Origin: Acidimicrobiales bacterium
GTDB taxonomy: Bacteria; Actinomycetota; Acidimicrobiia; Acidimicrobiales; Palsa-688
Reading direction: 5' to 3'
Assembly: GCA_049522375.1 (NCBI GenBank)
Contig: JBEKNX010000001.1
Span: 1 to 44,488, forward strand
DNA: 44,488 bases
Made by a program: the position numbers and the translations under genes. Below the pieces are notes generated by a model that saw nothing but the letters and a program-made list of their open reading frames with translations, searched no databases and was not told the origin of the DNA. How positions within the stretch are numbered: position 1 is the stretch's first letter; each line of letters begins with the position of its first letter. Positions 1 through 44,488 of this stretch are shown here, piece by piece.

Positions 1-16
1 TACTACCATTGGTCGT

Positions 17-265
17 ATGACCCGCGTCAAGGTGAGCGTCACGGTCGACCCGGACGTGCTGCACGAGGTCGACAACTATGTCGGGGAGCACCAGGGGCTC
101 GACCGGAGCAAGGTGGTGGACGAGGCTCTTGCGCTGTGGCTGGCCCGTCGGCAGGACGCCGCCATGGAGGAGCAGTTCTCAGGGGAGAGCGCACCGCCCG
201 GCGAGGTGGAGGCGTGGCGCTCGGTCAGACGAGCCGCCGCCACGCAACGGCTCCAGAGACCATGA
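17..265 (+). CDS. Ribbon-helix-helix (CopG/MazE-type) antitoxin
   Basis: 82-aa ORF with an N-terminal MTRVKVSVTVDPDVL strand-helix-helix pattern. Its stop overlaps the start of the downstream PemK/MazF-like ORF in ATGA (262-265). Confidence 0.75.
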   Translation: MTRVKVSVTVDPDVLHEVDNYVGEHQGLDRSKVVDEALALWLARRQDAAMEEQFSGESAPPGEVEAWRSVRRAAATQRLQRP

Positions 266-621
266 CCTCGGGCACATCACTGAAGTCGCCTCGCCAGGGC
301 GAGCTCTGGACGGCCTACACGCCCGGCCAGCCCGACGACCCCCACCAACCGCGACCCGTGCTCGTCATTTCAGAAGACGTCCGTAACCGGCTCCGGGACG
401 ACGTCATTGTCGTGCCCGCCTTTTCGGGCGGACGTCTCGGCCCCACCCGCGTGCCTGTCCCGGCCAAATCCGGCGGCCTGCCCCACGACAGCGTGCTGTT
501 CTGCGAGGAAGTCACGACCATCGACAAGGAGCTCCTCCAGCGGGGGCCCTGGGGCCTGGCGTCGAGCCTGGCACCCTGGCGGCCGTGGTCCGAGCTATCA
601 GGCGGGCCATCGGGGAGGTAG
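262..621 (+). CDS. MazF/PemK-family endoribonuclease toxin (C-terminus probably frameshifted, see findings)
   Basis: Internal ATG of ORF 136..621. GELWTAYTPGQPDDPHQPRPVLVISEDVRN...VIVVPAFSG matches the PemK/MazF core pattern. Coupled to the upstream RHH gene. After about 546 the plausible C-terminal helix continues in another frame to a TAG at 630-632. Confidence 0.7.
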   Translation: MTSGTSLKSPRQGELWTAYTPGQPDDPHQPRPVLVISEDVRNRLRDDVIVVPAFSGGRLGPTRVPVPAKSGGLPHDSVLFCEEVTTIDKELLQRGPWGLASSLAPWRPWSELSGGPSGR

Positions 622-837
622 TGCCTTCCTAGCACCCCGCCTCCTGCGGCCCCGCGGTGGCGGCAGATGCTACCCCGGCGTCGCCGGCAAGTAGCCGACC
701 GGGCGCCTTGTTGTCGAGTAACAGCTAAGGAGCTAAATAGACAAACAGCTAAAGCACCCTACCGCAAGACCGCCGGTCACTGGGCGGCGTTGCGGTGTTC
801 AATGGCACCACGCGCTCAGTCGTGGCACACTATAGTC

Positions 838-1080
838 ATGGATGCCACGGTGGTGCTGGGCCGACAAGGCCGCCTGGTCATCCCGGCCGACGTCAGGACC
901 GCTCTCGGCCTGGCTCCCGGCGACCACCTCCACCTCCACCTGGCGGGCCGGCGCCTCGTGCTCGAACGGCAGGAGGATGCCGTGGCCGAGCTCCGGGGCC
1001 TGGCGGCGAAGGTCCCTGAGACCCGCTCGCTGGTCGACGAGCTCCTGGCCGAACGGCGCCTGGCCGCCGCCGCCGAATGA
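838..1080 (+). CDS. vapB: AbrB/SpoVT-type antitoxin (VapB-like)
   Basis: Internal ATG of ORF 667..1080. [25 protein letters not shown] is the looped-hinge-helix AbrB/MazE motif. ATGA overlap with the PIN gene at 1077. Confidence 0.75.
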
Positions 1081-1457
1081 CGGTGCTGGACGCCTCGGCC
1101 GTCCTGGCCCTCGTGCACGACGAGCCTGGCGCCAATGTCGTAGCCAACGAGCTGAGCTCGGCCGTCCTCGGCGCCGCCAACCTGGCCGAGGTCATCGGCA
1201 AGCTGGTCGACGCCGGGGCCGACGTCAGCCGCTTACGGCAATTGCTGGCCGCCGCCGGGGTCAGGGTCGAGCCTGTCCTCGAGCGGGACGCCGAGCTGGC
1301 CGGGGCGATGCGCTCCCTTCTTGGTGGGCGGGCTCTGTCGCTCGGCGACCGTTGCTGCTTGGCCCTGACCGTGCGCAGCGAGCCCGCCGAGGTCCTGACC
1401 GCCGACCGCGCCTGGGCCGACCTCGACCTCCCCATCCGCGTCCGCCTGGTCCGCTAG
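1077..1457 (+). CDS. vapC: PIN-domain ribonuclease toxin VapC
   Basis: 126 aa. [12 protein letters not shown] with an N-terminal acidic Asp, later [10 protein letters not shown] and TADRAW acidic positions typical of PIN. Coupled to an AbrB-type antitoxin. Confidence 0.8.
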
Positions 1458-1472
1458 GCAGGGAGCTCACCT

Positions 1473-2654
1473 GTGCTGGAGATCCGCCCTCCTACCGAAA
1501 CCGACCGGGCCGCCATCGCCGCCTTAGGAGCGCTGGCGTTCAACATGGAGGCCAGAGCGGACCGGGTCGCCTTCGACAACCGGCGCCGGCTGTGCGCCTA
1601 CGCCGGCGAGCGGGTCGTGGCCATCGCCCACTCCATCCCCTTCGGCCAGTGGCTGGGCGCCAAACTGGTCCCGTGCGCCGGCATCGGCGCCGTGGCCGTG
1701 CTGCCGGAGTACCGGGGCCAGGGCCTCGCCCGGGCCCTGGTGGGCGAGCTCCTGGCCCGGGAACGCCAGGCCGGCGTGGCCGTGAGCGCCCTTTATCCCG
1801 CCAATTCGGAGCTGTACCGCCAGCTCGGCTATGAGTACGCCGGGCTCCACCCCGGTTTTCGCGCCCCCGTGGCGGACGTCCCCGCCGCCCGGGCCGACGT
1901 GTCGGAGATGGCCGGCGCCGACCTGGACGGGGTCATCAGCTGCTTTTCGCGCTTCGCCGCCGACCACAACGGCCCCCTACAGCCGCTCGACCGGGCCCGC
2001 TGGGAGTCCGACGTGCTGGCCCATGCCGGCGAGGGCACCCACCAACGCACCGTGGTGGTACGCGGACCGGATGGCGCCGTCGCCGGTTATGCCAGCTATT
2101 TCCTCGAAAATGCCGGCGACAACGGCTACCGGGTGGCATGCAAGCACCTGATCGCCCTCAGCGCGCCCGCCCTCACCTCGCTTCTGGGCTATTTCCGCCG
2201 CTTCGAGAACGGCGCCCGGGAAATCGCCTGGTTCGGGCCGCCCACGGGGGGCCCGGTCGCTCTGGCCCTCACCACCAACGCCTTCGCCCTCTCCCCCACC
2301 CTCAACCGGTGGATGGGCCGCATCCTGGACGTCCCCGGGGCGCTCGAGGGCCGGGGTTACCCGGCCGTGTCGGGTGAGGTCGTGGTCGAACTGCGCGACC
2401 CGCTGTTCCTGGAAAACGCCGGCCCCTGGCTCGTCCGGGCGGATGGAGGGCAGGTCACCGTCACGCCCGCTCCCCGTCCCGCGCCGGCCTCGGCCCGACC
2501 GCTACCGATAGGCATTTTCTCAGCCCTCTACACGGGTTTTGCCAGTGCCGGCGACCTCGTCATCCAGGGCGCCCTGGATGCGGCCGACGAGCGGCTGGCC
2601 CTGCTGTCGGCGCTGTTCGCCGGGAGCGTCCCCTGGATGCCCGATTTCTTCTGA
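1473..2654 (+). CDS. Eis-like GNAT N-acetyltransferase with C-terminal SCP2-like domain
   Basis: 393 aa, GTG start. The GNAT core (AVLPEYRGQGLARALVGELL, LYPANSELYRQLGYEYAG) plus a long C-terminal region is typical of the Eis/GNAT-SCP2 family. Confidence 0.7.
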   Translation: MLEIRPPTETDRAAIAALGALAFNMEARADRVAFDNRRRLCAYAGERVVAIAHSIPFGQWLGAKLVPCAGIGAVAVLPEYRGQGLARALVGELLARERQAGVAVSALYPANSELYRQLGYEYAGLHPGFRAPVADVPAARADVSEMAGADLDGVISCFSRFAADHNGPLQPLDRARWESDVLAHAGEGTHQRTVVVRGPDGAVAGYASYFLENAGDNGYRVACKHLIALSAPALTSLLGYFRRFENGAREIAWFGPPTGGPVALALTTNAFALSPTLNRWMGRILDVPGALEGRGYPAVSGEVVVELRDPLFLENAGPWLVRADGGQVTVTPAPRPAPASARPLPIGIFSALYTGFASAGDLVIQGALDAADERLALLSALFAGSVPWMPDFF

Positions 2655-2958
2655 CAAAATGAGCTGCCCGGGCCATCCCGTTCGCCAGGGCGTCGCCGAC
2701 AAACTGGGAGAGTTCTATCCGGTCCAGCGTTGGTGTTGTGGGCCCCATGAGCCCCTGGCCTCTCCCCGCAAGAGAGGGTCGAGGAAGGGACGATCCAACC
2801 GTCATCGACGAGGTGCAGGCGTTCGAGAAGCCGGTATACGCGACCTGTCGCTGGAGCTGCTGCGGTGCCCATTTCGATTCCTTGACGGCCGCATTGATCC
2901 TGTCCGTTAGGGCTCGGCGGAAGGCCGCTGGGCTCCCGTAGCGGCCTTCAGCGCTCAC
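2655..2958 (-). pseudogene. Decayed N-terminal fragment of an AbiEii/AbiGii-type nucleotidyltransferase toxin
   Basis: Frame A (from 2958) reads YGSPAAFRRALTDRINAAVKESKWAPQQLQRQVAY. The similarity then continues in a second frame (LERLHLVDDGWIV) and returns to frame A (LAGRGQGLMGPTTPTLDRIEL). That is at least two frameshifts, and only about 100 of the roughly 280 expected residues remain. No AbiEi partner is present. Lower boundary uncertain. Confidence 0.45.
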
Positions 2959-3068
2959 GCCGCTACTCCGACGGCCATCGCCTGTCCGGCCAAGGCACGG
3001 TCCTGATGAAGGCGTGCCTCATTGCAGCCGCCCTTCGCAAGTGGGTAGGACTTTGGTAGGATACTGGT

Positions 3069-3335
3069 ATGCGGACCACAGCCAAACGAAAGGTTTCCGT
3101 CACCCTCGACGACGACCTCGTGGAGGAGCTCGAGCGAGAAGACGGCTCGCTGTCGGCCACCGTCAACGCCGCCCTGCGGGCGGACCTCGACCGCAGGCGC
3201 CGGCACCGCGCCTTGGGCGAGCTGCTTGACCGCCTGGCCGCCGAGGACGGCCCCCTCGGCACGGCCGAGGACGAGGCCGAGGTCGCCCGGTTCATGCGCC
3301 TCCTCGGCGGCCCCGCCGAGGCTGATGGGCCGTGA
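3069..3335 (+). CDS. vapB: Ribbon-helix-helix antitoxin (VapB/MazE9-like)
   Basis: 88 aa. KRKVSVTLDDDLVEELERE is an RHH N-terminus. The stop overlaps the GTG start of the PIN gene (GTGA at 3332-3335). Confidence 0.75.
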   Translation: MRTTAKRKVSVTLDDDLVEELEREDGSLSATVNAALRADLDRRRRHRALGELLDRLAAEDGPLGTAEDEAEVARFMRLLGGPAEADGP

Positions 3336-3742
3336 GGCTCGTACTGGACACCGCGGCCGTGCCCGTCCTCATGGACGGTGGGCGCGACGCCCGGCTTACC
3401 GTCCGAAGGGCCATGGAGGCCGCTCATCGCCTACGCCGGGACGTCACCGTTGCCACCTTGACGCTCGCCGAGCTGTACCGCGGCGCCGGGCGCAACCAGG
3501 CGCTCGATTCCCTCCTCGCCCGGGAACACGATGCGTTCCTCCTACGCGACACCGACAGCCAACTGGCCCGCCTCGTGGGGTCGGTCCTCGCTCAGGCGTC
3601 CATGGGCTCGGCCCACATCGTCGACGCTCACGCCGTCGCCCTGGCCGTAGAAGATGGCGGCGGCGTGGTCCTAACCGCTGACCACGCAGACTTGCGGCGC
3701 TTGGCCGCCCCCTACCGGACCATCGTCATCCAAGGCATCTGA
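3332..3742 (+). CDS. vapC: PIN-domain toxin VapC
   Basis: 136 aa. MRLVLDTAAV..., IVDAHAVALAVEDGGGVVLTADHADL has PIN-type acidic residues. Coupled to an RHH antitoxin. Confidence 0.8.
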   Translation: MRLVLDTAAVPVLMDGGRDARLTVRRAMEAAHRLRRDVTVATLTLAELYRGAGRNQALDSLLAREHDAFLLRDTDSQLARLVGSVLAQASMGSAHIVDAHAVALAVEDGGGVVLTADHADLRRLAAPYRTIVIQGI

Positions 3743-3850
3743 CGGTGAAGCCCGGTCCGCCGGCGCTCGCCACGGGCCCCACCCAGGAGTAGGGGACGGT
3801 CCCGCCGCGGGCGGCCAACGCCTGGTCGTATGGCGTCCCACCATATGCCC

Positions 3851-3866
3851 TAAGGGTTCACCGCTC
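3851..3866. repeat. IS terminal inverted repeat (end nearest the transposase 3' end)
   Basis: taagggttcaccgctc pairs with the reverse complement of 5095-5110 (ttagggtccaccgctc), 14/16. Confidence 0.7.
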
Positions 3867-5066
3867 GATTGTTTGAGCGTGTGACTTTATGGTGTAGTTC
3901 CACTCCCCATGCCAGCTGTGGGCCTCGAGGGGGACGGCAGCCAGTTCCGCGTCGCTCACCTTGACGCCCTTGTCATACGTCCGGGGGTCAAGGTCTGCCC
4001 GTAACGTCAGGCTCTTTGTCTCGGTGGCCGAGATGAGCTCGACTATGGTGCGGTAGGAAACGAGGGGCCGGCCGCGCCAGTTCATGGTGATGAAGCTGAA
4101 CATCCGGTGCTCGATCTTGTTCCACTTGGAGGTCCCGGGCGGGTAGTGGCAAACCGTGATGTCCAAGCCCAGCTCTTCGGCCAACTTGGCCAGGTGCGAC
4201 TTCCAGGCCCGCAGCCGGTAACCGTTGGAGCCGCCGGCGTCGGCGGTTATGAGCAGCCGTGTGGCACCGGGGAAGCGGGGCGAGCCCATGTTGGCCCACC
4301 ACGCCCGGATGGAGTTGACGGCGAACTCGGCGGTGTCTGCGTTATCGCCGACCGAGACCCAGCCCTCATCGTTCGCCAGGTCGTAGACGCCGTAGGGCAC
4401 GGCCCGGCCCAGTTCTTGGTCGACGAAGTCGTGGACGTTGACCTCCTCGGGCTCGCCCTTGAGCTGCCATTCCCGCCCGCCGTTGGAGAACTCGCCGACT
4501 GGTTCCTTCTTTTTCGTGTCGACACTGATCGCGGGCTGGCCCTCGGCCAAGAAGTCACCGGCCATTTTGTTCAGGTAGCGGAACTGGCGGTCGCGGTCGG
4601 GGTGACGGGTGCCCTCCTTTTGCTTGGAGGGTGCCTGCAGCGAGTACCCGAGGCGCTTCAACAGCCGCCCGACGCTGTCGGCCGAGACCTTGTAGCCCTG
4701 GCGCACCAGCTCGTCGGCCAGTTTGTAGGTCGACTTGGAGGTCCAGCGCAACAACGACATCGGGTCGCCCCTGGTATCGGGATGGACCAAGGCGTCGAGG
4801 TCTTCCAATATCCCCGGCTGGGCCTCGGTTATCGGTTTCTGCCCGGCCCCTGGGGGGCGCTGGCGCTCCTGGGGCTCCATCCCGGCGACGACCTCGGCTT
4901 CGGCCTTTATCACCGTGTTGCGGCTCATGCCGGCTGCTTCGGCCACGACAGTTTTGTTGCCGAGCATCTCGGCGGCCGCACCGGCGAGCACCCGGCGCTG
5001 GCGCTCGTTCAGGTGGGGCAACACCAGCTCGAAGAACCGCGCGAGCCCTTCGGCGTTGACCTCCAC
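3858..5066 (-). CDS. ISAzo13-family (Rhodopirellula-type DDE) transposase
   Basis: 402 aa. The N-terminal MEVNAEGLARFFELVLPHLNERQRRVLAGAAA... HTH region and a C-terminal DDE region (ISVDTKKKE..., LLITADAGGSNGYR..., WNKIEHRMFSFIT) are characteristic of ISAzo13-like transposases. Confidence 0.85.
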   Translation of the reverse strand: MEVNAEGLARFFELVLPHLNERQRRVLAGAAAEMLGNKTVVAEAAGMSRNTVIKAEAEVVAGMEPQERQRPPGAGQKPITEAQPGILEDLDALVHPDTRGDPMSLLRWTSKSTYKLADELVRQGYKVSADSVGRLLKRLGYSLQAPSKQKEGTRHPDRDRQFRYLNKMAGDFLAEGQPAISVDTKKKEPVGEFSNGGREWQLKGEPEEVNVHDFVDQELGRAVPYGVYDLANDEGWVSVGDNADTAEFAVNSIRAWWANMGSPRFPGATRLLITADAGGSNGYRLRAWKSHLAKLAEELGLDITVCHYPPGTSKWNKIEHRMFSFITMNWRGRPLVSYRTIVELISATETKSLTLRADLDPRTYDKGVKVSDAELAAVPLEAHSWHGEWNYTIKSHAQTIER

Positions 5067-5094
5067 CCTACGATCATATTACGCGCGTTCTATG

Positions 5095-5110
5095 GAGCGG
5101 TGGACCCTAA
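5095..5110. repeat. IS terminal inverted repeat (end nearest the transposase 5' end)
   Basis: gagcggtggaccctaa; see the partner at 3851-3866. Followed by a short cctaagcctaagcc duplication. Confidence 0.7.
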
Positions 5111-5167
5111 GCCTAAGCCTGCCAGCGGCGCCGTTCCGCTATGCTAGCATTGCTAGCGGAGGTGACC

Positions 5168-5416
5168 GTGGTGGCTGCGGTGAGCATCCGGAACTTGGAC
5201 GACACGGTGCGAGAACGGTTGAGGGTACGGGCTGCTGCCAACGGTCGGTCGATGGAGGCAGAGATGCGCGCCATCCTTGTCGAGGCGGTGCGGGAGCCAG
5301 GCGATGATGAAAGTCTCCTCGGCGCGCTCCTGGCCCGCTTCGGTGAGCTCGGGGGCATAGACCTGGATCTTCCGTCCCGGTCGGCGCCGCCCAGAGCTGT
5401 CGATTTCATCAAGTGA
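5168..5416 (+). CDS. vapB: FitA/Arc-type RHH antitoxin (VapB-like)
   Basis: AAVSIRNLDDTVRERLRVRAAANGRSMEAEMRAIL is the FitA-like RHH pattern. GGAGG at 5158-5162 favours GTG 5168 (the ORF is open from ATG 5141). GTGA overlap with the PIN gene at 5413. Confidence 0.75.
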   Translation: MVAAVSIRNLDDTVRERLRVRAAANGRSMEAEMRAILVEAVREPGDDESLLGALLARFGELGGIDLDLPSRSAPPRAVDFIK

Positions 5417-5832
5417 TCATTGTCGACACCAACGTCGTCTCGGAGCTGATGACGGTCGAGCCCTCTGCTGCGGTACGGGCGTGGGTGTTCGCGCATAGTC
5501 GTCACGAGCTGCGGATTACGGCAATCACCATGGCTGAGGTTCTCTACGGCATCGAGCGGCTTCCCCAGGGCAAGCGGAGGACCGCACTGCGGGAGGGGGC
5601 GGTCGAGGTATTCAGCCGGTTCTCCGAGGACATCCTGCCCTTCGATGCCGCCGCAGCGACGGTCTATCCACAGATCGTCGACCATCGCGAGCGTCAGGGT
5701 GCGCCGATCAGCGGGTACGACGCGCAGATCGCCGCGATCTGCAGGGCCCACGGCGCAAGTCTGGCGACAAGAAATGGGAGGGACTTCGCCGACGTCGGCG
5801 TGGAACTCATCAACCCGTGGTCGTCCGGATAG
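5413..5832 (+). CDS. vapC: PIN-domain toxin VapC (FitB-like)
   Basis: 139 aa. MIIVDTNVVSELM..., ITAITMAEVLYGIERLP, DAQIAAICRAHGASLATRNGRDF is a typical VapC/FitB pattern. Confidence 0.85.
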   Translation: MIIVDTNVVSELMTVEPSAAVRAWVFAHSRHELRITAITMAEVLYGIERLPQGKRRTALREGAVEVFSRFSEDILPFDAAAATVYPQIVDHRERQGAPISGYDAQIAAICRAHGASLATRNGRDFADVGVELINPWSSG

Positions 5833-5928
5833 CCACGATACATCCCCCGCCGTCGAGCCCCAGGACCGGTTTCGCTCAGTCCTGACAGTTCGCTCAGTGC
5901 GAGTACCCGCCAAGTGCCGGCAAATCCC

Positions 5929-5958
5929 TTGACAAGCGAACGTATATTCGAGTATCAT
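5929..5958 (+). promoter_or_regulatory. Near-consensus housekeeping-sigma promoter (TTGACA-N18-TATCAT)
   Basis: TTGACA at 5929-5934 and TATCAT at 5953-5958, in a locally AT-richer patch about 110 nt upstream of the DUF222/HNH gene start. Confidence 0.5.
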
Positions 5959-6070
5959 TATGAGATAGCAGGAGCCTAGGGGCCGGGCGTGACGGCCCCC
6001 TCCAACTGACGGTGGTAGCAGTGCCCGCCTTGGGCGCGCCCTGCTCGTTGAAGCCCGAGAGGGAGGTGCC

Positions 6071-7219
6071 GTGGTCCCGCGCGTCCTCGCCGTTGCTGAA
6101 GAACTCTGTAAAGAAATCGCGGGTTTTGACCCCTCCCTCTACTCCGGTACTGATTGCGCGCTGCTGGCTGAGGCCTTGTCCAGGACGGAGAAGGCGTGCT
6201 CGGGTGCCCGCACCCGGGCGGCGGCCCGAGCCGTCGCGTGCGGTGCCCACAAGGAGCGTGGCTTTGCCGACGGGGCCGACTGGCTGGCCAAAAAGACGGG
6301 TACGTCGCGGGCCGAAGCCCGCACTGACCTGGAAACGGCTGGTTCCCTCGGCAATATGCCCGCAACTGCCGACGCCCTGTCCAGGGGAGAGGTCTCCTGG
6401 AAAGAAGCGGCCGAAGTGGCCCGGGGCGAAGCAGCCAGCCCTGGCAGCGAAGAAGAGCTCGTCGAGCTGGCCAAGACCTCGGGCCTGGGGGCGGTAAAAG
6501 ACGAGGTGCGCAAACGTACCCTGGAGGCGCAACGAGCCGAGGAGCTGGCCACCCGCCAGCACCGCGCCCGCTACTTCCGTCACTGGCGCGATGAGCTGGG
6601 CATGGTGCGCTTTTCCGGAGCTCTCCCGCCCACGGTGGGCATAGACATCGCCAACCGGGTCGAGGCCGAGGCGGGCCGCCTCCGCCGGGCCGCCGGGCCC
6701 GAGGGCCGGGAGGTGAGCTTCGAGGCCCACACCGCCGACGCCCTGGTCAAGATGCTCCAGGGCCAGGGCAAAGGCCCGAGCGCCCGGGCCGACCTGGTGG
6801 TGGTGGTCGACCTGGCCGCTTACCGCCGAGGCCATGCCCACGCCGGCGAGACCTGCCACATCGTGGGCGGCGGTCCCGTAACTGTTGGCTTCGCCCGGGA
6901 CACCGCCGACGATGCCTTCATAAAAGCGCTCACCCACGACGGTGTGCGCATCGAGACCGTGGCCCATTTCGGCCGCCACATACCGGCCGAGCTGCGCACC
7001 GCCCTCGAGCTGGGCGAGCCCCCCGGCTTTGACGGCGTGAGCTGCACCGAGCCCGGATGCAACCGCCGCTACGGCCTGGAATGGGACCACGTCGACCCCG
7101 TCGCCCACCACGGGCCGACCTCATATGACAACCTCCGCCCCCGATGTAAATTATGCCATTGGCAGAAAACCGAGCGGGACCGCCAGGCCGGCCTATTTGA
7201 GGCGACACAGCCACCGTGA
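6071..7219 (+). CDS. DUF222 / HNH endonuclease (13E12-repeat-family-like)
   Basis: 382 aa. GTG start preceded by GGAGG. Has the DUF222-type N-terminal region and a C-terminal HNH signature (GLEWDHVDPVAHHGPTSYDNLRPRCKLCHWQKT). Confidence 0.85.
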   Translation: MVPRVLAVAEELCKEIAGFDPSLYSGTDCALLAEALSRTEKACSGARTRAAARAVACGAHKERGFADGADWLAKKTGTSRAEARTDLETAGSLGNMPATADALSRGEVSWKEAAEVARGEAASPGSEEELVELAKTSGLGAVKDEVRKRTLEAQRAEELATRQHRARYFRHWRDELGMVRFSGALPPTVGIDIANRVEAEAGRLRRAAGPEGREVSFEAHTADALVKMLQGQGKGPSARADLVVVVDLAAYRRGHAHAGETCHIVGGGPVTVGFARDTADDAFIKALTHDGVRIETVAHFGRHIPAELRTALELGEPPGFDGVSCTEPGCNRRYGLEWDHVDPVAHHGPTSYDNLRPRCKLCHWQKTERDRQAGLFEATQPP

Positions 7220-7307
7220 CGAGGTGGCGGCCGCACGGGCCGCATAGGCCGCACGGACCGTCTTCGCCCGGTTGCCTCGACACGAGGTGGCGGCCGCACC
7301 GGCCGCA
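7219..7307. repeat. 26-bp direct repeat pair just downstream of the HNH gene
   Basis: acgaggtggcggccgcacgggccgca (7219-7244) and acgaggtggcggccgcaccggccgca (7282-7307), 25/26 identical. Each contains the gcggccgc palindrome. A third partial copy (acgaggtgg) lies at 7381-7389. Confidence 0.8.
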
Positions 7308-7581
7308 CAGGGCCGCTGGACGGTGCGGCTGACCACCGAGCTCTCAAAGGTTGCGCAAAATTCAAGGTCCCACGCCAACTACGAGGTGGTGGTGCTGGAG
7401 TGCTCGTTTAAGTTTGCCGGCTCGTGAAGCGTGAACCCCTGGCGGGCTTCCGTGCGAGCTCTTCTACGGCTCGTAGTACAACGCGAGTTCTGCCAAAGTC
7501 AGGGGGGCGGGTTGGACCGTAGCTTCGGGGTAACTCCCCCTGAGGATCCGTGTGAGGTTTCGCTCTGTCATAGAGCGCCGC

Positions 7582-8052
7582 CTAATAGCCCTCTGTTAAG
7601 CCGGCCGGGGCGAGCGCGGCGGCCCCCTCGTCGTCGGACATGATCTCGCTTATGGGTGACACCTTTCTCGACTCGACGTCCTCGGGGTCGGTAGAAAGCA
7701 GCAGTCGCACAACCTCGCCGACGTCCCATCGCTCCAGCAGGTCCTCCCAGAAGTCAAACCAGACAGCCGCTCCACCATCATCGGAACCACGGAGCAACTC
7801 GAGGCGCTGCCTCATTTTTTGGCGGGCCGCACCGGGTTCCCGGATGACGTTGAAGGCGGCGGCACGAGACATCTCGCTATTGAGCAATACGTCCGGGCTG
7901 ATGTGAAGCTTCGACTTGACGGCCTCCCGGCCCCGGACGGCGTTCAACAGGCGGGCGGGGTCATCTCGGGCGACGGCGACCTCACGCCCGACTCGATGGC
8001 TGCGATATTCGACCGGGCCACACCGGAAGGCAACGAAGAGGCTCAAACCCAC
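7582..8052 (-). CDS. Hypothetical protein, no family recognised
   Basis: 156-aa ORF co-directional with and downstream of helD, in a locally lower-GC segment. It has an acidic C-terminal half (WFDFWEDLLERWDVGEVVRLLLSTDPEDVES). The true start may be an internal Met. Coding status is plausible but unproven. Confidence 0.4.
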   Translation of the reverse strand: MGLSLFVAFRCGPVEYRSHRVGREVAVARDDPARLLNAVRGREAVKSKLHISPDVLLNSEMSRAAAFNVIREPGAARQKMRQRLELLRGSDDGGAAVWFDFWEDLLERWDVGEVVRLLLSTDPEDVESRKVSPISEIMSDDEGAAALAPAGLTEGY

Positions 8053-8130
8053 GGCCTTCGTCGCCTACGACAACCGGTTGATCGCCGCCGCCGAAGCCGC
8101 TGGGACCAAGACGGCCCGGCCACCTACTTC

Positions 8131-10431
8131 TTAAGGCCCTTTCTGGTCCCCGATAGGCCACCCGGCCAACGGCTCCGGGAGCGGCTCCCGGTAGACGATG
8201 GCCAAACGGCGGGTGCAGCGGGTGAGCGCCACGTACAGGGCGCGCAGGCCCTGGCCCTGCTCGGAGACGATCCGGGCCGGCTCTACGACCACGACCGAGT
8301 CAAACTCGAGGCCTTTGGCGTTGACCAGGGCCAGCAGGCTGACCTGGACGTCGAGGGCGCCGGCGCCGGCCTCACCGGCGGTGACACCGGCTCGGTCCAA
8401 GGCGGCGCGGGCCTCGTCCATGAGGGCGGCGGGGACGAGCACCCCGAGGCTGCCGTCCTCTCCCCCCGACGTCGACGCCACCGCCCGCACCTCCTCATTG
8501 ACGGTGCGCGCCACCAGGGAGCCGAAGGTGCGGTCGTCATCGCCCCCGCCCGGGCCGTCTCCCCCGCCTGGGCCGTCCCAGGGGAGGAACCGCGGGGCTT
8601 GCCCCGTCTGGCGCACGGGTTCGGGCGCCTCCACCCCGGGCAGGGCGGCAGCCAGGACGGCGGCGGCTAGTTCCATGACCTCCGAGGGGGCGCGATAGCT
8701 CACGGAAAGATTGGCCATCCGCCAGCCCCGGCGCGCCGGCAAGTGCGCCACGATGTCGTCCCAGGACCCGGGCGCCCACGGCCCGGTGGCCTGGGCGATG
8801 TCCCCCACCAGGGTCATGGACCCCGAAAGCGAACGCCGGCCTACCATGCGCAGCTCCATAGGCGTGAGGTCCTGGACCTCGTCCATGACGATGTGGCCGT
8901 GGGTGCGGTGCTGGCGGTCCTCCGCCGCTCCCGGGCGATATGGCCCGAGCAGCCAGCTCGCCTCGTCCAGCAGGGGTATATCGGCCGGCGTCCAGGGGAC
9001 GTCCTGCTCGGAGGCGCTCCTCGGCCGGTAAAGGGCGTCCGCCTCGGCTGGGCTCAGGACGCCCCGGGCGGCCACGTCGATGAGAGGCCTCGCCCCCAGG
9101 AGGTCGTGCCAGAGGGCCTCGGCCGAGAGGCGCGGCCACATGCGTTCCAACGCCTCGATCACCTCGGGGCGCCGGCGCAGGGCGTCGCCGAGCTCGCCCG
9201 GGCGCACCTGGGCCGGGGCGACGGGGCCCCCGGCGTCTTCCCCGCTGCCAGTTGGGGAAGGACCGGCCGACCTCTCCGCCTGGGCCGTCAACTGGTCCGA
9301 GAGGTGCTGCCAGAGGAGCGTCTCCACGGTACGGCGACGGGCGTTGTGGGGCCCGGAACGGCGTTTGGCCGCGGCCACGATCCCGGCTGAGGCCTCGGGG
9401 GTCAAGGTCAGCACCCACCGGCCGTAGGGGATCTGCACGGCTTTGCGCAGCGGCCGCTCCCGCTGGAGGACGGCCCGGCGCACGAGCCGGGCCATGCGCG
9501 GGTCGCCTTTCAACCTGGCCGTGGCCGGGCTCTCCGTGGCCGTGGGCCGGGCCGGTTTGTACAGCCCGGTGGCCGTCGACATCTCCACCCCCGTCTCTCC
9601 GAGGGAGGGAAGGACCTGGTCGATGTAGCGCAGGAAAGTGGGGTTGGGCCCGACCACGAGCACACCCTGCCCCTCCAGGGGGAAGCGGTGGGTGTACAGC
9701 AAGTAAGCGGCCCGGTGCAGTGCCACCGCCGTCTTACCTGTGCCCGGTCCCCCCTGGACGACGAGCACACCGGGCAGGGGCGCCCGGATTATCTCGTCCT
9801 GCTCGGCCTGGACGGTGGCGACTATGTCGCGCATACGGCCCGTGTGCGCCCGGCGCAGGGCGGCCATGAGCACGCTCGAGCCCGTCAGGCCCAGCGTCTC
9901 CGCCGCGCCGGCAGACCCCCCAGGGGCGAACAGTTCGTCCTCGAGGTCGAGCACGCGCCGGCCTTCGGTAAGGAAATGGCGGCGCCGGCGCAGGCCCATG
10001 GGGTGAGCGCCCGTGGCCCGGTAAAACGGTTCGGCCACCGGGGCCCGCCAGTCCACCACCAGCGGTTCGTGGTCGACGTCCGATAGCGCCAGGCGCCCAA
10101 TGTGGAAGCTCTCGATGGCGCCATTGGGGGCACCAGGCCCGCTGCCGGCATCGGTCGTCCCGGCATCGATCGTCCCGGCATCGGGCGCATCGGGAGGGCC
10201 GGCGGCGTCAATGCGCCCGAAAATGAGGGCCTCCCGGCCGAGTTCCAGCTTCTCTAGGCGGTTCAAGCTGTTGCGGACCCTGATATCACGCTCGGTGAAG
10301 GACTGGAACGTGCCGCCCCTCTCCCGGAACGCCTCTCTCAGCTGCTCCTGGGTCTGGGCCCGCACGGCCTCCAGGCGCGCCAGTGCCCGGTCCAGATGAG
10401 CCTGTTCGGCGGGCAGGTCAGGGTGCGCCAT
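8131..10431 (-). CDS. helD: RNA polymerase recycling motor ATPase HelD (UvrD-like superfamily 1 helicase)
   Basis: 766 aa. The N-terminal coiled-coil plus LVVDWRAPVAEPFYRATG motif, RMRDIVATVQAEQDEIIR, Walker A GGPGTGKT, and C-terminal KGLEFDSVVVVEP...LYVALTRCTRRL together match the actinobacterial HelD architecture. Confidence 0.85.
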   Translation of the reverse strand: MAHPDLPAEQAHLDRALARLEAVRAQTQEQLREAFRERGGTFQSFTERDIRVRNSLNRLEKLELGREALIFGRIDAAGPPDAPDAGTIDAGTTDAGSGPGAPNGAIESFHIGRLALSDVDHEPLVVDWRAPVAEPFYRATGAHPMGLRRRRHFLTEGRRVLDLEDELFAPGGSAGAAETLGLTGSSVLMAALRRAHTGRMRDIVATVQAEQDEIIRAPLPGVLVVQGGPGTGKTAVALHRAAYLLYTHRFPLEGQGVLVVGPNPTFLRYIDQVLPSLGETGVEMSTATGLYKPARPTATESPATARLKGDPRMARLVRRAVLQRERPLRKAVQIPYGRWVLTLTPEASAGIVAAAKRRSGPHNARRRTVETLLWQHLSDQLTAQAERSAGPSPTGSGEDAGGPVAPAQVRPGELGDALRRRPEVIEALERMWPRLSAEALWHDLLGARPLIDVAARGVLSPAEADALYRPRSASEQDVPWTPADIPLLDEASWLLGPYRPGAAEDRQHRTHGHIVMDEVQDLTPMELRMVGRRSLSGSMTLVGDIAQATGPWAPGSWDDIVAHLPARRGWRMANLSVSYRAPSEVMELAAAVLAAALPGVEAPEPVRQTGQAPRFLPWDGPGGGDGPGGGDDDRTFGSLVARTVNEEVRAVASTSGGEDGSLGVLVPAALMDEARAALDRAGVTAGEAGAGALDVQVSLLALVNAKGLEFDSVVVVEPARIVSEQGQGLRALYVALTRCTRRLAIVYREPLPEPLAGWPIGDQKGP
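10145..10189. repeat. 15-bp tandem repeat x3 inside helD
   Basis: ccggcatcggtcgtc / ccggcatcgatcgtc / ccggcatcgggcgca. It is in-frame and encodes the DAGTIDAGTTDAGSG low-complexity insert in the HelD N-terminal region. Confidence 0.8.
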
Positions 10432-10576
10432 AGGCCAAACTGTCTACTCTTATGGGCTGGCCGGCGTGCCGCAAGCCGGGCTGGGTCGCCGGGTGGCCGG
10501 GCGGCACTGGCCGAGCGCCGGTACCCACACCCCCGACGATCCCGGGCCGCGGCGGCCGCCCCGGTAGCGTTGGCCG

Positions 10577-11719
10577 ATGGCCACCAACCTGCCGCCTTTC
10601 CTGGCCGCGTGCCGGGGCCAGGCCGTGCCTTACACGCCGGTCTGGTTCATGCGCCAGGCCGGTCGTTCGTTGCCCGAGTACCGCGCCCGGCGTGGGCCGG
10701 GGAGCATCCTCGACGCGGTGCGGGACCCGGCCCTGGCGGCAGAACTGACCCTGCAGCCCGTCCGTCGCTACGGCGTGGACGCCGCCGTGCTCTTCTCCGA
10801 CATCGTCGTCCCCGTCATCGACTTCGGCGTCGACGTCGCCCCGGGCACCGGGCCCGTGGTGGAAAAACCGTTCCGCGACGCGGCCGACCTCGACCGGCTA
10901 CGCCCGGTGCCGTCCCCGTTCGTGGACGAAGCCCTCCGCCTGGTCACCGCCGAGTTGGGCCACCTGCCGGTGCCAGTACCGGTCATCGGCTTCGCCGGCG
11001 GCCCGTTCACCCTGGCCAGCTACCTGGTGGAAGGCGGCCCTTCCCAGGGTTTCGCCAAGGCCAAGGCCTTGATGTGGTCCGAGCCCGGGCTGTGGGGAGA
11101 GCTCATGCAACGCCTGGCCGAGATCACCCTGGCCAGCCTGCGGGCCCAGGTCTCGGCGGGGGCGGCCGCCGTCCAGATCTTCGAGAGCTGGGGCGGGGCC
11201 CTCTCCCCTGCCGACTACCGGCGCTACGTCTGGCCCGCCCTGCACACCGTCGTGAACGGACTGGCCCCCCAACAGGTTCCCCGTATCGTCTTCGGCGTGG
11301 GGGCGGGAGAGCTCCTGGCCGATTTCGCCCGGGCCGGTGCCGATGTCGTGGGGGTCGACTGGCGGGTGCCCCTCGACGAGGCCCGCCGCCGCGTTGGGCC
11401 CGAAGTGGGCGTGCAAGGCAACCTCGACCCCACCGCCTGTTTGGCGCCCTGGCCCGTCCTGGCCGACCAGGCCCGGGCCGTACTGGCCGCCGCCGGGCCC
11501 ACCGGCCACGTGTTCAACCTGGGCCACGGCGTCCTGCCCGCCACTGACCCCGACCAGCTAGCCCGCCTGGTCGAGTTGGTTCACACGGAGACGGCCGCAC
11601 TGGGGCCACGGCCTCGGCCTGAGACGCCGGGACCGCTGGGCCCGCGGGGGCCCGACGGCACCTCGGACGGCGACGCCGACGGCACCTCGGGCGGGGACGC
11701 AGACGGCGGTTCGGGCTGA
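10577..11719 (+). CDS. hemE: Uroporphyrinogen decarboxylase
   Basis: 380 aa with the hallmark N-terminus [16 protein letters not shown] and URO-D features throughout. The roughly 45-aa C-terminal tail ([23 protein letters not shown]) is repeat-encoded and may not be genuine. Confidence 0.9.
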
Positions 11720-12774
11720 GGCACGGGCGTCGCCTCGGGCTGGAACACGGTGGTCGCCTCGGGCGGGGACGCGGACGGCGCCTCGGGCTGGAACACGGCC
11801 GCCGCCCGGCTGCGCCGGTTCAGGACGTGGTCGGCAATTATCACGGCCGCCGCCGAATAGGTGCTCTTCTGGCCTCCAGGGAAACGAACGCATTGGGGGT
11901 GGGCGCAGCCGGTCCAGTAGGCGCCGTCATCGGCGCGCAGGTGACGCGTCCAGCTCAGTAATTTCTCTGCTTCGGCGGGGCAACCGGCCCGGTTCGCGGC
12001 CATGGCGCATTCCGCGGTCTCGGCCGCCGTGACCCAGAAATTATCGGCTACGCAGCGAGCGCCCAGGCCTTGCGCCACGAACTCGTGCCAGCGCCCGGCC
12101 AGTTGCCGGCGCCCCACGGCCGGCTCCAGCGCGCCGCTGAGGACCGGGTAGTACCAGTCCATGGCCCAGCGCTGTTTGGGTGCGAAAGTCATGGGTTTTT
12201 CCGCTACCGCCCTGGCTATCCTGTCCGCCGCCGCCGCCCAGTCAGACCGGTCGTAGCCGAGCACGGCGGCAATCTGCACGGCACAACGCAAGGATTGTTG
12301 GAGCGACGAGTTCGCCGCCAACAGCGCGAAATTACCGGGGACGCCGTCGGGGCCCACAGACCATACGATTTCTCCCCCCGGGCGTTGATAACCGAGGCAC
12401 CAGGTGATCGCCCGTTCTATCATCGGCCACAACGCTTCCAGCAATGCGGGACCGTCTTCGTTCAATTGCGCGCACCACCACGCGCCCGTGGCCGGATAGG
12501 CGCAAACATTGGGGTCCCGGCGGGGTTCGGTGACCCCGTCGGCGACGTAAAACGTGCACCAGCCTCCCTCGGGCAACTGCTGGGCGGCCAGCCAGTCAAA
12601 GGCCCGTTGGACCTCCGCCCACCGCCCGGCCGCGGCCAGGGCCATGGTGGCCTCCACGTGGTTCCAGGGGTCGCCGTGCCCACCCCGGTACCAGGGGACC
12701 AGACCGTTTGGTAATTGCAACGACGCGATCCACGCCGCCGTCTGTCCGATCTCGACCAGCGACAACGAGCTCAT
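11581..12774 (-). CDS. Prenyltransferase / squalene-oxidase-repeat (alpha/alpha-toroid) protein
   Basis: The internal ATG at 12774 ([41 protein letters not shown]...) begins terpenoid-cyclase/prenyltransferase-like repeats with QLPxGGW-type motifs. This ATG overlaps the stop of the upstream methyltransferase (ATGA). The longer listed ORF (to 13869) is a shadow extension. The C-terminal 70 aa are repeat-encoded. Confidence 0.65.
11654..11797. repeat. Degenerate 24-bp tandem array, six units
   Basis: The units start at 11654, 11678, 11702, 11726, 11750 and 11774 and share the core c(c/t)tcgggc. The array is read on the plus strand as the hemE tail and on the minus strand as 8-aa repeats (PSASPPEV / VFQPEA) of the convergent gene. 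Confidence 0.8.
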
Positions 12775-13487
12775 GGTTTGCGGGCGTAGATAACGAGGCT
12801 TTTGCCCAGCACGGGGTTCAACAACGCCTCGGGCCAACGGGTGAGCGGGGTTTTGGCGGTCATGTCCCAGACGAGGAGCCGGTGGTAGGCGCGCACGAGC
12901 CGGTTGTCCTCCCGGCCGATGCCGACCAGGCAGCGCAGCCACCAGTAGGGGCTGTGCAGGGCGTGGGCATGGTGCGCCCGGCCCGGCACCAGGCCGGCGC
13001 GCCGCAACCGCCGGCGCAGCTGGGCGCGACGGTAAATGCGGACGTGGCCACCGGGCACGTTGTGGTACTCCGAGGACAGGGCCCAGTTGACGACCTCGGG
13101 GAACCACCGGGGCACGGTGACCGCCATCGTCCCCCCACCCCGCAGCACCCGGGCCAGTTCGGCCAGGACGGCGGCGTCGTCGGGGACGTGCTCCATCACC
13201 TCGGCGGCGATGACCTTGTCGAAGATGGCGTCCGGGAAGGGCAACGCCCGCCCGTCGCCGACCACGGCGTGGCCCTGGCCACCCGAGTTGGCGGTGTCCT
13301 TGTCCTCCTCCAGCATCGCCGCCATCCAGGCGCTGGCGCCCTCGATCTCCTTGGGGTCCGAGTCGACAGCGGTGGCCACCGCGCCCAGCCGCATGGCTTC
13401 CAGGGCATGGCGGCCGCCGCCGCAGCCGAAGTCGAGCAGGCGCTGCCCGGGGACAAGGCCGAGCCAGCCGTAGCGCAAAGTCAGCAT
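12771..13487 (-). CDS. Class I SAM-dependent methyltransferase
   Basis: Internal ATG 13487. LLDFGCGGGRHALEA is SAM motif I, and FDKVIAAEVMEHVPD...LRGGGTMAVTVP are motifs II/III. Overlaps the upstream GT4 stop by 7 nt and the downstream gene by 4 nt. Confidence 0.8.
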   Translation of the reverse strand: MLTLRYGWLGLVPGQRLLDFGCGGGRHALEAMRLGAVATAVDSDPKEIEGASAWMAAMLEEDKDTANSGGQGHAVVGDGRALPFPDAIFDKVIAAEVMEHVPDDAAVLAELARVLRGGGTMAVTVPRWFPEVVNWALSSEYHNVPGGHVRIYRRAQLRRRLRRAGLVPGRAHHAHALHSPYWWLRCLVGIGREDNRLVRAYHRLLVWDMTAKTPLTRWPEALLNPVLGKSLVIYARKP

Positions 13488-14902
13488 ACGGGGCGGCCCG
13501 GTCCGTTCTCGGGCGCGGCCAGGACGTGCCTGTTCTCGTGCTCGGCCAGGACGTGCCTGTACTCGTGCTCGGCCAGGACGTGCCGGTACTGCTCGACCAC
13601 GCCGGTGGCGCAGCGGGCCCAGGTGAAGCGCTCCAGCACCCGGCGCCGGCCGTTGTGGCCCAGGCGGGCGGCCAGCTCGGTCGCCCCGCCGCCGGCGCCG
13701 GACAGGAGCCGTCCCAAGGCCACGGCCAGGGCGCCGGCGTCGGCCGGCGGGACCAGGAGGGCGGCGTGGCCGTCGGGGCCCACCACCTCGGGCAGGGCGC
13801 CCCCCATGGTCGCCACCACCGGGACCTCGCACGCCATCGCCTCCACCGCGGGGAGCGAGAAGCCTTCATAGAGGGAGGGGACGGCCACCACGGACGCTTC
13901 CCGGTACAGCTCGACCAGCTCGTCGTCGCTCACCCCGGGCCGGAACGTGACCGCCCCCTCGAGGCCCAGCCGCTCGATGGTCCGGGCGGTGTCGCTGGCC
14001 GGGCGGGGCTGGCCCACCACCACCAGGTGCGCCCCGGGCTCGTCCGTGCGCAGCTTGGCCAGCGCCTCGAGCAGGTAGGCCAGCCCCTTGAGGGGGACGT
14101 CGGCGCTGGCCGTCGTCATGACCCGGCCCGGCACCCGAGCGGACCGGCCGCCGCCTGGCCCCGGGCGGAAGAGCTCGTGGTCGGCACCTATGGGGACTAT
14201 GGCGACGCGTTCGGGGGCGACGCCCATCTGTTCGACGATGTCTCGCCGGGACGTCGAGGACACGGTGAGCAAGCGGGGCAGGCGCCGGGCTACCCGGTTT
14301 TGCATGCGGACGAAGCCGTACCAGCGCCGCAGGGAGACCTCCCGGCCCCAGCTCCCGGCGTGGGCCAGGTCGACCAGCCGGTCGACGGTCACCGGGTGGT
14401 GGCAGGTACCGATGAGGGGCCAGCCGTCGTTCATGAGGCCGAGCAGACCGGTGCCGAAGGACTGGTTGTCGTGGACGATGTCCAACCGGCCCCCCCAGCC
14501 CGCCAGCACCCGCCGGGCCCGCAGGCTGAAGGTGCGGGGCTCAGGGAAACCTCCCGTCATCATGGTGCCTACCTCGGCCAGGTCGACCCAGTCCCGGATC
14601 TCCCGGGGCCGGGGCAGGCGGAAGGGGTCAGGTTCCCGGTACAGGTCGAGGCTGGGGACCTCGACCAGCCTCACCCCGTCGGCCTCATCGAGGACGGGCC
14701 AGGGCTGGCCGGCGAGAACGGTCACGTCGTGGCCGTGGCGGGCCAGCTCCCGGGACAGGTAGCGGGTGTAGACGCCCTGGCCGCCCGAACGGGGGTTGCC
14801 CCGGTAGACGAGCAGGGCGACGCGGAGGTGTTCTCTTTCGCTGGCCCTGGCGCCGGCGGGCCCTATCTCCGGCCGAGCAAAACTGGGGCACCGACCGGAC
14901 AT
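13481..14902 (-). CDS. Glycosyltransferase family 4
   Basis: Internal ATG 14902, 34 nt after the upstream gene's stop. N-terminal RVALLVYRGNPRSGGQGVYTRYLSREL and C-terminal EGFSLPAVEAMACEVPVVAT (GT-B/GT4 E-x7-E region). The C-terminal tail is a 9-aa tandem repeat. Confidence 0.85.
   Translation of the reverse strand: MSGRCPSFARPEIGPAGARASEREHLRVALLVYRGNPRSGGQGVYTRYLSRELARHGHDVTVLAGQPWPVLDEADGVRLVEVPSLDLYREPDPFRLPRPREIRDWVDLAEVGTMMTGGFPEPRTFSLRARRVLAGWGGRLDIVHDNQSFGTGLLGLMNDGWPLIGTCHHPVTVDRLVDLAHAGSWGREVSLRRWYGFVRMQNRVARRLPRLLTVSSTSRRDIVEQMGVAPERVAIVPIGADHELFRPGPGGGRSARVPGRVMTTASADVPLKGLAYLLEALAKLRTDEPGAHLVVVGQPRPASDTARTIERLGLEGAVTFRPGVSDDELVELYREASVVAVPSLYEGFSLPAVEAMACEVPVVATMGGALPEVVGPDGHAALLVPPADAGALAVALGRLLSGAGGGATELAARLGHNGRRRVLERFTWARCATGVVEQYRHVLAEHEYRHVLAEHENRHVLAAPENGPGRPVC
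13517..13597. repeat. 27-bp tandem repeat x3 at the 3' end of the GT4 gene
   Basis: ggccaggacgtgcctgttctcgtgctc / ggccaggacgtgcctgtactcgtgctc / ggccaggacgtgccggtactgctcgac. In-frame; encodes YRHVLAEHE x3 on the minus strand. Confidence 0.85.
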
Positions 14903-14936
14903 GTGGGGTACAGCGTGGCCGCCCGGCAACGGCTGG

Positions 14937-15530
14937 TCAAGCTGGGCCAGGTGGGGCGCGGCGCAGCAGCCGCAGCGAGCCGACCGCGGCCACCTCCTCC
15001 CATTCGCCCGACGCCCGGGCCTGGCAGAAGATCTCGTACGGCACCTGCCCACCTTCGGCGGGGTCGGCGAACACGTCGTGGAGGGCCAGTGTCCCGCCCA
15101 TCGCCACCTTGGGGGCCCAGGACCTGTAGTCGGCCCCGGCCACGGCCGCCCCGTGGCCACCATCGATGAACAACAGCGACAGGGGCGCCGCCCACGCCCT
15201 CGCCACCGGCACGGAACCCCCCACCACCAGGACGACGCTGCCCTCGAGACCGGCCTGGTGGATGGTGCGCCGGGCATACGGGAGGGTGTCGATCATCCCG
15301 GTGGCCGGGTCGACGACGTCGGGGTCGTGGTGCGCCCAACCCGGTTGGAGCTCCTCCGAACCCCGGTGGTGGTCGACACTGAACAGGACCGTCCCCGTCT
15401 GGCGGGCCGCCGCCCCCAGGTAGGTGGCCGACTTCCCGCAGTAGGTCCCGATCTCCAGAAAGGGACCGAGGCCGCTAGGCCCGGCGACCAGCCCGGCCCC
15501 GTACAGCGCCATGCCCTCGGCCTCGGGCAT
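14937..15530 (-). CDS. Class I SAM-dependent (O-)methyltransferase, Methyltransf_24-like
   Basis: 197 aa. FLEIGTYCGKSATYL is the SAM-binding motif, followed by LLFIDGGH. The frame stays open and protein-like for 19 more codons upstream of the ATG, up to a TAG, so the start is uncertain. Confidence 0.7.
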   Translation of the reverse strand: MPEAEGMALYGAGLVAGPSGLGPFLEIGTYCGKSATYLGAAARQTGTVLFSVDHHRGSEELQPGWAHHDPDVVDPATGMIDTLPYARRTIHQAGLEGSVVLVVGGSVPVARAWAAPLSLLFIDGGHGAAVAGADYRSWAPKVAMGGTLALHDVFADPAEGGQVPYEIFCQARASGEWEEVAAVGSLRLLRRAPPGPA

Positions 15531-15587
15531 GAAGCCCTTGGCCGCCCGCGCCGTGCGCAGCCAGAGGGGCGCCGAGGGGGCCAGCGC

Positions 15588-16334
15588 CTATCGTCCGGCC
15601 CGGGCCGGACCTTCCCACGCCGGCTCTACCGGACGGGCGACACCAGGTCCGACGGCCATCGGCGCGCCGCCGGTAGCAGGGGGCGGGCCAGCCGTGGCGC
15701 TGGCGCTGACAGCCGTGGCGCTGGCTCTGGCCGCCGCCGTGGGGGCTTCCGAAGGGCTCGACGGGACCTCGGCCCCGCCACCCCGGTCGGCGAAAACGAC
15801 GTGGTTGAAGATCACGAACTTCACGATCCACACCACGCCGTAGGCGAACAGCGACGCCCCCATGATGGCCAGCGCCCGGCCCAGCCCGTGGACGCCGTGG
15901 TGCTTGCACAGGCTGTCGGCGATCTCCACCGTCCCGGTCGAGGCCAGCCAGCCCAACAGGGTCAAAGACCAGAACGGTACGATCTCTCGCCACATGTGGC
16001 TCTTGCCGCTCTTGCCCCACGCCCACTTCCGGTTGAGCTCGTACGACGCCGGGGTCGCCATCACGGCGCCGATGGTGTTGGCCGCGATCCCCGACAGGCC
16101 GAAGACCCAGGCGCAGACCAGGATCGTCGCCTGGCTGATGACTATGGCCACCACCGAGACCATCGAGTACCGGATGAACTTGTGCATCGGCCGGTCGCCC
16201 CGGGTCGGGGAGAGCACCCGGTCCACTACCGGCAACCGGAGCACGCCCCGGACCAGGGGGGCGCGCCTCAGCCGGTCGTACAGACTGACGCGCTCGGCAC
16301 GACGCGGCGACGCGTCTGAACTGAGAGGCACCAC
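15588..16334 (-). CDS. GtrA-family membrane protein (polysaccharide/glycolipid synthesis associated)
   Basis: KFIRYSMVSVVAIVISQATILVCAWVF...NRKWAWG and four predicted hydrophobic segments. Start is GTG 16334 or ATG 16187. Has a low-complexity Ala/Pro/Ser C-terminal tail. Confidence 0.7.
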   Translation of the reverse strand: MVPLSSDASPRRAERVSLYDRLRRAPLVRGVLRLPVVDRVLSPTRGDRPMHKFIRYSMVSVVAIVISQATILVCAWVFGLSGIAANTIGAVMATPASYELNRKWAWGKSGKSHMWREIVPFWSLTLLGWLASTGTVEIADSLCKHHGVHGLGRALAIMGASLFAYGVVWIVKFVIFNHVVFADRGGGAEVPSSPSEAPTAAARASATAVSASATAGPPPATGGAPMAVGPGVARPVEPAWEGPARAGR

Positions 16335-16493
16335 TTCAGTTTAGTTGGCGGCGGGACTACTGCCCACCCGGCCCCGGGGACCGTCGTAACCTTCACCGTC
16401 TTTTCAGCTCAGGGACCGGCGGGCCGCCGCAGTCGCGGCGCTGACGAGCCTCGTGTCCTCACCCACGTGCTCGTGCGTCTAGCATCGGCCGGA

Positions 16494-17918
16494 ATGGCCA
16501 AAGCCGACGTCCTCACGCCTCAAGCGACCGATTTTCCCCAGTGGTACCAGGACATCCTGGCCAAGGCGGAGCTGGCCGAGGGAGGGCCGGTGCGGGGCAC
16601 GATCGTCATCCGGCCGTACGGCTATGCCATCTGGGAGCGCATGCAGGCCGAGATCGACGCCCGCATCAAGGCGGCGGGAGCGCAAAACGCCTACTTCCCG
16701 TTGTTCATCCCCGAGAGCTACTTCCGGCGCGAAGCCCAACACGTAGAAGGCTTCAGCCCCGAGCTGGCCGTCGTCACCCACGGCGGGGGCAAGAAGCTGG
16801 AAGAGCCCGTAGTCGTCCGGCCGACCAGCGAGACGATCATCGACTCCTTCCTGGCCAAGTGGATCCAGAGCTACCGCGACCTGCCAATGCTTTTGAACCA
16901 ATGGGCCAACGTCGTGCGCTGGGAACTGCGGCCTCGGCTGTTCCTGCGGACAACCGAGTTCCTGTGGCAGGAGGGCCACACCGCCCACGCCACCGAGCGG
17001 GACGCCCACGAGTACGCCCTGCGCATCCTGCGCGACGTCTACGAGGACTTCATGGTCAACGTGCTCGCCATCCCCGTGGTGGTAGGGCGCAAGACGGCCC
17101 TGGAGCGCTTCGCCGGCGCCACCACCACGTGGAGCACCGAGGCCATGATGCGCGACGGCAAGGCGCTGCAGATGGGGACGAGCCACGAGCTCGGCCAGGG
17201 CTTCGCCAAGGCCTTCGACATAAGTTTCCTCGACCAGAGCGGCCAGAAGTCGTTCGTGTGGCAGACGTCGTGGGGAGCGTCGAGCCGCTTGATGGGAGCG
17301 CTCATCATGGCCCATGGAGACGACGCCGGGCTGCGCCTTCCCCCCCATCTGGCCCCGGTCCAGGTGGTCGTGCTGGCCGTGCGGACCGAGGACGGCGCCG
17401 GCGAGGCAGCCGCCCAGCTGGCCGCCGGGCTGCGGGCCGCCGGCATCCGAGTGGAACTGGACGCACGGACGGAGGTGGCCTTCGGCCGGCGGGCCGTGGG
17501 CTGGGAGCTGAAAGGCGTCCCCGTCCGCCTGGAGGTCGGCCCCCGGGACCTGGCCGCCGGGACCGTGGTGCTGTGCCGGCGGGACGACGCCACCAAAGCG
17601 CCGGTGCGCCTGGCCGACGTGGTGGACGAAGTGAAGAGGGTGCTCGAAGCCGCCCAGGCTTCCCTGATGGCCGAAGCCCGGACGATGCGCTCCGAGCGCA
17701 CGGTCGAGGTGAGCCGGCTCGAAGAGGCCGAAGAGGCCACGCAGTCCGGCTTTGCCGTGCTCCCGGGGTCGTTGCTGACGAGCGGGGACGGCAAGGGCGA
17801 GGAGCGGCTCAACGCCGCCGGGGTCAGCGTGCGAGCGCTGCACCGGCCCGACGGCTCCCTGCCCAGCCCCGACGAAGACGTCGCCGACCTGGTAGCGGTG
17901 GTGGCCCGGGCCTACTGA
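16494..17918 (+). CDS. proS: Proline--tRNA ligase (archaeal/eukaryote-like short form)
   Basis: FPQWYQDILAKAELAE, VRGTIVIRPYGYAIWE, VRPTSETII and FLWQEGHTAH are class II ProRS motifs. ATG 16494 is preferred over the upstream GTG 16467. Confidence 0.9.
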   Translation: MAKADVLTPQATDFPQWYQDILAKAELAEGGPVRGTIVIRPYGYAIWERMQAEIDARIKAAGAQNAYFPLFIPESYFRREAQHVEGFSPELAVVTHGGGKKLEEPVVVRPTSETIIDSFLAKWIQSYRDLPMLLNQWANVVRWELRPRLFLRTTEFLWQEGHTAHATERDAHEYALRILRDVYEDFMVNVLAIPVVVGRKTALERFAGATTTWSTEAMMRDGKALQMGTSHELGQGFAKAFDISFLDQSGQKSFVWQTSWGASSRLMGALIMAHGDDAGLRLPPHLAPVQVVVLAVRTEDGAGEAAAQLAAGLRAAGIRVELDARTEVAFGRRAVGWELKGVPVRLEVGPRDLAAGTVVLCRRDDATKAPVRLADVVDEVKRVLEAAQASLMAEARTMRSERTVEVSRLEEAEEATQSGFAVLPGSLLTSGDGKGEERLNAAGVSVRALHRPDGSLPSPDEDVADLVAVVARAY

Positions 17919-17954
17919 ACGGCGCTACCAGCATGGCGCCAGGGCCCGAGGCGA

Positions 17955-18449
17955 TCAGGCTCCCGATTTGAACCTGTACACGTTTGTCTGCCGGGCCTCG
18001 AAACCGACCTTCTGGTAGAGCCGGTTCGCCGCCTCACGCGATGGCCGGGACGTAAGGTCCACGGTTTGCGCGCCGAGTTCGCTGGCCAGTTCGAGGGCGG
18101 CCCGGGTGAGGGCCTCCCCCGCTCCTCGCCGGCCGGCGGAGCTGTCGACGACGACGTCCTCGATCCAGGCCCGGACGCCAGTAGGTATGCGAAAAACGAC
18201 GAGGGTGAGCATGCCCACTATGGGCCCCCGGCCACCGTCGCCCGCTGATCCCCGGGCCGGGACGTCCGCGCCCTCGATCTTGAGCTCGTCGTCCCGGGCC
18301 ACCAGGAGCGTGGTGGCCGGCGAGGTGACGATCTCCTCGATCTCGGCGTCGCTCAGGGCCGGGGCCGAAGATGAGAGCTGGGGTAACAGCCGATGGACAG
18401 CACTGACCAGTTCATCGGTCACTTGGCTTGCCGCGGAGACATGGACCAC
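17955..18449 (-). CDS. GNAT family N-acetyltransferase
   Basis: 164 aa with the acetyl-CoA motif [24 protein letters not shown] and C-terminal [10 protein letters not shown]. Confidence 0.8.
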
Positions 18450-18523
18450 ATGAAGAGCCTACGTGCGCCACCGGGCCACAACCGGGACCTTCGCCCGGAC
18501 CTTCGCCGGGACCTGGGCCGGGC

Positions 18524-19849
18524 ATGGCATTGTCGTCCCATGAGCAACAGGCGCTCCCGGCCGTGAGCGAGAGGAACGACTGGGCCGAGCTGCTGGCCTA
18601 TGACCGCGAATACGTCTGGCACCCCTACGCTCCCCTACCGGCATCGTTGGCGCCTTTACCAGTTGTCTCGGCGTCGGGCGTGCGCCTGCGCCTGGCCGAC
18701 GGGCGCGAGCTGGTGGACGCCATGTCCTCGTGGTGGACGGCGATATGGGGCTACCGTCACCCCGTCCTCGACGCCGGTGTGCGCCAGCAACTGGACAGCA
18801 TGGCCCATGTCATGTTCGGGGGCCTCACCCACGCTCCTGCCATCGAGCTGGCCCAACGCCTGGCGGCCATCGCCCCGACGGGCCTCGACCACGTTTTCTT
18901 CGCCGACACCGGGTCCGTCTCGGTGGAGGTCGCCATGAAGACGTGCGTCCAGTACCAGGGGAACACGGGGCGGCCCCAACGGACCAGGTTCCTGGCCCTG
19001 GCCGGCGGCTACCACGGCGACACCCTGGGGGCGATGTCGGTCTGCGACCCGCTGGGCGGGATGCACCACCTGTTCGGCGGCGCCCTGCCCCATCAGATCT
19101 TCGCTCGCCGCCCTCCGCCGGGCGAAGGCGTCGACCTCGGCTGGGAAACCCACGTGCGCGAACTGGCCCGTCGCCACAGCCATGAGATCGCCGCCGTCGT
19201 GGCCGAGCCGGTCGTCCAGGGGGCCGGGGGCATGTGGTTCTACGACCCCGGGTACGTGCGCGTCCTGCGCGAGGTCGCGGACGAGCACGGCTTCCTGCTC
19301 CTCCTCGACGAGATCGCCACCGGTTTCGGCCGCACTGGGGCCCTGTTCGCCTCGGAGGCGACCGGCGTCGCCCCCGACCTGATGTGCGTGGGCAAGGCCC
19401 TGACCGGCGGTTATCTGACGCAGTCCGCCATGCTGTGCACAGCCGAGGTGGCGCGGGTGGTCTCGGGGGGGGAAGCGGGGTGCTTGATGCACGGGCCGAC
19501 GTTCATGGCCAACCCGCTGGCATGTTCGGTCGCCCTGGCTTCCCTTGGGCTACTCGCCTCCGGCCAGTGGCAGCTGGACGTGAGGCGGATCGAAGCGGGC
19601 CTGAAGTCGCTGCTGGCGCCGGCTCGCGCCCGGCGCGGCGTCAAGGACGTCCGGGTACTGGGCGCCATCGGCGTCATCGAGCTCGACCACCCCGTCGACG
19701 TGGCCGCCGCCACCGAGGCGGCCGTCTCCCGGGGAGTGTGGATCCGCCCGTTCCGGGACCTCATCTACACGATGCCGCCCTACGTGACCGCCGACGACGA
19801 CCTGGCCACCATCGGCGAGGCCATGCTGGCGGCCGCCGCCGCCAGCTGA
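18524..19849 (+). CDS. bioA: Adenosylmethionine-8-amino-7-oxononanoate aminotransferase
   Basis: [49 protein letters not shown] and [10 protein letters not shown] are class III aminotransferase/BioA signatures. ATG 18524 is chosen inside ORF 18428..19849. Confidence 0.85.
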
Positions 19850-19860
19850 GCAGGCGTCGG

Positions 19861-19920
19861 CCGGGAGCTCTGTGGACTAACTGTCGGAAGCCGGGAGCTC
19901 TGTGGACTAACTGTCGGAAA
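19861..19920. repeat. 30-bp tandem duplication in a convergent intergenic region
   Basis: ccgggagctctgtggactaactgtcggaa(g/a) occurs twice back to back (19861-19890 and 19891-19920), 29/30 identical. Confidence 0.9.
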
Positions 19921-20177
19921 ACAGAAGGAAATGGACAACACGCCGCCCTCAGGCAAGGAACTGCGAAAATCGAGGGCCCTAACGGGGGGGGTAACAGGGA
20001 GTTACGCGCAAGTACAGGCGGAGGGACGGTGTCAGGACTTCTATCCGGCCCCACTGGCGGGCACGGCTCTGCGGGACGTCGTAAAGGGCGGGCCGGGCGT
20101 CAGCTTCGGCTGACAAAAACGCGAAAAAGACCCGCCTTCCTCTCCGCTAGGCCTGGGAGCAAGGCCCGGGCGGACGG

Positions 20178-21593
20178 CTAGCGGGAGACATCGGCCAGGT
20201 CCTTGAGCAACGCCGGCCCCATGAAGACCAGGAGCACCGCCAGCAACACGCCGGCCGTGAGCATGGCGGCGGGGACGTTGAAGACGGACGCGATGGCGCC
20301 GCCCAGCACCGCCCCGGCCGGCGCCGCCACCCCGACGGCCAAACGGTGGACGCCTCCGACACGACCGAACGCTTTGCGGGGGATGAGGCGCTGACGGGTG
20401 GTCACCGAGCCCACGTTGGAGACGGCCACGCCGATCTCCTGCAGACCGAAAACGAACACGGCGAGGACGGCTGAGCGGGTGAAGGAGAGACCGACGTAGC
20501 TCAACGTGGCCAGCACGGCCCCGCCCACGATCAACCGGCCGGGCCCGAACCGGCGCTGCAACCTCCCGCCGGAGAAGGCGCCGATGACGCCGACCAGCGA
20601 CGCCGCCGCCAGGAACACGCCGTACCCGGTGTTGCTCAAGTGCAAGGTCCGCTTCCCGTACACCACCAGCAGGGCGAGCACCATGTTCTGGGAGAACGCC
20701 AGCACGGCGACCGTTGCCGCCAGGAGCTTGAGGGAGCGCTGCTGGCGGAACAGCTCCAGGCCGTGGCGGAGGTCCGTCCCCAAGCCGGACCGGTGCAGGC
20801 CGCGCCCGCTCCGGCGTCCGCCTGAGGCCCGGTTACGGCCCTCCCGTCCGCGCCCGGCGGCGTTGGCCGGAGCGGGGACAGGGGCGGCGGCGTGACGGGC
20901 TGGGCGGCCGTAGCGCTGCAAGCTGGCCCGCACCAGGACGGCGGACACAAAGAAGCTGGCCGCGTCGGCCAGGAAGGGCAGCCGCCGGGCGAGCGAGAAC
21001 AGCAGGCCGCCCACGCCGGGGCCCAGGAGCTGCTCACCGGCGCCCTCGACCGCCACCAGGCGCCCATTGCCGAGGGCGAGTTGGTCGGGCGCGGGCACGA
21101 CGTCAGGTACAGATGCCTGCAAGGCCAGGGTGTAGGCGACGTCGCAGACGGCGATAACCACCGCCACCAGGTACACCATGACCAGGTCAGCCGAACCGAG
21201 CGTCATGGCCGCCACCAGTCCGGTCAGGGCCACGCCCGAGACCAGGTTGCAGGCGACCATCATCCGGTGGCGGTCCATGCGGTCGGCCAGCAGGCCGGCC
21301 GGCAATGCCGCAATTGCCGCCCCGGCCCTATTTGCCGCGGTCACGCCGGCGATGACGAGGGGGCTGCGGGTAAGCGTGATCGTCAATAGCGGTAATGCGA
21401 CGGCAACAAGTCCGTCGCCGCTGCCGGAGATACCCGTCGCCCACCAGAGACGCCAAAACGACGTCCCTAACGGACGCCGGGGCTGGGGCGCTTCCGCCGT
21501 CGAAGGTACTTCAACAGAGTCGTCGGGAGGCCTGGGTGGGCCATTATCGGGCGCGCCGCCAATATCCCGCGTCACCCGTCCAACTGAGGTCAA
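20178..21593 (-). CDS. MFS transporter (EntS/MFS_3-like)
   Basis: 471 aa. TTG start preceded by GGAGG. FWRLWWATGISGSGDGL and LLADRMDRHRMM motifs and about 12 hydrophobic segments, with a long central Arg/Gly-rich loop. Confidence 0.8.
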   Translation of the reverse strand: MTSVGRVTRDIGGAPDNGPPRPPDDSVEVPSTAEAPQPRRPLGTSFWRLWWATGISGSGDGLVAVALPLLTITLTRSPLVIAGVTAANRAGAAIAALPAGLLADRMDRHRMMVACNLVSGVALTGLVAAMTLGSADLVMVYLVAVVIAVCDVAYTLALQASVPDVVPAPDQLALGNGRLVAVEGAGEQLLGPGVGGLLFSLARRLPFLADAASFFVSAVLVRASLQRYGRPARHAAAPVPAPANAAGRGREGRNRASGGRRSGRGLHRSGLGTDLRHGLELFRQQRSLKLLAATVAVLAFSQNMVLALLVVYGKRTLHLSNTGYGVFLAAASLVGVIGAFSGGRLQRRFGPGRLIVGGAVLATLSYVGLSFTRSAVLAVFVFGLQEIGVAVSNVGSVTTRQRLIPRKAFGRVGGVHRLAVGVAAPAGAVLGGAIASVFNVPAAMLTAGVLLAVLLVFMGPALLKDLADVSR

Positions 21594-21754
21594 CCAACAC
21601 CTCCCCCGACTGCCAGGTCCGACTACGCCCCGACCGAATAGACGGGCGTCAGGTCGATCCGAAGGCTACCAGGGTCGCGCTCGCACCAGGGTGGATGCTC
21701 TCAGGTGCGCCAGTAGGGGTGCCAGCGAGTTTCGCCCAATAGCGTCTGGCTCCC

Positions 21755-21826
21755 TTTTGTGCCGCTTCGTTTTTCAGTCAGCCCCGAAACCACGGAGGGA
21801 CATTGGCACCCCCTTTCGGCACAAAA
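21755..21826. repeat. 10-bp perfect inverted repeat pair in the MFS / GGDEF-EAL divergent region
   Basis: ttttgtgccg (21755-21764) and cggcacaaaa (21817-21826) are separated by 52 nt. Confidence 0.7.
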
Positions 21827-22045
21827 CCACGAAATGATGGTTGGCCATATTCAGATTCTTCCCCATCTATGGGCTTTGTGTCCAGAGAAATCGCAAAACG
21901 AGAAGATCATGCCGGTTTGACCGGCCGAATGTCACTGTGCGTGGCCGTTTACAGGTCTGGGCCCGGCCGCTAACATTGTCTGAAGTTCGAGGTGGGCACC
22001 TGTCGAGTTCTTGGGCCGGCTGTCCCATCTCCGGAACGAGGCCGT

Positions 22046-22090
22046 TGAGCACGCAAGGACTGAGCACGCAAGGACTGAGCACGCAAGAAC
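22046..22090. repeat. 15-bp tandem repeat x3 (tgagcacgcaaggac)
   Basis: Units at 22046, 22061 and 22076; the third reads tgagcacgcaagaac. The array lies either in the 5' UTR or in an N-terminal extension (LSTQG x3) of the GGDEF-EAL gene. Confidence 0.85.
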
Positions 22091-22131
22091 AGGGGACAAC
22101 TAAGCCCGAGGGGCGCACGGGTCAGCTTTCG

Positions 22132-24711
22132 GTGGTGCGCGCCCTGGTGCTGGCCAGCCTCCTGGCCGCCGGCACCGCCCTGCTCTACGTCACCGAGCTA
22201 CAGGGCCTTAAGCCAGCCGGTGGCGACCGCCCCGAGCTGTGGGTCGTGGTGGCGCTGGGCATCTGGGCCTCCTTCGCCCAACCTGTCCCCGTCCGCAACC
22301 GCCAGTCCAGCCTGTCCATCGCCCTGTCGGAGATCCCGGCGCTGGTCGGCGTGGTGTTCTTGGCCCCGGGCCCGGCATTGCTGGCCATCTCGTGCGGCCA
22401 CCTCGGCGCCAGCGTCCAGCGCCGCCTGCCGCCCATCAAGGCCCTCACCAACTGGCTCCTCTACCTGGCCGGCGTGGCCCTGGGGATCCTGGCCTACGAC
22501 AAGACCATCGGGGGTTACTCCCCCACCAGCGCCCACGGCTGGGCGGTGACCTTGTTGACCATCACCCTGATCAACGCCGTCGACCTCTGCCTCCTGCTGG
22601 TGCTCATGGCGGCGGTGGACCCTCGTTGGCGACGCCCGCCGCTGCGCAGCATCGGCATCCAGGGCGGGGCCGGCGTGGCCGTGTGCTCGGCCGGGGGCCT
22701 GGTGGCGGTGTCCTTGATCTGGGCCAACACCTGGGGGGTGGTGCTGTTCATCGCCATCGCCGTCGCCGCCAACCTGGCCTACCGCGGCACCATGATGTCG
22801 GGCCAGCGCTACGCCAACCTGGAGAAGCTCTACGAGTTCACCCGCACCCTCGGTTCGCTGGTGGAGGCGGACGACGTCATCGCTACCGTCCTCGACGAGG
22901 CCCGCACCCTGGTGTCCGCCGGTTCCGCCGAGCTCGTGGTCCCCCTGGGAGCACCGGACGACCAGCTCGCCCTGCGCTGCACATTGACGAGCGACGGGCC
23001 TCCCGAGGTCGAGCAACGCTCTGCTCTTTCTCCTCTCGACAGCCTCGCCTGCCAGCGGGGCGCACTGATGTTCGGGGACGGTTCCCGGGCGGACGAAGAC
23101 CTCGCCGTGGCCATGGCCGAGCGGGGGCTCAAAGAGGCGATGATCGCCCCTCTCCAGCGGGCCGACCCCGGGGCCGGTTACCTGCTGGTCACTAACCGGG
23201 CCTTCCGCCACGAGGGCTTCAAGCCCGCCGACCTGCGCTTCTTTGAGGCGCTCGCTGCCAATGCAGGCGTGGCCCTGCGCAGCAGCAAGCTCCTCGAGCA
23301 ACTACGCCAGGAGGCCGCCGTCCGCCAGTACCAGGCGCAGCACGATGCGTTGACGGGCTTGCCCAACCGGGCGCTGTTCGTCGAGCAGCTGGAGGAGGCC
23401 CTCGTCCAGTCCCCGGCCGAGGGCCGGGTGGCGGTGATGCTGATCGACCTGGACGGCTTCAAAGAAGTCAACGACACCCTCGGCCACCACACAGGAGACG
23501 CCGTGCTGCAGGCGGTCGCCCAGAGGCTGGCCCCATTGAGCGCGCCGAACAACCTGGTCGCCCGCCTGGGAGGCGACGAGTTCTCCGTGCTCCTGCGCAG
23601 TGCCCCCGAGGAGGAGACGATCGCCGTGCTGGCGGACCAGGTCATGGACCTGATCGGCGAGCCCATCGGCGTCGAGGGCCTGCTGCTCGACGTGAGGGCG
23701 AGCCTCGGGGTGGCCGTCTCGCCCGCGCTCAGCCAGGACGCCAGTGGCTTGCTGAGCCACGCCGACATCGCCATGTACGCGGCCAAGGGGTCGGGGGGCG
23801 GGCCTCACTTCTACGACCGGGCCGAAGACCATTCGACCTTGAGACGCCTCCGGCTCGCCACCGAACTGCGCCGCGCCATCGAAGGCAACGACCTCGACGT
23901 CTGGTACCAGCCCGTCATTCAGTTGGACACCGGGGCCGTCGTGAGCTGCGAGGCTCTGCTGCGCTGGAGCCATGACCAGTTCGGGCCGATCTCCCCCGTC
24001 GAGTTCATCCCCGTGGCCGAGAGCGCCGGCCTGATCGACCAGCTCACCTGGTGGGTGCTGGAAACGGCCCTGCTGCAGGCCAGGGCGTGGCGGGAGACGT
24101 TCCCGGGCCTCAACGTGGCGGTAAACCTCTCCGCCCGGAGCCTCATGAGCCTGGACATATCCCTGCGGGTCGACCAGGCGCTGCGTTCCGCCGCCCTGGC
24201 CCCGACGGCCCTGACCCTGGAGCTCACCGAGTCGTCGGCCATGGCCGACCCGCAGAGCTCGGAGCGGGCGCTGCGCGACCTGCAAGCCCTGGGCGTCAAC
24301 CTGTCCATCGACGACTACGGCACCGGCTTTTCATCGCTCAGCCGGCTCAAGCACCTTCCGTTCCAGGAGCTCAAGATCGACCGGTCGTTCGTCAGGGAGA
24401 TGATCTACGACCGGGGCGACGAGGCCATAGTCCGTTCGACCATAGAGCTCGCCCGTAACCTGGGCCGCACCGTCACCGCCGAGGGCGTGGAGGACCAGGC
24501 CACCCTGCAACACCTCCAGAGCCTCGGCTGCCACGCCGCTCAGGGCTTCTTCCTGGCCCGGCCCCTCCCCGCCCCCCAGTGCGAAGCCTGGCTCCTGGCC
24601 GCGTCGGACGCCCTGCGCACCACCCTGCGGGTACCGCGTCTGGGCGAGCGGGGCCTGGGCGAGCGGGGCGCCAAGGCCCCTCCCCGCAACGGGCAAGCCC
24701 GCAACAGTTGA
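22132..24711 (+). CDS. Membrane-anchored GAF-GGDEF-EAL protein (c-di-GMP synthase/phosphodiesterase)
   Basis: Multiple N-terminal hydrophobic segments, a GAF-like region, an intact RLGGDEFSVLL (GGDEF) motif, and an intact CEALLRW (EAL) motif plus DDYGTGFSSLSRL. Start uncertain: GTG 22132/22135 or TTG 22045. The first roughly 90 codons of the listed ORF (from 21841) look non-coding. Confidence 0.85.
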   Translation: MVRALVLASLLAAGTALLYVTELQGLKPAGGDRPELWVVVALGIWASFAQPVPVRNRQSSLSIALSEIPALVGVVFLAPGPALLAISCGHLGASVQRRLPPIKALTNWLLYLAGVALGILAYDKTIGGYSPTSAHGWAVTLLTITLINAVDLCLLLVLMAAVDPRWRRPPLRSIGIQGGAGVAVCSAGGLVAVSLIWANTWGVVLFIAIAVAANLAYRGTMMSGQRYANLEKLYEFTRTLGSLVEADDVIATVLDEARTLVSAGSAELVVPLGAPDDQLALRCTLTSDGPPEVEQRSALSPLDSLACQRGALMFGDGSRADEDLAVAMAERGLKEAMIAPLQRADPGAGYLLVTNRAFRHEGFKPADLRFFEALAANAGVALRSSKLLEQLRQEAAVRQYQAQHDALTGLPNRALFVEQLEEALVQSPAEGRVAVMLIDLDGFKEVNDTLGHHTGDAVLQAVAQRLAPLSAPNNLVARLGGDEFSVLLRSAPEEETIAVLADQVMDLIGEPIGVEGLLLDVRASLGVAVSPALSQDASGLLSHADIAMYAAKGSGGGPHFYDRAEDHSTLRRLRLATELRRAIEGNDLDVWYQPVIQLDTGAVVSCEALLRWSHDQFGPISPVEFIPVAESAGLIDQLTWWVLETALLQARAWRETFPGLNVAVNLSARSLMSLDISLRVDQALRSAALAPTALTLELTESSAMADPQSSERALRDLQALGVNLSIDDYGTGFSSLSRLKHLPFQELKIDRSFVREMIYDRGDEAIVRSTIELARNLGRTVTAEGVEDQATLQHLQSLGCHAAQGFFLARPLPAPQCEAWLLAASDALRTTLRVPRLGERGLGERGAKAPPRNGQARNS

Positions 24712-24715
24712 GCCG

Positions 24716-25225
24716 TTACTTGGGGAACGGCTTCTCGCTGTAGACCACCGTGCGCTCCATGTCCTTGGGGGCCTTGCCGGTGATGTGCACCACCAGCTTC
24801 TCGAACAGCCATCCCGCCGGTGTTTTCACCGGGTCGCTGAGGGTGAAGTTCGCCGCCGTCTTGTCCCAGGTCTTGCTGGCCGCACAGTAGGGGACGCAGG
24901 TGTTCCAGGTGTCGGTGCCGCGGGCGTAAGCGCCAGCGGCCGTCCACTTCGTCCAGACGAGCTTTACAGCTTGGTCGTTGGCGTCGGCGCAGGCCAGGAT
25001 GAGCGAGGCCGGCCGCACCTCGGGTTTGCCGAGGCCGCAGTCTTCCACCGCCGGCTTGGCTTTGGTGCCCATAGTCGTGGCCGGCGTCGCCATGGGCGCC
25101 CGGGCCGGCTGGGCCTGGGCCAGGCCGGAGGTGACGGCGCCGGCGATGGCGAGGGTGGCGACGGCGGCGCTGGTCCGGCGCCAGGGTGAGGAGCTCATGG
25201 TTCGCACACTGTACAAGACGCTCAT
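24716..25225 (-). CDS. Secreted hypothetical protein (Cys-containing, signal peptide)
   Basis: 169 aa. GGAGG lies 6 nt upstream of ATG 25225. It has a WRRTSAAVATLAIAGAVTSGLAQA signal-like N-terminus and four Cys in the mature part. No family recognised. Confidence 0.55.
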   Translation of the reverse strand: MSVLYSVRTMSSSPWRRTSAAVATLAIAGAVTSGLAQAQPARAPMATPATTMGTKAKPAVEDCGLGKPEVRPASLILACADANDQAVKLVWTKWTAAGAYARGTDTWNTCVPYCAASKTWDKTAANFTLSDPVKTPAGWLFEKLVVHITGKAPKDMERTVVYSEKPFPK

Positions 25226-25243
25226 AGACGACCTCCGGTTCCT

Positions 25244-27346
25244 TCAGGTGCCGGCGACGGCCACCACGGGGAGATGGCCCATAAGGCCGTTCGGCACCGC
25301 GAAGGGTTTGGCGTCGCCGAACCCGAAGACCGAGCCGTCGGACGCGGCCATGAAATAGCCGTCGTTGTCGGGCGTCAGGGCTATGCCGACAATGTCGCTG
25401 GCCGTGACCCCCTCTCCGGGCAGGGAGCCGTGGAAGTCCACCCCTTTCCCGAAGACGAAGGCGCCACCGTCGCGGCCGACCAGGACATAGCCCGTACCGG
25501 CAGACGACGGGAGTATCGCCCGGATGTCGTGCACGTGGGCCCTGATCCCGGGCAGCGAGCCGTAGAAGCGGGCGGGCCCGAAGGCGAACACGCCTCCGTC
25601 CGAGCCCACCAGCACGTACCCGCCGCCAGGCCCGGCGACCATGCCCACTATGTCGTTGACCCGCTTTTTCATTTTCAGGCCGGGGACAGAGCCGTGGTAG
25701 GCGGCGTCGCCGAAGGCAAAAAGCCCGCCGTCCCGTCCGACCAGCCAGTAGCCGCGGCCGTCGTAGGTCGGGGCCAGGGCCACGATGTCCGACGCCTTTA
25801 TGCCCGATCGGGGCAGGTCCCCGCGAGATAGGGCGTCCCCGAAGGCGGCCACCGTCCCGTTGGCGGTGACCACCCAGTAGCCCTTGCCCCCCGGAGCGCC
25901 GGCGATGCCCACCACCGGCCCGGTCACGGCCGTTGTCACGAGGCCGCCCAAGGACGGGGCGGCGCCGGCGCCGTAGACCGAGCCGCCCCGGGTGGCCAGC
26001 CAGTAACCGGGCAACGGCAGGCGCACGGTCTCGCCGTAGAGCCCCGAAGCGGACGGGCCGAAGTCGCTGTCGCCCGAAAAGGCGGCCTCGACCACATGCT
26101 GGCCTCCGGTCCAGTAAGCGACCGAGCAGGCCGCCCGCCCGTTGGCCGAACTTACGGTGATGGACTCACAACCGGCGATGGCGGCGCCGCCGTCGATGAA
26201 GTCGACCGTGCCCCCGTCGGGCGGGGGCGTGACCACGGCCGTGTAGGTCACCGCCTGCCCGATCGAGGCGGGGTTGACCGAGGTCGACATCGACGTCGTG
26301 GTCGAGGTGGTGACCTGGGCGGCCATTGACAACGACCAGGTGCCTGACCTCATGGTCTCGCCCAGCCCGCGGTCCTCGCTCCCATTGTTGTAATAGCCCG
26401 AAGCCACGCACGCGCCGGACGACGGACAGGACACGGCGTTGAGCACGTTGGTGGCCGAGGGTTCGTCCGGGCTTAGGGCCACGGCCCAGGCGGCACCCGA
26501 CAGGGTTTCTATGACCATCTCGTCCGTGGACCCGTTGTAGTAGTAACCCACGGCCACGCACGAGCGCGACGAGGTACAGGCCACAGAGTTGAGGACGTTG
26601 GTGGCCGGGGTCTCGTCCGGACTGTGGACGACCCTCCACCGCCCGCCGGCCAACCTCTCCGCCAGGGTTTGGTCTTTGCTCCCCGTGTAGTAATACCCCA
26701 CGGCATCGCACGAGGTCGATGCCGTACAGGCCACGCCGTTCAAGCCGTTGTTGCTGGGACCTTGATCGGGGCCGGCACTGAGCTCCCATGCCCCTTTGGC
26801 CAGCGTTACCACCAGGTTTTGGTCTTTGCTCCCCGTGTAGTAGTAGCCGACCGCCACGCACGAACCAGCCGACGCGCAGCTCACGGCGCTCAAGAAGTTG
26901 GTGAACGAGCCGTCGTCGGGGCTGGGCGTCACGTGCCACGCGCCTTTGGCCAGCGTCTCGACCAAAGCCTGGTCCATGCTCCCGGTGTAGTAATAGCCCA
27001 CCGCCACGCACGAACCGGCCGCGGGGCACGAAACACTGTTCAAGACGTCGGTGCCGGAGCCTTCGTCGGGACTGGGCATGACGCGCCACGTGCCGTCGGA
27101 GAACGTCTCGACGAGGGTTTGGTTTTTCTCGCCGCTGTCGTAGTAGCCGACCGCCACGCAGGTGCCACCCGGCGGGCAGGACACGCCGTTGAGCTCGTTG
27201 GGCCTGCTGGCGAGGGTGGCCACCCGGGCGGCCGGCACCACCGTGACGAGCACCGCCATCGCCGCCACCATGACGGCCGCACTGACAGCACTGACAGCAC
27301 TGACAGCCCTGGCCGAGCCGACAACCCCGACCCTCCTACCGCGCAT
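25244..27346 (-). CDS. Secreted/anchored multi-repeat protein: 6 Cys-repeats + Ig-like domain + 6-blade beta-propeller-like repeats
   Basis: ATG 27346 with GAGG 7 nt upstream and a hydrophobic N-terminus. Six roughly 47-aa repeats (LNxVSC..G.CVAVGYYY.GS.DQ.LVE.L..G.W.V..SPD). An Ig-like segment (VNPASIGQAVTYTAVVTPPPDGGTVDFIDGG). Six C-terminal repeats (GYWLVGRDGGLFAFGDAAYHGSLPG). Confidence 0.7.
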   Translation of the reverse strand: MRGRRVGVVGSARAVSAVSAVSAAVMVAAMAVLVTVVPAARVATLASRPNELNGVSCPPGGTCVAVGYYDSGEKNQTLVETFSDGTWRVMPSPDEGSGTDVLNSVSCPAAGSCVAVGYYYTGSMDQALVETLAKGAWHVTPSPDDGSFTNFLSAVSCASAGSCVAVGYYYTGSKDQNLVVTLAKGAWELSAGPDQGPSNNGLNGVACTASTSCDAVGYYYTGSKDQTLAERLAGGRWRVVHSPDETPATNVLNSVACTSSRSCVAVGYYYNGSTDEMVIETLSGAAWAVALSPDEPSATNVLNAVSCPSSGACVASGYYNNGSEDRGLGETMRSGTWSLSMAAQVTTSTTTSMSTSVNPASIGQAVTYTAVVTPPPDGGTVDFIDGGAAIAGCESITVSSANGRAACSVAYWTGGQHVVEAAFSGDSDFGPSASGLYGETVRLPLPGYWLATRGGSVYGAGAAPSLGGLVTTAVTGPVVGIAGAPGGKGYWVVTANGTVAAFGDALSRGDLPRSGIKASDIVALAPTYDGRGYWLVGRDGGLFAFGDAAYHGSVPGLKMKKRVNDIVGMVAGPGGGYVLVGSDGGVFAFGPARFYGSLPGIRAHVHDIRAILPSSAGTGYVLVGRDGGAFVFGKGVDFHGSLPGEGVTASDIVGIALTPDNDGYFMAASDGSVFGFGDAKPFAVPNGLMGHLPVVAVAGT
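27281..27307. repeat. 9-bp perfect tandem repeat x3 (actgacagc)
   Basis: In-frame; encodes AVSAVSAVS in the N-terminal region of the 700-aa repeat protein. Confidence 0.85.
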
Positions 27347-27475
27347 GCACAAACCTCGCTCTCTACCTGCCCCGGCCGACGAATTGCCACCAACAATATG
27401 TTGGCGCGTCTAAACGACCCGGCCTTTGACCTCCGGCGTTCCCTGATGGCCCGATTTCGCTCCGCCGAACGGCCT

Positions 27476-27739
27476 TTACGGCCCGGGTCGTCCTGCGTCG
27501 GGCGGGGCCGGGCGCCTCAGCGCCTTCAACGCCTCCAGCTCGGAGGCGGAGGTGGCGGAGGTGGCGGCCTGCCGGTTGGCGGCGGTGAGAGCGGCAAAGA
27601 CCTCTTCCCGGTGGACCTGGATCTCTTTGGGGGCAGTGATACCAAGACGCACCTGGTCCCCTCGGACCTCCAAGACGGTGACAACCACGTCGTGACCGAT
27701 AACGATGCTCTGATGGACGTGCCTGGTTAGCACCAGCAC
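27476..27739 (-). CDS. csrA: Carbon storage regulator / translational repressor CsrA
   Basis: 87 aa. MLVLTRHVHQSIVIGHDVVVTVLEVRGDQVRLGITAPKEIQVHREEV is the canonical CsrA fold sequence. GTG start with AAGGAG 6 nt upstream. Carries a roughly 35-aa C-terminal extension. Confidence 0.9.
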   Translation of the reverse strand: MLVLTRHVHQSIVIGHDVVVTVLEVRGDQVRLGITAPKEIQVHREEVFAALTAANRQAATSATSASELEALKALRRPAPPDAGRPGP

Positions 27740-27795
27740 CTCTCGCTCCTTCCCTGGGCGATGGGCCGGAGCCTAGTAGCTCGACTCGGCCGGCG

Positions 27796-28221
27796 CTAAG
27801 GGCGACTGACGATCGGGGCGGCGGGAGAGTGGCCCGAGCCGGACAGCACGGCTTGCACGGCCTGGCCCGTGGCCTTGTTGATCACCAACGGGCCAAGCAG
27901 GTTGGCGGTGCTCTTCTCCGCCGTGCCGTGCAGCGTGAGGATGACGAGGACCAGCACGTCGTCAGGACCGCCGGCATCCACCGCCGGGAAGACCTCCGGA
28001 GCGAACCGGGGTTCGTACCCGGGGAAGAAGACGGCCGGCCGTACAGCGACGAACCGCAGCCCGACCACCTCGTGGCACTCCAGGACTAAGAAGGGGCTCG
28101 GCTCGGTCCCCCATGGCTTGACGGTAAAGGACTTGGCCAGCGGGAAACCGGGTACACCGGCGGCGAAATGCAGCTCGGCGTGGTCCTGGTCCGTCTGGGG
28201 CAGCACGCTTATGGCCGTCAT
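27796..28221 (-). CDS. fliW: Flagellar assembly factor FliW
   Basis: 141 aa. FAAGVPGFPLAKSFTV, PFLVLE and ANLLGPLVIN are FliW motifs. ATGA overlap with the flgL stop. Confidence 0.9.
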   Translation of the reverse strand: MTAISVLPQTDQDHAELHFAAGVPGFPLAKSFTVKPWGTEPSPFLVLECHEVVGLRFVAVRPAVFFPGYEPRFAPEVFPAVDAGGPDDVLVLVILTLHGTAEKSTANLLGPLVINKATGQAVQAVLSGSGHSPAAPIVSRP

Positions 28222-29162
28222 GAGAGGAACTGCACTAGAGAGGGCTGGATGATCTTGGCCGTCGTTTCCAGCGCCGCCTGGTAGGACGTTTCCTCCAGGT
28301 CGAGCTGGGCGGCCACCTGGTCCTCGCTGGCGTCGGTCAGGTTGGCGACCTGGTCCTGAATGGCGGTGACCTTGTTGCTGACCACGGATGCGTCGGTGGC
28401 CAGGGAGGCTCCCAGGGCCCCGACGGTCCCCTGAGCCTGCGTGGCCGTATTTACGGCCGTCCGCAGTTGGCTGAGGTCCGAGCCGCTCAGCGCCGTGGTG
28501 TTGCCGTTGGCCAGGTCCTGAGAGATGGTGTCCAGCAAGGCGAACACACTGGTGGAGCCCGACCCGAAGACCTGTTGGCCAGTGAGGCTCACGTTGACGG
28601 TCTGGCCGGGCGAGACCACCCGGGTGACCGGCGTCGCGCCGCCGGCGTAGGCGTAGGCGACGTCGGCGTCGTAGGAGGAACTGGTGGGGTCGCTGACCCC
28701 GCTCGCCCCGCCCTGGGGGTAGGGCGCCACCCCGTACGTGCCCGAAAAGATGGGCCGGTTGTTGTACGTGGTCGAGGCCAGGCTCAAGAGCTCTTGCTTT
28801 ATGCTCAGGACCTCCTGGGACAGGGCCTGGCTGCCCCCGGGTTGGGCCGTGGTGTTGGCCCCGGAAAGTACGTCCGTTTGCACCTGGTCGAGGCCTTTGA
28901 CCACCGAGCCCAACGTGGTGTCGGCCGTGTTCAGCCAGGACTGGCCGTCGGAGATGTTGGAGGAGTACTGCTGGAAACGGCCGAGCTGAGCGTTGAGCGC
29001 CAGGACTTCGGAGGTACCGGCGGGGTTGTCGGAGGGCTGGTTGATGGCCTTGCCGGTAGCCGCCTCTTCCTGGAGCTGGGTGAGCTGGGAAAGGCCCGAC
29101 TGGAGGTCCGCCACCATCAGGATGGTGGCGCTCTGCTGGGTAACGCGGGAGACGTCGGACAT
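28218..29162 (-). CDS. flgL: Flagellar hook-associated protein 3 FlgL
   Basis: 314 aa. Flagellin-like N-terminus (LQEEAATGKAINQPSDNPAG) and C-terminus (TAKIIQPSLVQFLS). Positioned after flgK. Confidence 0.85.
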   Translation of the reverse strand: MSDVSRVTQQSATILMVADLQSGLSQLTQLQEEAATGKAINQPSDNPAGTSEVLALNAQLGRFQQYSSNISDGQSWLNTADTTLGSVVKGLDQVQTDVLSGANTTAQPGGSQALSQEVLSIKQELLSLASTTYNNRPIFSGTYGVAPYPQGGASGVSDPTSSSYDADVAYAYAGGATPVTRVVSPGQTVNVSLTGQQVFGSGSTSVFALLDTISQDLANGNTTALSGSDLSQLRTAVNTATQAQGTVGALGASLATDASVVSNKVTAIQDQVANLTDASEDQVAAQLDLEETSYQAALETTAKIIQPSLVQFLS

Positions 29163-29167
29163 GGCCG

Positions 29168-30637
29168 CTACCCGTTGACCATCGATACGAGGGACTGGAG
29201 GACGTCGTCGACGGTGCTTATGAACTTGGCCGAGGCGTCATAAGCGTTCTGGTACATGACCATGTTGGTCATCTCTTGGTCCGTGTTGACGCCGGTGGCC
29301 GACTGGAGCGCCGAATTGACGTTGGTCGTGACCGCTTGCTGGTTGGTCAGGCTGTTGTTGACCGTAGAAGTGGCCTGGCCTATCCCCGTCACGAGCTGGT
29401 TGTAAGCAACATCCGCCTCGGGCCCGGTGGTCGTGGAGGCACCGGTCCAGGACGTGGCTGACGCGCCGGCCGACCATCCGCCGGACGGCTCCCCAATAGT
29501 GACAGTTTGGGAGTTGGGCATTTCCCCGACCTCGGCGGCCAGGCTCCCGTCCTGGTTGGTGGCCGACGAGCCCGATGGTACGGGCGTGGACGCCGCGGCG
29601 ATGAGCGACGGGTCGGCGGCCACGGCCGGGTTCACTTCGATGTCAGAGGCCCCGGTGCCCAGGAAGAAAGGGGCCCCCGGGTTGCCGTTGAGGTCGTAAC
29701 CCGTGCTCATCAGGTAGTTGACCGAGCCCATGAGGCTCTGGGACACCTGGTCCAGGTCCTGTTGGTAGCCGGGGACGTACTGGTTGAGCACGGCCAGGTC
29801 CCCGGCCAGTTCCCCGCTGCTGGGCTGGAAACTCGACTGGTCCTGGCTCCACACCAGCGAATAGGGCGGCCCGCCGCTCGACAGGGACAGCGTCTGGGAA
29901 TTGACCCCGGACACCAGCGCTTCACTGCCGGCGTAGACGTTGGCCGTCCCGTTGGCGTTGTAGGTGACATTGACGCCCAGCTGGTTGGACAGCTGTGAGA
30001 TCAGCTGGTCGCGCTGGTCGGCCAGCTCGGCGGAGTTCGAACTGTCCGGCGAGGCCTGGAGCATCTGCTGGTTGAGCGAGGCTATCTGCGCCGCCTCCTG
30101 GTTGACCTGTGCCAGCGTGCTCGTCGTGGCCTGGACGGTCTGCTGGCCGAGCGTGTTGAGAGCGGCGGAGGTCTGGTTGAGCGACGAGGTGAGGCTGGCC
30201 GCGTCCTGGACCAGAGTCGAGCGGGTGGCGCCGTCGGACGGGTTGTTGGCCAGGGTCGACCAGTCCTGCCAGAACTGGTTGAGCTGGGACGATATCCCGG
30301 TCGTGGACGGCTCGGGGAAGTTCTCCTGCACGGCCTGGAGACCGGTTTGCTGGGCCGTGAGCATGCCCTGGTTGCCCTGCTCGGTATAGCTGCGCTGCTG
30401 CAGGTACGTGTTGCTGAGGCGCTGGATCCCCGCCACCTCGACACCGTCACCGGGTTGGGCAGACGCGCTCTGGTCGAAGCCCAGGTGCTGGACGGCGCCG
30501 ACCGCGCCGAGCTGGACCTGTTCTTCGACATAGCCCGGCGTGCTGGCGTTGGCAACGTTCTGGCCCACGGTGTCCAGGGCCACCTGCTGTGCCTCCAGCC
30601 CGGAGAGCCCGACGGTCAGGTCCGAAAAGTCGCTCAA
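29168..30637 (-). CDS. flgK: Flagellar hook-associated protein 1 FlgK
   Basis: 489 aa. TTG start with GAGGTGAT upstream. N-terminal GLSGLEAQQVALDTVGQNVANASTPGY rod/hook motif and C-terminal MVMYQNAYDASAKFISTVDDVL. Confidence 0.9.
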   Translation of the reverse strand: MSDFSDLTVGLSGLEAQQVALDTVGQNVANASTPGYVEEQVQLGAVGAVQHLGFDQSASAQPGDGVEVAGIQRLSNTYLQQRSYTEQGNQGMLTAQQTGLQAVQENFPEPSTTGISSQLNQFWQDWSTLANNPSDGATRSTLVQDAASLTSSLNQTSAALNTLGQQTVQATTSTLAQVNQEAAQIASLNQQMLQASPDSSNSAELADQRDQLISQLSNQLGVNVTYNANGTANVYAGSEALVSGVNSQTLSLSSGGPPYSLVWSQDQSSFQPSSGELAGDLAVLNQYVPGYQQDLDQVSQSLMGSVNYLMSTGYDLNGNPGAPFFLGTGASDIEVNPAVAADPSLIAAASTPVPSGSSATNQDGSLAAEVGEMPNSQTVTIGEPSGGWSAGASATSWTGASTTTGPEADVAYNQLVTGIGQATSTVNNSLTNQQAVTTNVNSALQSATGVNTDQEMTNMVMYQNAYDASAKFISTVDDVLQSLVSMVNG

Positions 30638-30649
30638 AGTTCGATCACC

Positions 30650-31168
30650 TCAGATCGTTTCGTTCACGAGAAGATGGCCGGCGGGGGACTGCGAAGCCAC
30701 GCCGGTCGACGTGTAGGCCTGGGCCGGGGGGCCGGCGTTGCCGGTGAGCCAGTTGAGCGCCTCCCGGGCCGCGTCCCGGCCCTTGGCCAGCAGATGGCGG
30801 TTGCGCTCGGACAGGTCACGCACTTCGCTCGTCAGCTCGAGGAACGCCTGGCGGTGGCGGGCAAAGATCGAAGACCACGGTTCAGGGGCGGCCTGGGAGA
30901 GCGAGCGCAGTCCCGGGTAGGAGGGGAGCCCGAGCTCTATGGCGGCGCCTTCCACCTTGACCGCCCGCAAGAGCTCGGCCGCTCGCAACTGGTCGAGCAC
31001 GATCTCGACCTCCCGGGAGGCGTGGTTGACCCACCTGGCCTTCCCGGCATTGAGGAGCAGCTGCTCTTCCTCCAGTTTGAACACGAGGAGCTCCAGCAGC
31101 TGCCGCTCGCGCCACAGCACGGTGGACACCTCGTTCAGGACCTGGTCTCGCTCGTCTCCTCGCTCCAC
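30650..31168 (-). CDS. flgN: FlgN-family flagellar export chaperone
   Basis: LNEVSTVLWRERQLLELLVFKLEEEQLLL is a typical FlgN N-terminus. The ORF is open to GTG 31237, but a sigma-28-like promoter inside that extension places the predicted TSS at GTG 31168. Confidence 0.75.
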   Translation of the reverse strand: MERGDERDQVLNEVSTVLWRERQLLELLVFKLEEEQLLLNAGKARWVNHASREVEIVLDQLRAAELLRAVKVEGAAIELGLPSYPGLRSLSQAAPEPWSSIFARHRQAFLELTSEVRDLSERNRHLLAKGRDAAREALNWLTGNAGPPAQAYTSTGVASQSPAGHLLVNETI

Positions 31169-31175
31169 ATGGGGT

Positions 31176-31203
31176 TCATCGGTACGGCCGGTCAGCACCT
31201 GAG
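31176..31203 (-). promoter_or_regulatory. Sigma-28-type promoter candidate for flgN-flgK-flgL-fliW-csrA (leaderless geometry)
   Basis: The minus strand reads CTCAG-N15-ACCGATGA-N7-GTG(31168). Confidence 0.5.
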
Positions 31204-31360
31204 GGCCCAAGAAGAGAAATCTCCGAAATTTCGCCACACTGAGAGAGATTCATGGGCTAAGTTGACCACACAACGTAGTATTCCGAGCCCGAAAACGGCG
31301 AAATAAGCGATTTCATATAGCTTCATTAGTTTTCGTGACTAGCCCATTTAGGTCACCCCG

Positions 31361-31372
31361 GGACTTAAGTCC
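31361..31372. promoter_or_regulatory. 12-bp perfect palindrome ggacttaagtcc abutting the fliA promoter -35
   Basis: Perfect dyad in the AT-richer flgN/fliA divergent region, ending 1 nt before the CTAAA -35-like element. Candidate operator. Confidence 0.35.
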
Positions 31373-31373
31373 T

Positions 31374-31402
31374 CTAAAGATCCGGGCCACCTGGCCCGAT
31401 GT
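31374..31402 (+). promoter_or_regulatory. Sigma-28-type promoter candidate upstream of fliA (autoregulation, leaderless geometry)
   Basis: CTAAA-N16-CCCGATGT-N6-GTG(31409). The distance from the pentamer start to the start codon is 35 nt, the same as at four other sites in the locus. Confidence 0.45.
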
Positions 31403-31408
31403 GACAAA

Positions 31409-32341
31409 GTGCCCTGGGGTCAGCCTGAGACTGGTGTCCGGACCGGCGGCCGTCGCGTCGCCGCTGGCAACTCCTCAGCCGTGCACGAGCAGGCCAAGGC
31501 GCAAGAAGAGCTCGTGCGTTCTCATTTGCCTCTGGTCAACTACATGGTCTCTGAGATCGCCGGGCGCATCCCCCGCCACGTCTGCCGTACCGACCTCGTC
31601 TCCGCCGGCATGGCCGGGCTGGCCCAAGCGGCCAAGTCGTACCAGCCCGGCCGGGGCGTCACGTTCCAGCGCTTCGCGTCCTCACGCATCCGGGGCGCCA
31701 TACTGGACGAGCTTCGTGCCCGCGACTGGGCCAGCCGGTCCGTGCGAGCCAAGGCCCGGGACCTGGCCCAGGTCACCGACAAACTGACGGCCAAGCTCGG
31801 GCGCCAGCCCTCGGCGGCCGAGGTCGCCGCGGTCATGGGTACCAGCGCCGACGAGCTCGATGCCCTAAACGCCGACGTCTACCGCGCCCTGGTCCTCAAC
31901 CTCGACGCCCTGCCGGTGGAGGGCAAGAGCGAGGAGAGCCTGTTCTCGGGCACTCCTGCGCCGGACGAGGACGTCCTCGACAACGAGAAGCGCGCTTACC
32001 TGGTGGCGGCCGTGGACAGCCTTCCCGAGCGCTTGCGCCGGGTGGTCGTCGGCTACTTCTTCGAAGAGCTGCCCATGCAGGTGCTGGCCGAGGAGCTGGG
32101 GGTCACGGACTCCCGCATCTCCCAGATGCGGGCCGAAGCCCTGGTGCTGTTGCGTGACGCCATCAATTCCCAGCTCGACCCGGACCTCGTCCAGCCCGAG
32201 GCCTCCGAGCGGGTGGCCAAGCGCCGCTACGCCTATTACGCCGCCGTGGCCGCCCATGACGACTACCGCCGGCGTCTCGACCCCTCGGCCGGCCAGCTCG
32301 CCAGCCTGGCCAAGCGCAACGACCTCGCCGCCCTGGCCTAA
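31409..32341 (+). CDS. fliA: FliA/WhiG-family (sigma-28) RNA polymerase sigma factor
   Basis: LVRSHLPLVNYMVSEIAGRIP (region 2), FQRFASSRIRGAILDELR, and MQVLAEELGVTDSRISQMRAEAL (region 4.2 HTH). Start is GTG 31409 (favoured by promoter geometry) or GTG 31481. About 55-60 residues follow region 4.2. Confidence 0.9.
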   Translation: MPWGQPETGVRTGGRRVAAGNSSAVHEQAKAQEELVRSHLPLVNYMVSEIAGRIPRHVCRTDLVSAGMAGLAQAAKSYQPGRGVTFQRFASSRIRGAILDELRARDWASRSVRAKARDLAQVTDKLTAKLGRQPSAAEVAAVMGTSADELDALNADVYRALVLNLDALPVEGKSEESLFSGTPAPDEDVLDNEKRAYLVAAVDSLPERLRRVVVGYFFEELPMQVLAEELGVTDSRISQMRAEALVLLRDAINSQLDPDLVQPEASERVAKRRYAYYAAVAAHDDYRRRLDPSAGQLASLAKRNDLAALA

Positions 32342-32416
32342 CGCCACCCTCGTTTGGCCCAGCCTCGTTCAGCCTGCCGTGCTCAGGGGCGTGCGGTAGT
32401 CCGCGTGGCTCATCGG

Positions 32417-32444
32417 CTCAGGTGCCGCCCCCGGGTGCCGAGGG
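32417..32444 (+). promoter_or_regulatory. Weaker sigma-28-like promoter candidate for the first GT2-TPR gene
   Basis: CTCAG-N15-GCCGAGGG-N7-GTG(32452). The geometry is exact, but the conserved T of CGAT is replaced by G. Confidence 0.3.
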
Positions 32445-32451
32445 AGAACCT

Positions 32452-33582
32452 GTGAGGCTAGGCCTTTTGAGCGTTGTCATGCCTGCCTTCAACCCGGGCA
32501 GGTTTTTGTTGCCCGCGATCGAAAGCGTCCTGGGCCAAAGCTGGCAGGACCTCGAGCTCATCGTGGTCAACGACGGGTCAACCGACGGCTCGACGGAGAT
32601 CCTTTCTGCGGTCCGGGACCGTCGACTGCGGGTCATAAACCAGGAAAACGCCGGGGAAAGCGCGGCGCGCAACACTGGCCTGCAGCATTGCCAGGGCGAG
32701 TACATAATGTGGAACGATGCTGACGACATCTCGCTCCCCCACCGGGCCGCCACTCTCGTCGATGCCCTCGAAGGGTCAGCCGCCAGCTTTGCCCACTCCG
32801 ACATGCTCCTCGTCGACGCGGACGGAGCCCCGCTGGGGTACTGGCAGGCGGCACCGGTGCCCCCCGCCCGCATGCTCCAGTTCCTCCTGAGAGTCGGCAC
32901 GCCGTTCAACAACGCGTCCATGCTCGTGCGGGCCGAGGTCTTTTCCGGCTTGAGCTTCAACCGATCTTTGTTGATAGGCACCGACACAGACATGGTCCGC
33001 CAGTTCGCCCCCGAAAAGCCGGGCGTGTACGTGCCCGAGCCGCTCCTGCTCTACCGTCGGTGGGCTGGCACCGCCACCAATGGCGGCAGCTCGGCACAGG
33101 AGACGGACCAGGTCGAAGTACTGCTCGGGGCCCACAGTCCCGAAGAGCTCGTGCCAGAAGCGAAAACGGGGCGGGACCAAGAGTGCTGGCGTCCGGTGGC
33201 GCTTGCCCTGGTGGCGTTGGCATTGGTCCGTCGAGGACTTGTGGACAGTGGGGCCCGACGCCTGCAAGCCGCGGCGAGCGGCTGTCCTGAGGCCGCACGG
33301 CCCTTGGTGGCGGCAGTGGCCGCCTTGTGCGAAGGCAACCTTCGCAGCGCTGAGACTTGCCTTTCTCTTTGCGGTGACGGCGACGCCATCGCCGTGAACC
33401 TGAGGGGAGAGATCCACGCTCAACGCGGGGAGTGGACGGCAGCGACCGCCGCCTTCCGGGATGCGCTCGCCATCGACCCGTCCTACTACGAGCCCGTCCT
33501 CAACCTCCGAGGTGCAGGAGGGGCGAGAGGCATGAACCTGGTTGACCGCACGTGGGCTCGTTTTGTGCCCCGGGCGGCGTAG
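32452..33582 (+). CDS. Glycosyltransferase family 2 with C-terminal TPR-like region
   Basis: LSVVMPAFNPGRFLLPAIESVLGQSWQDLELIVVNDGSTDGS and NDADDIS (DxD) indicate a GT-A fold. The C-terminal GEIHAQRGEWTAATAAFRDALAIDPSYYEPVLNL is TPR-like. The ORF is open from GTG 32422. Confidence 0.8.
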   Translation: MRLGLLSVVMPAFNPGRFLLPAIESVLGQSWQDLELIVVNDGSTDGSTEILSAVRDRRLRVINQENAGESAARNTGLQHCQGEYIMWNDADDISLPHRAATLVDALEGSAASFAHSDMLLVDADGAPLGYWQAAPVPPARMLQFLLRVGTPFNNASMLVRAEVFSGLSFNRSLLIGTDTDMVRQFAPEKPGVYVPEPLLLYRRWAGTATNGGSSAQETDQVEVLLGAHSPEELVPEAKTGRDQECWRPVALALVALALVRRGLVDSGARRLQAAASGCPEAARPLVAAVAALCEGNLRSAETCLSLCGDGDAIAVNLRGEIHAQRGEWTAATAAFRDALAIDPSYYEPVLNLRGAGGARGMNLVDRTWARFVPRAA

Positions 33583-33586
33583 CCCT

Positions 33587-35362
33587 TCACGCCACCGCAG
33601 GGCCCGAGACGACAAACCACCGCGAGAACCGCGCCCCCGGGCCCAAGATCTCCAGGGCGCCGGCCAGGATCTCCCGCTCCTGTCCGGTGAGCCGGCCCGA
33701 CCGCACGGCTGCCCCCAGGCGCCAGAAGTCCGGGTGGTCCGGCCAGTCTTCAAGGGCCATCCTGACGATTGCCTCCGCCTTGTCCAACTGGCCCCCGGCT
33801 ATGAGCGCCAAGACCATCCAGCGGACTACTCCCGGTGCCTCCTCCTGTCCCGATTTCATGCTCTGCAGGACCCGCAACGCCGGTCCCGGTTGGCCTTTCA
33901 TGATCAAACGCTGAGCTCGTGCCAACCCGTCTTGTGCCTCGGCGGCGATGGGGTACTTTGTCATCACGGGCGACCAGAACCGGGCCCGGCCCGGGTGACC
34001 TGTGCCCCTTCTGGCCACGGTTACCCATTGGGCCTCGATCTGGCCGGCGCCGACGTCTCTTAAGACCGGGAACTGCGCCTCCATTTCGTGGCACCGGGGC
34101 AGGAAGCCCAGGAGGTGGTCCAACTCTTTCGGTTCGATCGTCTTCGCGAGATCGGGATCTATTTCCCACTCACCGGGCTTCGAAGCCGGCGCGACGGTGG
34201 TGGCCGCTAAATCCGCGTAGTAGCGGTGCAGTTCCTGAATGGTTGCCGGCCACGAGAACCGTTGCGCCGTCTGCAAACCGCCGCTCCGGCACCGGGCGCG
34301 TAGCCCGCCGTCGCTCAGCATGGCCTGGATCCCCTCGGCCAGAGCCTTGGGGTCCCGGAGCGGCACAACGAACGAGTTCTCGCCGTGACGGACATACTCG
34401 AGGGCTCCCACGTTGGCGGTCGTGACGACGGGTGTGCCGCACGCCATAGCCTCCAGGGGCGGGAGCGGGAACGACTCGTAATGCGAGGCGCAAACGTAAA
34501 CCGCCGCCTGGCGGTACAGGCAGGCGAGGGCTGGCTGGCTGGGTGAGACAACTACGGTCCCGGCGGGCCGGGCAGGCGGGCGCGGAGTCACCCAGACCAA
34601 TCGGAGCCCGGGGTCGTCGGCTTTCAACAGGTCCCACGCTCTCAGCGCGTCCGCGATCCCCTTGAACTCCTGGCCATCCCAACCGACCAACAGCATGTAC
34701 CGGTCAGCCTCTTTAGTCGCAGGGCGGGCCCCAGGGCAGAACACGTCGAGGTCCACCGCGTTGTGGAACACGTGGGCGCGGATGCCGTAACGGTCGTGAA
34801 GGACCCGAGAGGTCTGCTCACTTACCGTAATGGTACGGTCTGCTGCATCAAGATGGTCCTGTACGAACTGCCGTACGTCGGGGCTCAGCTCCTCGTAAAG
34901 GTGGAAATCGCCCTGCTCGAAGTGGACGACAGGAGCGAGGCCCGTTGCCCTGGCGTCGATAACCTGGTCCCAGTACCCGGCGACTATCACGTCGGTCGGA
35001 GGGATCGCGTCGGACAGGCGCAACCCGAACGGGACACGGACGAAGGGAGCGTCAAGCTGCACCCAGCCCGGGCGGGGCCCGTGGGACACGACCGTGACTT
35101 GGTTACCGATCGCTTGTAAGCGGGAGGCGTGCTCGACCAGCACCCTCGCGCCCCCGCCGACGTCTGTTCGGGGCATTAAGTAGCAGATCCGCACGGGACC
35201 GACCTTTGGTCGGGGGCGTAGTGGGGGCAGGTGGCCGCTGTGCCCCACCATTTCGCGCAGCTCCCCTCCGTTGCGCCCACGGGCGGAGGCGAGCGCTTTA
35301 TCCAGAAGAGAGGGAGTGAAGAGATGACCAAGGCCAGAGGCCCGCCCGGCGGTTCGGTCCAC
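33587..35362 (-). CDS. Glycosyltransferase (GT-B, family 4/1) with C-terminal TPR-like region
   Basis: VRICYLMPRTDVGGGARVLVEHASRL and ESFPLPPLEAMACGTPVVTT indicate GT-B. The C-terminus is helical-repeat (KGQPGPALRVLQSM..., LIAGGQLDKAEAIVRMALEDWPDHPDFW). GTG 35362 is favoured by promoter geometry; the alternative is ATG 35251. Confidence 0.8.
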   Translation of the reverse strand: MDRTAGRASGLGHLFTPSLLDKALASARGRNGGELREMVGHSGHLPPLRPRPKVGPVRICYLMPRTDVGGGARVLVEHASRLQAIGNQVTVVSHGPRPGWVQLDAPFVRVPFGLRLSDAIPPTDVIVAGYWDQVIDARATGLAPVVHFEQGDFHLYEELSPDVRQFVQDHLDAADRTITVSEQTSRVLHDRYGIRAHVFHNAVDLDVFCPGARPATKEADRYMLLVGWDGQEFKGIADALRAWDLLKADDPGLRLVWVTPRPPARPAGTVVVSPSQPALACLYRQAAVYVCASHYESFPLPPLEAMACGTPVVTTANVGALEYVRHGENSFVVPLRDPKALAEGIQAMLSDGGLRARCRSGGLQTAQRFSWPATIQELHRYYADLAATTVAPASKPGEWEIDPDLAKTIEPKELDHLLGFLPRCHEMEAQFPVLRDVGAGQIEAQWVTVARRGTGHPGRARFWSPVMTKYPIAAEAQDGLARAQRLIMKGQPGPALRVLQSMKSGQEEAPGVVRWMVLALIAGGQLDKAEAIVRMALEDWPDHPDFWRLGAAVRSGRLTGQEREILAGALEILGPGARFSRWFVVSGPAVA

Positions 35363-35369
35363 GAGGGTC

Positions 35370-35397
35370 CGATCGGCCGGTCGCTGGCCCTTCTTAG
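35370..35397 (-). promoter_or_regulatory. Sigma-28-type promoter candidate for the GT4-TPR gene (leaderless geometry)
   Basis: The minus strand reads CTAAG-N15-GCCGATCG-N7-GTG(35362). The 8-mer is identical to the fliC one. Confidence 0.5.
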
Positions 35398-35406
35398 TCG
35401 CGCCAG

Positions 35407-35434
35407 CTCAAGTCTGGGCCCGAGCGGACGATCG
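35407..35434 (+). promoter_or_regulatory. Sigma-28-type promoter candidate for the second GT2-TPR gene (leaderless geometry)
   Basis: CTCAA-N15-GACGATCG-N7-ATG(35442). Confidence 0.5.
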
Positions 35435-35441
35435 GGATTGC

Positions 35442-37172
35442 ATGAGCCCCGTCGCGGACCGAGGACGGAAGGGCCGGCCACGACCCGCTAAGCGCCTATG
35501 CCGGGGCGGGGCCGCCGCCTCCGGCAGCAGGGCCGGGATCCTTATTTCCGCCTGCCTGATCGTAAAGGACGAGGAAGAGGCTTTGCCTTTATGCCTGGCC
35601 TCCTTGGACCGGTTGGTGGACGAGGTCGTTGTCTATGACACCGGGTCTACCGACGCCACCGTGGAATTGTCCCGGCAAGCCGGTGCCAGGGTCATCGAGG
35701 GCTACTGGGACGACGATTTCGGACGCGCCCGCAACGCCAGCCTTGAGCATTGCCGGGGCGAATGGATCCTGTGGATAGACGCCGACGAGCGTTTCGTATG
35801 CCCCGACGCCCGGGAGCTCCGGGGAGCTCTCCCCCTGCTCAAAGGCGTCGACGCCCTCCTTGTCGCCATCTCCAACTTCGGTGGGGACGGAACGGCCGTG
35901 TCCGGTGCGCACCGAGCCTTCCGCCTGTTCCGTAAAGCCACCTGCCAGTGGTACGGCGCCCTTCACGAGCAGGTCGACCTGCGCCCGGGCTTTAACCGTG
36001 AGGTGATCGCCAGCCCCCTAAAGGGTGCGCACATAGAGCACTACGGGTACTTGGACGAGGTCGTAAAAGAGCGGGACAAGTCGTCACGGAACCTTCGCAT
36101 AGCCGAGGCCGCGGTGGCGAGGGGCACGGCAAGACGTGGCGAGGAAGGTATGCACGAGCTCAATCTGGCCCGGGCCCTGGCCGCCATGGGCAAGATCGAG
36201 GAGGCGCAGCCCCATTTCGACAAAGCGGTGGCGACCGCCCACGACGGCCTCCCCCTGCGAGCCTGCCTCTTGTATGGTGCGCAAAACCTTGTGGCGCTGG
36301 GACGCCTGGAGGAAGCGGTGGCGGCCGCCCAGCGCCTCCAGGAGATGTGTGAACAAAAAGACCTGGCCTACTATATAGAAGGGACGGCGCACCGGCGCCT
36401 GGGTCGACCAGGACCAGCCGTCGCCCTTTTCGACCGGGTCAGCGAGCTCGCTAACGAAGACGGCTTCAGGTTCCCGCTTTTCATGCTGCACGCCGAGCGA
36501 GCCGGCGCCCTTCTGGAGGCGGGCCGGGCGGCGGAGGCGGCAGACGAACTCGTGGTCTTGGTGGAACAGAACCCGGACGTCCAGCACATCACCGCTGCCC
36601 TCAAGGCCTTTACCGTAGCCGGGAAGTCGATAGATTCCCTCGTCGCGGCGATGCCCGCCGACCGCCTCGAAAGAGTGGGCGCCGCGCTTACGCTGGTGCC
36701 GCCGGAGGTGGCAGACCAGATGGCGGAGGCCCTGTGGGTGCGCTTCGGCACCCGGCCCCAACTGCTGGCCGCCTCTATACGCTTCGCTCCCCGGCTCGGC
36801 GCGTCCCGGGCACTGGAGTGGTCAGTGCGACTGCGCTCGATCGGCATGGCCGCCTGCTGCCCGCTCCTGGCCCGGGCCACCCTCGACGAGGTGGCCGCAG
36901 CTGAACGGGTCCGGGCCGGCGTCACCGCCCACGCCGCCTTTGCCGACCCGAAAGGGGCCGAGCTTGCCCTGGCCGCGGTCAGCCTGGTTGCCGCCGAGGA
37001 GCTCGAAGCCGTCCTGTCCGAAGTCGCCTTGATGGACCCACCTCTTCTTGGCGAATTCGCTGCCGCCGCGGGCAGGAGCGACCGGGAAATGAGCGCGCAA
37101 GTCGAGAATGGCGCATTGTCGGAAGACGGGGTACCCGCTCCTCAACTGGCCTCTCTCGGTGCCGATCGCTAA
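35442..37172 (+). CDS. Glycosyltransferase family 2 with long C-terminal TPR region (GmaR-like architecture)
   Basis: ISACLIVKDEEEALPLCLASLDRLVDEVVVYDTGSTDAT and WIDADERF (DxD) indicate GT-A. About 350 aa of helical/TPR-like repeats follow. Lies immediately upstream of fliC. Confidence 0.8.
   Translation: MSPVADRGRKGRPRPAKRLCRGGAAASGSRAGILISACLIVKDEEEALPLCLASLDRLVDEVVVYDTGSTDATVELSRQAGARVIEGYWDDDFGRARNASLEHCRGEWILWIDADERFVCPDARELRGALPLLKGVDALLVAISNFGGDGTAVSGAHRAFRLFRKATCQWYGALHEQVDLRPGFNREVIASPLKGAHIEHYGYLDEVVKERDKSSRNLRIAEAAVARGTARRGEEGMHELNLARALAAMGKIEEAQPHFDKAVATAHDGLPLRACLLYGAQNLVALGRLEEAVAAAQRLQEMCEQKDLAYYIEGTAHRRLGRPGPAVALFDRVSELANEDGFRFPLFMLHAERAGALLEAGRAAEAADELVVLVEQNPDVQHITAALKAFTVAGKSIDSLVAAMPADRLERVGAALTLVPPEVADQMAEALWVRFGTRPQLLAASIRFAPRLGASRALEWSVRLRSIGMAACCPLLARATLDEVAAAERVRAGVTAHAAFADPKGAELALAAVSLVAAEELEAVLSEVALMDPPLLGEFAAAAGRSDREMSAQVENGALSEDGVPAPQLASLGADR
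37141..37168 (+). promoter_or_regulatory. Sigma-28-type promoter candidate for fliC
   Basis: CTCAA-N15-GCCGATCG, inside the last codons of the upstream GT gene. The predicted TSS near 37176 gives a roughly 69-nt leader. Confidence 0.5.
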
Positions 37173-37201
37173 AACGTCCCGACAATGGGACCTACAACAC
37201 A

Positions 37202-37241
37202 GGGGCGCTCACGGATGGGCCCCTTCTGACCCCATGGAGGA
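37202..37241 (+). promoter_or_regulatory. Putative CsrA binding sites in the fliC leader (hairpin-loop GGA plus SD-overlapping GGA)
   Basis: The stem ggggc (37202-37206) / gcccc (37219-37223) presents a gctcACGGAtgg loop with GGA at 37213-37215. A second GGA at 37236-37238 lies inside the ATGGAGGA Shine-Dalgarno, 4 nt before ATG 37245. Confidence 0.5.
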
Positions 37242-37244
37242 AAA

Positions 37245-38066
37245 ATGGGTCTCGATATCGTAACCAACATAATGGCGCAGGACGCCTCGAACAGCCTCTC
37301 GATCAACGAGGCGAATATGCAGAACAGCGTGCAGAAGCTGTCTTCTGGCTACCAGATCAACAAGGCCGCCGACGACGCGTCTGGCCTCGTCATCAGCCAG
37401 CACCTGCAGTCCCAGATCGGTGGCTTCCAGCAGGCGCAAGCCAACACCCAGAGCGCCATCAACGTCGTCCAGACGGCCGACGGCGCCCTGAACGAGGTCG
37501 GCACCATCCTGCAGCGCATCAACACCCTGACCGTCGAATCCCAGAACACCACGGCTACTGACGCCACCGCCCAGACGGCGGCGCAGGACGAGGTCAACGC
37601 CTCGCTGCAGTCGCTCAACGACATCGCCAATACGACCGTCTATGGCAACAATCAGCTGCTGACCGCCAGCGGCGGCGTGGTGACCTTCGCCTTCCAGGTC
37701 GGCGCCGACGAATCGGGCTACAGCCAGCTCAGCTTCACCTTTGGTGCTCTTTCGGTGAGCGGTCTCTCGCTAACCGGCTTCTCAGTGACCAGTGCGACAG
37801 CCCTTACTAGTGTTCAGACCGCCATCGACAACGTCTCCGGCCTCAGAGGCACGCTCGGCGCCTACCAGAACGAGCTGCAGCACATCTCGGACAACGAAGG
37901 CGTCATGGTCCAGAACCTGCAAGCCTCCAACGCCCAGATCGAAGACACCAACATGGCGTCGGAGATGTCCAACTTCACCCAGGACCAGGTCCTCGTGCAA
38001 GCAGGTGTGTCCATGCTGGCACAGGCCAACCAGATACCCGATTACGTGCTCAAGCTGCTCGGCTAA
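37245..38066 (+). CDS. fliC: Flagellin
   Basis: 273 aa. N-terminal NSVQKLSSGYQINKAADDASGLVISQ and C-terminal MSNFTQDQVLVQAGVSMLAQANQIPDYVLKLLG are the conserved flagellin D0/D1 termini. The central region is short and Ser/Thr-rich. Confidence 0.95.
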   Translation: MGLDIVTNIMAQDASNSLSINEANMQNSVQKLSSGYQINKAADDASGLVISQHLQSQIGGFQQAQANTQSAINVVQTADGALNEVGTILQRINTLTVESQNTTATDATAQTAAQDEVNASLQSLNDIANTTVYGNNQLLTASGGVVTFAFQVGADESGYSQLSFTFGALSVSGLSLTGFSVTSATALTSVQTAIDNVSGLRGTLGAYQNELQHISDNEGVMVQNLQASNAQIEDTNMASEMSNFTQDQVLVQAGVSMLAQANQIPDYVLKLLG

Positions 38067-38097
38067 CGCCTGAGTGGTCCCATATCCAAGGTCAACC

Positions 38098-38131
38098 GGC
38101 GGCCGGCCATCACAGGGGGCTGGCCGCCTTT
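38098..38131 (+). terminator. Candidate intrinsic terminator after fliC
   Basis: ggcggccgg (38098-38106) pairs with ctggccgcc (38120-38128; one G-U) around a 13-nt loop and is followed by TTT. Confidence 0.4.
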
Positions 38132-38187
38132 GGCCTGAAAACGCTCAGGGGCGCAAGCCACCCCGGCCCTGATGAGAGGAGCTATCA

Positions 38188-40779
38188 ATGTCGGTCAGCA
38201 GCAGTGGCTCGACCTCACAAGAGCTCGGTTACCTCAACACGGCGCAATCGCTGGCCACGCTCATGGGCACCAGTGACACCGCCTACAGCGCCGGCGGCCC
38301 CCCCCTCACCCTGAGCGGCCTCGCCTCGGGCCTCGACACAGCCCAGATCGTGGCCGACCTCATGCAGGCGAACGAGCAACCCCAGGTACAGCTCCAAGAC
38401 CAGCTCAACCAGGCTTCCGCCGTTATGGCCGCGTACCAGAACATCTCTACCGACGTAGCTACACTTCAGTCGGCGGCGGACACCCTGGAGTCCCCCTCGG
38501 GGTGGCAGGCCTGGATCCCCAACTCCTCGACAAACGACGCCACGGCCACGGTGGGCCCGGGCGCCACCGGCGGATCCATCACCTTTAGCGTCGACTCCCT
38601 GGCCCAGGCCGAATCAGAGATCTCGTCCGGCAGCGTCAGCTCGCAAACAGCGCAGATAACCAGCGGCCCCCTGCTGGTGGCGGTGGGCGGCGGGCGCCTG
38701 GGCATCGGCACCCTCGCCTCTTCGAACCTGTCCGCCGGTAACCACACGATCGCCGTCACTCAAGCGTCGGCAGGGGCCTCGCTCGCAGCCACGGTGGCAC
38801 CCGCCGCTTCCACCACGATTACTGCCGGCAGCAACGACACTCTGACCTACGACCTGGACGGCACGCCCGAGTCTCTCACCATCCCGGCCGGGACCTACAC
38901 GCCGACCACCCTGGCCGCGGCCGTGCAGACCGCCTCAGGAGGCCAGCTCACGGCCTCGGTCAACTCCTCGGGCGACGTCGTGCTCAACACCGTCGCCCAG
39001 GGCAGCGGCACGTCCCTGCAGATCACCGGCGGCGACGCGGCCGCCGCGCTCAGGTTTTCGGCCACCCCGAGCATCACCGCTACGGGCACCGACGGGATCG
39101 TGACGGTCGACGGGGTCGCCAATGACCTCACCAACTTTTCTCCCGGCCAGGCCGTGACCCTCAACGGGCCGAGCGGCGCCACGGTTTCCGCCACCTTCAC
39201 CGGGCCGCTGACAGTCGGCTCGCTGACCGCGGCCGAGGTGAACACGGGCAATGGCAGCCTGCAGTCGGTCGTGAGCGCCATAAACGGTGCCGGGCTAGGC
39301 ATATCGGCCAGCGCGGTGACCACCGGCGCCAACGAGTACCGCCTTTCCCTCCAGTCGACTTCGTCGGGCGCCGCCAACACGCTGAACATCGCCACCGATG
39401 CGTTCTCGGGGGTCGGTGCCCTGACCACGGTCACGGCGGCCGCCGACGCCGCCATTACGGTAGGCAACGGCCCGGGCGCCTTCCAGGTGACCAATAGCTC
39501 CAACAGCATCACCGGGTTGATGCCCGGGGTTACCCTCGACCTGCTCCAGGCCGACCCCGGTACTCAGACGACGGTCTCACTGCAACCCGATGGGCAGACG
39601 ATGGCCACGACGGTGCAGAGCCTGGTAACGGCGGCCAACCAGTTGATCACCGACCTTAATACGGCCACCGCGTACGCGCCGTCCAGTTCCTCGCCGGACA
39701 GCTCATCGAGCTCCGGCACGGCTGGCCCGCTGCTTGGCGACCCCACCGCCGAGGGCCTGCTCGACTCCGTGCTCTCCGCCATCGGCGACCAGGCCGGGGT
39801 CAACAGCACGGGCTCGTCGGGCCTGGTGGGCATAACCATGAACGAGGACGGGACCTTGAGCTTCGACAGCAACGCCTTCGCGAAGGCTTACGACGCCAAC
39901 CCCACTCAGGTCGCCAACACCTTCATTACCGGCGGCTCCAGCTCCAGTCCGCTCATGTCCTTCTATGAGTCCACCGACGCCACCGCCACCGGGGACTACC
40001 AGGTGGACGTGACCCAGGCTGGCACCCAAGCCACCGACACGGGGGCGGCGGTGGCGGGTGGGGCGGTGAGCACGCCCGAGACGCTCACCGTCGCCTCAGG
40101 CAGTGTCAGCGCTAGCTACACCACGACCGCCGGGGAGTCCCTCGACGACGTCGCCGCCGGTCTCAACCAGGCGTTCTCCGCCCAGAACCTTGCCGTCAAC
40201 GCCGCCGTGCTAAACGGCGCCCTGGTGCTGAACAGCATGGCTTATGGCTCGGCGTCGTCCTTTACTGTCACCTCGACCGCTTCCGGTGCTGGGACGACCG
40301 GCCTCACCTCGGCCACGGGCACGCCGCAGACGTTCACCGGTACCGACGTCCAGGGCACGATCAACGGCCAGGCGGCCACCGGAACGGGCCAGCTCCTCCT
40401 GGGAGCCGCCAACAGTTCGGCCCAAAACCTGCTCGTGCTCGTGAACGCCACGCCTGCCCAGCTGGCGTCCAGCGGGGGCACGGCCAGCGGCACCATCAGC
40501 TATCAGCCCGGGATCGCCCAGGCTCTGGCCACCGCCGCCTACGCCGCCGGCAACCCCGGCACGGGGACGCTGACCAACGCCATCAGCGGCGAACAGAGCC
40601 AGATGAGCGACCTCTCGACCCAGATCTCGGACTGGAACCCCATACTCCAGGAGAAGCAGACCCAGCTCGAAAACCAGTACAACGCCATGGAAACCACCCT
40701 GGCAGCGCTCAAGACCACCCAGAACGCACTAACCGAGTACTTCAACCAAGCCTCCAACAGCTCGAGTAGCTCAGGCTGA
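38188..40779 (+). CDS. fliD: Flagellar filament cap protein FliD (unusually long)
   Basis: 863 aa. N-terminal LSGLASGLDTAQIVADLMQANEQPQVQLQDQ and C-terminal QISDWNPILQEKQTQLENQYNAMETTLAALKTTQNAL are FliD N/C domains. The central region, about 600 aa, is rich in Ser/Thr/Gly/Ala. Confidence 0.9.
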   Translation: MSVSSSGSTSQELGYLNTAQSLATLMGTSDTAYSAGGPPLTLSGLASGLDTAQIVADLMQANEQPQVQLQDQLNQASAVMAAYQNISTDVATLQSAADTLESPSGWQAWIPNSSTNDATATVGPGATGGSITFSVDSLAQAESEISSGSVSSQTAQITSGPLLVAVGGGRLGIGTLASSNLSAGNHTIAVTQASAGASLAATVAPAASTTITAGSNDTLTYDLDGTPESLTIPAGTYTPTTLAAAVQTASGGQLTASVNSSGDVVLNTVAQGSGTSLQITGGDAAAALRFSATPSITATGTDGIVTVDGVANDLTNFSPGQAVTLNGPSGATVSATFTGPLTVGSLTAAEVNTGNGSLQSVVSAINGAGLGISASAVTTGANEYRLSLQSTSSGAANTLNIATDAFSGVGALTTVTAAADAAITVGNGPGAFQVTNSSNSITGLMPGVTLDLLQADPGTQTTVSLQPDGQTMATTVQSLVTAANQLITDLNTATAYAPSSSSPDSSSSSGTAGPLLGDPTAEGLLDSVLSAIGDQAGVNSTGSSGLVGITMNEDGTLSFDSNAFAKAYDANPTQVANTFITGGSSSSPLMSFYESTDATATGDYQVDVTQAGTQATDTGAAVAGGAVSTPETLTVASGSVSASYTTTAGESLDDVAAGLNQAFSAQNLAVNAAVLNGALVLNSMAYGSASSFTVTSTASGAGTTGLTSATGTPQTFTGTDVQGTINGQAATGTGQLLLGAANSSAQNLLVLVNATPAQLASSGGTASGTISYQPGIAQALATAAYAAGNPGTGTLTNAISGEQSQMSDLSTQISDWNPILQEKQTQLENQYNAMETTLAALKTTQNALTEYFNQASNSSSSSG

Positions 40780-40803
40780 CGCCGGAAGACCAGGAGAACC
40801 CCG

Positions 40804-41226
40804 ATGCCCCCCACCCGTGCCCGCAGCACCTACCTCGCCAACGCCGTCGCCGGCGCGCCCCGTGAACGGCTCTTGACGATGCTCTACGACGCCCTCCTCA
40901 ACAACATCGTGGTGGCCGAAGATGCCATGGAACGCAAGGACTTCTACACCCTCAACGAGCGTTTGCTGCGGGCCGAGGAGATAGTCCTGGTGCTGCGCGG
41001 CTCCTTGAAGCCCGAGATCTGGTCCGGGGGCCCGGCGCTCATGTCCCTGTACAACTACGTGTACAAGCTGCTGGTGCGGGGCAACACCCACAAGGATGCC
41101 CGTGCCCTGTCCGATGCCCGCAAGGTGCTGGAGCCCCTCCAGGCCGCATGGCATGTTGCCGCCGACCAGGTCCTGGCCGAGAGGGCCGGGGCCCCTCAGC
41201 GGGCGGGGGCCGCGCTCAGTGCGTGA
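40804..41226 (+). CDS. fliS: Flagellin-specific export chaperone FliS
   Basis: 140 aa. RERLLTMLYDALLNNIVVAEDAME and GGPALMSLYNYVYKLLVRGN match the FliS four-helix pattern. Confidence 0.85.
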   Translation: MPPTRARSTYLANAVAGAPRERLLTMLYDALLNNIVVAEDAMERKDFYTLNERLLRAEEIVLVLRGSLKPEIWSGGPALMSLYNYVYKLLVRGNTHKDARALSDARKVLEPLQAAWHVAADQVLAERAGAPQRAGAALSA

Positions 41227-41545
41227 GGTAGAGCTAAAGGCCGAGGCCCGACTGGCCCTACTGGAAAGGCGGGTGGCAGCTCAAGCTGCGGCACTGGCAC
41301 GCGTACCTCTTAACATGAAGGTCCCCCCCGGAGTCATCGCCCTCCTGGCTACGGCGTCCGGTGAACTGGACGTACTACAACTCCCCCCGCGGTGCCACCC
41401 GCATCTGGTCGCCCTTATCGACCAACTGCAGGCGCTCATTGAGAACGTAAGCCTGCGTCAACAAGAACTGGGCGGGCGTCTGATGACCGTGCGCGCCGCC
41501 CGGCGGGCGGGCCCAGCCGCGCACCTGGTCGACTACCGGAGCTGA
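41219..41545 (+). CDS. Hypothetical helical protein in the FliT position
   Basis: 108 aa starting at GTG 41219, which overlaps the fliS end by 8 nt. Predicted helical (LKAEARLALLERRVAAQAAAL..., LVALIDQLQALIENVSLRQQEL). The functional label is by position and size only (fliD-fliS-fliT order in Bacillus). Confidence 0.4.
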   Translation: MREVELKAEARLALLERRVAAQAAALARVPLNMKVPPGVIALLATASGELDVLQLPPRCHPHLVALIDQLQALIENVSLRQQELGGRLMTVRAARRAGPAAHLVDYRS

Positions 41546-41613
41546 TCAGCGGCCTGCAGAGGCGCCCTTAGGCGGCAGAAAAATCGGTAATTGCCACAAT
41601 AGGTGGCCCCGAA

Positions 41614-41641
41614 CTCACATTGGCCCGAGTGCGGCCGATGG
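41614..41641 (+). promoter_or_regulatory. Sigma-28-type promoter candidate upstream of flgB-flgC-fliE-fliF
   Basis: CTCAC-N15-GCCGATGG. The predicted TSS near 41649 gives a roughly 105-nt leader before ATG 41754. Confidence 0.4.
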
Positions 41642-41753
41642 GGAACCCGGAGCAAGGAAGCAGCGCCTCGTACGCCAGGGACTGGCGAACCGAACATTTT
41701 CGGAGGTCCACGGTGTATAGCGCGCGTGCCAACCGGCCGGCGGAGGAGCAGCG

Positions 41754-42116
41754 ATGAGCAACGTCTTCGGCGACGTCGCCACTTCTGCCATATACCAGGC
41801 CATGCAGGGGCTATGGGCCGAGCAACAGGCGGCCGCCAACAACATCGCCAATGCGAACACCCCCGACTTCAAGGCCCAAGACGTCGATTTCGAGTCCAGC
41901 CTGGCCCAGGCCATCGCCAACGGCGACCCCTCACAAATGCAGCTCACCACGTCCGTGTCGAGCGCGCCTTCTGACCAGATCGGCAACAACGTCGACCTGG
42001 CCACGGAAATGGTCAACAGCCAGAAGGCGGGGATGCAGTTCCAGACCATGGTCGACGCCATGAACGCCAAGTTCCAGCTCCTTTCCACCGCCATCAACGG
42101 GCCGAGCGCCAGCTGA
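41754..42116 (+). CDS. flgB: Flagellar basal-body rod protein FlgB
   Basis: 120 aa with GGAGGA upstream. ANNIANANTPDFKAQDVDFE is the rod N-terminal motif. First gene of the flgB-flgC-fliE-fliF order. Confidence 0.85.
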   Translation: MSNVFGDVATSAIYQAMQGLWAEQQAAANNIANANTPDFKAQDVDFESSLAQAIANGDPSQMQLTTSVSSAPSDQIGNNVDLATEMVNSQKAGMQFQTMVDAMNAKFQLLSTAINGPSAS

Positions 42117-42132
42117 GTAACGAGGAGGGAAA

Positions 42133-42570
42133 ATGGGGCTTTTCGATCCGATCAGTACGGCCATGAGCGGTGTCGACGCGTCGGAGACCTGGTTGAACGC
42201 CATATCCGACAACATCGCCAATATGAACGATGTCACCTCGACATCACAGGCCGCCTACCAGGAACGTTTCGTGGTCATGCAGGCCGTCCCGGGCCAATCG
42301 GGGGGCACGGGCAGCGGCGCGGCCAGCGACGCCACCATCGGTAGTGGCGTGGCCGTCGCTGGGGTCGCCCTGGGCAGCCCCGAGGGAGTGGAGGAGTACG
42401 ACCCCGGCAACCCGCTGGCCGACAAGAACGGCATGGTCAGGGCGGCCGATGTGGACCTCGGCCAGCAGATGACCAACATGATGCTGGCCCAGAGGGGCTA
42501 TGAAGCCAACCTCGCCACCATCAGCCAGGCCGAGAATGCCTACCAGGCGGCGTTGGGGCTGAAGGTATGA
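42133..42570 (+). CDS. flgC: Flagellar basal-body rod protein FlgC
   Basis: 145 aa. SDNIANMNDVTS (rod N-motif) and VDLGQQMTNMMLAQRGYEANLATI (rod C-motif). Confidence 0.9.
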   Translation: MGLFDPISTAMSGVDASETWLNAISDNIANMNDVTSTSQAAYQERFVVMQAVPGQSGGTGSGAASDATIGSGVAVAGVALGSPEGVEEYDPGNPLADKNGMVRAADVDLGQQMTNMMLAQRGYEANLATISQAENAYQAALGLKV

Positions 42571-42929
42571 GCATCATCCCCGTTTCCGCGGCCAGCGGGG
42601 CCCTGTTCCCCGCGGCCGAGACGTCCCAGGTGGGCATGGCCGGGCCCACGGCGCCCACCTCGCCCACGGCGCCGCTCGGGGGCGCCGACGGGGCGGCGAG
42701 CGCAGGCGGGGACAGCTTCGCCAACGTTCTCGGCAATGCATTAGACGGCGTGCAGTCGTCCCAGGCCGGCGCCGACAACCTCGCCACGCAGGCGGCCACG
42801 GGGAGCCTCACCAACGTTTCCGACTACATGGTGGCCGCCGAAGAGGCGAACATCCAGACCCAGCTCACCGCCGCCGTGCGCAATAACGCCCTGCAGGCCT
42901 TCCAGCAGATCATGGGGATGCAACTATGA
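42567..42929 (+). CDS. fliE: Flagellar hook-basal body complex protein FliE
   Basis: 120 aa. C-terminal VAAEEANIQTQLTAAVRNNALQAFQQIMGMQL is the FliE signature. ATGA overlaps on both sides. Confidence 0.85.
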   Translation: MSIIPVSAASGALFPAAETSQVGMAGPTAPTSPTAPLGGADGAASAGGDSFANVLGNALDGVQSSQAGADNLATQAATGSLTNVSDYMVAAEEANIQTQLTAAVRNNALQAFQQIMGMQL

Positions 42930-44488
42930 CGGCACCGGTGCGGCCGGGCCCCCAAGCCGGCGCCGCGCCCGGCGATACCAGCCAGGGCGGCCTATTGCTG
43001 CGCCTGCGCGACCGCTCCAAGGAAATAGTGGCCGGATTTTCCAGCGGTCAAAAAACCGTCGTCGTCGTGGCCGTCCTGGCCGTGGTGGTCGGTGGGTACC
43101 TTTTCATGTCGTGGGCGTCCCAACCCTCTTATGTGCCCCTGTTCTCCAACCTGAGCTCTCCGGACGCGGCGGCAATAACGCAGAAACTGGCCGCCAATAA
43201 AATCCCCTACCAGCTGTCCGAAGGCGGCCAGCAGGTCCTCGTCCCCGACAGCGACGTCTACCAGCAGCGCCTGGACATGGCGGCCGCCGGCCTCCCCTCC
43301 TCCGGGGACCAGGGCTACAGCCTGCTCGACAGCTCGGGGGTGACGACTTCGCAGTTCCAGCAGCAAGTCGAGTACCAGCAGGCTGTCTCCGACGAACTGG
43401 AACAGACCATCGAGTCCATAAACGGGGTGAGCTCCGCCGTCGTAAATGTCGTGATCCCCCAGGAGTCCCTTTTCTCCTCCAGCTCGGACCAACCCTCGGC
43501 GTCCGTCCTGGTCTCGCTCCAGTCGGGCATAACCCTGTCGGCCGAGCAGGTCGAGGCCATTGTCCACCTCGTGGCTTCGAGCATCGAAGGGCTCACGCCG
43601 GACAACGTGACCGTCGCCGACAGCAACGGCGATGTCTTGAACGCCCCCGGCACCGACGCCGGCAACGTGGCGGCCGGGACCATCGAACAACAACAGACGG
43701 AGACCTACGACCAGAGCCTGGACGATTCGCTGCAGGACATGCTGGCCACCGTGCTCGGCCCGGGCAACGCCGTCGTGCACGCCAGCGCCGTGCTGGATTT
43801 CGACCAGACCCAGGTCACCAGCCAGATCTACGACCCCAACCGGCAAGGGCCGATCCCCGTCCAGCAGGCGACGTCCAAGGAAACCTATACCGGCGCCGGC
43901 GCCAGCCAGGCCGCCGGCGTCCAGGGAGCCTCCAACGTGCCCGTCACCGCGGCCACCACCACGACCACGCTGGCCAAGTCCACAAAAACGGGGGCGGCCA
44001 AGACGACCACGACGGTGGCGGCGTCCGTGGGCGCGGCGGTCACCACGGTGCCGAGCTACACCCAGGTCGGCAGCTCCCAGCAGAACGTCGTGAGCGAGGT
44101 CACCAAGTCGGTCAACTCGGCCCCGGGCGCGCTCCAGCAGGTGTCCCTGGCCGTCGTCGTGAACAGTTCGGTGAAAGGCGTTAACGCTTCTGAGATAAAA
44201 CAGCTGGTTTCGGCGGCGGCCGGGCTCCAACCCTCCCGGGGCGACACCATCCAGGTCGCTTTCGTCCCCTTCGACCAGACCGCGGCCAAGCTGCAGGCCG
44301 CGCAACTGAAAGCGGCGGCGAGCGCCAAGAGCAAGGCGACCATGATGAGCGAGGCCCGGGGCGGGCTCGTGCTGGTCGTCGTGATCGGGCTGCTCGTGTT
44401 CTCCATGCGCCGGATCACCAAGACGACCCGGGTGCCCCTGGCCCTTCCACCCGGCTTCCAGGCCCTGGAGCTCGAGAGCGGCGATGCT
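42926..44488 (+). CDS. fliF: Flagellar M-ring protein FliF (3' end truncated by the window edge)
   Basis: Not in the supplied ORF track because no stop is reached. I translated from ATG 42926 myself: MTAPVRPG...VVVVAVLAVVVGGYLFMSWASQPSYVPLFSNLSSPDAAAITQKLAANKIPYQL...TSQFQQQVEYQQAVSDELEQTIESINGVSSAVVNVVIPQ, a typical FliF N-terminus and ring-building motif. The frame is open for 521 codons to the end of the window. Confidence 0.85.
   Translation, partial: MTAPVRPGPQAGAAPGDTSQGGLLLRLRDRSKEIVAGFSSGQKTVVVVAVLAVVVGGYLFMSWASQPSYVPLFSNLSSPDAAAITQKLAANKIPYQLSEGGQQVLVPDSDVYQQRLDMAAAGLPSSGDQGYSLLDSSGVTTSQFQQQVEYQQAVSDELEQTIESINGVSSAVVNVVIPQESLFSSSSDQPSASVLVSLQSGITLSAEQVEAIVHLVASSIEGLTPDNVTVADSNGDVLNAPGTDAGNVAAGTIEQQQTETYDQSLDDSLQDMLATVLGPGNAVVHASAVLDFDQTQVTSQIYDPNRQGPIPVQQATSKETYTGAGASQAAGVQGASNVPVTAATTTTTLAKSTKTGAAKTTTTVAASVGAAVTTVPSYTQVGSSQQNVVSEVTKSVNSAPGALQQVSLAVVVNSSVKGVNASEIKQLVSAAAGLQPSRGDTIQVAFVPFDQTAAKLQAAQLKAAASAKSKATMMSEARGGLVLVVVIGLLVFSMRRITKTTRVPLALPPGFQALELESGDA

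Follow-up and report, generated by a model that had tools for sequence, protein, structure and literature searches.

The flagellar locus analysed here repeats, at seven sites, a bipartite element already known as the flagellar-sigma (FliA/WhiG1) promoter of Actinobacteria, in this case in an uncultured Acidimicrobiales lineage. We estimate a probability of about 0.8 that the seven elements are promoters for the FliA/WhiG1-type sigma factor encoded at the locus, and that they drive all the units visible here, several of them leaderless and two with GGA-rich leaders. The window, that is, the whole stretch of DNA analysed, is 44,488 nt long; an initial annotation had placed the motif at seven sites, and a recheck of the sequence confirmed 7/7, coordinates and strands included (Table 1).

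Table 1. Promoters, leaders and genes discussed in the text, in window coordinates.
Feature	Position	Strand	Sequence	Start codon	-35 first base to start	Remarks
fliW, csrA	27476..28221	-				fliW 27796-28221, csrA 27476-27739; distal genes of the flgN unit; Pfam matches FliW, CsrA
flgN promoter	31176..31203	-	CTCAG-N15-ACCGATGA	GTG 31168, 7 nt past octamer	31203 to 31168	Kept in 20 loci
fliA promoter	31374..31402	+	CTAAA-N16-CCCGATGT	GTG 31409, 6 nt past octamer	31374 to 31409	
fliA	31409..32341	+				FliA/WhiG-family sigma factor, 310 aa; Sigma70 r2, r3, r4 domains
GT2-TPR (GT2a) promoter	32417..32444	+	CTCAG-N15-GCCGAGGG	GTG 32452	32417 to 32452	PWM 20.0 (0.013 expected per window)
GT4-TPR (GT4) promoter	35370..35397	-	CTAAG-N15-GCCGATCG	GTG 35362, first start codon of ORF	35397 to 35362	
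GT2-TPR (GT2b) promoter	35407..35434	+	CTCAA-N15-GACGATCG	ATG 35442	35407 to 35442	
fliC promoter	37141..37168	+	CTCAA-N15-GCCGATCG			Within last codons of GT2b; kept in 16 loci
fliC leader	37176..37244	+				About 69 nt; two CsrA-type GGA sites; 15 sequences aligned
flgB-operon promoter	41614..41641	+	CTCAC-N15-GCCGATGG			Conserved in relatives
flgB leader	41649..41757	+				About 105 nt; conserved RNA from predicted +1

The seven elements match the WhiG1/FliA promoter

Overall, the motif consists of a -35 block CT(C/A)A(G/A)nT, a 15-nt spacer and a -10 block xCCGAT(C/G)x, and all seven sites fit -35 xT(C/A)Ax, a 15-16 nt spacer and -10 GCCGA with an invariant CGA when one -10 mismatch is allowed (GACGA at GT2b, ACCGA at flgN). 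The published actinobacterial search pattern is -35 XT(C/A)AX and -10 GCCGA, with one mismatch tolerated in the first two -10 bases, and the consensus is CTCA-N16-GCCGA, or CTCA-N16-17-GCCGAACT in A. missouriensis (mSystems 2026, PMC13595943 / PMC12871210). CTCAN-N15-xCCGA, as found here, equals CTCA-N16-GCCGA; the differences are a -10 of CCGAT(C/G) where the published one is GCCGAAC, and an additional conserved T after the -35 (CTCAGnT). The A. missouriensis flagellar cluster in that phylum-wide survey is alike in carrying several such promoters, with sigma autoregulation predicted.

The classical sigma-28/SigD consensus is TAAA-N15-GCCGATAA (E. coli, Salmonella, B. subtilis and P. aeruginosa fliC), and fliC and the flgN-flgK-flgL genes are classical targets. 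The elements described here share its bipartite form, CCGAT core, 15-nt spacer and these targets, but have CTCA(G/A) instead of TAAA at -35 and (C/G)(G/A) instead of AA at the octamer tail; the P. aeruginosa fliC -35, TCTAAAG, closely resembles that of the fliA site (CTAAAG).

Promoter-to-start geometry and leaderless expression

At flgN, fliA and the three glycosyltransferase genes, the initial annotation had the -35 pentamer begin exactly 35 nt upstream of the start codon, and recounting gave this distance at all five (Table 1); fliA reaches it as N16 plus N6. The start codon lies 6-7 nt past the -10 octamer, so the predicted transcription start falls on it or at most 1-2 nt away. The P. aeruginosa fliC promoter has its octamer at -15 to -8 and TCTAAAG at -36..-30; by this numbering, with an N6-7 gap, +1 coincides with the start codon. 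At several sites the promoter is so near the start codon that a leaderless mRNA is probable. A search for Shine-Dalgarno (SD) sequences before the start found none at flgN, fliA and GT4, only GGGA at GT2b, and GAGGGAG within the -10 at GT2a; GGAGG-type SDs do stand before genes that are leadered or internal, among them fliC, flgB, flgC, fliD and csrA.

Leaderless mRNAs are common in Actinomycetota (Mycobacterium, Streptomyces, Corynebacterium), and the predicted transcription starts at or within 1-2 nt of AUG/GUG, which leave no room for an SD, resemble them. The difference is that leaderless expression, as judged here from promoter geometry and comparative data, would be tied to an alternative sigma factor and not to housekeeping promoters. 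One leaderless mRNA of A. missouriensis is that of atsA, whose transcription start was located by Cappable-seq 1 nt ahead of the start codon (PMC11064477).

The initial annotation had proposed five leaderless genes. For flgN and fliA, where the promoter-adjacent codon is a conserved start, leaderless expression is well supported by comparison. In five relatives (L004, L006, L007, L009, L015) in-frame stops fall within the flgN promoter, at -9, -27 or -33, and no start other than the GTG is conserved ahead of the conserved DQVLNEVSTVLWRERQLL. In 19 loci a conserved N-terminal peptide of FliA begins at the promoter-adjacent start; the full motif is kept in close relatives (L001-L004 and L028), and 13 more distant loci keep GCCGA[AT], then N7-8, then ATG, with a divergent -35. 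Leaderless expression of GT2b is reasonably supported: in many relatives the alignment covers its N-terminal extension, beginning at residues 1-14, a GACGATC[GA] variant followed by N6-7 and a start codon is kept in L034, L009 and L035, and L005 has GCCGATCG, N8 and ATG. The mRNAs of these three genes would be translated without an SD.

For GT2a and GT4, the other two genes of the five, leaderless expression is uncertain. An unlikely but serious alternative is that the promoters are real and some of these genes are nevertheless leadered, GT4 being translated from codon 57 and GT2a from an SD on a fliA-GT2a read-through transcript, in which case the site before GT2a would be that SD (GAGGGAG) and not a -10. 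The GT2a -10, GCCGAGGGAG, does overlap the SD-like GAGGGAG, which lies 6-8 nt before GTG 32452, and could double as an SD. In GT4, codon 57 (VRICYLMP) opens a typical GT4 N-terminus, the Glyco_transf_4 domain runs from residue 68, and codons 1-56 have a weak coding signal (GC3 0.68 vs 0.78 in the body); on an identical contig, a gene caller placed the starts of GT4 (491 aa) and GT2b (522 aa) further downstream. However, a 491-aa GT4 would cut into the GT4 N-terminal domain, and the conserved GT2b extension speaks against the shorter GT2b. The GT2a site scores 20.0 on a position weight matrix (PWM) trained elsewhere, mostly via its -35 and spacing, and L011 and L001 have the same promoter-start arrangement just downstream of fliA. 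Moreover, the estimated chance of an exact N7 before an ORF's first start codon is about 1e-5 per gene start.

No orthologues of GT2a or GT4 were found among the relatives examined, and their assignment rests on geometry, on the independent PWM in the case of GT2a, and on glycosylation genes of relatives that are not orthologous but have a like arrangement. In relatives, the promoter, N6-9 and a start codon precede, among others, genes for GT4, GT2, GT17, a methyltransferase-GT fusion, UDP-galactopyranose mutase, DUF707 and an unknown 310-aa family. The GT2b and GT4 promoters stand back-to-back, with start codons 80 bp apart.

The sigma factor encoded in the locus

The best family match of the fliA product is TIGR02479 (E=7e-55, 186.1 bits, 222/224 profile positions covered), 3.5 bits under the curated cut-off of 189.6. 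Among PDB entries, the product comes closest to WhiG 6PFV and FliA 9WSF. The presence of this gene in the locus, the match to the published WhiG1/FliA consensus and strong phylogenetic footprints all support the earlier view that the promoters are of sigma-28 type. We propose that RNA polymerase with this sigma factor would read all seven elements and so drive flgN-flgK-flgL-fliW-csrA, fliA, the three glycosyltransferase genes of the flagellin island, fliC, and the flgB-flgC-fliE-fliF... operon; reading of the fliA promoter by FliA would amount to positive autoregulation.

It is very unlikely that the element is read by a different alternative sigma factor or by a DNA-binding regulator and that its sigma-28 likeness is coincidental. 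FliA dependence of the sites is a prediction, and the fliA site, with its divergent -35, adjoins a conserved palindrome, GGACTTAAGTCC, so that extra factors are plausible there. Its -35 and N16 spacer are atypical, the -35 being conserved in close relatives only; in distant ones it reads TAT[CG][CT]AG, so another factor may contribute. Against such a reading of all seven sites, sequence and spacer match an experimentally derived WhiG1/FliA consensus, the motif is confined to flagellar and flagellin-glycosylation genes in the window and the relatives' loci, a FliA/WhiG-family gene sits mid-locus, and the constant distance to start codons suits a promoter rather than an operator.

Enrichment and conservation of the motif

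The IUPAC pattern of the initial annotation has 5 exact matches in the window against 0.06 expected from shuffles; this test is circular, the pattern having been drawn from its own sites, and non-circular tests were therefore run. In the window and 36 related Acidimicrobiales loci of about 20 kb each (537 kb; loci, not whole genomes), CT[CA]A-N17-CCGAT, which corresponds to the N15 pentamer-octamer spacing, has 56 matches, while N16 gives 9 and all remaining spacers 0-11. An ORF start (at least 80 codons) lies 4-9 nt past the octamer in 33/55 N15 matches, compared with 8.5% for CCGAT without a -35. About 20 of these matches are flgN orthologues, however, so they do not count as independent, and counts over loci are not phylogenetically independent either.

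A held-out PWM was trained exclusively on sites that precede flgN and fliC in other genomes. The top window scores were flgN 28.4, fliC 24.5, GT2a 20.0 and GT2b 13.8, the last two being the third- and fourth-best matches in 89 kb of positions scanned; flgB (9.1), GT4 (7.9) and fliA (2.4, at N16) are individually not significant by this PWM and are carried by conservation or position. Shuffles gave 0.013 matches per window at a score of at least 20, 0.26 at 13.8 or above and 2.35 at 9.1 or above.

Across 33 orthologous sites, the -35 and -10 blocks hold 1.0-2.4 bits per position and the spacer about 0.03-0.5 bits. The blocks are kept with a variable spacer for flgN (20 loci), fliC (16), flgB (9 loci or contigs) and GT2b (4), over 44-94% protein identity; the flgB set comprises L001, L002 (N17), L005, L008, L012 (N16) and metagenome contigs L051, L095, L114 and L132. 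The motif is enriched and conserved before motility genes relative to background in the window and the 36 loci. That the seven matches are chance hits of a loose pattern in GC-rich DNA, as the circular pattern and the three low PWM scores might suggest, is effectively refuted by this conservation and the spacer control, along with the excess over shuffles.

The sole further regex match in the window, at 7120, is a chance one inside an HNH-endonuclease-like ORF, and the earlier statement that motif and geometry precede no non-flagellar gene in the window holds.

Conserved leaders of fliC and the flgB operon

The fliC and flgB leaders are conserved and GGA-rich. CsrA-type sites had been proposed in the fliC leader, and this finds support in the presence of csrA and fliW and in the conserved leader itself, where one GGA site lies in a hairpin loop (ACGGAU) and the other, CAUGGAGG, over the SD; the hairpin stem shows 3 compensatory GC-to-AU changes in the 15-sequence alignment. 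The arrangement, with two GGA sites in the loop and over the SD of a flagellin leader, is like that of the B. subtilis FliW-CsrA-Hag partner switch. It differs in having a second GGA-rich conserved leader, before the flgB operon, and CsrA binding here is predicted.

Conservation of the flgB leader begins exactly at the predicted +1, in indirect support of a transcription start about 7-8 nt past the octamer. The leader holds a short uORF, from GTG 41713 to TGA 41757, whose stop overlaps the flgB ATG at 41754; the flgB start, formerly put near 41603, is corrected to this ATG. Both leaders are likely points of FliW-CsrA translational control, through predicted CsrA binding.

The flgN promoter heads flgN-flgK-flgL-fliW-csrA, a gene order shared with the B. 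subtilis flgM-flgN-flgK-flgL-fliW-csrA operon; unlike there, no flgM lies upstream of flgN at this locus and a leaderless mRNA is predicted for the first gene. FlgM has been reported absent in these actinobacterial classes (PMC13595943 / PMC12871210).

Discussion

The value of these results lies in a solid regulon prediction and not in a new kind of system. The analysis establishes the motif, with its geometry and conservation, and the family to which the sigma gene belongs; reading of the sites by FliA, the transcription start positions, translation of leaderless mRNAs and binding by CsrA are inferred. The text of the phylum-wide WhiG1/FliA paper contains 'acidimicrobi' 0 times and 'leaderless' 0 times, and it does not describe the tight promoter-to-start geometry or the flagellin-glycosylation targets (PMC13595943 / PMC12871210).

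The initial annotation had assigned the glycosyltransferase genes to a late regulon, a doubtful label, since the same promoter type also precedes flgB (rod genes) and fliA itself. Unlike in classical sigma-28 systems, the rod/basal-body operon (flgB...) and fliA carry the motif, so that no tiered hierarchy is evident. Tentatively, the flagellar regulon of this clade could be single-tier, with one FliA-type sigma and no FlgM serving all units and order set post-transcription; the units read may include fliA itself and the rod/basal-body operon. The accessory units (the flgN operon, fliA and the flagellin-glycosylation genes), if leaderless, would escape SD- or CsrA-level control, and fliC and the flgB operon, with their conserved GGA-rich leaders, may be the two structural units that need gating. 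The invariant core of the flgB leader, UACGCCAGGGACUGGC, may be able to pair with the start of the coupled uORF. If this single-tier organization is true, the flgB leader would represent an RNA element not described before.

Seven FliA-type promoter elements in the flagellar locus

The initial annotation had proposed sigma-28-type promoters, consisting of a -35 pentamer and a -10 octamer with a spacer (N15, or N16 at fliA) between them, ahead of seven units: flgN, fliA, fliC, flgB and three glycosyltransferase genes, designated GT2a and GT2b (GT2-TPR) and GT4 (GT4-TPR). All seven elements are present at the positions proposed, and the spacing from the first base of the pentamer to the proposed start codon is exact in the five cases listed in the table; GT4 and GT2b are arranged compactly, back to back, and 80 bp separate their start codons. 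The gene names agree with Pfam, whose matches in the locus are FlgN, FlgK, FlgL, FliW, CsrA, a sigma-70-family protein, GT2-TPR, GT4-TPR, GT2-TPR, flagellin, FliD, FliS, FlgC, FliE and FliF.

Positions of the features discussed (related loci carry an L number)
Feature	Position	Strand	Remark
HNH-endonuclease-like ORF	6071-7219	+	
Direct repeats	7190-7310		two copies
GAF-GGDEF-EAL protein gene	21841-24711	+	~7 kb upstream of fliA
GGDEF-EAL candidate site	near 21915-21939		GTG at 21937
csrA	27476-27739		end of flgN unit; Pfam
fliW	27796-28221		end of flgN unit; Pfam
flgN promoter	pentamer 31203, start 31168	-	35 nt
flgN-fliA intergenic region	31169-31408		240 nt
Palindrome	31361-31372	+	adjoins fliA -35
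fliA promoter	pentamer 31374, start 31409	+	35 nt
FliA N-terminal peptide	31409-31445	+	
GT2a promoter	pentamer 32417, start 32452	+	35 nt
GT4 promoter	pentamer 35397, start 35362	-	35 nt
GT2b promoter	pentamer 35407, start 35442	+	35 nt
fliC leader	37176-37244	+	
Small conserved ORF	41183-41545	+	between fliS and flgB
flgB leader	41649-41757	+	GGA-rich
flgB	41754-42116		SD GGAGGAG
~310-aa family copies	L001:5815-6747; L007:4418-5344; L029:506-1444; L011 near 7196; L010:10951-11997		

The sigma gene of the window has its best family match in TIGR02479 FliA/WhiG (E=7e-55; 186.1 bits vs a curated cut-off of 189.6), and the closest solved structures to its protein are S. venezuelae WhiG and FliA proteins. 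The window motif, CTCAN-N15-xCCGA, is identical to the actinobacterial WhiG1/FliA consensus CTCA-N16-GCCGA: a 2026 Actinomycetota study used the search pattern -35 XT(C/A)AX, spacer 16, -10 GCCGA (PMC13595943), and the A. missouriensis WhiG1/FliA consensus is quoted in its preprint as CTCA-N16-17-GCCGAACT (PMC12871210). The study reports several such promoters within flagellar clusters, sigma genes that regulate themselves and c-di-GMP enzymes as targets; its text mentions neither Acidimicrobiia nor leaderless transcripts (PMC13595943). It also examined the G. obscurus homologues by expression in S. venezuelae delta-whiG with reporter fusions (PMC13595943). The agreement with the published consensus and the presence of a FliA/WhiG-family sigma gene support the sigma-28-type reading.

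The motif exceeds chance

The IUPAC pattern of the initial annotation has 5 matches in the window vs 0.06 expected; since it was taken from those same sites, independent tests were run. We gathered 36 related loci with FliA as query, all from Acidimicrobiales/Acidimicrobiaceae MAGs (31-94% FliA identity, ~20 syntenic), and trained a position weight matrix on 33 sites upstream of flgN and fliC, taken from other genomes only. Peat, bog and fen sites were the origin of the related MAGs. Information content in the matrix is 1.0-2.4 bits per position within CTCAGnT and CCGAT, and the spacer contributes almost none. The matrix scored flgN at 28.4, fliC at 24.5, GT2a at 20.0 and GT2b at 13.8, followed by flgB (9.1), GT4 (7.9) and fliA (2.4). 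Shuffled sequence gave 0.013 matches per window at a score of 20, 0.26 at 13.8 and 2.35 at 9.1.

When CT[CA]A-Nx-xCCGAT was counted on both strands of 537 kb with spacers from 8 to 23, N15 gave 56 matches, N16 gave 9 (five of them fliA) and each other spacer 0-11. An ORF start (at least 80 codons) lay 4-9 nt past the octamer, mostly 6-7 nt, in 33 of 55 N15 matches and in only 8.5% of CCGAT sites without a -35; these counts are inflated by common ancestry, flgN accounting for about 20 of the 33 and different genes for the other 13.

As the initial annotation had stated, no non-flagellar gene of the window combines the motif with the start geometry: the only other match of the pattern, at 7120, lies inside the HNH-like ORF and is attributed to chance. 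This ORF, whose C-terminus reads ...CKLCHWQKTERD, lies in a stretch of poor GC3 signal (~5100-8100); behind it, GAGGTGGCGGCCGCAC(G/C)GGCCGCA occurs twice as a direct repeat. A scan of 27000-44488 for E. coli-type sigma-70 promoters found no sites, hence no alternative promoters to propose. Relaxed scans for xCGAx with a nearby start returned mostly intragenic noise, and a GC3-filtered version lost the lower-GC3 GT genes; both were discarded.

Among the WhiG targets predicted in Actinomycetota, enzymes of c-di-GMP metabolism are the most frequent, and the GAF-GGDEF-EAL protein gene has a candidate site, GCCGAATG-N5-GTG, with no clear -35. The site is kept in L003, too near a relative for footprinting, and may be a weak FliA site.

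Start codons at the predicted +1

The open-complex structure of P. aeruginosa fliC places the octamer at -15 to -8 and TCTAAAG at -36 to -30; by this numbering, the start codon begins at +1 if the octamer-to-start gap is N7, and within 1-2 nt of the predicted +1 if it is N6-N9. Such a geometry leaves no space for an SD, and the leadered and internal genes here have GGAGG-type SDs. Automatic gene callers misplace starts of this kind because the genes concerned lack an SD.

The flgN motif is kept in 20 loci (44-87% protein identity), with GTG 6-7 nt past the octamer. An in-frame stop falls within the promoter in five of them (L004, L006, L007, L009, L015), and this GTG is the sole conserved start codon before the invariant DQVLNEVSTVLWRERQLL. 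For fliA, CT(A/C)AAGATC and GCCCGATGTG are invariant among close relatives and the spacer is variable; in 13 loci of greater distance, the -35 reads TAT[CG][CT]AG, and GCCGA(A/T), N7-8 and ATG are retained, followed by a conserved N-terminal peptide (MxPPRADSGG vs VPWGQPETG in the window). Judged from these sequences, flgN and fliA are very probably leaderless.

The conserved N-terminal FliA peptide reads [VM]PWGQP[ED][TS]G in close relatives and MxPPRADSGG in others; between it and region 2 lies a linker of ~15 hypervariable residues. Acidimicrobiia are often flagellated and lack FlgM, and given this absence the peptide might be a regulatory handle. The perfect palindrome GGACTTAAGTCC beside the fliA -35 is kept in close relatives; it occurs once in the window, where matches with up to two mismatches are no more frequent than chance. 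In relatives further away, AATTCA lies 11 nt ahead of the -35-like TAT[CG][CT]AG, and the flgN-fliA intergenic region holds further conserved islands, including AGAAATCTCCGAAA and ATTTCAT. The palindrome and islands may be sites of a regulator priming fliA expression. In L018-L027, which encode FliA homologues of 56-61% identity, tandem CCGAT-type elements such as TCCGATCGCCCGATAG lie ~25 nt before the start, so the fliA/whiG homologue genes are leadered there; leaderless CTCAN-N15-xCCGAT promoters still precede FlgN-like genes in L021, L022 and L023.

The glycosyltransferase genes

GT2b is probably leaderless, since its N-terminal residues align in many relatives. L034, L009 and L035 share its unusual -10, GACGATC(G/A), with a start codon N6-7 further on, and L005 has GCCGATCG-N8-ATG. 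GT2a and GT4 have no orthologues among the related loci, and whether they are leaderless is uncertain. GT2a is supported by the independent matrix (not so GT4), and its -10, GCCGAGGGAG, could plausibly serve instead as an SD on a fliA read-through transcript. In GT4, as in GT2b, the ORF has its first start codon exactly N7 past the octamer; a start at codon 57 is the competing, likewise uncertain, placement: that codon opens a typical GT4 N-terminus, codons 1-56 have a GC3 of 0.68, and a gene caller chose a downstream start on an identical contig.

In relatives, the same promoter and start arrangement precedes non-orthologous island genes, encoding GT4, GT2, GT17, a methyltransferase-GT fusion, UDP-galactopyranose mutase, DUF707 and a ~310-aa family of no known type. 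Members of this last family (motif FQVxVxQPDGY; no Pfam or NCBIfam match) lie directly downstream of fliA in several relatives, each with a leaderless FliA-type promoter; in the window GT2a occupies this place.

The fliC and flgB leaders

In 16 loci the fliC motif lies ~80 nt ahead of the ATG, inside the final codons of the GT gene that precedes fliC. The CsrA-type sites claimed for the leader are borne out: two are conserved in 15 loci, the first with ACGGAU in the loop of a hairpin (GCUC-ACGGAU-GGGC) whose stem has three compensatory GC-to-AU changes, the second, CAUGGAGG, covering the SD, with the AUG in a small stem. Together with fliW-csrA, these sites match the B. subtilis Hag/CsrA/FliW system, CsrA binding being predicted in the window.

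At flgB the promoter position stood and the gene start did not: flgB is not the 41603 ORF, and its start at 41754 gives a leader of ~105 nt. The motif is kept in L001, L002, L005, L008, L012 and four metagenome contigs (L051, L095, L114, L132); of 120 contigs from a metagenome 16-mer scan, 4 were true flgB leaders and 116 chance. The leader is very conserved, and its conservation sets in precisely at the predicted +1. Its sequence opens with GGAGCAAGGAAGCA, followed by an invariant UACGCCAGGGACUGGC core, a CCGAA/UUCGG hairpin, an SD (GGAGG) and a uORF (GUG UAY..., 12-37 aa). The uORF peptide is not conserved; its stop codon either overlaps the flgB start or directly adjoins it (AUGA/GUGA). At the beginning of the uORF, RNAalifold predicts pairing between UACGCC and GGUGUA. 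The alignment gave no covariation, the fold is no more stable than shuffled sequence (z = -1.1), and a search against Rfam gave no family for the entire window at gathering thresholds, nor any for 37100-41800 at E<=1. The leader could be targeted by CsrA or be a novel cis-regulatory RNA.

The small ORF between fliS and flgB has no family match, is annotated in an identical contig with 76 aa and a start at ATG 41315, and could encode a FliT-like chaperone or other flagellar accessory protein. A search of FliE-encoding contigs for sequence beyond the window gave only a contig that is 99.99% identical and has the same end point.

Implications for flagellar regulation

Taken as sequence evidence, the seven elements are confirmed as an observation, and their assignment to a known promoter class is supported. 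The sigma-28 promoter picture is unchanged; what is new is (i) the lineage, by which the recent actinobacterial consensus is extended to another class, (ii) the local logo CTCAGnT-N13-xCCGAT[CG], (iii) the flagellin-glycosylation link and (iv) the systematic leaderless geometry. Since the flgB operon and fliA itself have the same promoter type, there is no justification for placing the glycosyltransferases in a 'late regulon'; the units appear to form a single tier with positive feedback.

These results give an uncultured flagellated lineage of Acidimicrobiales from peat and soil metagenomes a well-supported predicted FliA regulon and a promoter logo. They settle at which codons flgN and fliA start, and probably GT2b as well, and through the predicted promoters they link the flagellar sigma factor with a variable island of flagellin-glycosylation genes. 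The division into leaderless units and units with CsrA-type leaders offers a testable hypothesis for the order of expression in a flagellar system without FlgM.

Follow-up and report, generated by a model that had tools for sequence, protein, structure and literature searches.

The interval between the genes for the flagellar sigma factor and flagellin in an Acidimicrobiales genome very probably constitutes a late-class, that is sigma-28-dependent, island for the cytoplasmic O-glycosylation of flagellin. It harbors three transferase genes, herein called GT1, GT2 and GT3, and enzyme families are always referred to as family GT2 or family GT4. A first-pass annotation of the same DNA had proposed these enzymes as a flagellar glycosylation module, and this reading of the sequence is well supported by the homology of GT3 to GmaR, the synteny of GT3 with fliC, sigma-28-type promoters, and the linkage of GT1 and GT2 homologues to flagellar genes in other Actinomycetota and in Paenibacillus. 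In addition, we infer flagellin as the acceptor, the order of enzyme action, the sugars and the O-linkage. Systems of this kind are already known, though not previously described in this phylum.

The DNA analyzed, hereafter the window, is a stretch of 44,488 nucleotides (contig JBEKNX010000001.1, assembly GCA_049522375.1); its source is an uncultured member of the Acidimicrobiales known as a MAG. Here, the minus-strand genes flgL, flgK and flgN precede a fliA/whiG-type sigma-28 factor gene on the plus strand (31409..32341; NCBIfam FliA_WhiG, 7.3e-55; Pfam sigma-70 regions r2, r3 and r4), which is followed by GT1, GT2, GT3, fliC and fliD. According to the ORF listing and Pfam/NCBIfam searches, exactly three genes lie between fliA and fliC, confirming the claim of three glycosyltransferases and nothing else. 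GT1 (32452..33582, plus strand; Pfam PF00535, 1.5e-29) is a predicted inverting GT-A enzyme of family GT2 with a short C-terminal TPR region, and GT2 (33587..35362, minus strand; Pfam, AF2) a predicted retaining GT-B enzyme of family GT4 with an N-terminal helix, a beta subdomain and a TPR-like C-terminus. GT3 (35442..37172, plus strand) is assigned as GmaR/SunS-type GT-A enzyme of family GT2 with TPR and a helical C-terminal domain, based on Pfam, profile matches in the PDB and an AF2 model. These gene boundaries had been given correctly before; the shorter metagenome gene calls of 367, 491 and 522 aa look wrong, and the 491-aa call would deprive the GT4 domain of its first Rossmann strand. 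Downstream follow fliC (37245..38066, plus strand), encoding a 273-aa flagellin without outer domains (Pfam Flagellin_N, Flagellin_C), and fliD (38188..40779, plus strand) for an 863-aa filament cap protein (FliD_N, FliD_C). Catalytic motifs are intact in all three transferases.

The functional assignment is anchored by GT3. Apart from its Pfam matches to Glycos_transf_2 and TPR_2 (33.6 bits at a cut-off of 27), residues 34-222 match the GmaR glycosyltransferase domain (PDB 22ao) with an E-value of 1.5e-30, or 1e-48 when a 43-sequence profile is used, with approximately 40% of positions identical over 182 aa. Matches to SunS and ThuS, which are peptide S-glycosyltransferases, reach 1e-10 to 1e-11. 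A DAD-E motif (D113-A-D115-E116) is invariant among 43 homologues. In the AF2 model (pLDDT 87.6), the catalytic domain is followed by helical hairpins, and the best Foldseek matches are SunS and ThuS (E 1e-14, TMt 0.70) followed by the TPR domain of OGT; in the HMM and structure searches suggested earlier, GT3 is thus a GmaR homologue of SunS-type fold. The TPR domain is located directly C-terminal to the catalytic domain. Further downstream, hhalign recognizes a helical module of about 95 aa (residues 428-524, 36723..37013, plus strand; motif WSxRLRxxG....CPL) that is also present N-terminally in the GT17-like transferases of sister islands; for this shared module, alignment of A2 with A5 gave a probability of 96.9% (E 1.5e-10, 96 columns) and pairwise BLASTP 7e-4. 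From sequence and model, GT3 appears to be a protein-directed transferase and is proposed as the initiating flagellin O-glycosyltransferase.

Comparison with related genomes, a check likewise recommended for the first-pass annotation, revealed that GT3 is the conserved anchor of the island. In 66 of the 80 Acidimicrobiia loci, no more than 6 kb separate its homologue from fliC, and in 62 no more than 1.6 kb; the homologue is oriented divergently to fliC or sits immediately upstream of it. The idea of the triple set as a fixed unit, in contrast, had to be abandoned, as only GT3 is conserved here while GT1 and GT2 represent a variable cassette. The trio together with fliC recurs in loci L087 and L072, whereas both GT1 and GT2 are absent from the site in three of the closest relatives (L002, L003, L019) and retained in L087; hence, they are dispensable for flagellar function as such. 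Across loci, the gap between fliA and GT3 ranges from approximately 1.7 to 7.5 kb and contains differing glycan genes. In sister islands, these code for GT17-like, GT2_5, double GT4 and O-methyltransferase-like proteins as well as Glf and UDP-glucose dehydrogenase, all of them glycan-related. The stretch from fliA to fliC is thus a hypervariable island of glycosylation genes, and since GT1 and GT2 form an exchangeable cassette, the glycan should differ among close relatives. Some relatives carry one 983-aa polypeptide directly upstream of fliC that combines GT4, GmaR-like family GT2 and TPR domains, and GT2-TPR-GT2 fusions (family GT2) of 750-1850 aa are numerous in relatives.

For GT1, single-sequence TPR matches fall under the Pfam cut-offs, but a family profile matches the TPR regions of OGT, consensus TPR and APC7 over positions 220-353. 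In its DAD motif (residues 89-91), D89 and A90 are nearly invariant and D91 as well as D92 invariant among 33 homologues, and full-length homologues of about 370 aa exist. Gene GT2 matches Glycos_transf_1 and Glyco_transf_4 in Pfam, with TPR_14 barely over the cut-off. Its AF2 model (pLDDT 91.2, pTM 0.91) displays a GT-B fold, a small beta subdomain (426-468) and helical hairpins (473-573); best Foldseek matches are BshA, MshA and PimA (TMt 0.72-0.76). The E-x7-E motif E296-E304 is invariant among homologues, and together with the predicted two-Rossmann fold it identifies the product as a retaining GT-B enzyme of family GT4. A C-terminal TPR-like region, as claimed for each transferase, is therefore recovered in GT1 by family profile, in GT2 by TPR_14 and the modelled hairpins, and in GT3 by TPR_2. 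GT1 and GT2 are proposed to be glycan-elongating enzymes. Their homologues occur in flagellar loci L085, L086, L087, L091 and L092; those of GT2 are found within flagellar loci of Dactylosporangium matsuzakiense and Paenibacillus sp. JDR-2 (approximately 585 aa) and of a metagenome contig, and those of GT1 adjoin fliS and fliD.

Expression control was assessed with the lineage consensus CTCA(A/G)-N15-GCCGATC(G), built from 17 sequences located upstream of fliC. Within the window, just three sites, those of fliC, GT3 and GT2, have at most one mismatch to it, with 0.74 expected by chance. The fliC promoter (37141..37168, plus strand) matches exactly, with a -10 element overlapping the final GT3 codons (..G-A-D-R-stop); the C-terminal GADR is kept in GT3 homologues. 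A divergent control region of 79 bp (35363..35441) between GT2 and GT3 contains two back-to-back sigma-28-type promoters, both conserved in L087, for GT2 (35371-35397, minus strand) and GT3 (35407-35433, plus strand). In either case, an 8-base -10 element, extending one base past these coordinates, is followed by exactly 7 nt and the start codon. Promoter and start-codon geometry of GT3 are kept in L001, L009 (TTG start), L012, L014, L017 and L019. The GT1 promoter CTCAG-N15-GCCGAGGG-N7-GTG (32417..32451, plus strand) is the weakest of the three with two mismatches, which alone is not above chance, and is kept in L087 at 11140-11166. Hence, the sigma-28-like promoter claimed for each transferase is indeed present as a motif at all three starts, with the GT1 match weak on its own. 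Upstream of fliA, before position 31409 on the plus strand, the element CTAAA-N15-GCCCGATG-N7-GTG is found. A composite motif consisting of -35 element, N15, at least six of eight positions in the -10 element, N7 and a start codon has exactly three occurrences, one at each transferase start codon, while simulations expect 0.08 occurrences and none of 300 reached three, a test that is partly circular because the N7 rule was noticed after the fact. As the promoter lies 7 nt before the start codon in all three genes, leaderless transcripts are suggested. Co-regulation with late flagellar genes is indicated by promoter motifs conserved in orthologous loci, and the three transferase genes would depend on FliA.

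With respect to the acceptor, FliC residues 91-210 contain 20-30% Ser+Thr and FliD 27.5%. The Ser/Thr richness noted previously for the center of FliC and for FliD is thus correct as to composition, but it is weak evidence because FlgK and FlgL are similarly rich (22-23%), making it generic to axial flagellar proteins. FliC is the presumed acceptor and FliD a possible second one. The N-X-S/T sequons of FliC, which had been pointed out as well, are irrelevant since the three enzymes all come from families that do not N-glycosylate. No sugar-nucleotide genes, and in particular no pse/leg/neu-type genes as already stated before, were detected among the 29 window proteins scanned against Pfam. Likewise, families for Pse/Leg/Neu biosynthesis and Maf or FlmG transferases were missing from the window proteins scanned and the sister-island proteins sampled. 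Transfer of a common sugar rather than a nonulosonic acid, the interpretation originally offered, fits these data as well as the presence of Glf, UDP-glucose dehydrogenase and methyltransferases in sister islands.

The mechanism we propose would start with activation of all three transferase genes by FliA along with fliC, from individual promoters and via leaderless mRNAs. GT3 would grip its protein substrate through the TPR and C-terminal helical domains and, before export, draw on a common UDP-sugar (most likely that of a HexNAc or hexose) to attach the first sugar to Ser/Thr residues within the exposed middle part of the 273-aa flagellin. This sugar could then be extended to a short oligosaccharide by the inverting activity of GT1 and the retaining activity of GT2, and the repeat domains of both enzymes may hold them on flagellin or on GT3. 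GT3 alone is fixed in the lineage, with GT1 and GT2 as an exchangeable cassette.

Three alternative explanations need to be weighed against this mechanism. GT3 alone could act on flagellin, with GT1 and GT2 being a mobile cassette for another target, such as a surface fibre or protein or a cell-envelope glycan, that landed in a permissive spot between fliA and GT3. This is in line with the absence of the pair from three of the closest relatives, the lower GC3 of the transferase genes (0.78-0.79 vs 0.85-0.89 for flagellar neighbours) and PDB searches, in which the best matches of GT1 are polysaccharide-type family GT2 enzymes. Moreover, GT1 and GT2 homologues also occur off flagellar loci in Bacillota (for example in Halobacillus, Mesobacillus and a Firmicutes MAG), adjacent to each other and with no flagellar genes within 8 kb, in case of Halobacillus among Ena endospore-appendage genes; the families are therefore not flagellum-specific. 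A GT3-like enzyme is present in these non-flagellar loci too, however, so that the three families move jointly as a set for protein glycosylation. Homologues of GT1 and GT2 are also embedded in the flagellar clusters of Dactylosporangium, Paenibacillus and other MAGs, relatives join GT4 and family GT2 domains to the GmaR-like enzyme in fusion proteins, both GT1 and GT2 carry protein-interaction repeats, and their sigma-28-type promoters share the N7-start geometry of GT3 and flgN and are conserved in L087. Taken together, a separate target for GT1 and GT2 is unlikely. Independent initiation by each transferase on different flagellar proteins (FliC, FliD, FlgK, FlgL) or sites, yielding no single chain, would agree with each enzyme having its own repeat domain and promoter and with FliD, FlgK and FlgL being Ser/Thr-rich like FliC. 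Yet GT3 is the only one of the three whose family has demonstrated protein or peptide acceptors, relatives devoid of GT1 and GT2 possess nearly identical FliD, FlgK and FlgL, and the above fusions as well as the sequential action in Clostridium difficile (PMC5207246) favour one chain, which renders this option very unlikely.

It had also been suggested that GT3 could moonlight like Listeria GmaR, glycosylating flagellin and sequestering a flagellar-gene repressor via its C-terminal helical domains. Both proteins share the same gross layout of GT domain, TPRs and a further all-helical region (PMC9638930), GT3 lies near fliA, and its C-terminal 150 residues are strongly conserved within the lineage. 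The profile match to GmaR141-637 (7x9r), however, spans chain residues 8-129 of 503 and hence stops after the first TPRs; the linker and antirepressor domains of GmaR (approximately 400-630) gave no profile match in GT3, and 7x9r was outside the best 50 Foldseek matches. Among the window proteins scanned, no Pfam match to a MogR-like protein was obtained, and reports of MogR are confined to Listeria and the Bacillus cereus group (PMC7793685). The catalytic residues of GT3 are invariant, and its conserved C-terminal module recurs at the N-terminal end of sister-island transferases from an unrelated class, so substrate or partner docking fits better than repressor capture. A regulatory role of this type is thus highly improbable. 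More speculative than the flagellin glycosylation island itself, and in our view rather doubtful, is a wider interpretation in which a GmaR/SunS-type initiator, a GT2-TPR enzyme of about 370 aa and a GT4-TPR enzyme of about 585 aa form a portable protein-fibre glycosylation cassette for surface filaments of Gram-positives. If true, Actinomycetota and Paenibacillus would use it for their flagella and Bacillota for Ena endospore appendages or other fibres, and in Acidimicrobiales leaderless promoters would place it under FliA control. Its enzymes would be recruited by a docking module of 95 aa, common to GmaR-like and GT17-like enzymes and not described before, giving a fast-diversifying flagellar glycan coat on which phages or predators may exert selection.

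Among known systems, flagellin of Listeria is O-GlcNAcylated by GmaR (PMC9638930), a beta-O-GlcNAc transferase that doubles as the anti-repressor of MogR. GT3 shares with L. monocytogenes GmaR the homologous N-terminal family GT2 domain with its DxD motif, the direct succession of catalytic domain, TPRs and more helical repeats, and the position within a flagellar cluster, with flagellin as probable acceptor. It differs by the lack of a detectable linker/antirepressor domain and of a MogR-like protein in the window, by a C-terminal module shared with other island transferases, and by its actinobacterial host and sigma-28-type promoter. Furthermore, GT3 is joined by two more transferases, so its product should be an oligosaccharide instead of a single GlcNAc. 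Structurally, the GT3 model is matched best by SunS/ThuS, which likewise combine GT-A with a C-terminal helical-repeat domain gripping a peptide or protein substrate; these enzymes, in contrast, belong to bacteriocin clusters and modify Cys of small bacteriocin peptides, while GT3 is larger and flagellin-linked. A three-transferase system is already known from C. difficile type B, where enzymes likewise named GT1, GT2 and GT3 act in sequence on flagellin (PMC5207246), and in type A the first GlcNAc is put on C. difficile flagellin by CD0240 (PMC4441256). Compared by description, several transferase genes adjoin fliC in a Gram-positive in both cases, the glycan differs between strains, and an initiating enzyme adds HexNAc to Ser/Thr before others extend it, as proposed here. 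In C. difficile, the transferase genes are located downstream of fliC, and the Acidimicrobiales transferases are without accompanying sugar-modifying or biosynthetic genes. Caulobacter FlmG and the Maf type (PMC7591256), also compared by description, resemble the island in that TPRs recognize flagellin and the transferase acts in the cytoplasm before export, and gene GT2 also pairs a transferase domain with TPR-type repeats. FlmG, however, carries its TPR N-terminally and transfers pseudaminic acid, whereas the TPRs are C-terminal here, and the window and the sister islands examined contain no nonulosonic-acid pathway genes. Finally, the flagellar islands of Pseudomonas, Campylobacter, Aeromonas and Geobacillus (PMC5109656, PMC7874193) likewise represent a strain-variable glycosylation block next to flagellin in the flagellar regulon, while the Acidimicrobiales island stands apart by its other enzyme families, its GmaR-type anchor, its host within the Actinomycetota and its own predicted leaderless sigma-28-type promoter for each transferase.

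In the window (G+C ~68%), the flagellar block begins on the minus strand with csrA (27476-27739), fliW (27796-28221), flgL (28218-29162), flgK (29168-30637) and flgN (30650-31237 as longest ORF of 195 aa; an alternative start at GTG 31168 yields 172 aa) and continues on the plus strand with the gene of a FliA/WhiG-family sigma factor (31409-32341), fliC (37245-38066, 273 aa), fliD (38188-40779, 863 aa) and fliS (40804-41226), probably followed by rod genes as judged from orthologous contigs. Between fliA and fliC, three glycosyltransferase genes are located, here called GT1 (32452-33582, plus strand, start GTG 32452), GT2 (33587-35362, minus strand, start GTG 35362; distinct from CAZy family GT2) and GT3 (35442-37172, plus strand, start ATG 35442). 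Since no other credible ORF is present in this interval, the observation of the first-pass annotation that three glycosyltransferases alone separate fliA from fliC is confirmed, including their coordinates. The GC3 of the three genes amounts to 0.78-0.79 (window 32422-37172) versus 0.85-0.90 in the flanking flagellar genes, which is compatible with weaker expression or with the island having been acquired laterally. A 956-aa GGDEF-EAL protein (21841-24711, plus strand) is encoded immediately before the flagellar block. Elsewhere in the window, an ISAZ013-type DDE transposase (3858-5066, minus strand), an HNH endonuclease protein (6071-7219, plus strand), a GT4 transferase (13481-15277, minus strand) and an adjoining GtrA-like membrane protein (15588-16334, minus strand) are found, the latter two probably having an envelope glycan role.

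GT3 combines a family GT2 domain with TPRs and a helical C-terminal domain. Its residues 34-222 match the glycosyltransferase domain of GmaR (PDB 22ao) with an E-value of 1.5e-30 (1e-48 with the family profile) and ~40% identity over 182 residues, and the glycocin S-glycosyltransferases SunS and ThuS at 1e-10 to 1e-11. The motif D113-A-D115-E116 is invariant in 43 homologues, and Pfam TPR_2 is detected above cut-off. In the structural model (pLDDT 87.6, pTM 0.80), a GT-A domain is followed by 17 helices, with SunS and ThuS as best structural matches (E 1e-14, TMt 0.70), followed by the OGT TPR superhelix. GmaR was not returned by Foldseek against the PDB for this model (7x9r lies outside the top 50, and the library is seemingly older than 22ao); hence, the comparison of GT3 with GmaR is based on sequence and profile searches. 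Because of the sequence and structure matches to GmaR, SunS and ThuS, GT3 is assigned to that branch of family GT2 which directly glycosylates proteins or peptides and not lipid-linked or polysaccharide acceptors. GT3 homologues are annotated solely as glycosyltransferases of uncultured Acidimicrobiales.

A GmaR-like moonlighting function as regulator, previously regarded as conceivable, is supported by nothing in these data: the GT3 family profile covers GmaR141-637 (7x9r) to chain residue 129 only, corresponding to the first TPRs, no MogR-like protein occurs among the scanned window proteins, and residues 428-524 of GT3 (36723-37013) are shared with enzymes of another class. This latter module, helical, ~95 aa long and carrying the motif WSxRLRxxG....CPL, is homologous to the N-terminal region of GT17-like transferases from sister islands, that is, the same interval in related genomes (hhalign probability 96.9%, E 1.5e-10), where it is present in L008 (3619-4833), L004 (7931-9100), L011 (1312-2613) and L013 (6281-7429; L numbers denote related loci in other genomes). 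Scans of GT3 and a GT17-like protein gave no Pfam family for it. As the module is common to two unrelated transferase classes of the same island, it is more easily explained as a putative docking domain that would bind flagellin, the flagellin chaperone or a partner enzyme.

GT2 is a GT4 enzyme with an E296-x7-E304 motif invariant in 39 homologues. In its AlphaFold model (pLDDT 91.2, pTM 0.91), residues 17-39 form an N-terminal helix and the body is of the two-Rossmann GT-B type, with residues 426-468 making up a small beta subdomain and residues 473-573 helical hairpins; the nearest solved folds are those of the retaining GT4 enzymes BshA, MshA and PimA. GT1 contains a family GT2 (GT-A) domain (PF00535, E 1.5e-29) with the motif D89-A-D91-D92, in which D91 and D92 are invariant and D89 and A90 nearly so among 33 full-length homologues. 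Single-sequence TPR matches of GT1 all remain under the Pfam cut-offs. Over positions 220-353, though, its family profile finds TPR proteins (the OGT TPR domain, consensus TPR proteins, PEX5 and APC7), so that the short C-terminal TPR region attributed to this enzyme at first reading is real. Shorter gene starts from metagenome annotation were rejected, since with the 491-aa GT2 call the GT4 fold would lose its first beta-alpha unit, the modelled high-confidence helix 17-39 backs the long GT2 start, a 75-nt indel in L087 (an orthologous locus retaining GT1 and GT2) is in frame, and the longer starts place the start codon at a conserved distance of 7 nt from the -10 element.

This distance is part of a common promoter arrangement. 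When the 110-nt stretches preceding fliC in the window and in 16 related loci were aligned, the conserved sequence CTCA(A/G)-N15-GCCGATC(G) emerged, a lineage version of the sigma-28 consensus TAAA-N15-GCCGATAA. The exact pattern is located at 37141-37167 as fliC promoter, where the -10 element overlaps the last GT3 codons, accounting for the G-A-D-R that GT3 homologues conserve at their C-terminus. With at most one mismatch, only three sites occur in the window (0.74 expected), namely the fliC site and two promoters lying back to back within the 79 bp that separate GT2 from GT3 (35407-35433, plus strand; 35371-35397, minus strand). The site preceding GT1 (32417-32443) has two mismatches, a stringency at which the pattern is unenriched (16 found versus 10.2 expected); only stricter or composite forms are informative. 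At all three GT genes, the start codon follows the 8-base -10 element after exactly 7 nt, and the composite of -35 element, N15, -10 element (at least 6 of 8 bases), N7 and start codon is present at these three starts and at no other position in the window, with 0.08 expected from Markov simulations and 0 of 300 simulations reaching three, a test which is not fully independent because the 7-nt rule was first noticed on these same genes. Independent support is provided by L087, where all these promoters are kept at 75-85% identity of the GT proteins and one additional promoter precedes an extra transferase gene, and by six other loci retaining the promoter and start-codon arrangement before the GT3 orthologue. 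A sigma-28-like motif also precedes flgN (31168-31203, minus strand), whose start codon GTG 31168 again lies 7 nt past the -10 element and gives a protein of 172 aa, as in relatives, instead of the 195 aa of the longest ORF. Likewise, fliA is preceded by such a motif with 7-nt geometry and a poorer -10 element (31374-31411, plus strand), which implies a putative positive autoregulation. Transcription from sigma-28 promoters usually begins 7-8 nt past the -10 element, and leaderless mRNAs are common in Actinomycetota. Given this start position, the GT transcripts are likely leaderless. A scan of 30.5-41.5 kb detected neither sigma-70-like promoters nor an excess of terminator-like sites over shuffled sequences, and hence yielded no operon boundaries.

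Unlike the GT genes, fliC has a conserved leader of ~70 nt (37176-37244, conserved in 17 loci), which carries one GGA in a GC-rich hairpin loop and a second one in the Shine-Dalgarno region, the layout of the CsrA sites on Bacillus hag mRNA. Due to this layout, and with csrA and fliW encoded nearby, the leader suggests by analogy that FliW, CsrA and flagellin form a partner switch in Acidimicrobiales; its fold z-score is only -1.6. The central segment of FliC (residues 91-210) contains 20-30% Ser+Thr. The Ser/Thr richness emphasized before is present, but constitutes weak evidence, as FlgK and FlgL are similar. The flagellin N-X-S/T sequons pointed out in the first-pass annotation are of ordinary frequency and irrelevant to these enzyme families, and N-linked glycosylation was rejected, as no GT41/NGT-type or oligosaccharyltransferase-type enzyme was found. 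Flagellin sizes vary across the lineage, with 273-276 aa and no outer domains in the window, L002, L019 and L087 (~278 aa in L003, from an 834-bp tblastn match) and 376-600 aa with a central insert in L004-L017, and the glycosylation gene content changes together with flagellin size within the clade.

Synteny was compared by tblastn of the window proteins against 80 related loci from a species-representative genome set, all belonging to Acidimicrobiia or unresolved Actinomycetota. From this and from the annotation of the GT3 homologues, the host is placed in the Acidimicrobiales, most likely as a member known from metagenomes alone. The cultured relatives Aciditerrimonas ferrireducens JCM 15389 (L071) and Acidiferrimicrobium sp. 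IK (L052) also have a GT3 orthologue adjoining fliC. The proposed check of gene order in relatives bears out the flagellar link of GT3, with fliC at most 6 kb from its homologue in 66 of 80 loci and at most 1.6 kb in 62; GT3, fliC and fliD follow each other in this order on one strand in 29 loci, fliC and the GT3 homologue are divergent neighbours in 35, and the remaining loci are mostly short contigs. The position of GT1 and GT2, in contrast, is not conserved, and the three transferases do not form a fixed unit: in L003, L019 and L002, whose flagellar proteins are 75-94% identical to those of the window, a 310-aa protein, an 827-aa double GT4 or other genes stand between fliA and GT3 instead. 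Across the clade, this gap spans ~1.7 to 7.5 kb and holds GT17-like and GT2_5 transferases, a 1029-aa GT4-methyltransferase-GT4 protein, TylF-like, FkbM-like and other methyltransferases, UDP-galactopyranose mutase and UDP-glucose dehydrogenase. Judged from gene content, the fliA-fliC interval has the hallmarks of a hypervariable glycosylation island in which a single enzyme is fixed. Nonulosonic-acid genes were absent among the proteins scanned in the window and those sampled from sister islands, in agreement with the earlier guess of ordinary sugars. Directly downstream of fliA, nine sister islands encode a ~310-aa protein (L002, 339-1331; L003, 5815-6747; L006, 6469-7344; L007, 7780-8742; and five others) without Pfam family or PDB sequence match, which may represent an undescribed transferase or accessory protein of flagellin glycosylation.

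Some relatives encode, immediately before fliC, a 983-aa fusion of a GT4 domain with the GmaR-like GT2-TPR protein, and many more distant relatives encode GT2-TPR-GT2 or larger fusions of up to 1850 aa. The trio recurs together with fliC in L087, there with a fourth transferase, and in L072, another related locus. Dactylosporangium species, Krasilnikovia, Paenibacillus, Mesobacillus and Bacillus possess full-length GT2 homologues of ~585 aa; that of Dactylosporangium matsuzakiense is located between rod genes and fliC-fliD-fliS along with other transferases, in Paenibacillus sp. JDR-2 the flagellin gene is followed by a GT3-like GT2-TPR gene and then by the GT2 homologue, and in other MAGs GT2 or GT1 homologues adjoin fliS and fliD. 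The rival explanation that only GT3 acts on flagellin at this locus draws on Bacillota loci in which the three families stand together without flagellar genes within 8 kb. One of them, from Halobacillus yeomjeoni (L088, GCA_015905325.1, 1-12300), carries all three, together with a polysaccharide pyruvyl transferase, in the midst of Ena / A_ENA endospore-appendage genes, which hints that Ena fibres might be glycosylated by a related cassette. Hence, GT1 and GT2 are best seen as members of a protein-glycosylation set which is often but not always flagellar, and since they are not strictly flagellar, the rival retains a small share of probability, although it is unlikely.

For flagellin modification by all three enzymes, we infer the following scheme. 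FliA would switch on fliC and the three transferase genes together, the helical repeats of GT3 would bind unfolded or chaperone-bound flagellin, and GT3 would place the first sugar on Ser/Thr of the central flagellin segment. Subsequently, GT1 (inverting) and GT2 (retaining) would extend it by further residues to a short O-glycan, the composition of which varies among relatives. Together with ~80 related loci, the window locus predicts flagellin glycosylation as the rule in flagellated Acidimicrobiia, and it is also predicted for zoospore-forming Micromonosporaceae. The lineage constitutes a natural experiment, in which one conserved initiating enzyme stands beside hypervariable elongating enzymes, some of them fused into single polypeptides, and could be used for learning how a folded protein substrate is recognised by transferases with TPRs and in what way glycans diversify during evolution. 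Moreover, the individually promoted, apparently leaderless sigma-28 transcripts represent a compact regulatory design, and protein glyco-engineering in the cytoplasm with ordinary UDP-sugars is an application for which the GmaR-like enzymes are candidates.

Proteobacteria and a few Firmicutes are the groups in which flagellin glycosylation has been studied well, and a literature search for it in Actinomycetota and Acidimicrobiia found no description. This kind of system as such is already known; new are the host phylum, the GmaR-type-anchored island architecture, the sigma-28 units with individual promoters and apparently leaderless transcripts, the shared 95-aa module and the fact that the three families recur together in two phyla. 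Among known systems, the proposed scheme would parallel that of type B flagellin of C. difficile, which is modified sequentially by its own GT1, GT2 and GT3 (PMC5207246), while the predicted role of GT3 would correspond to that of GmaR and CD0240, the initiating GlcNAc transferases acting on flagellin (PMC9638930, PMC4441256).
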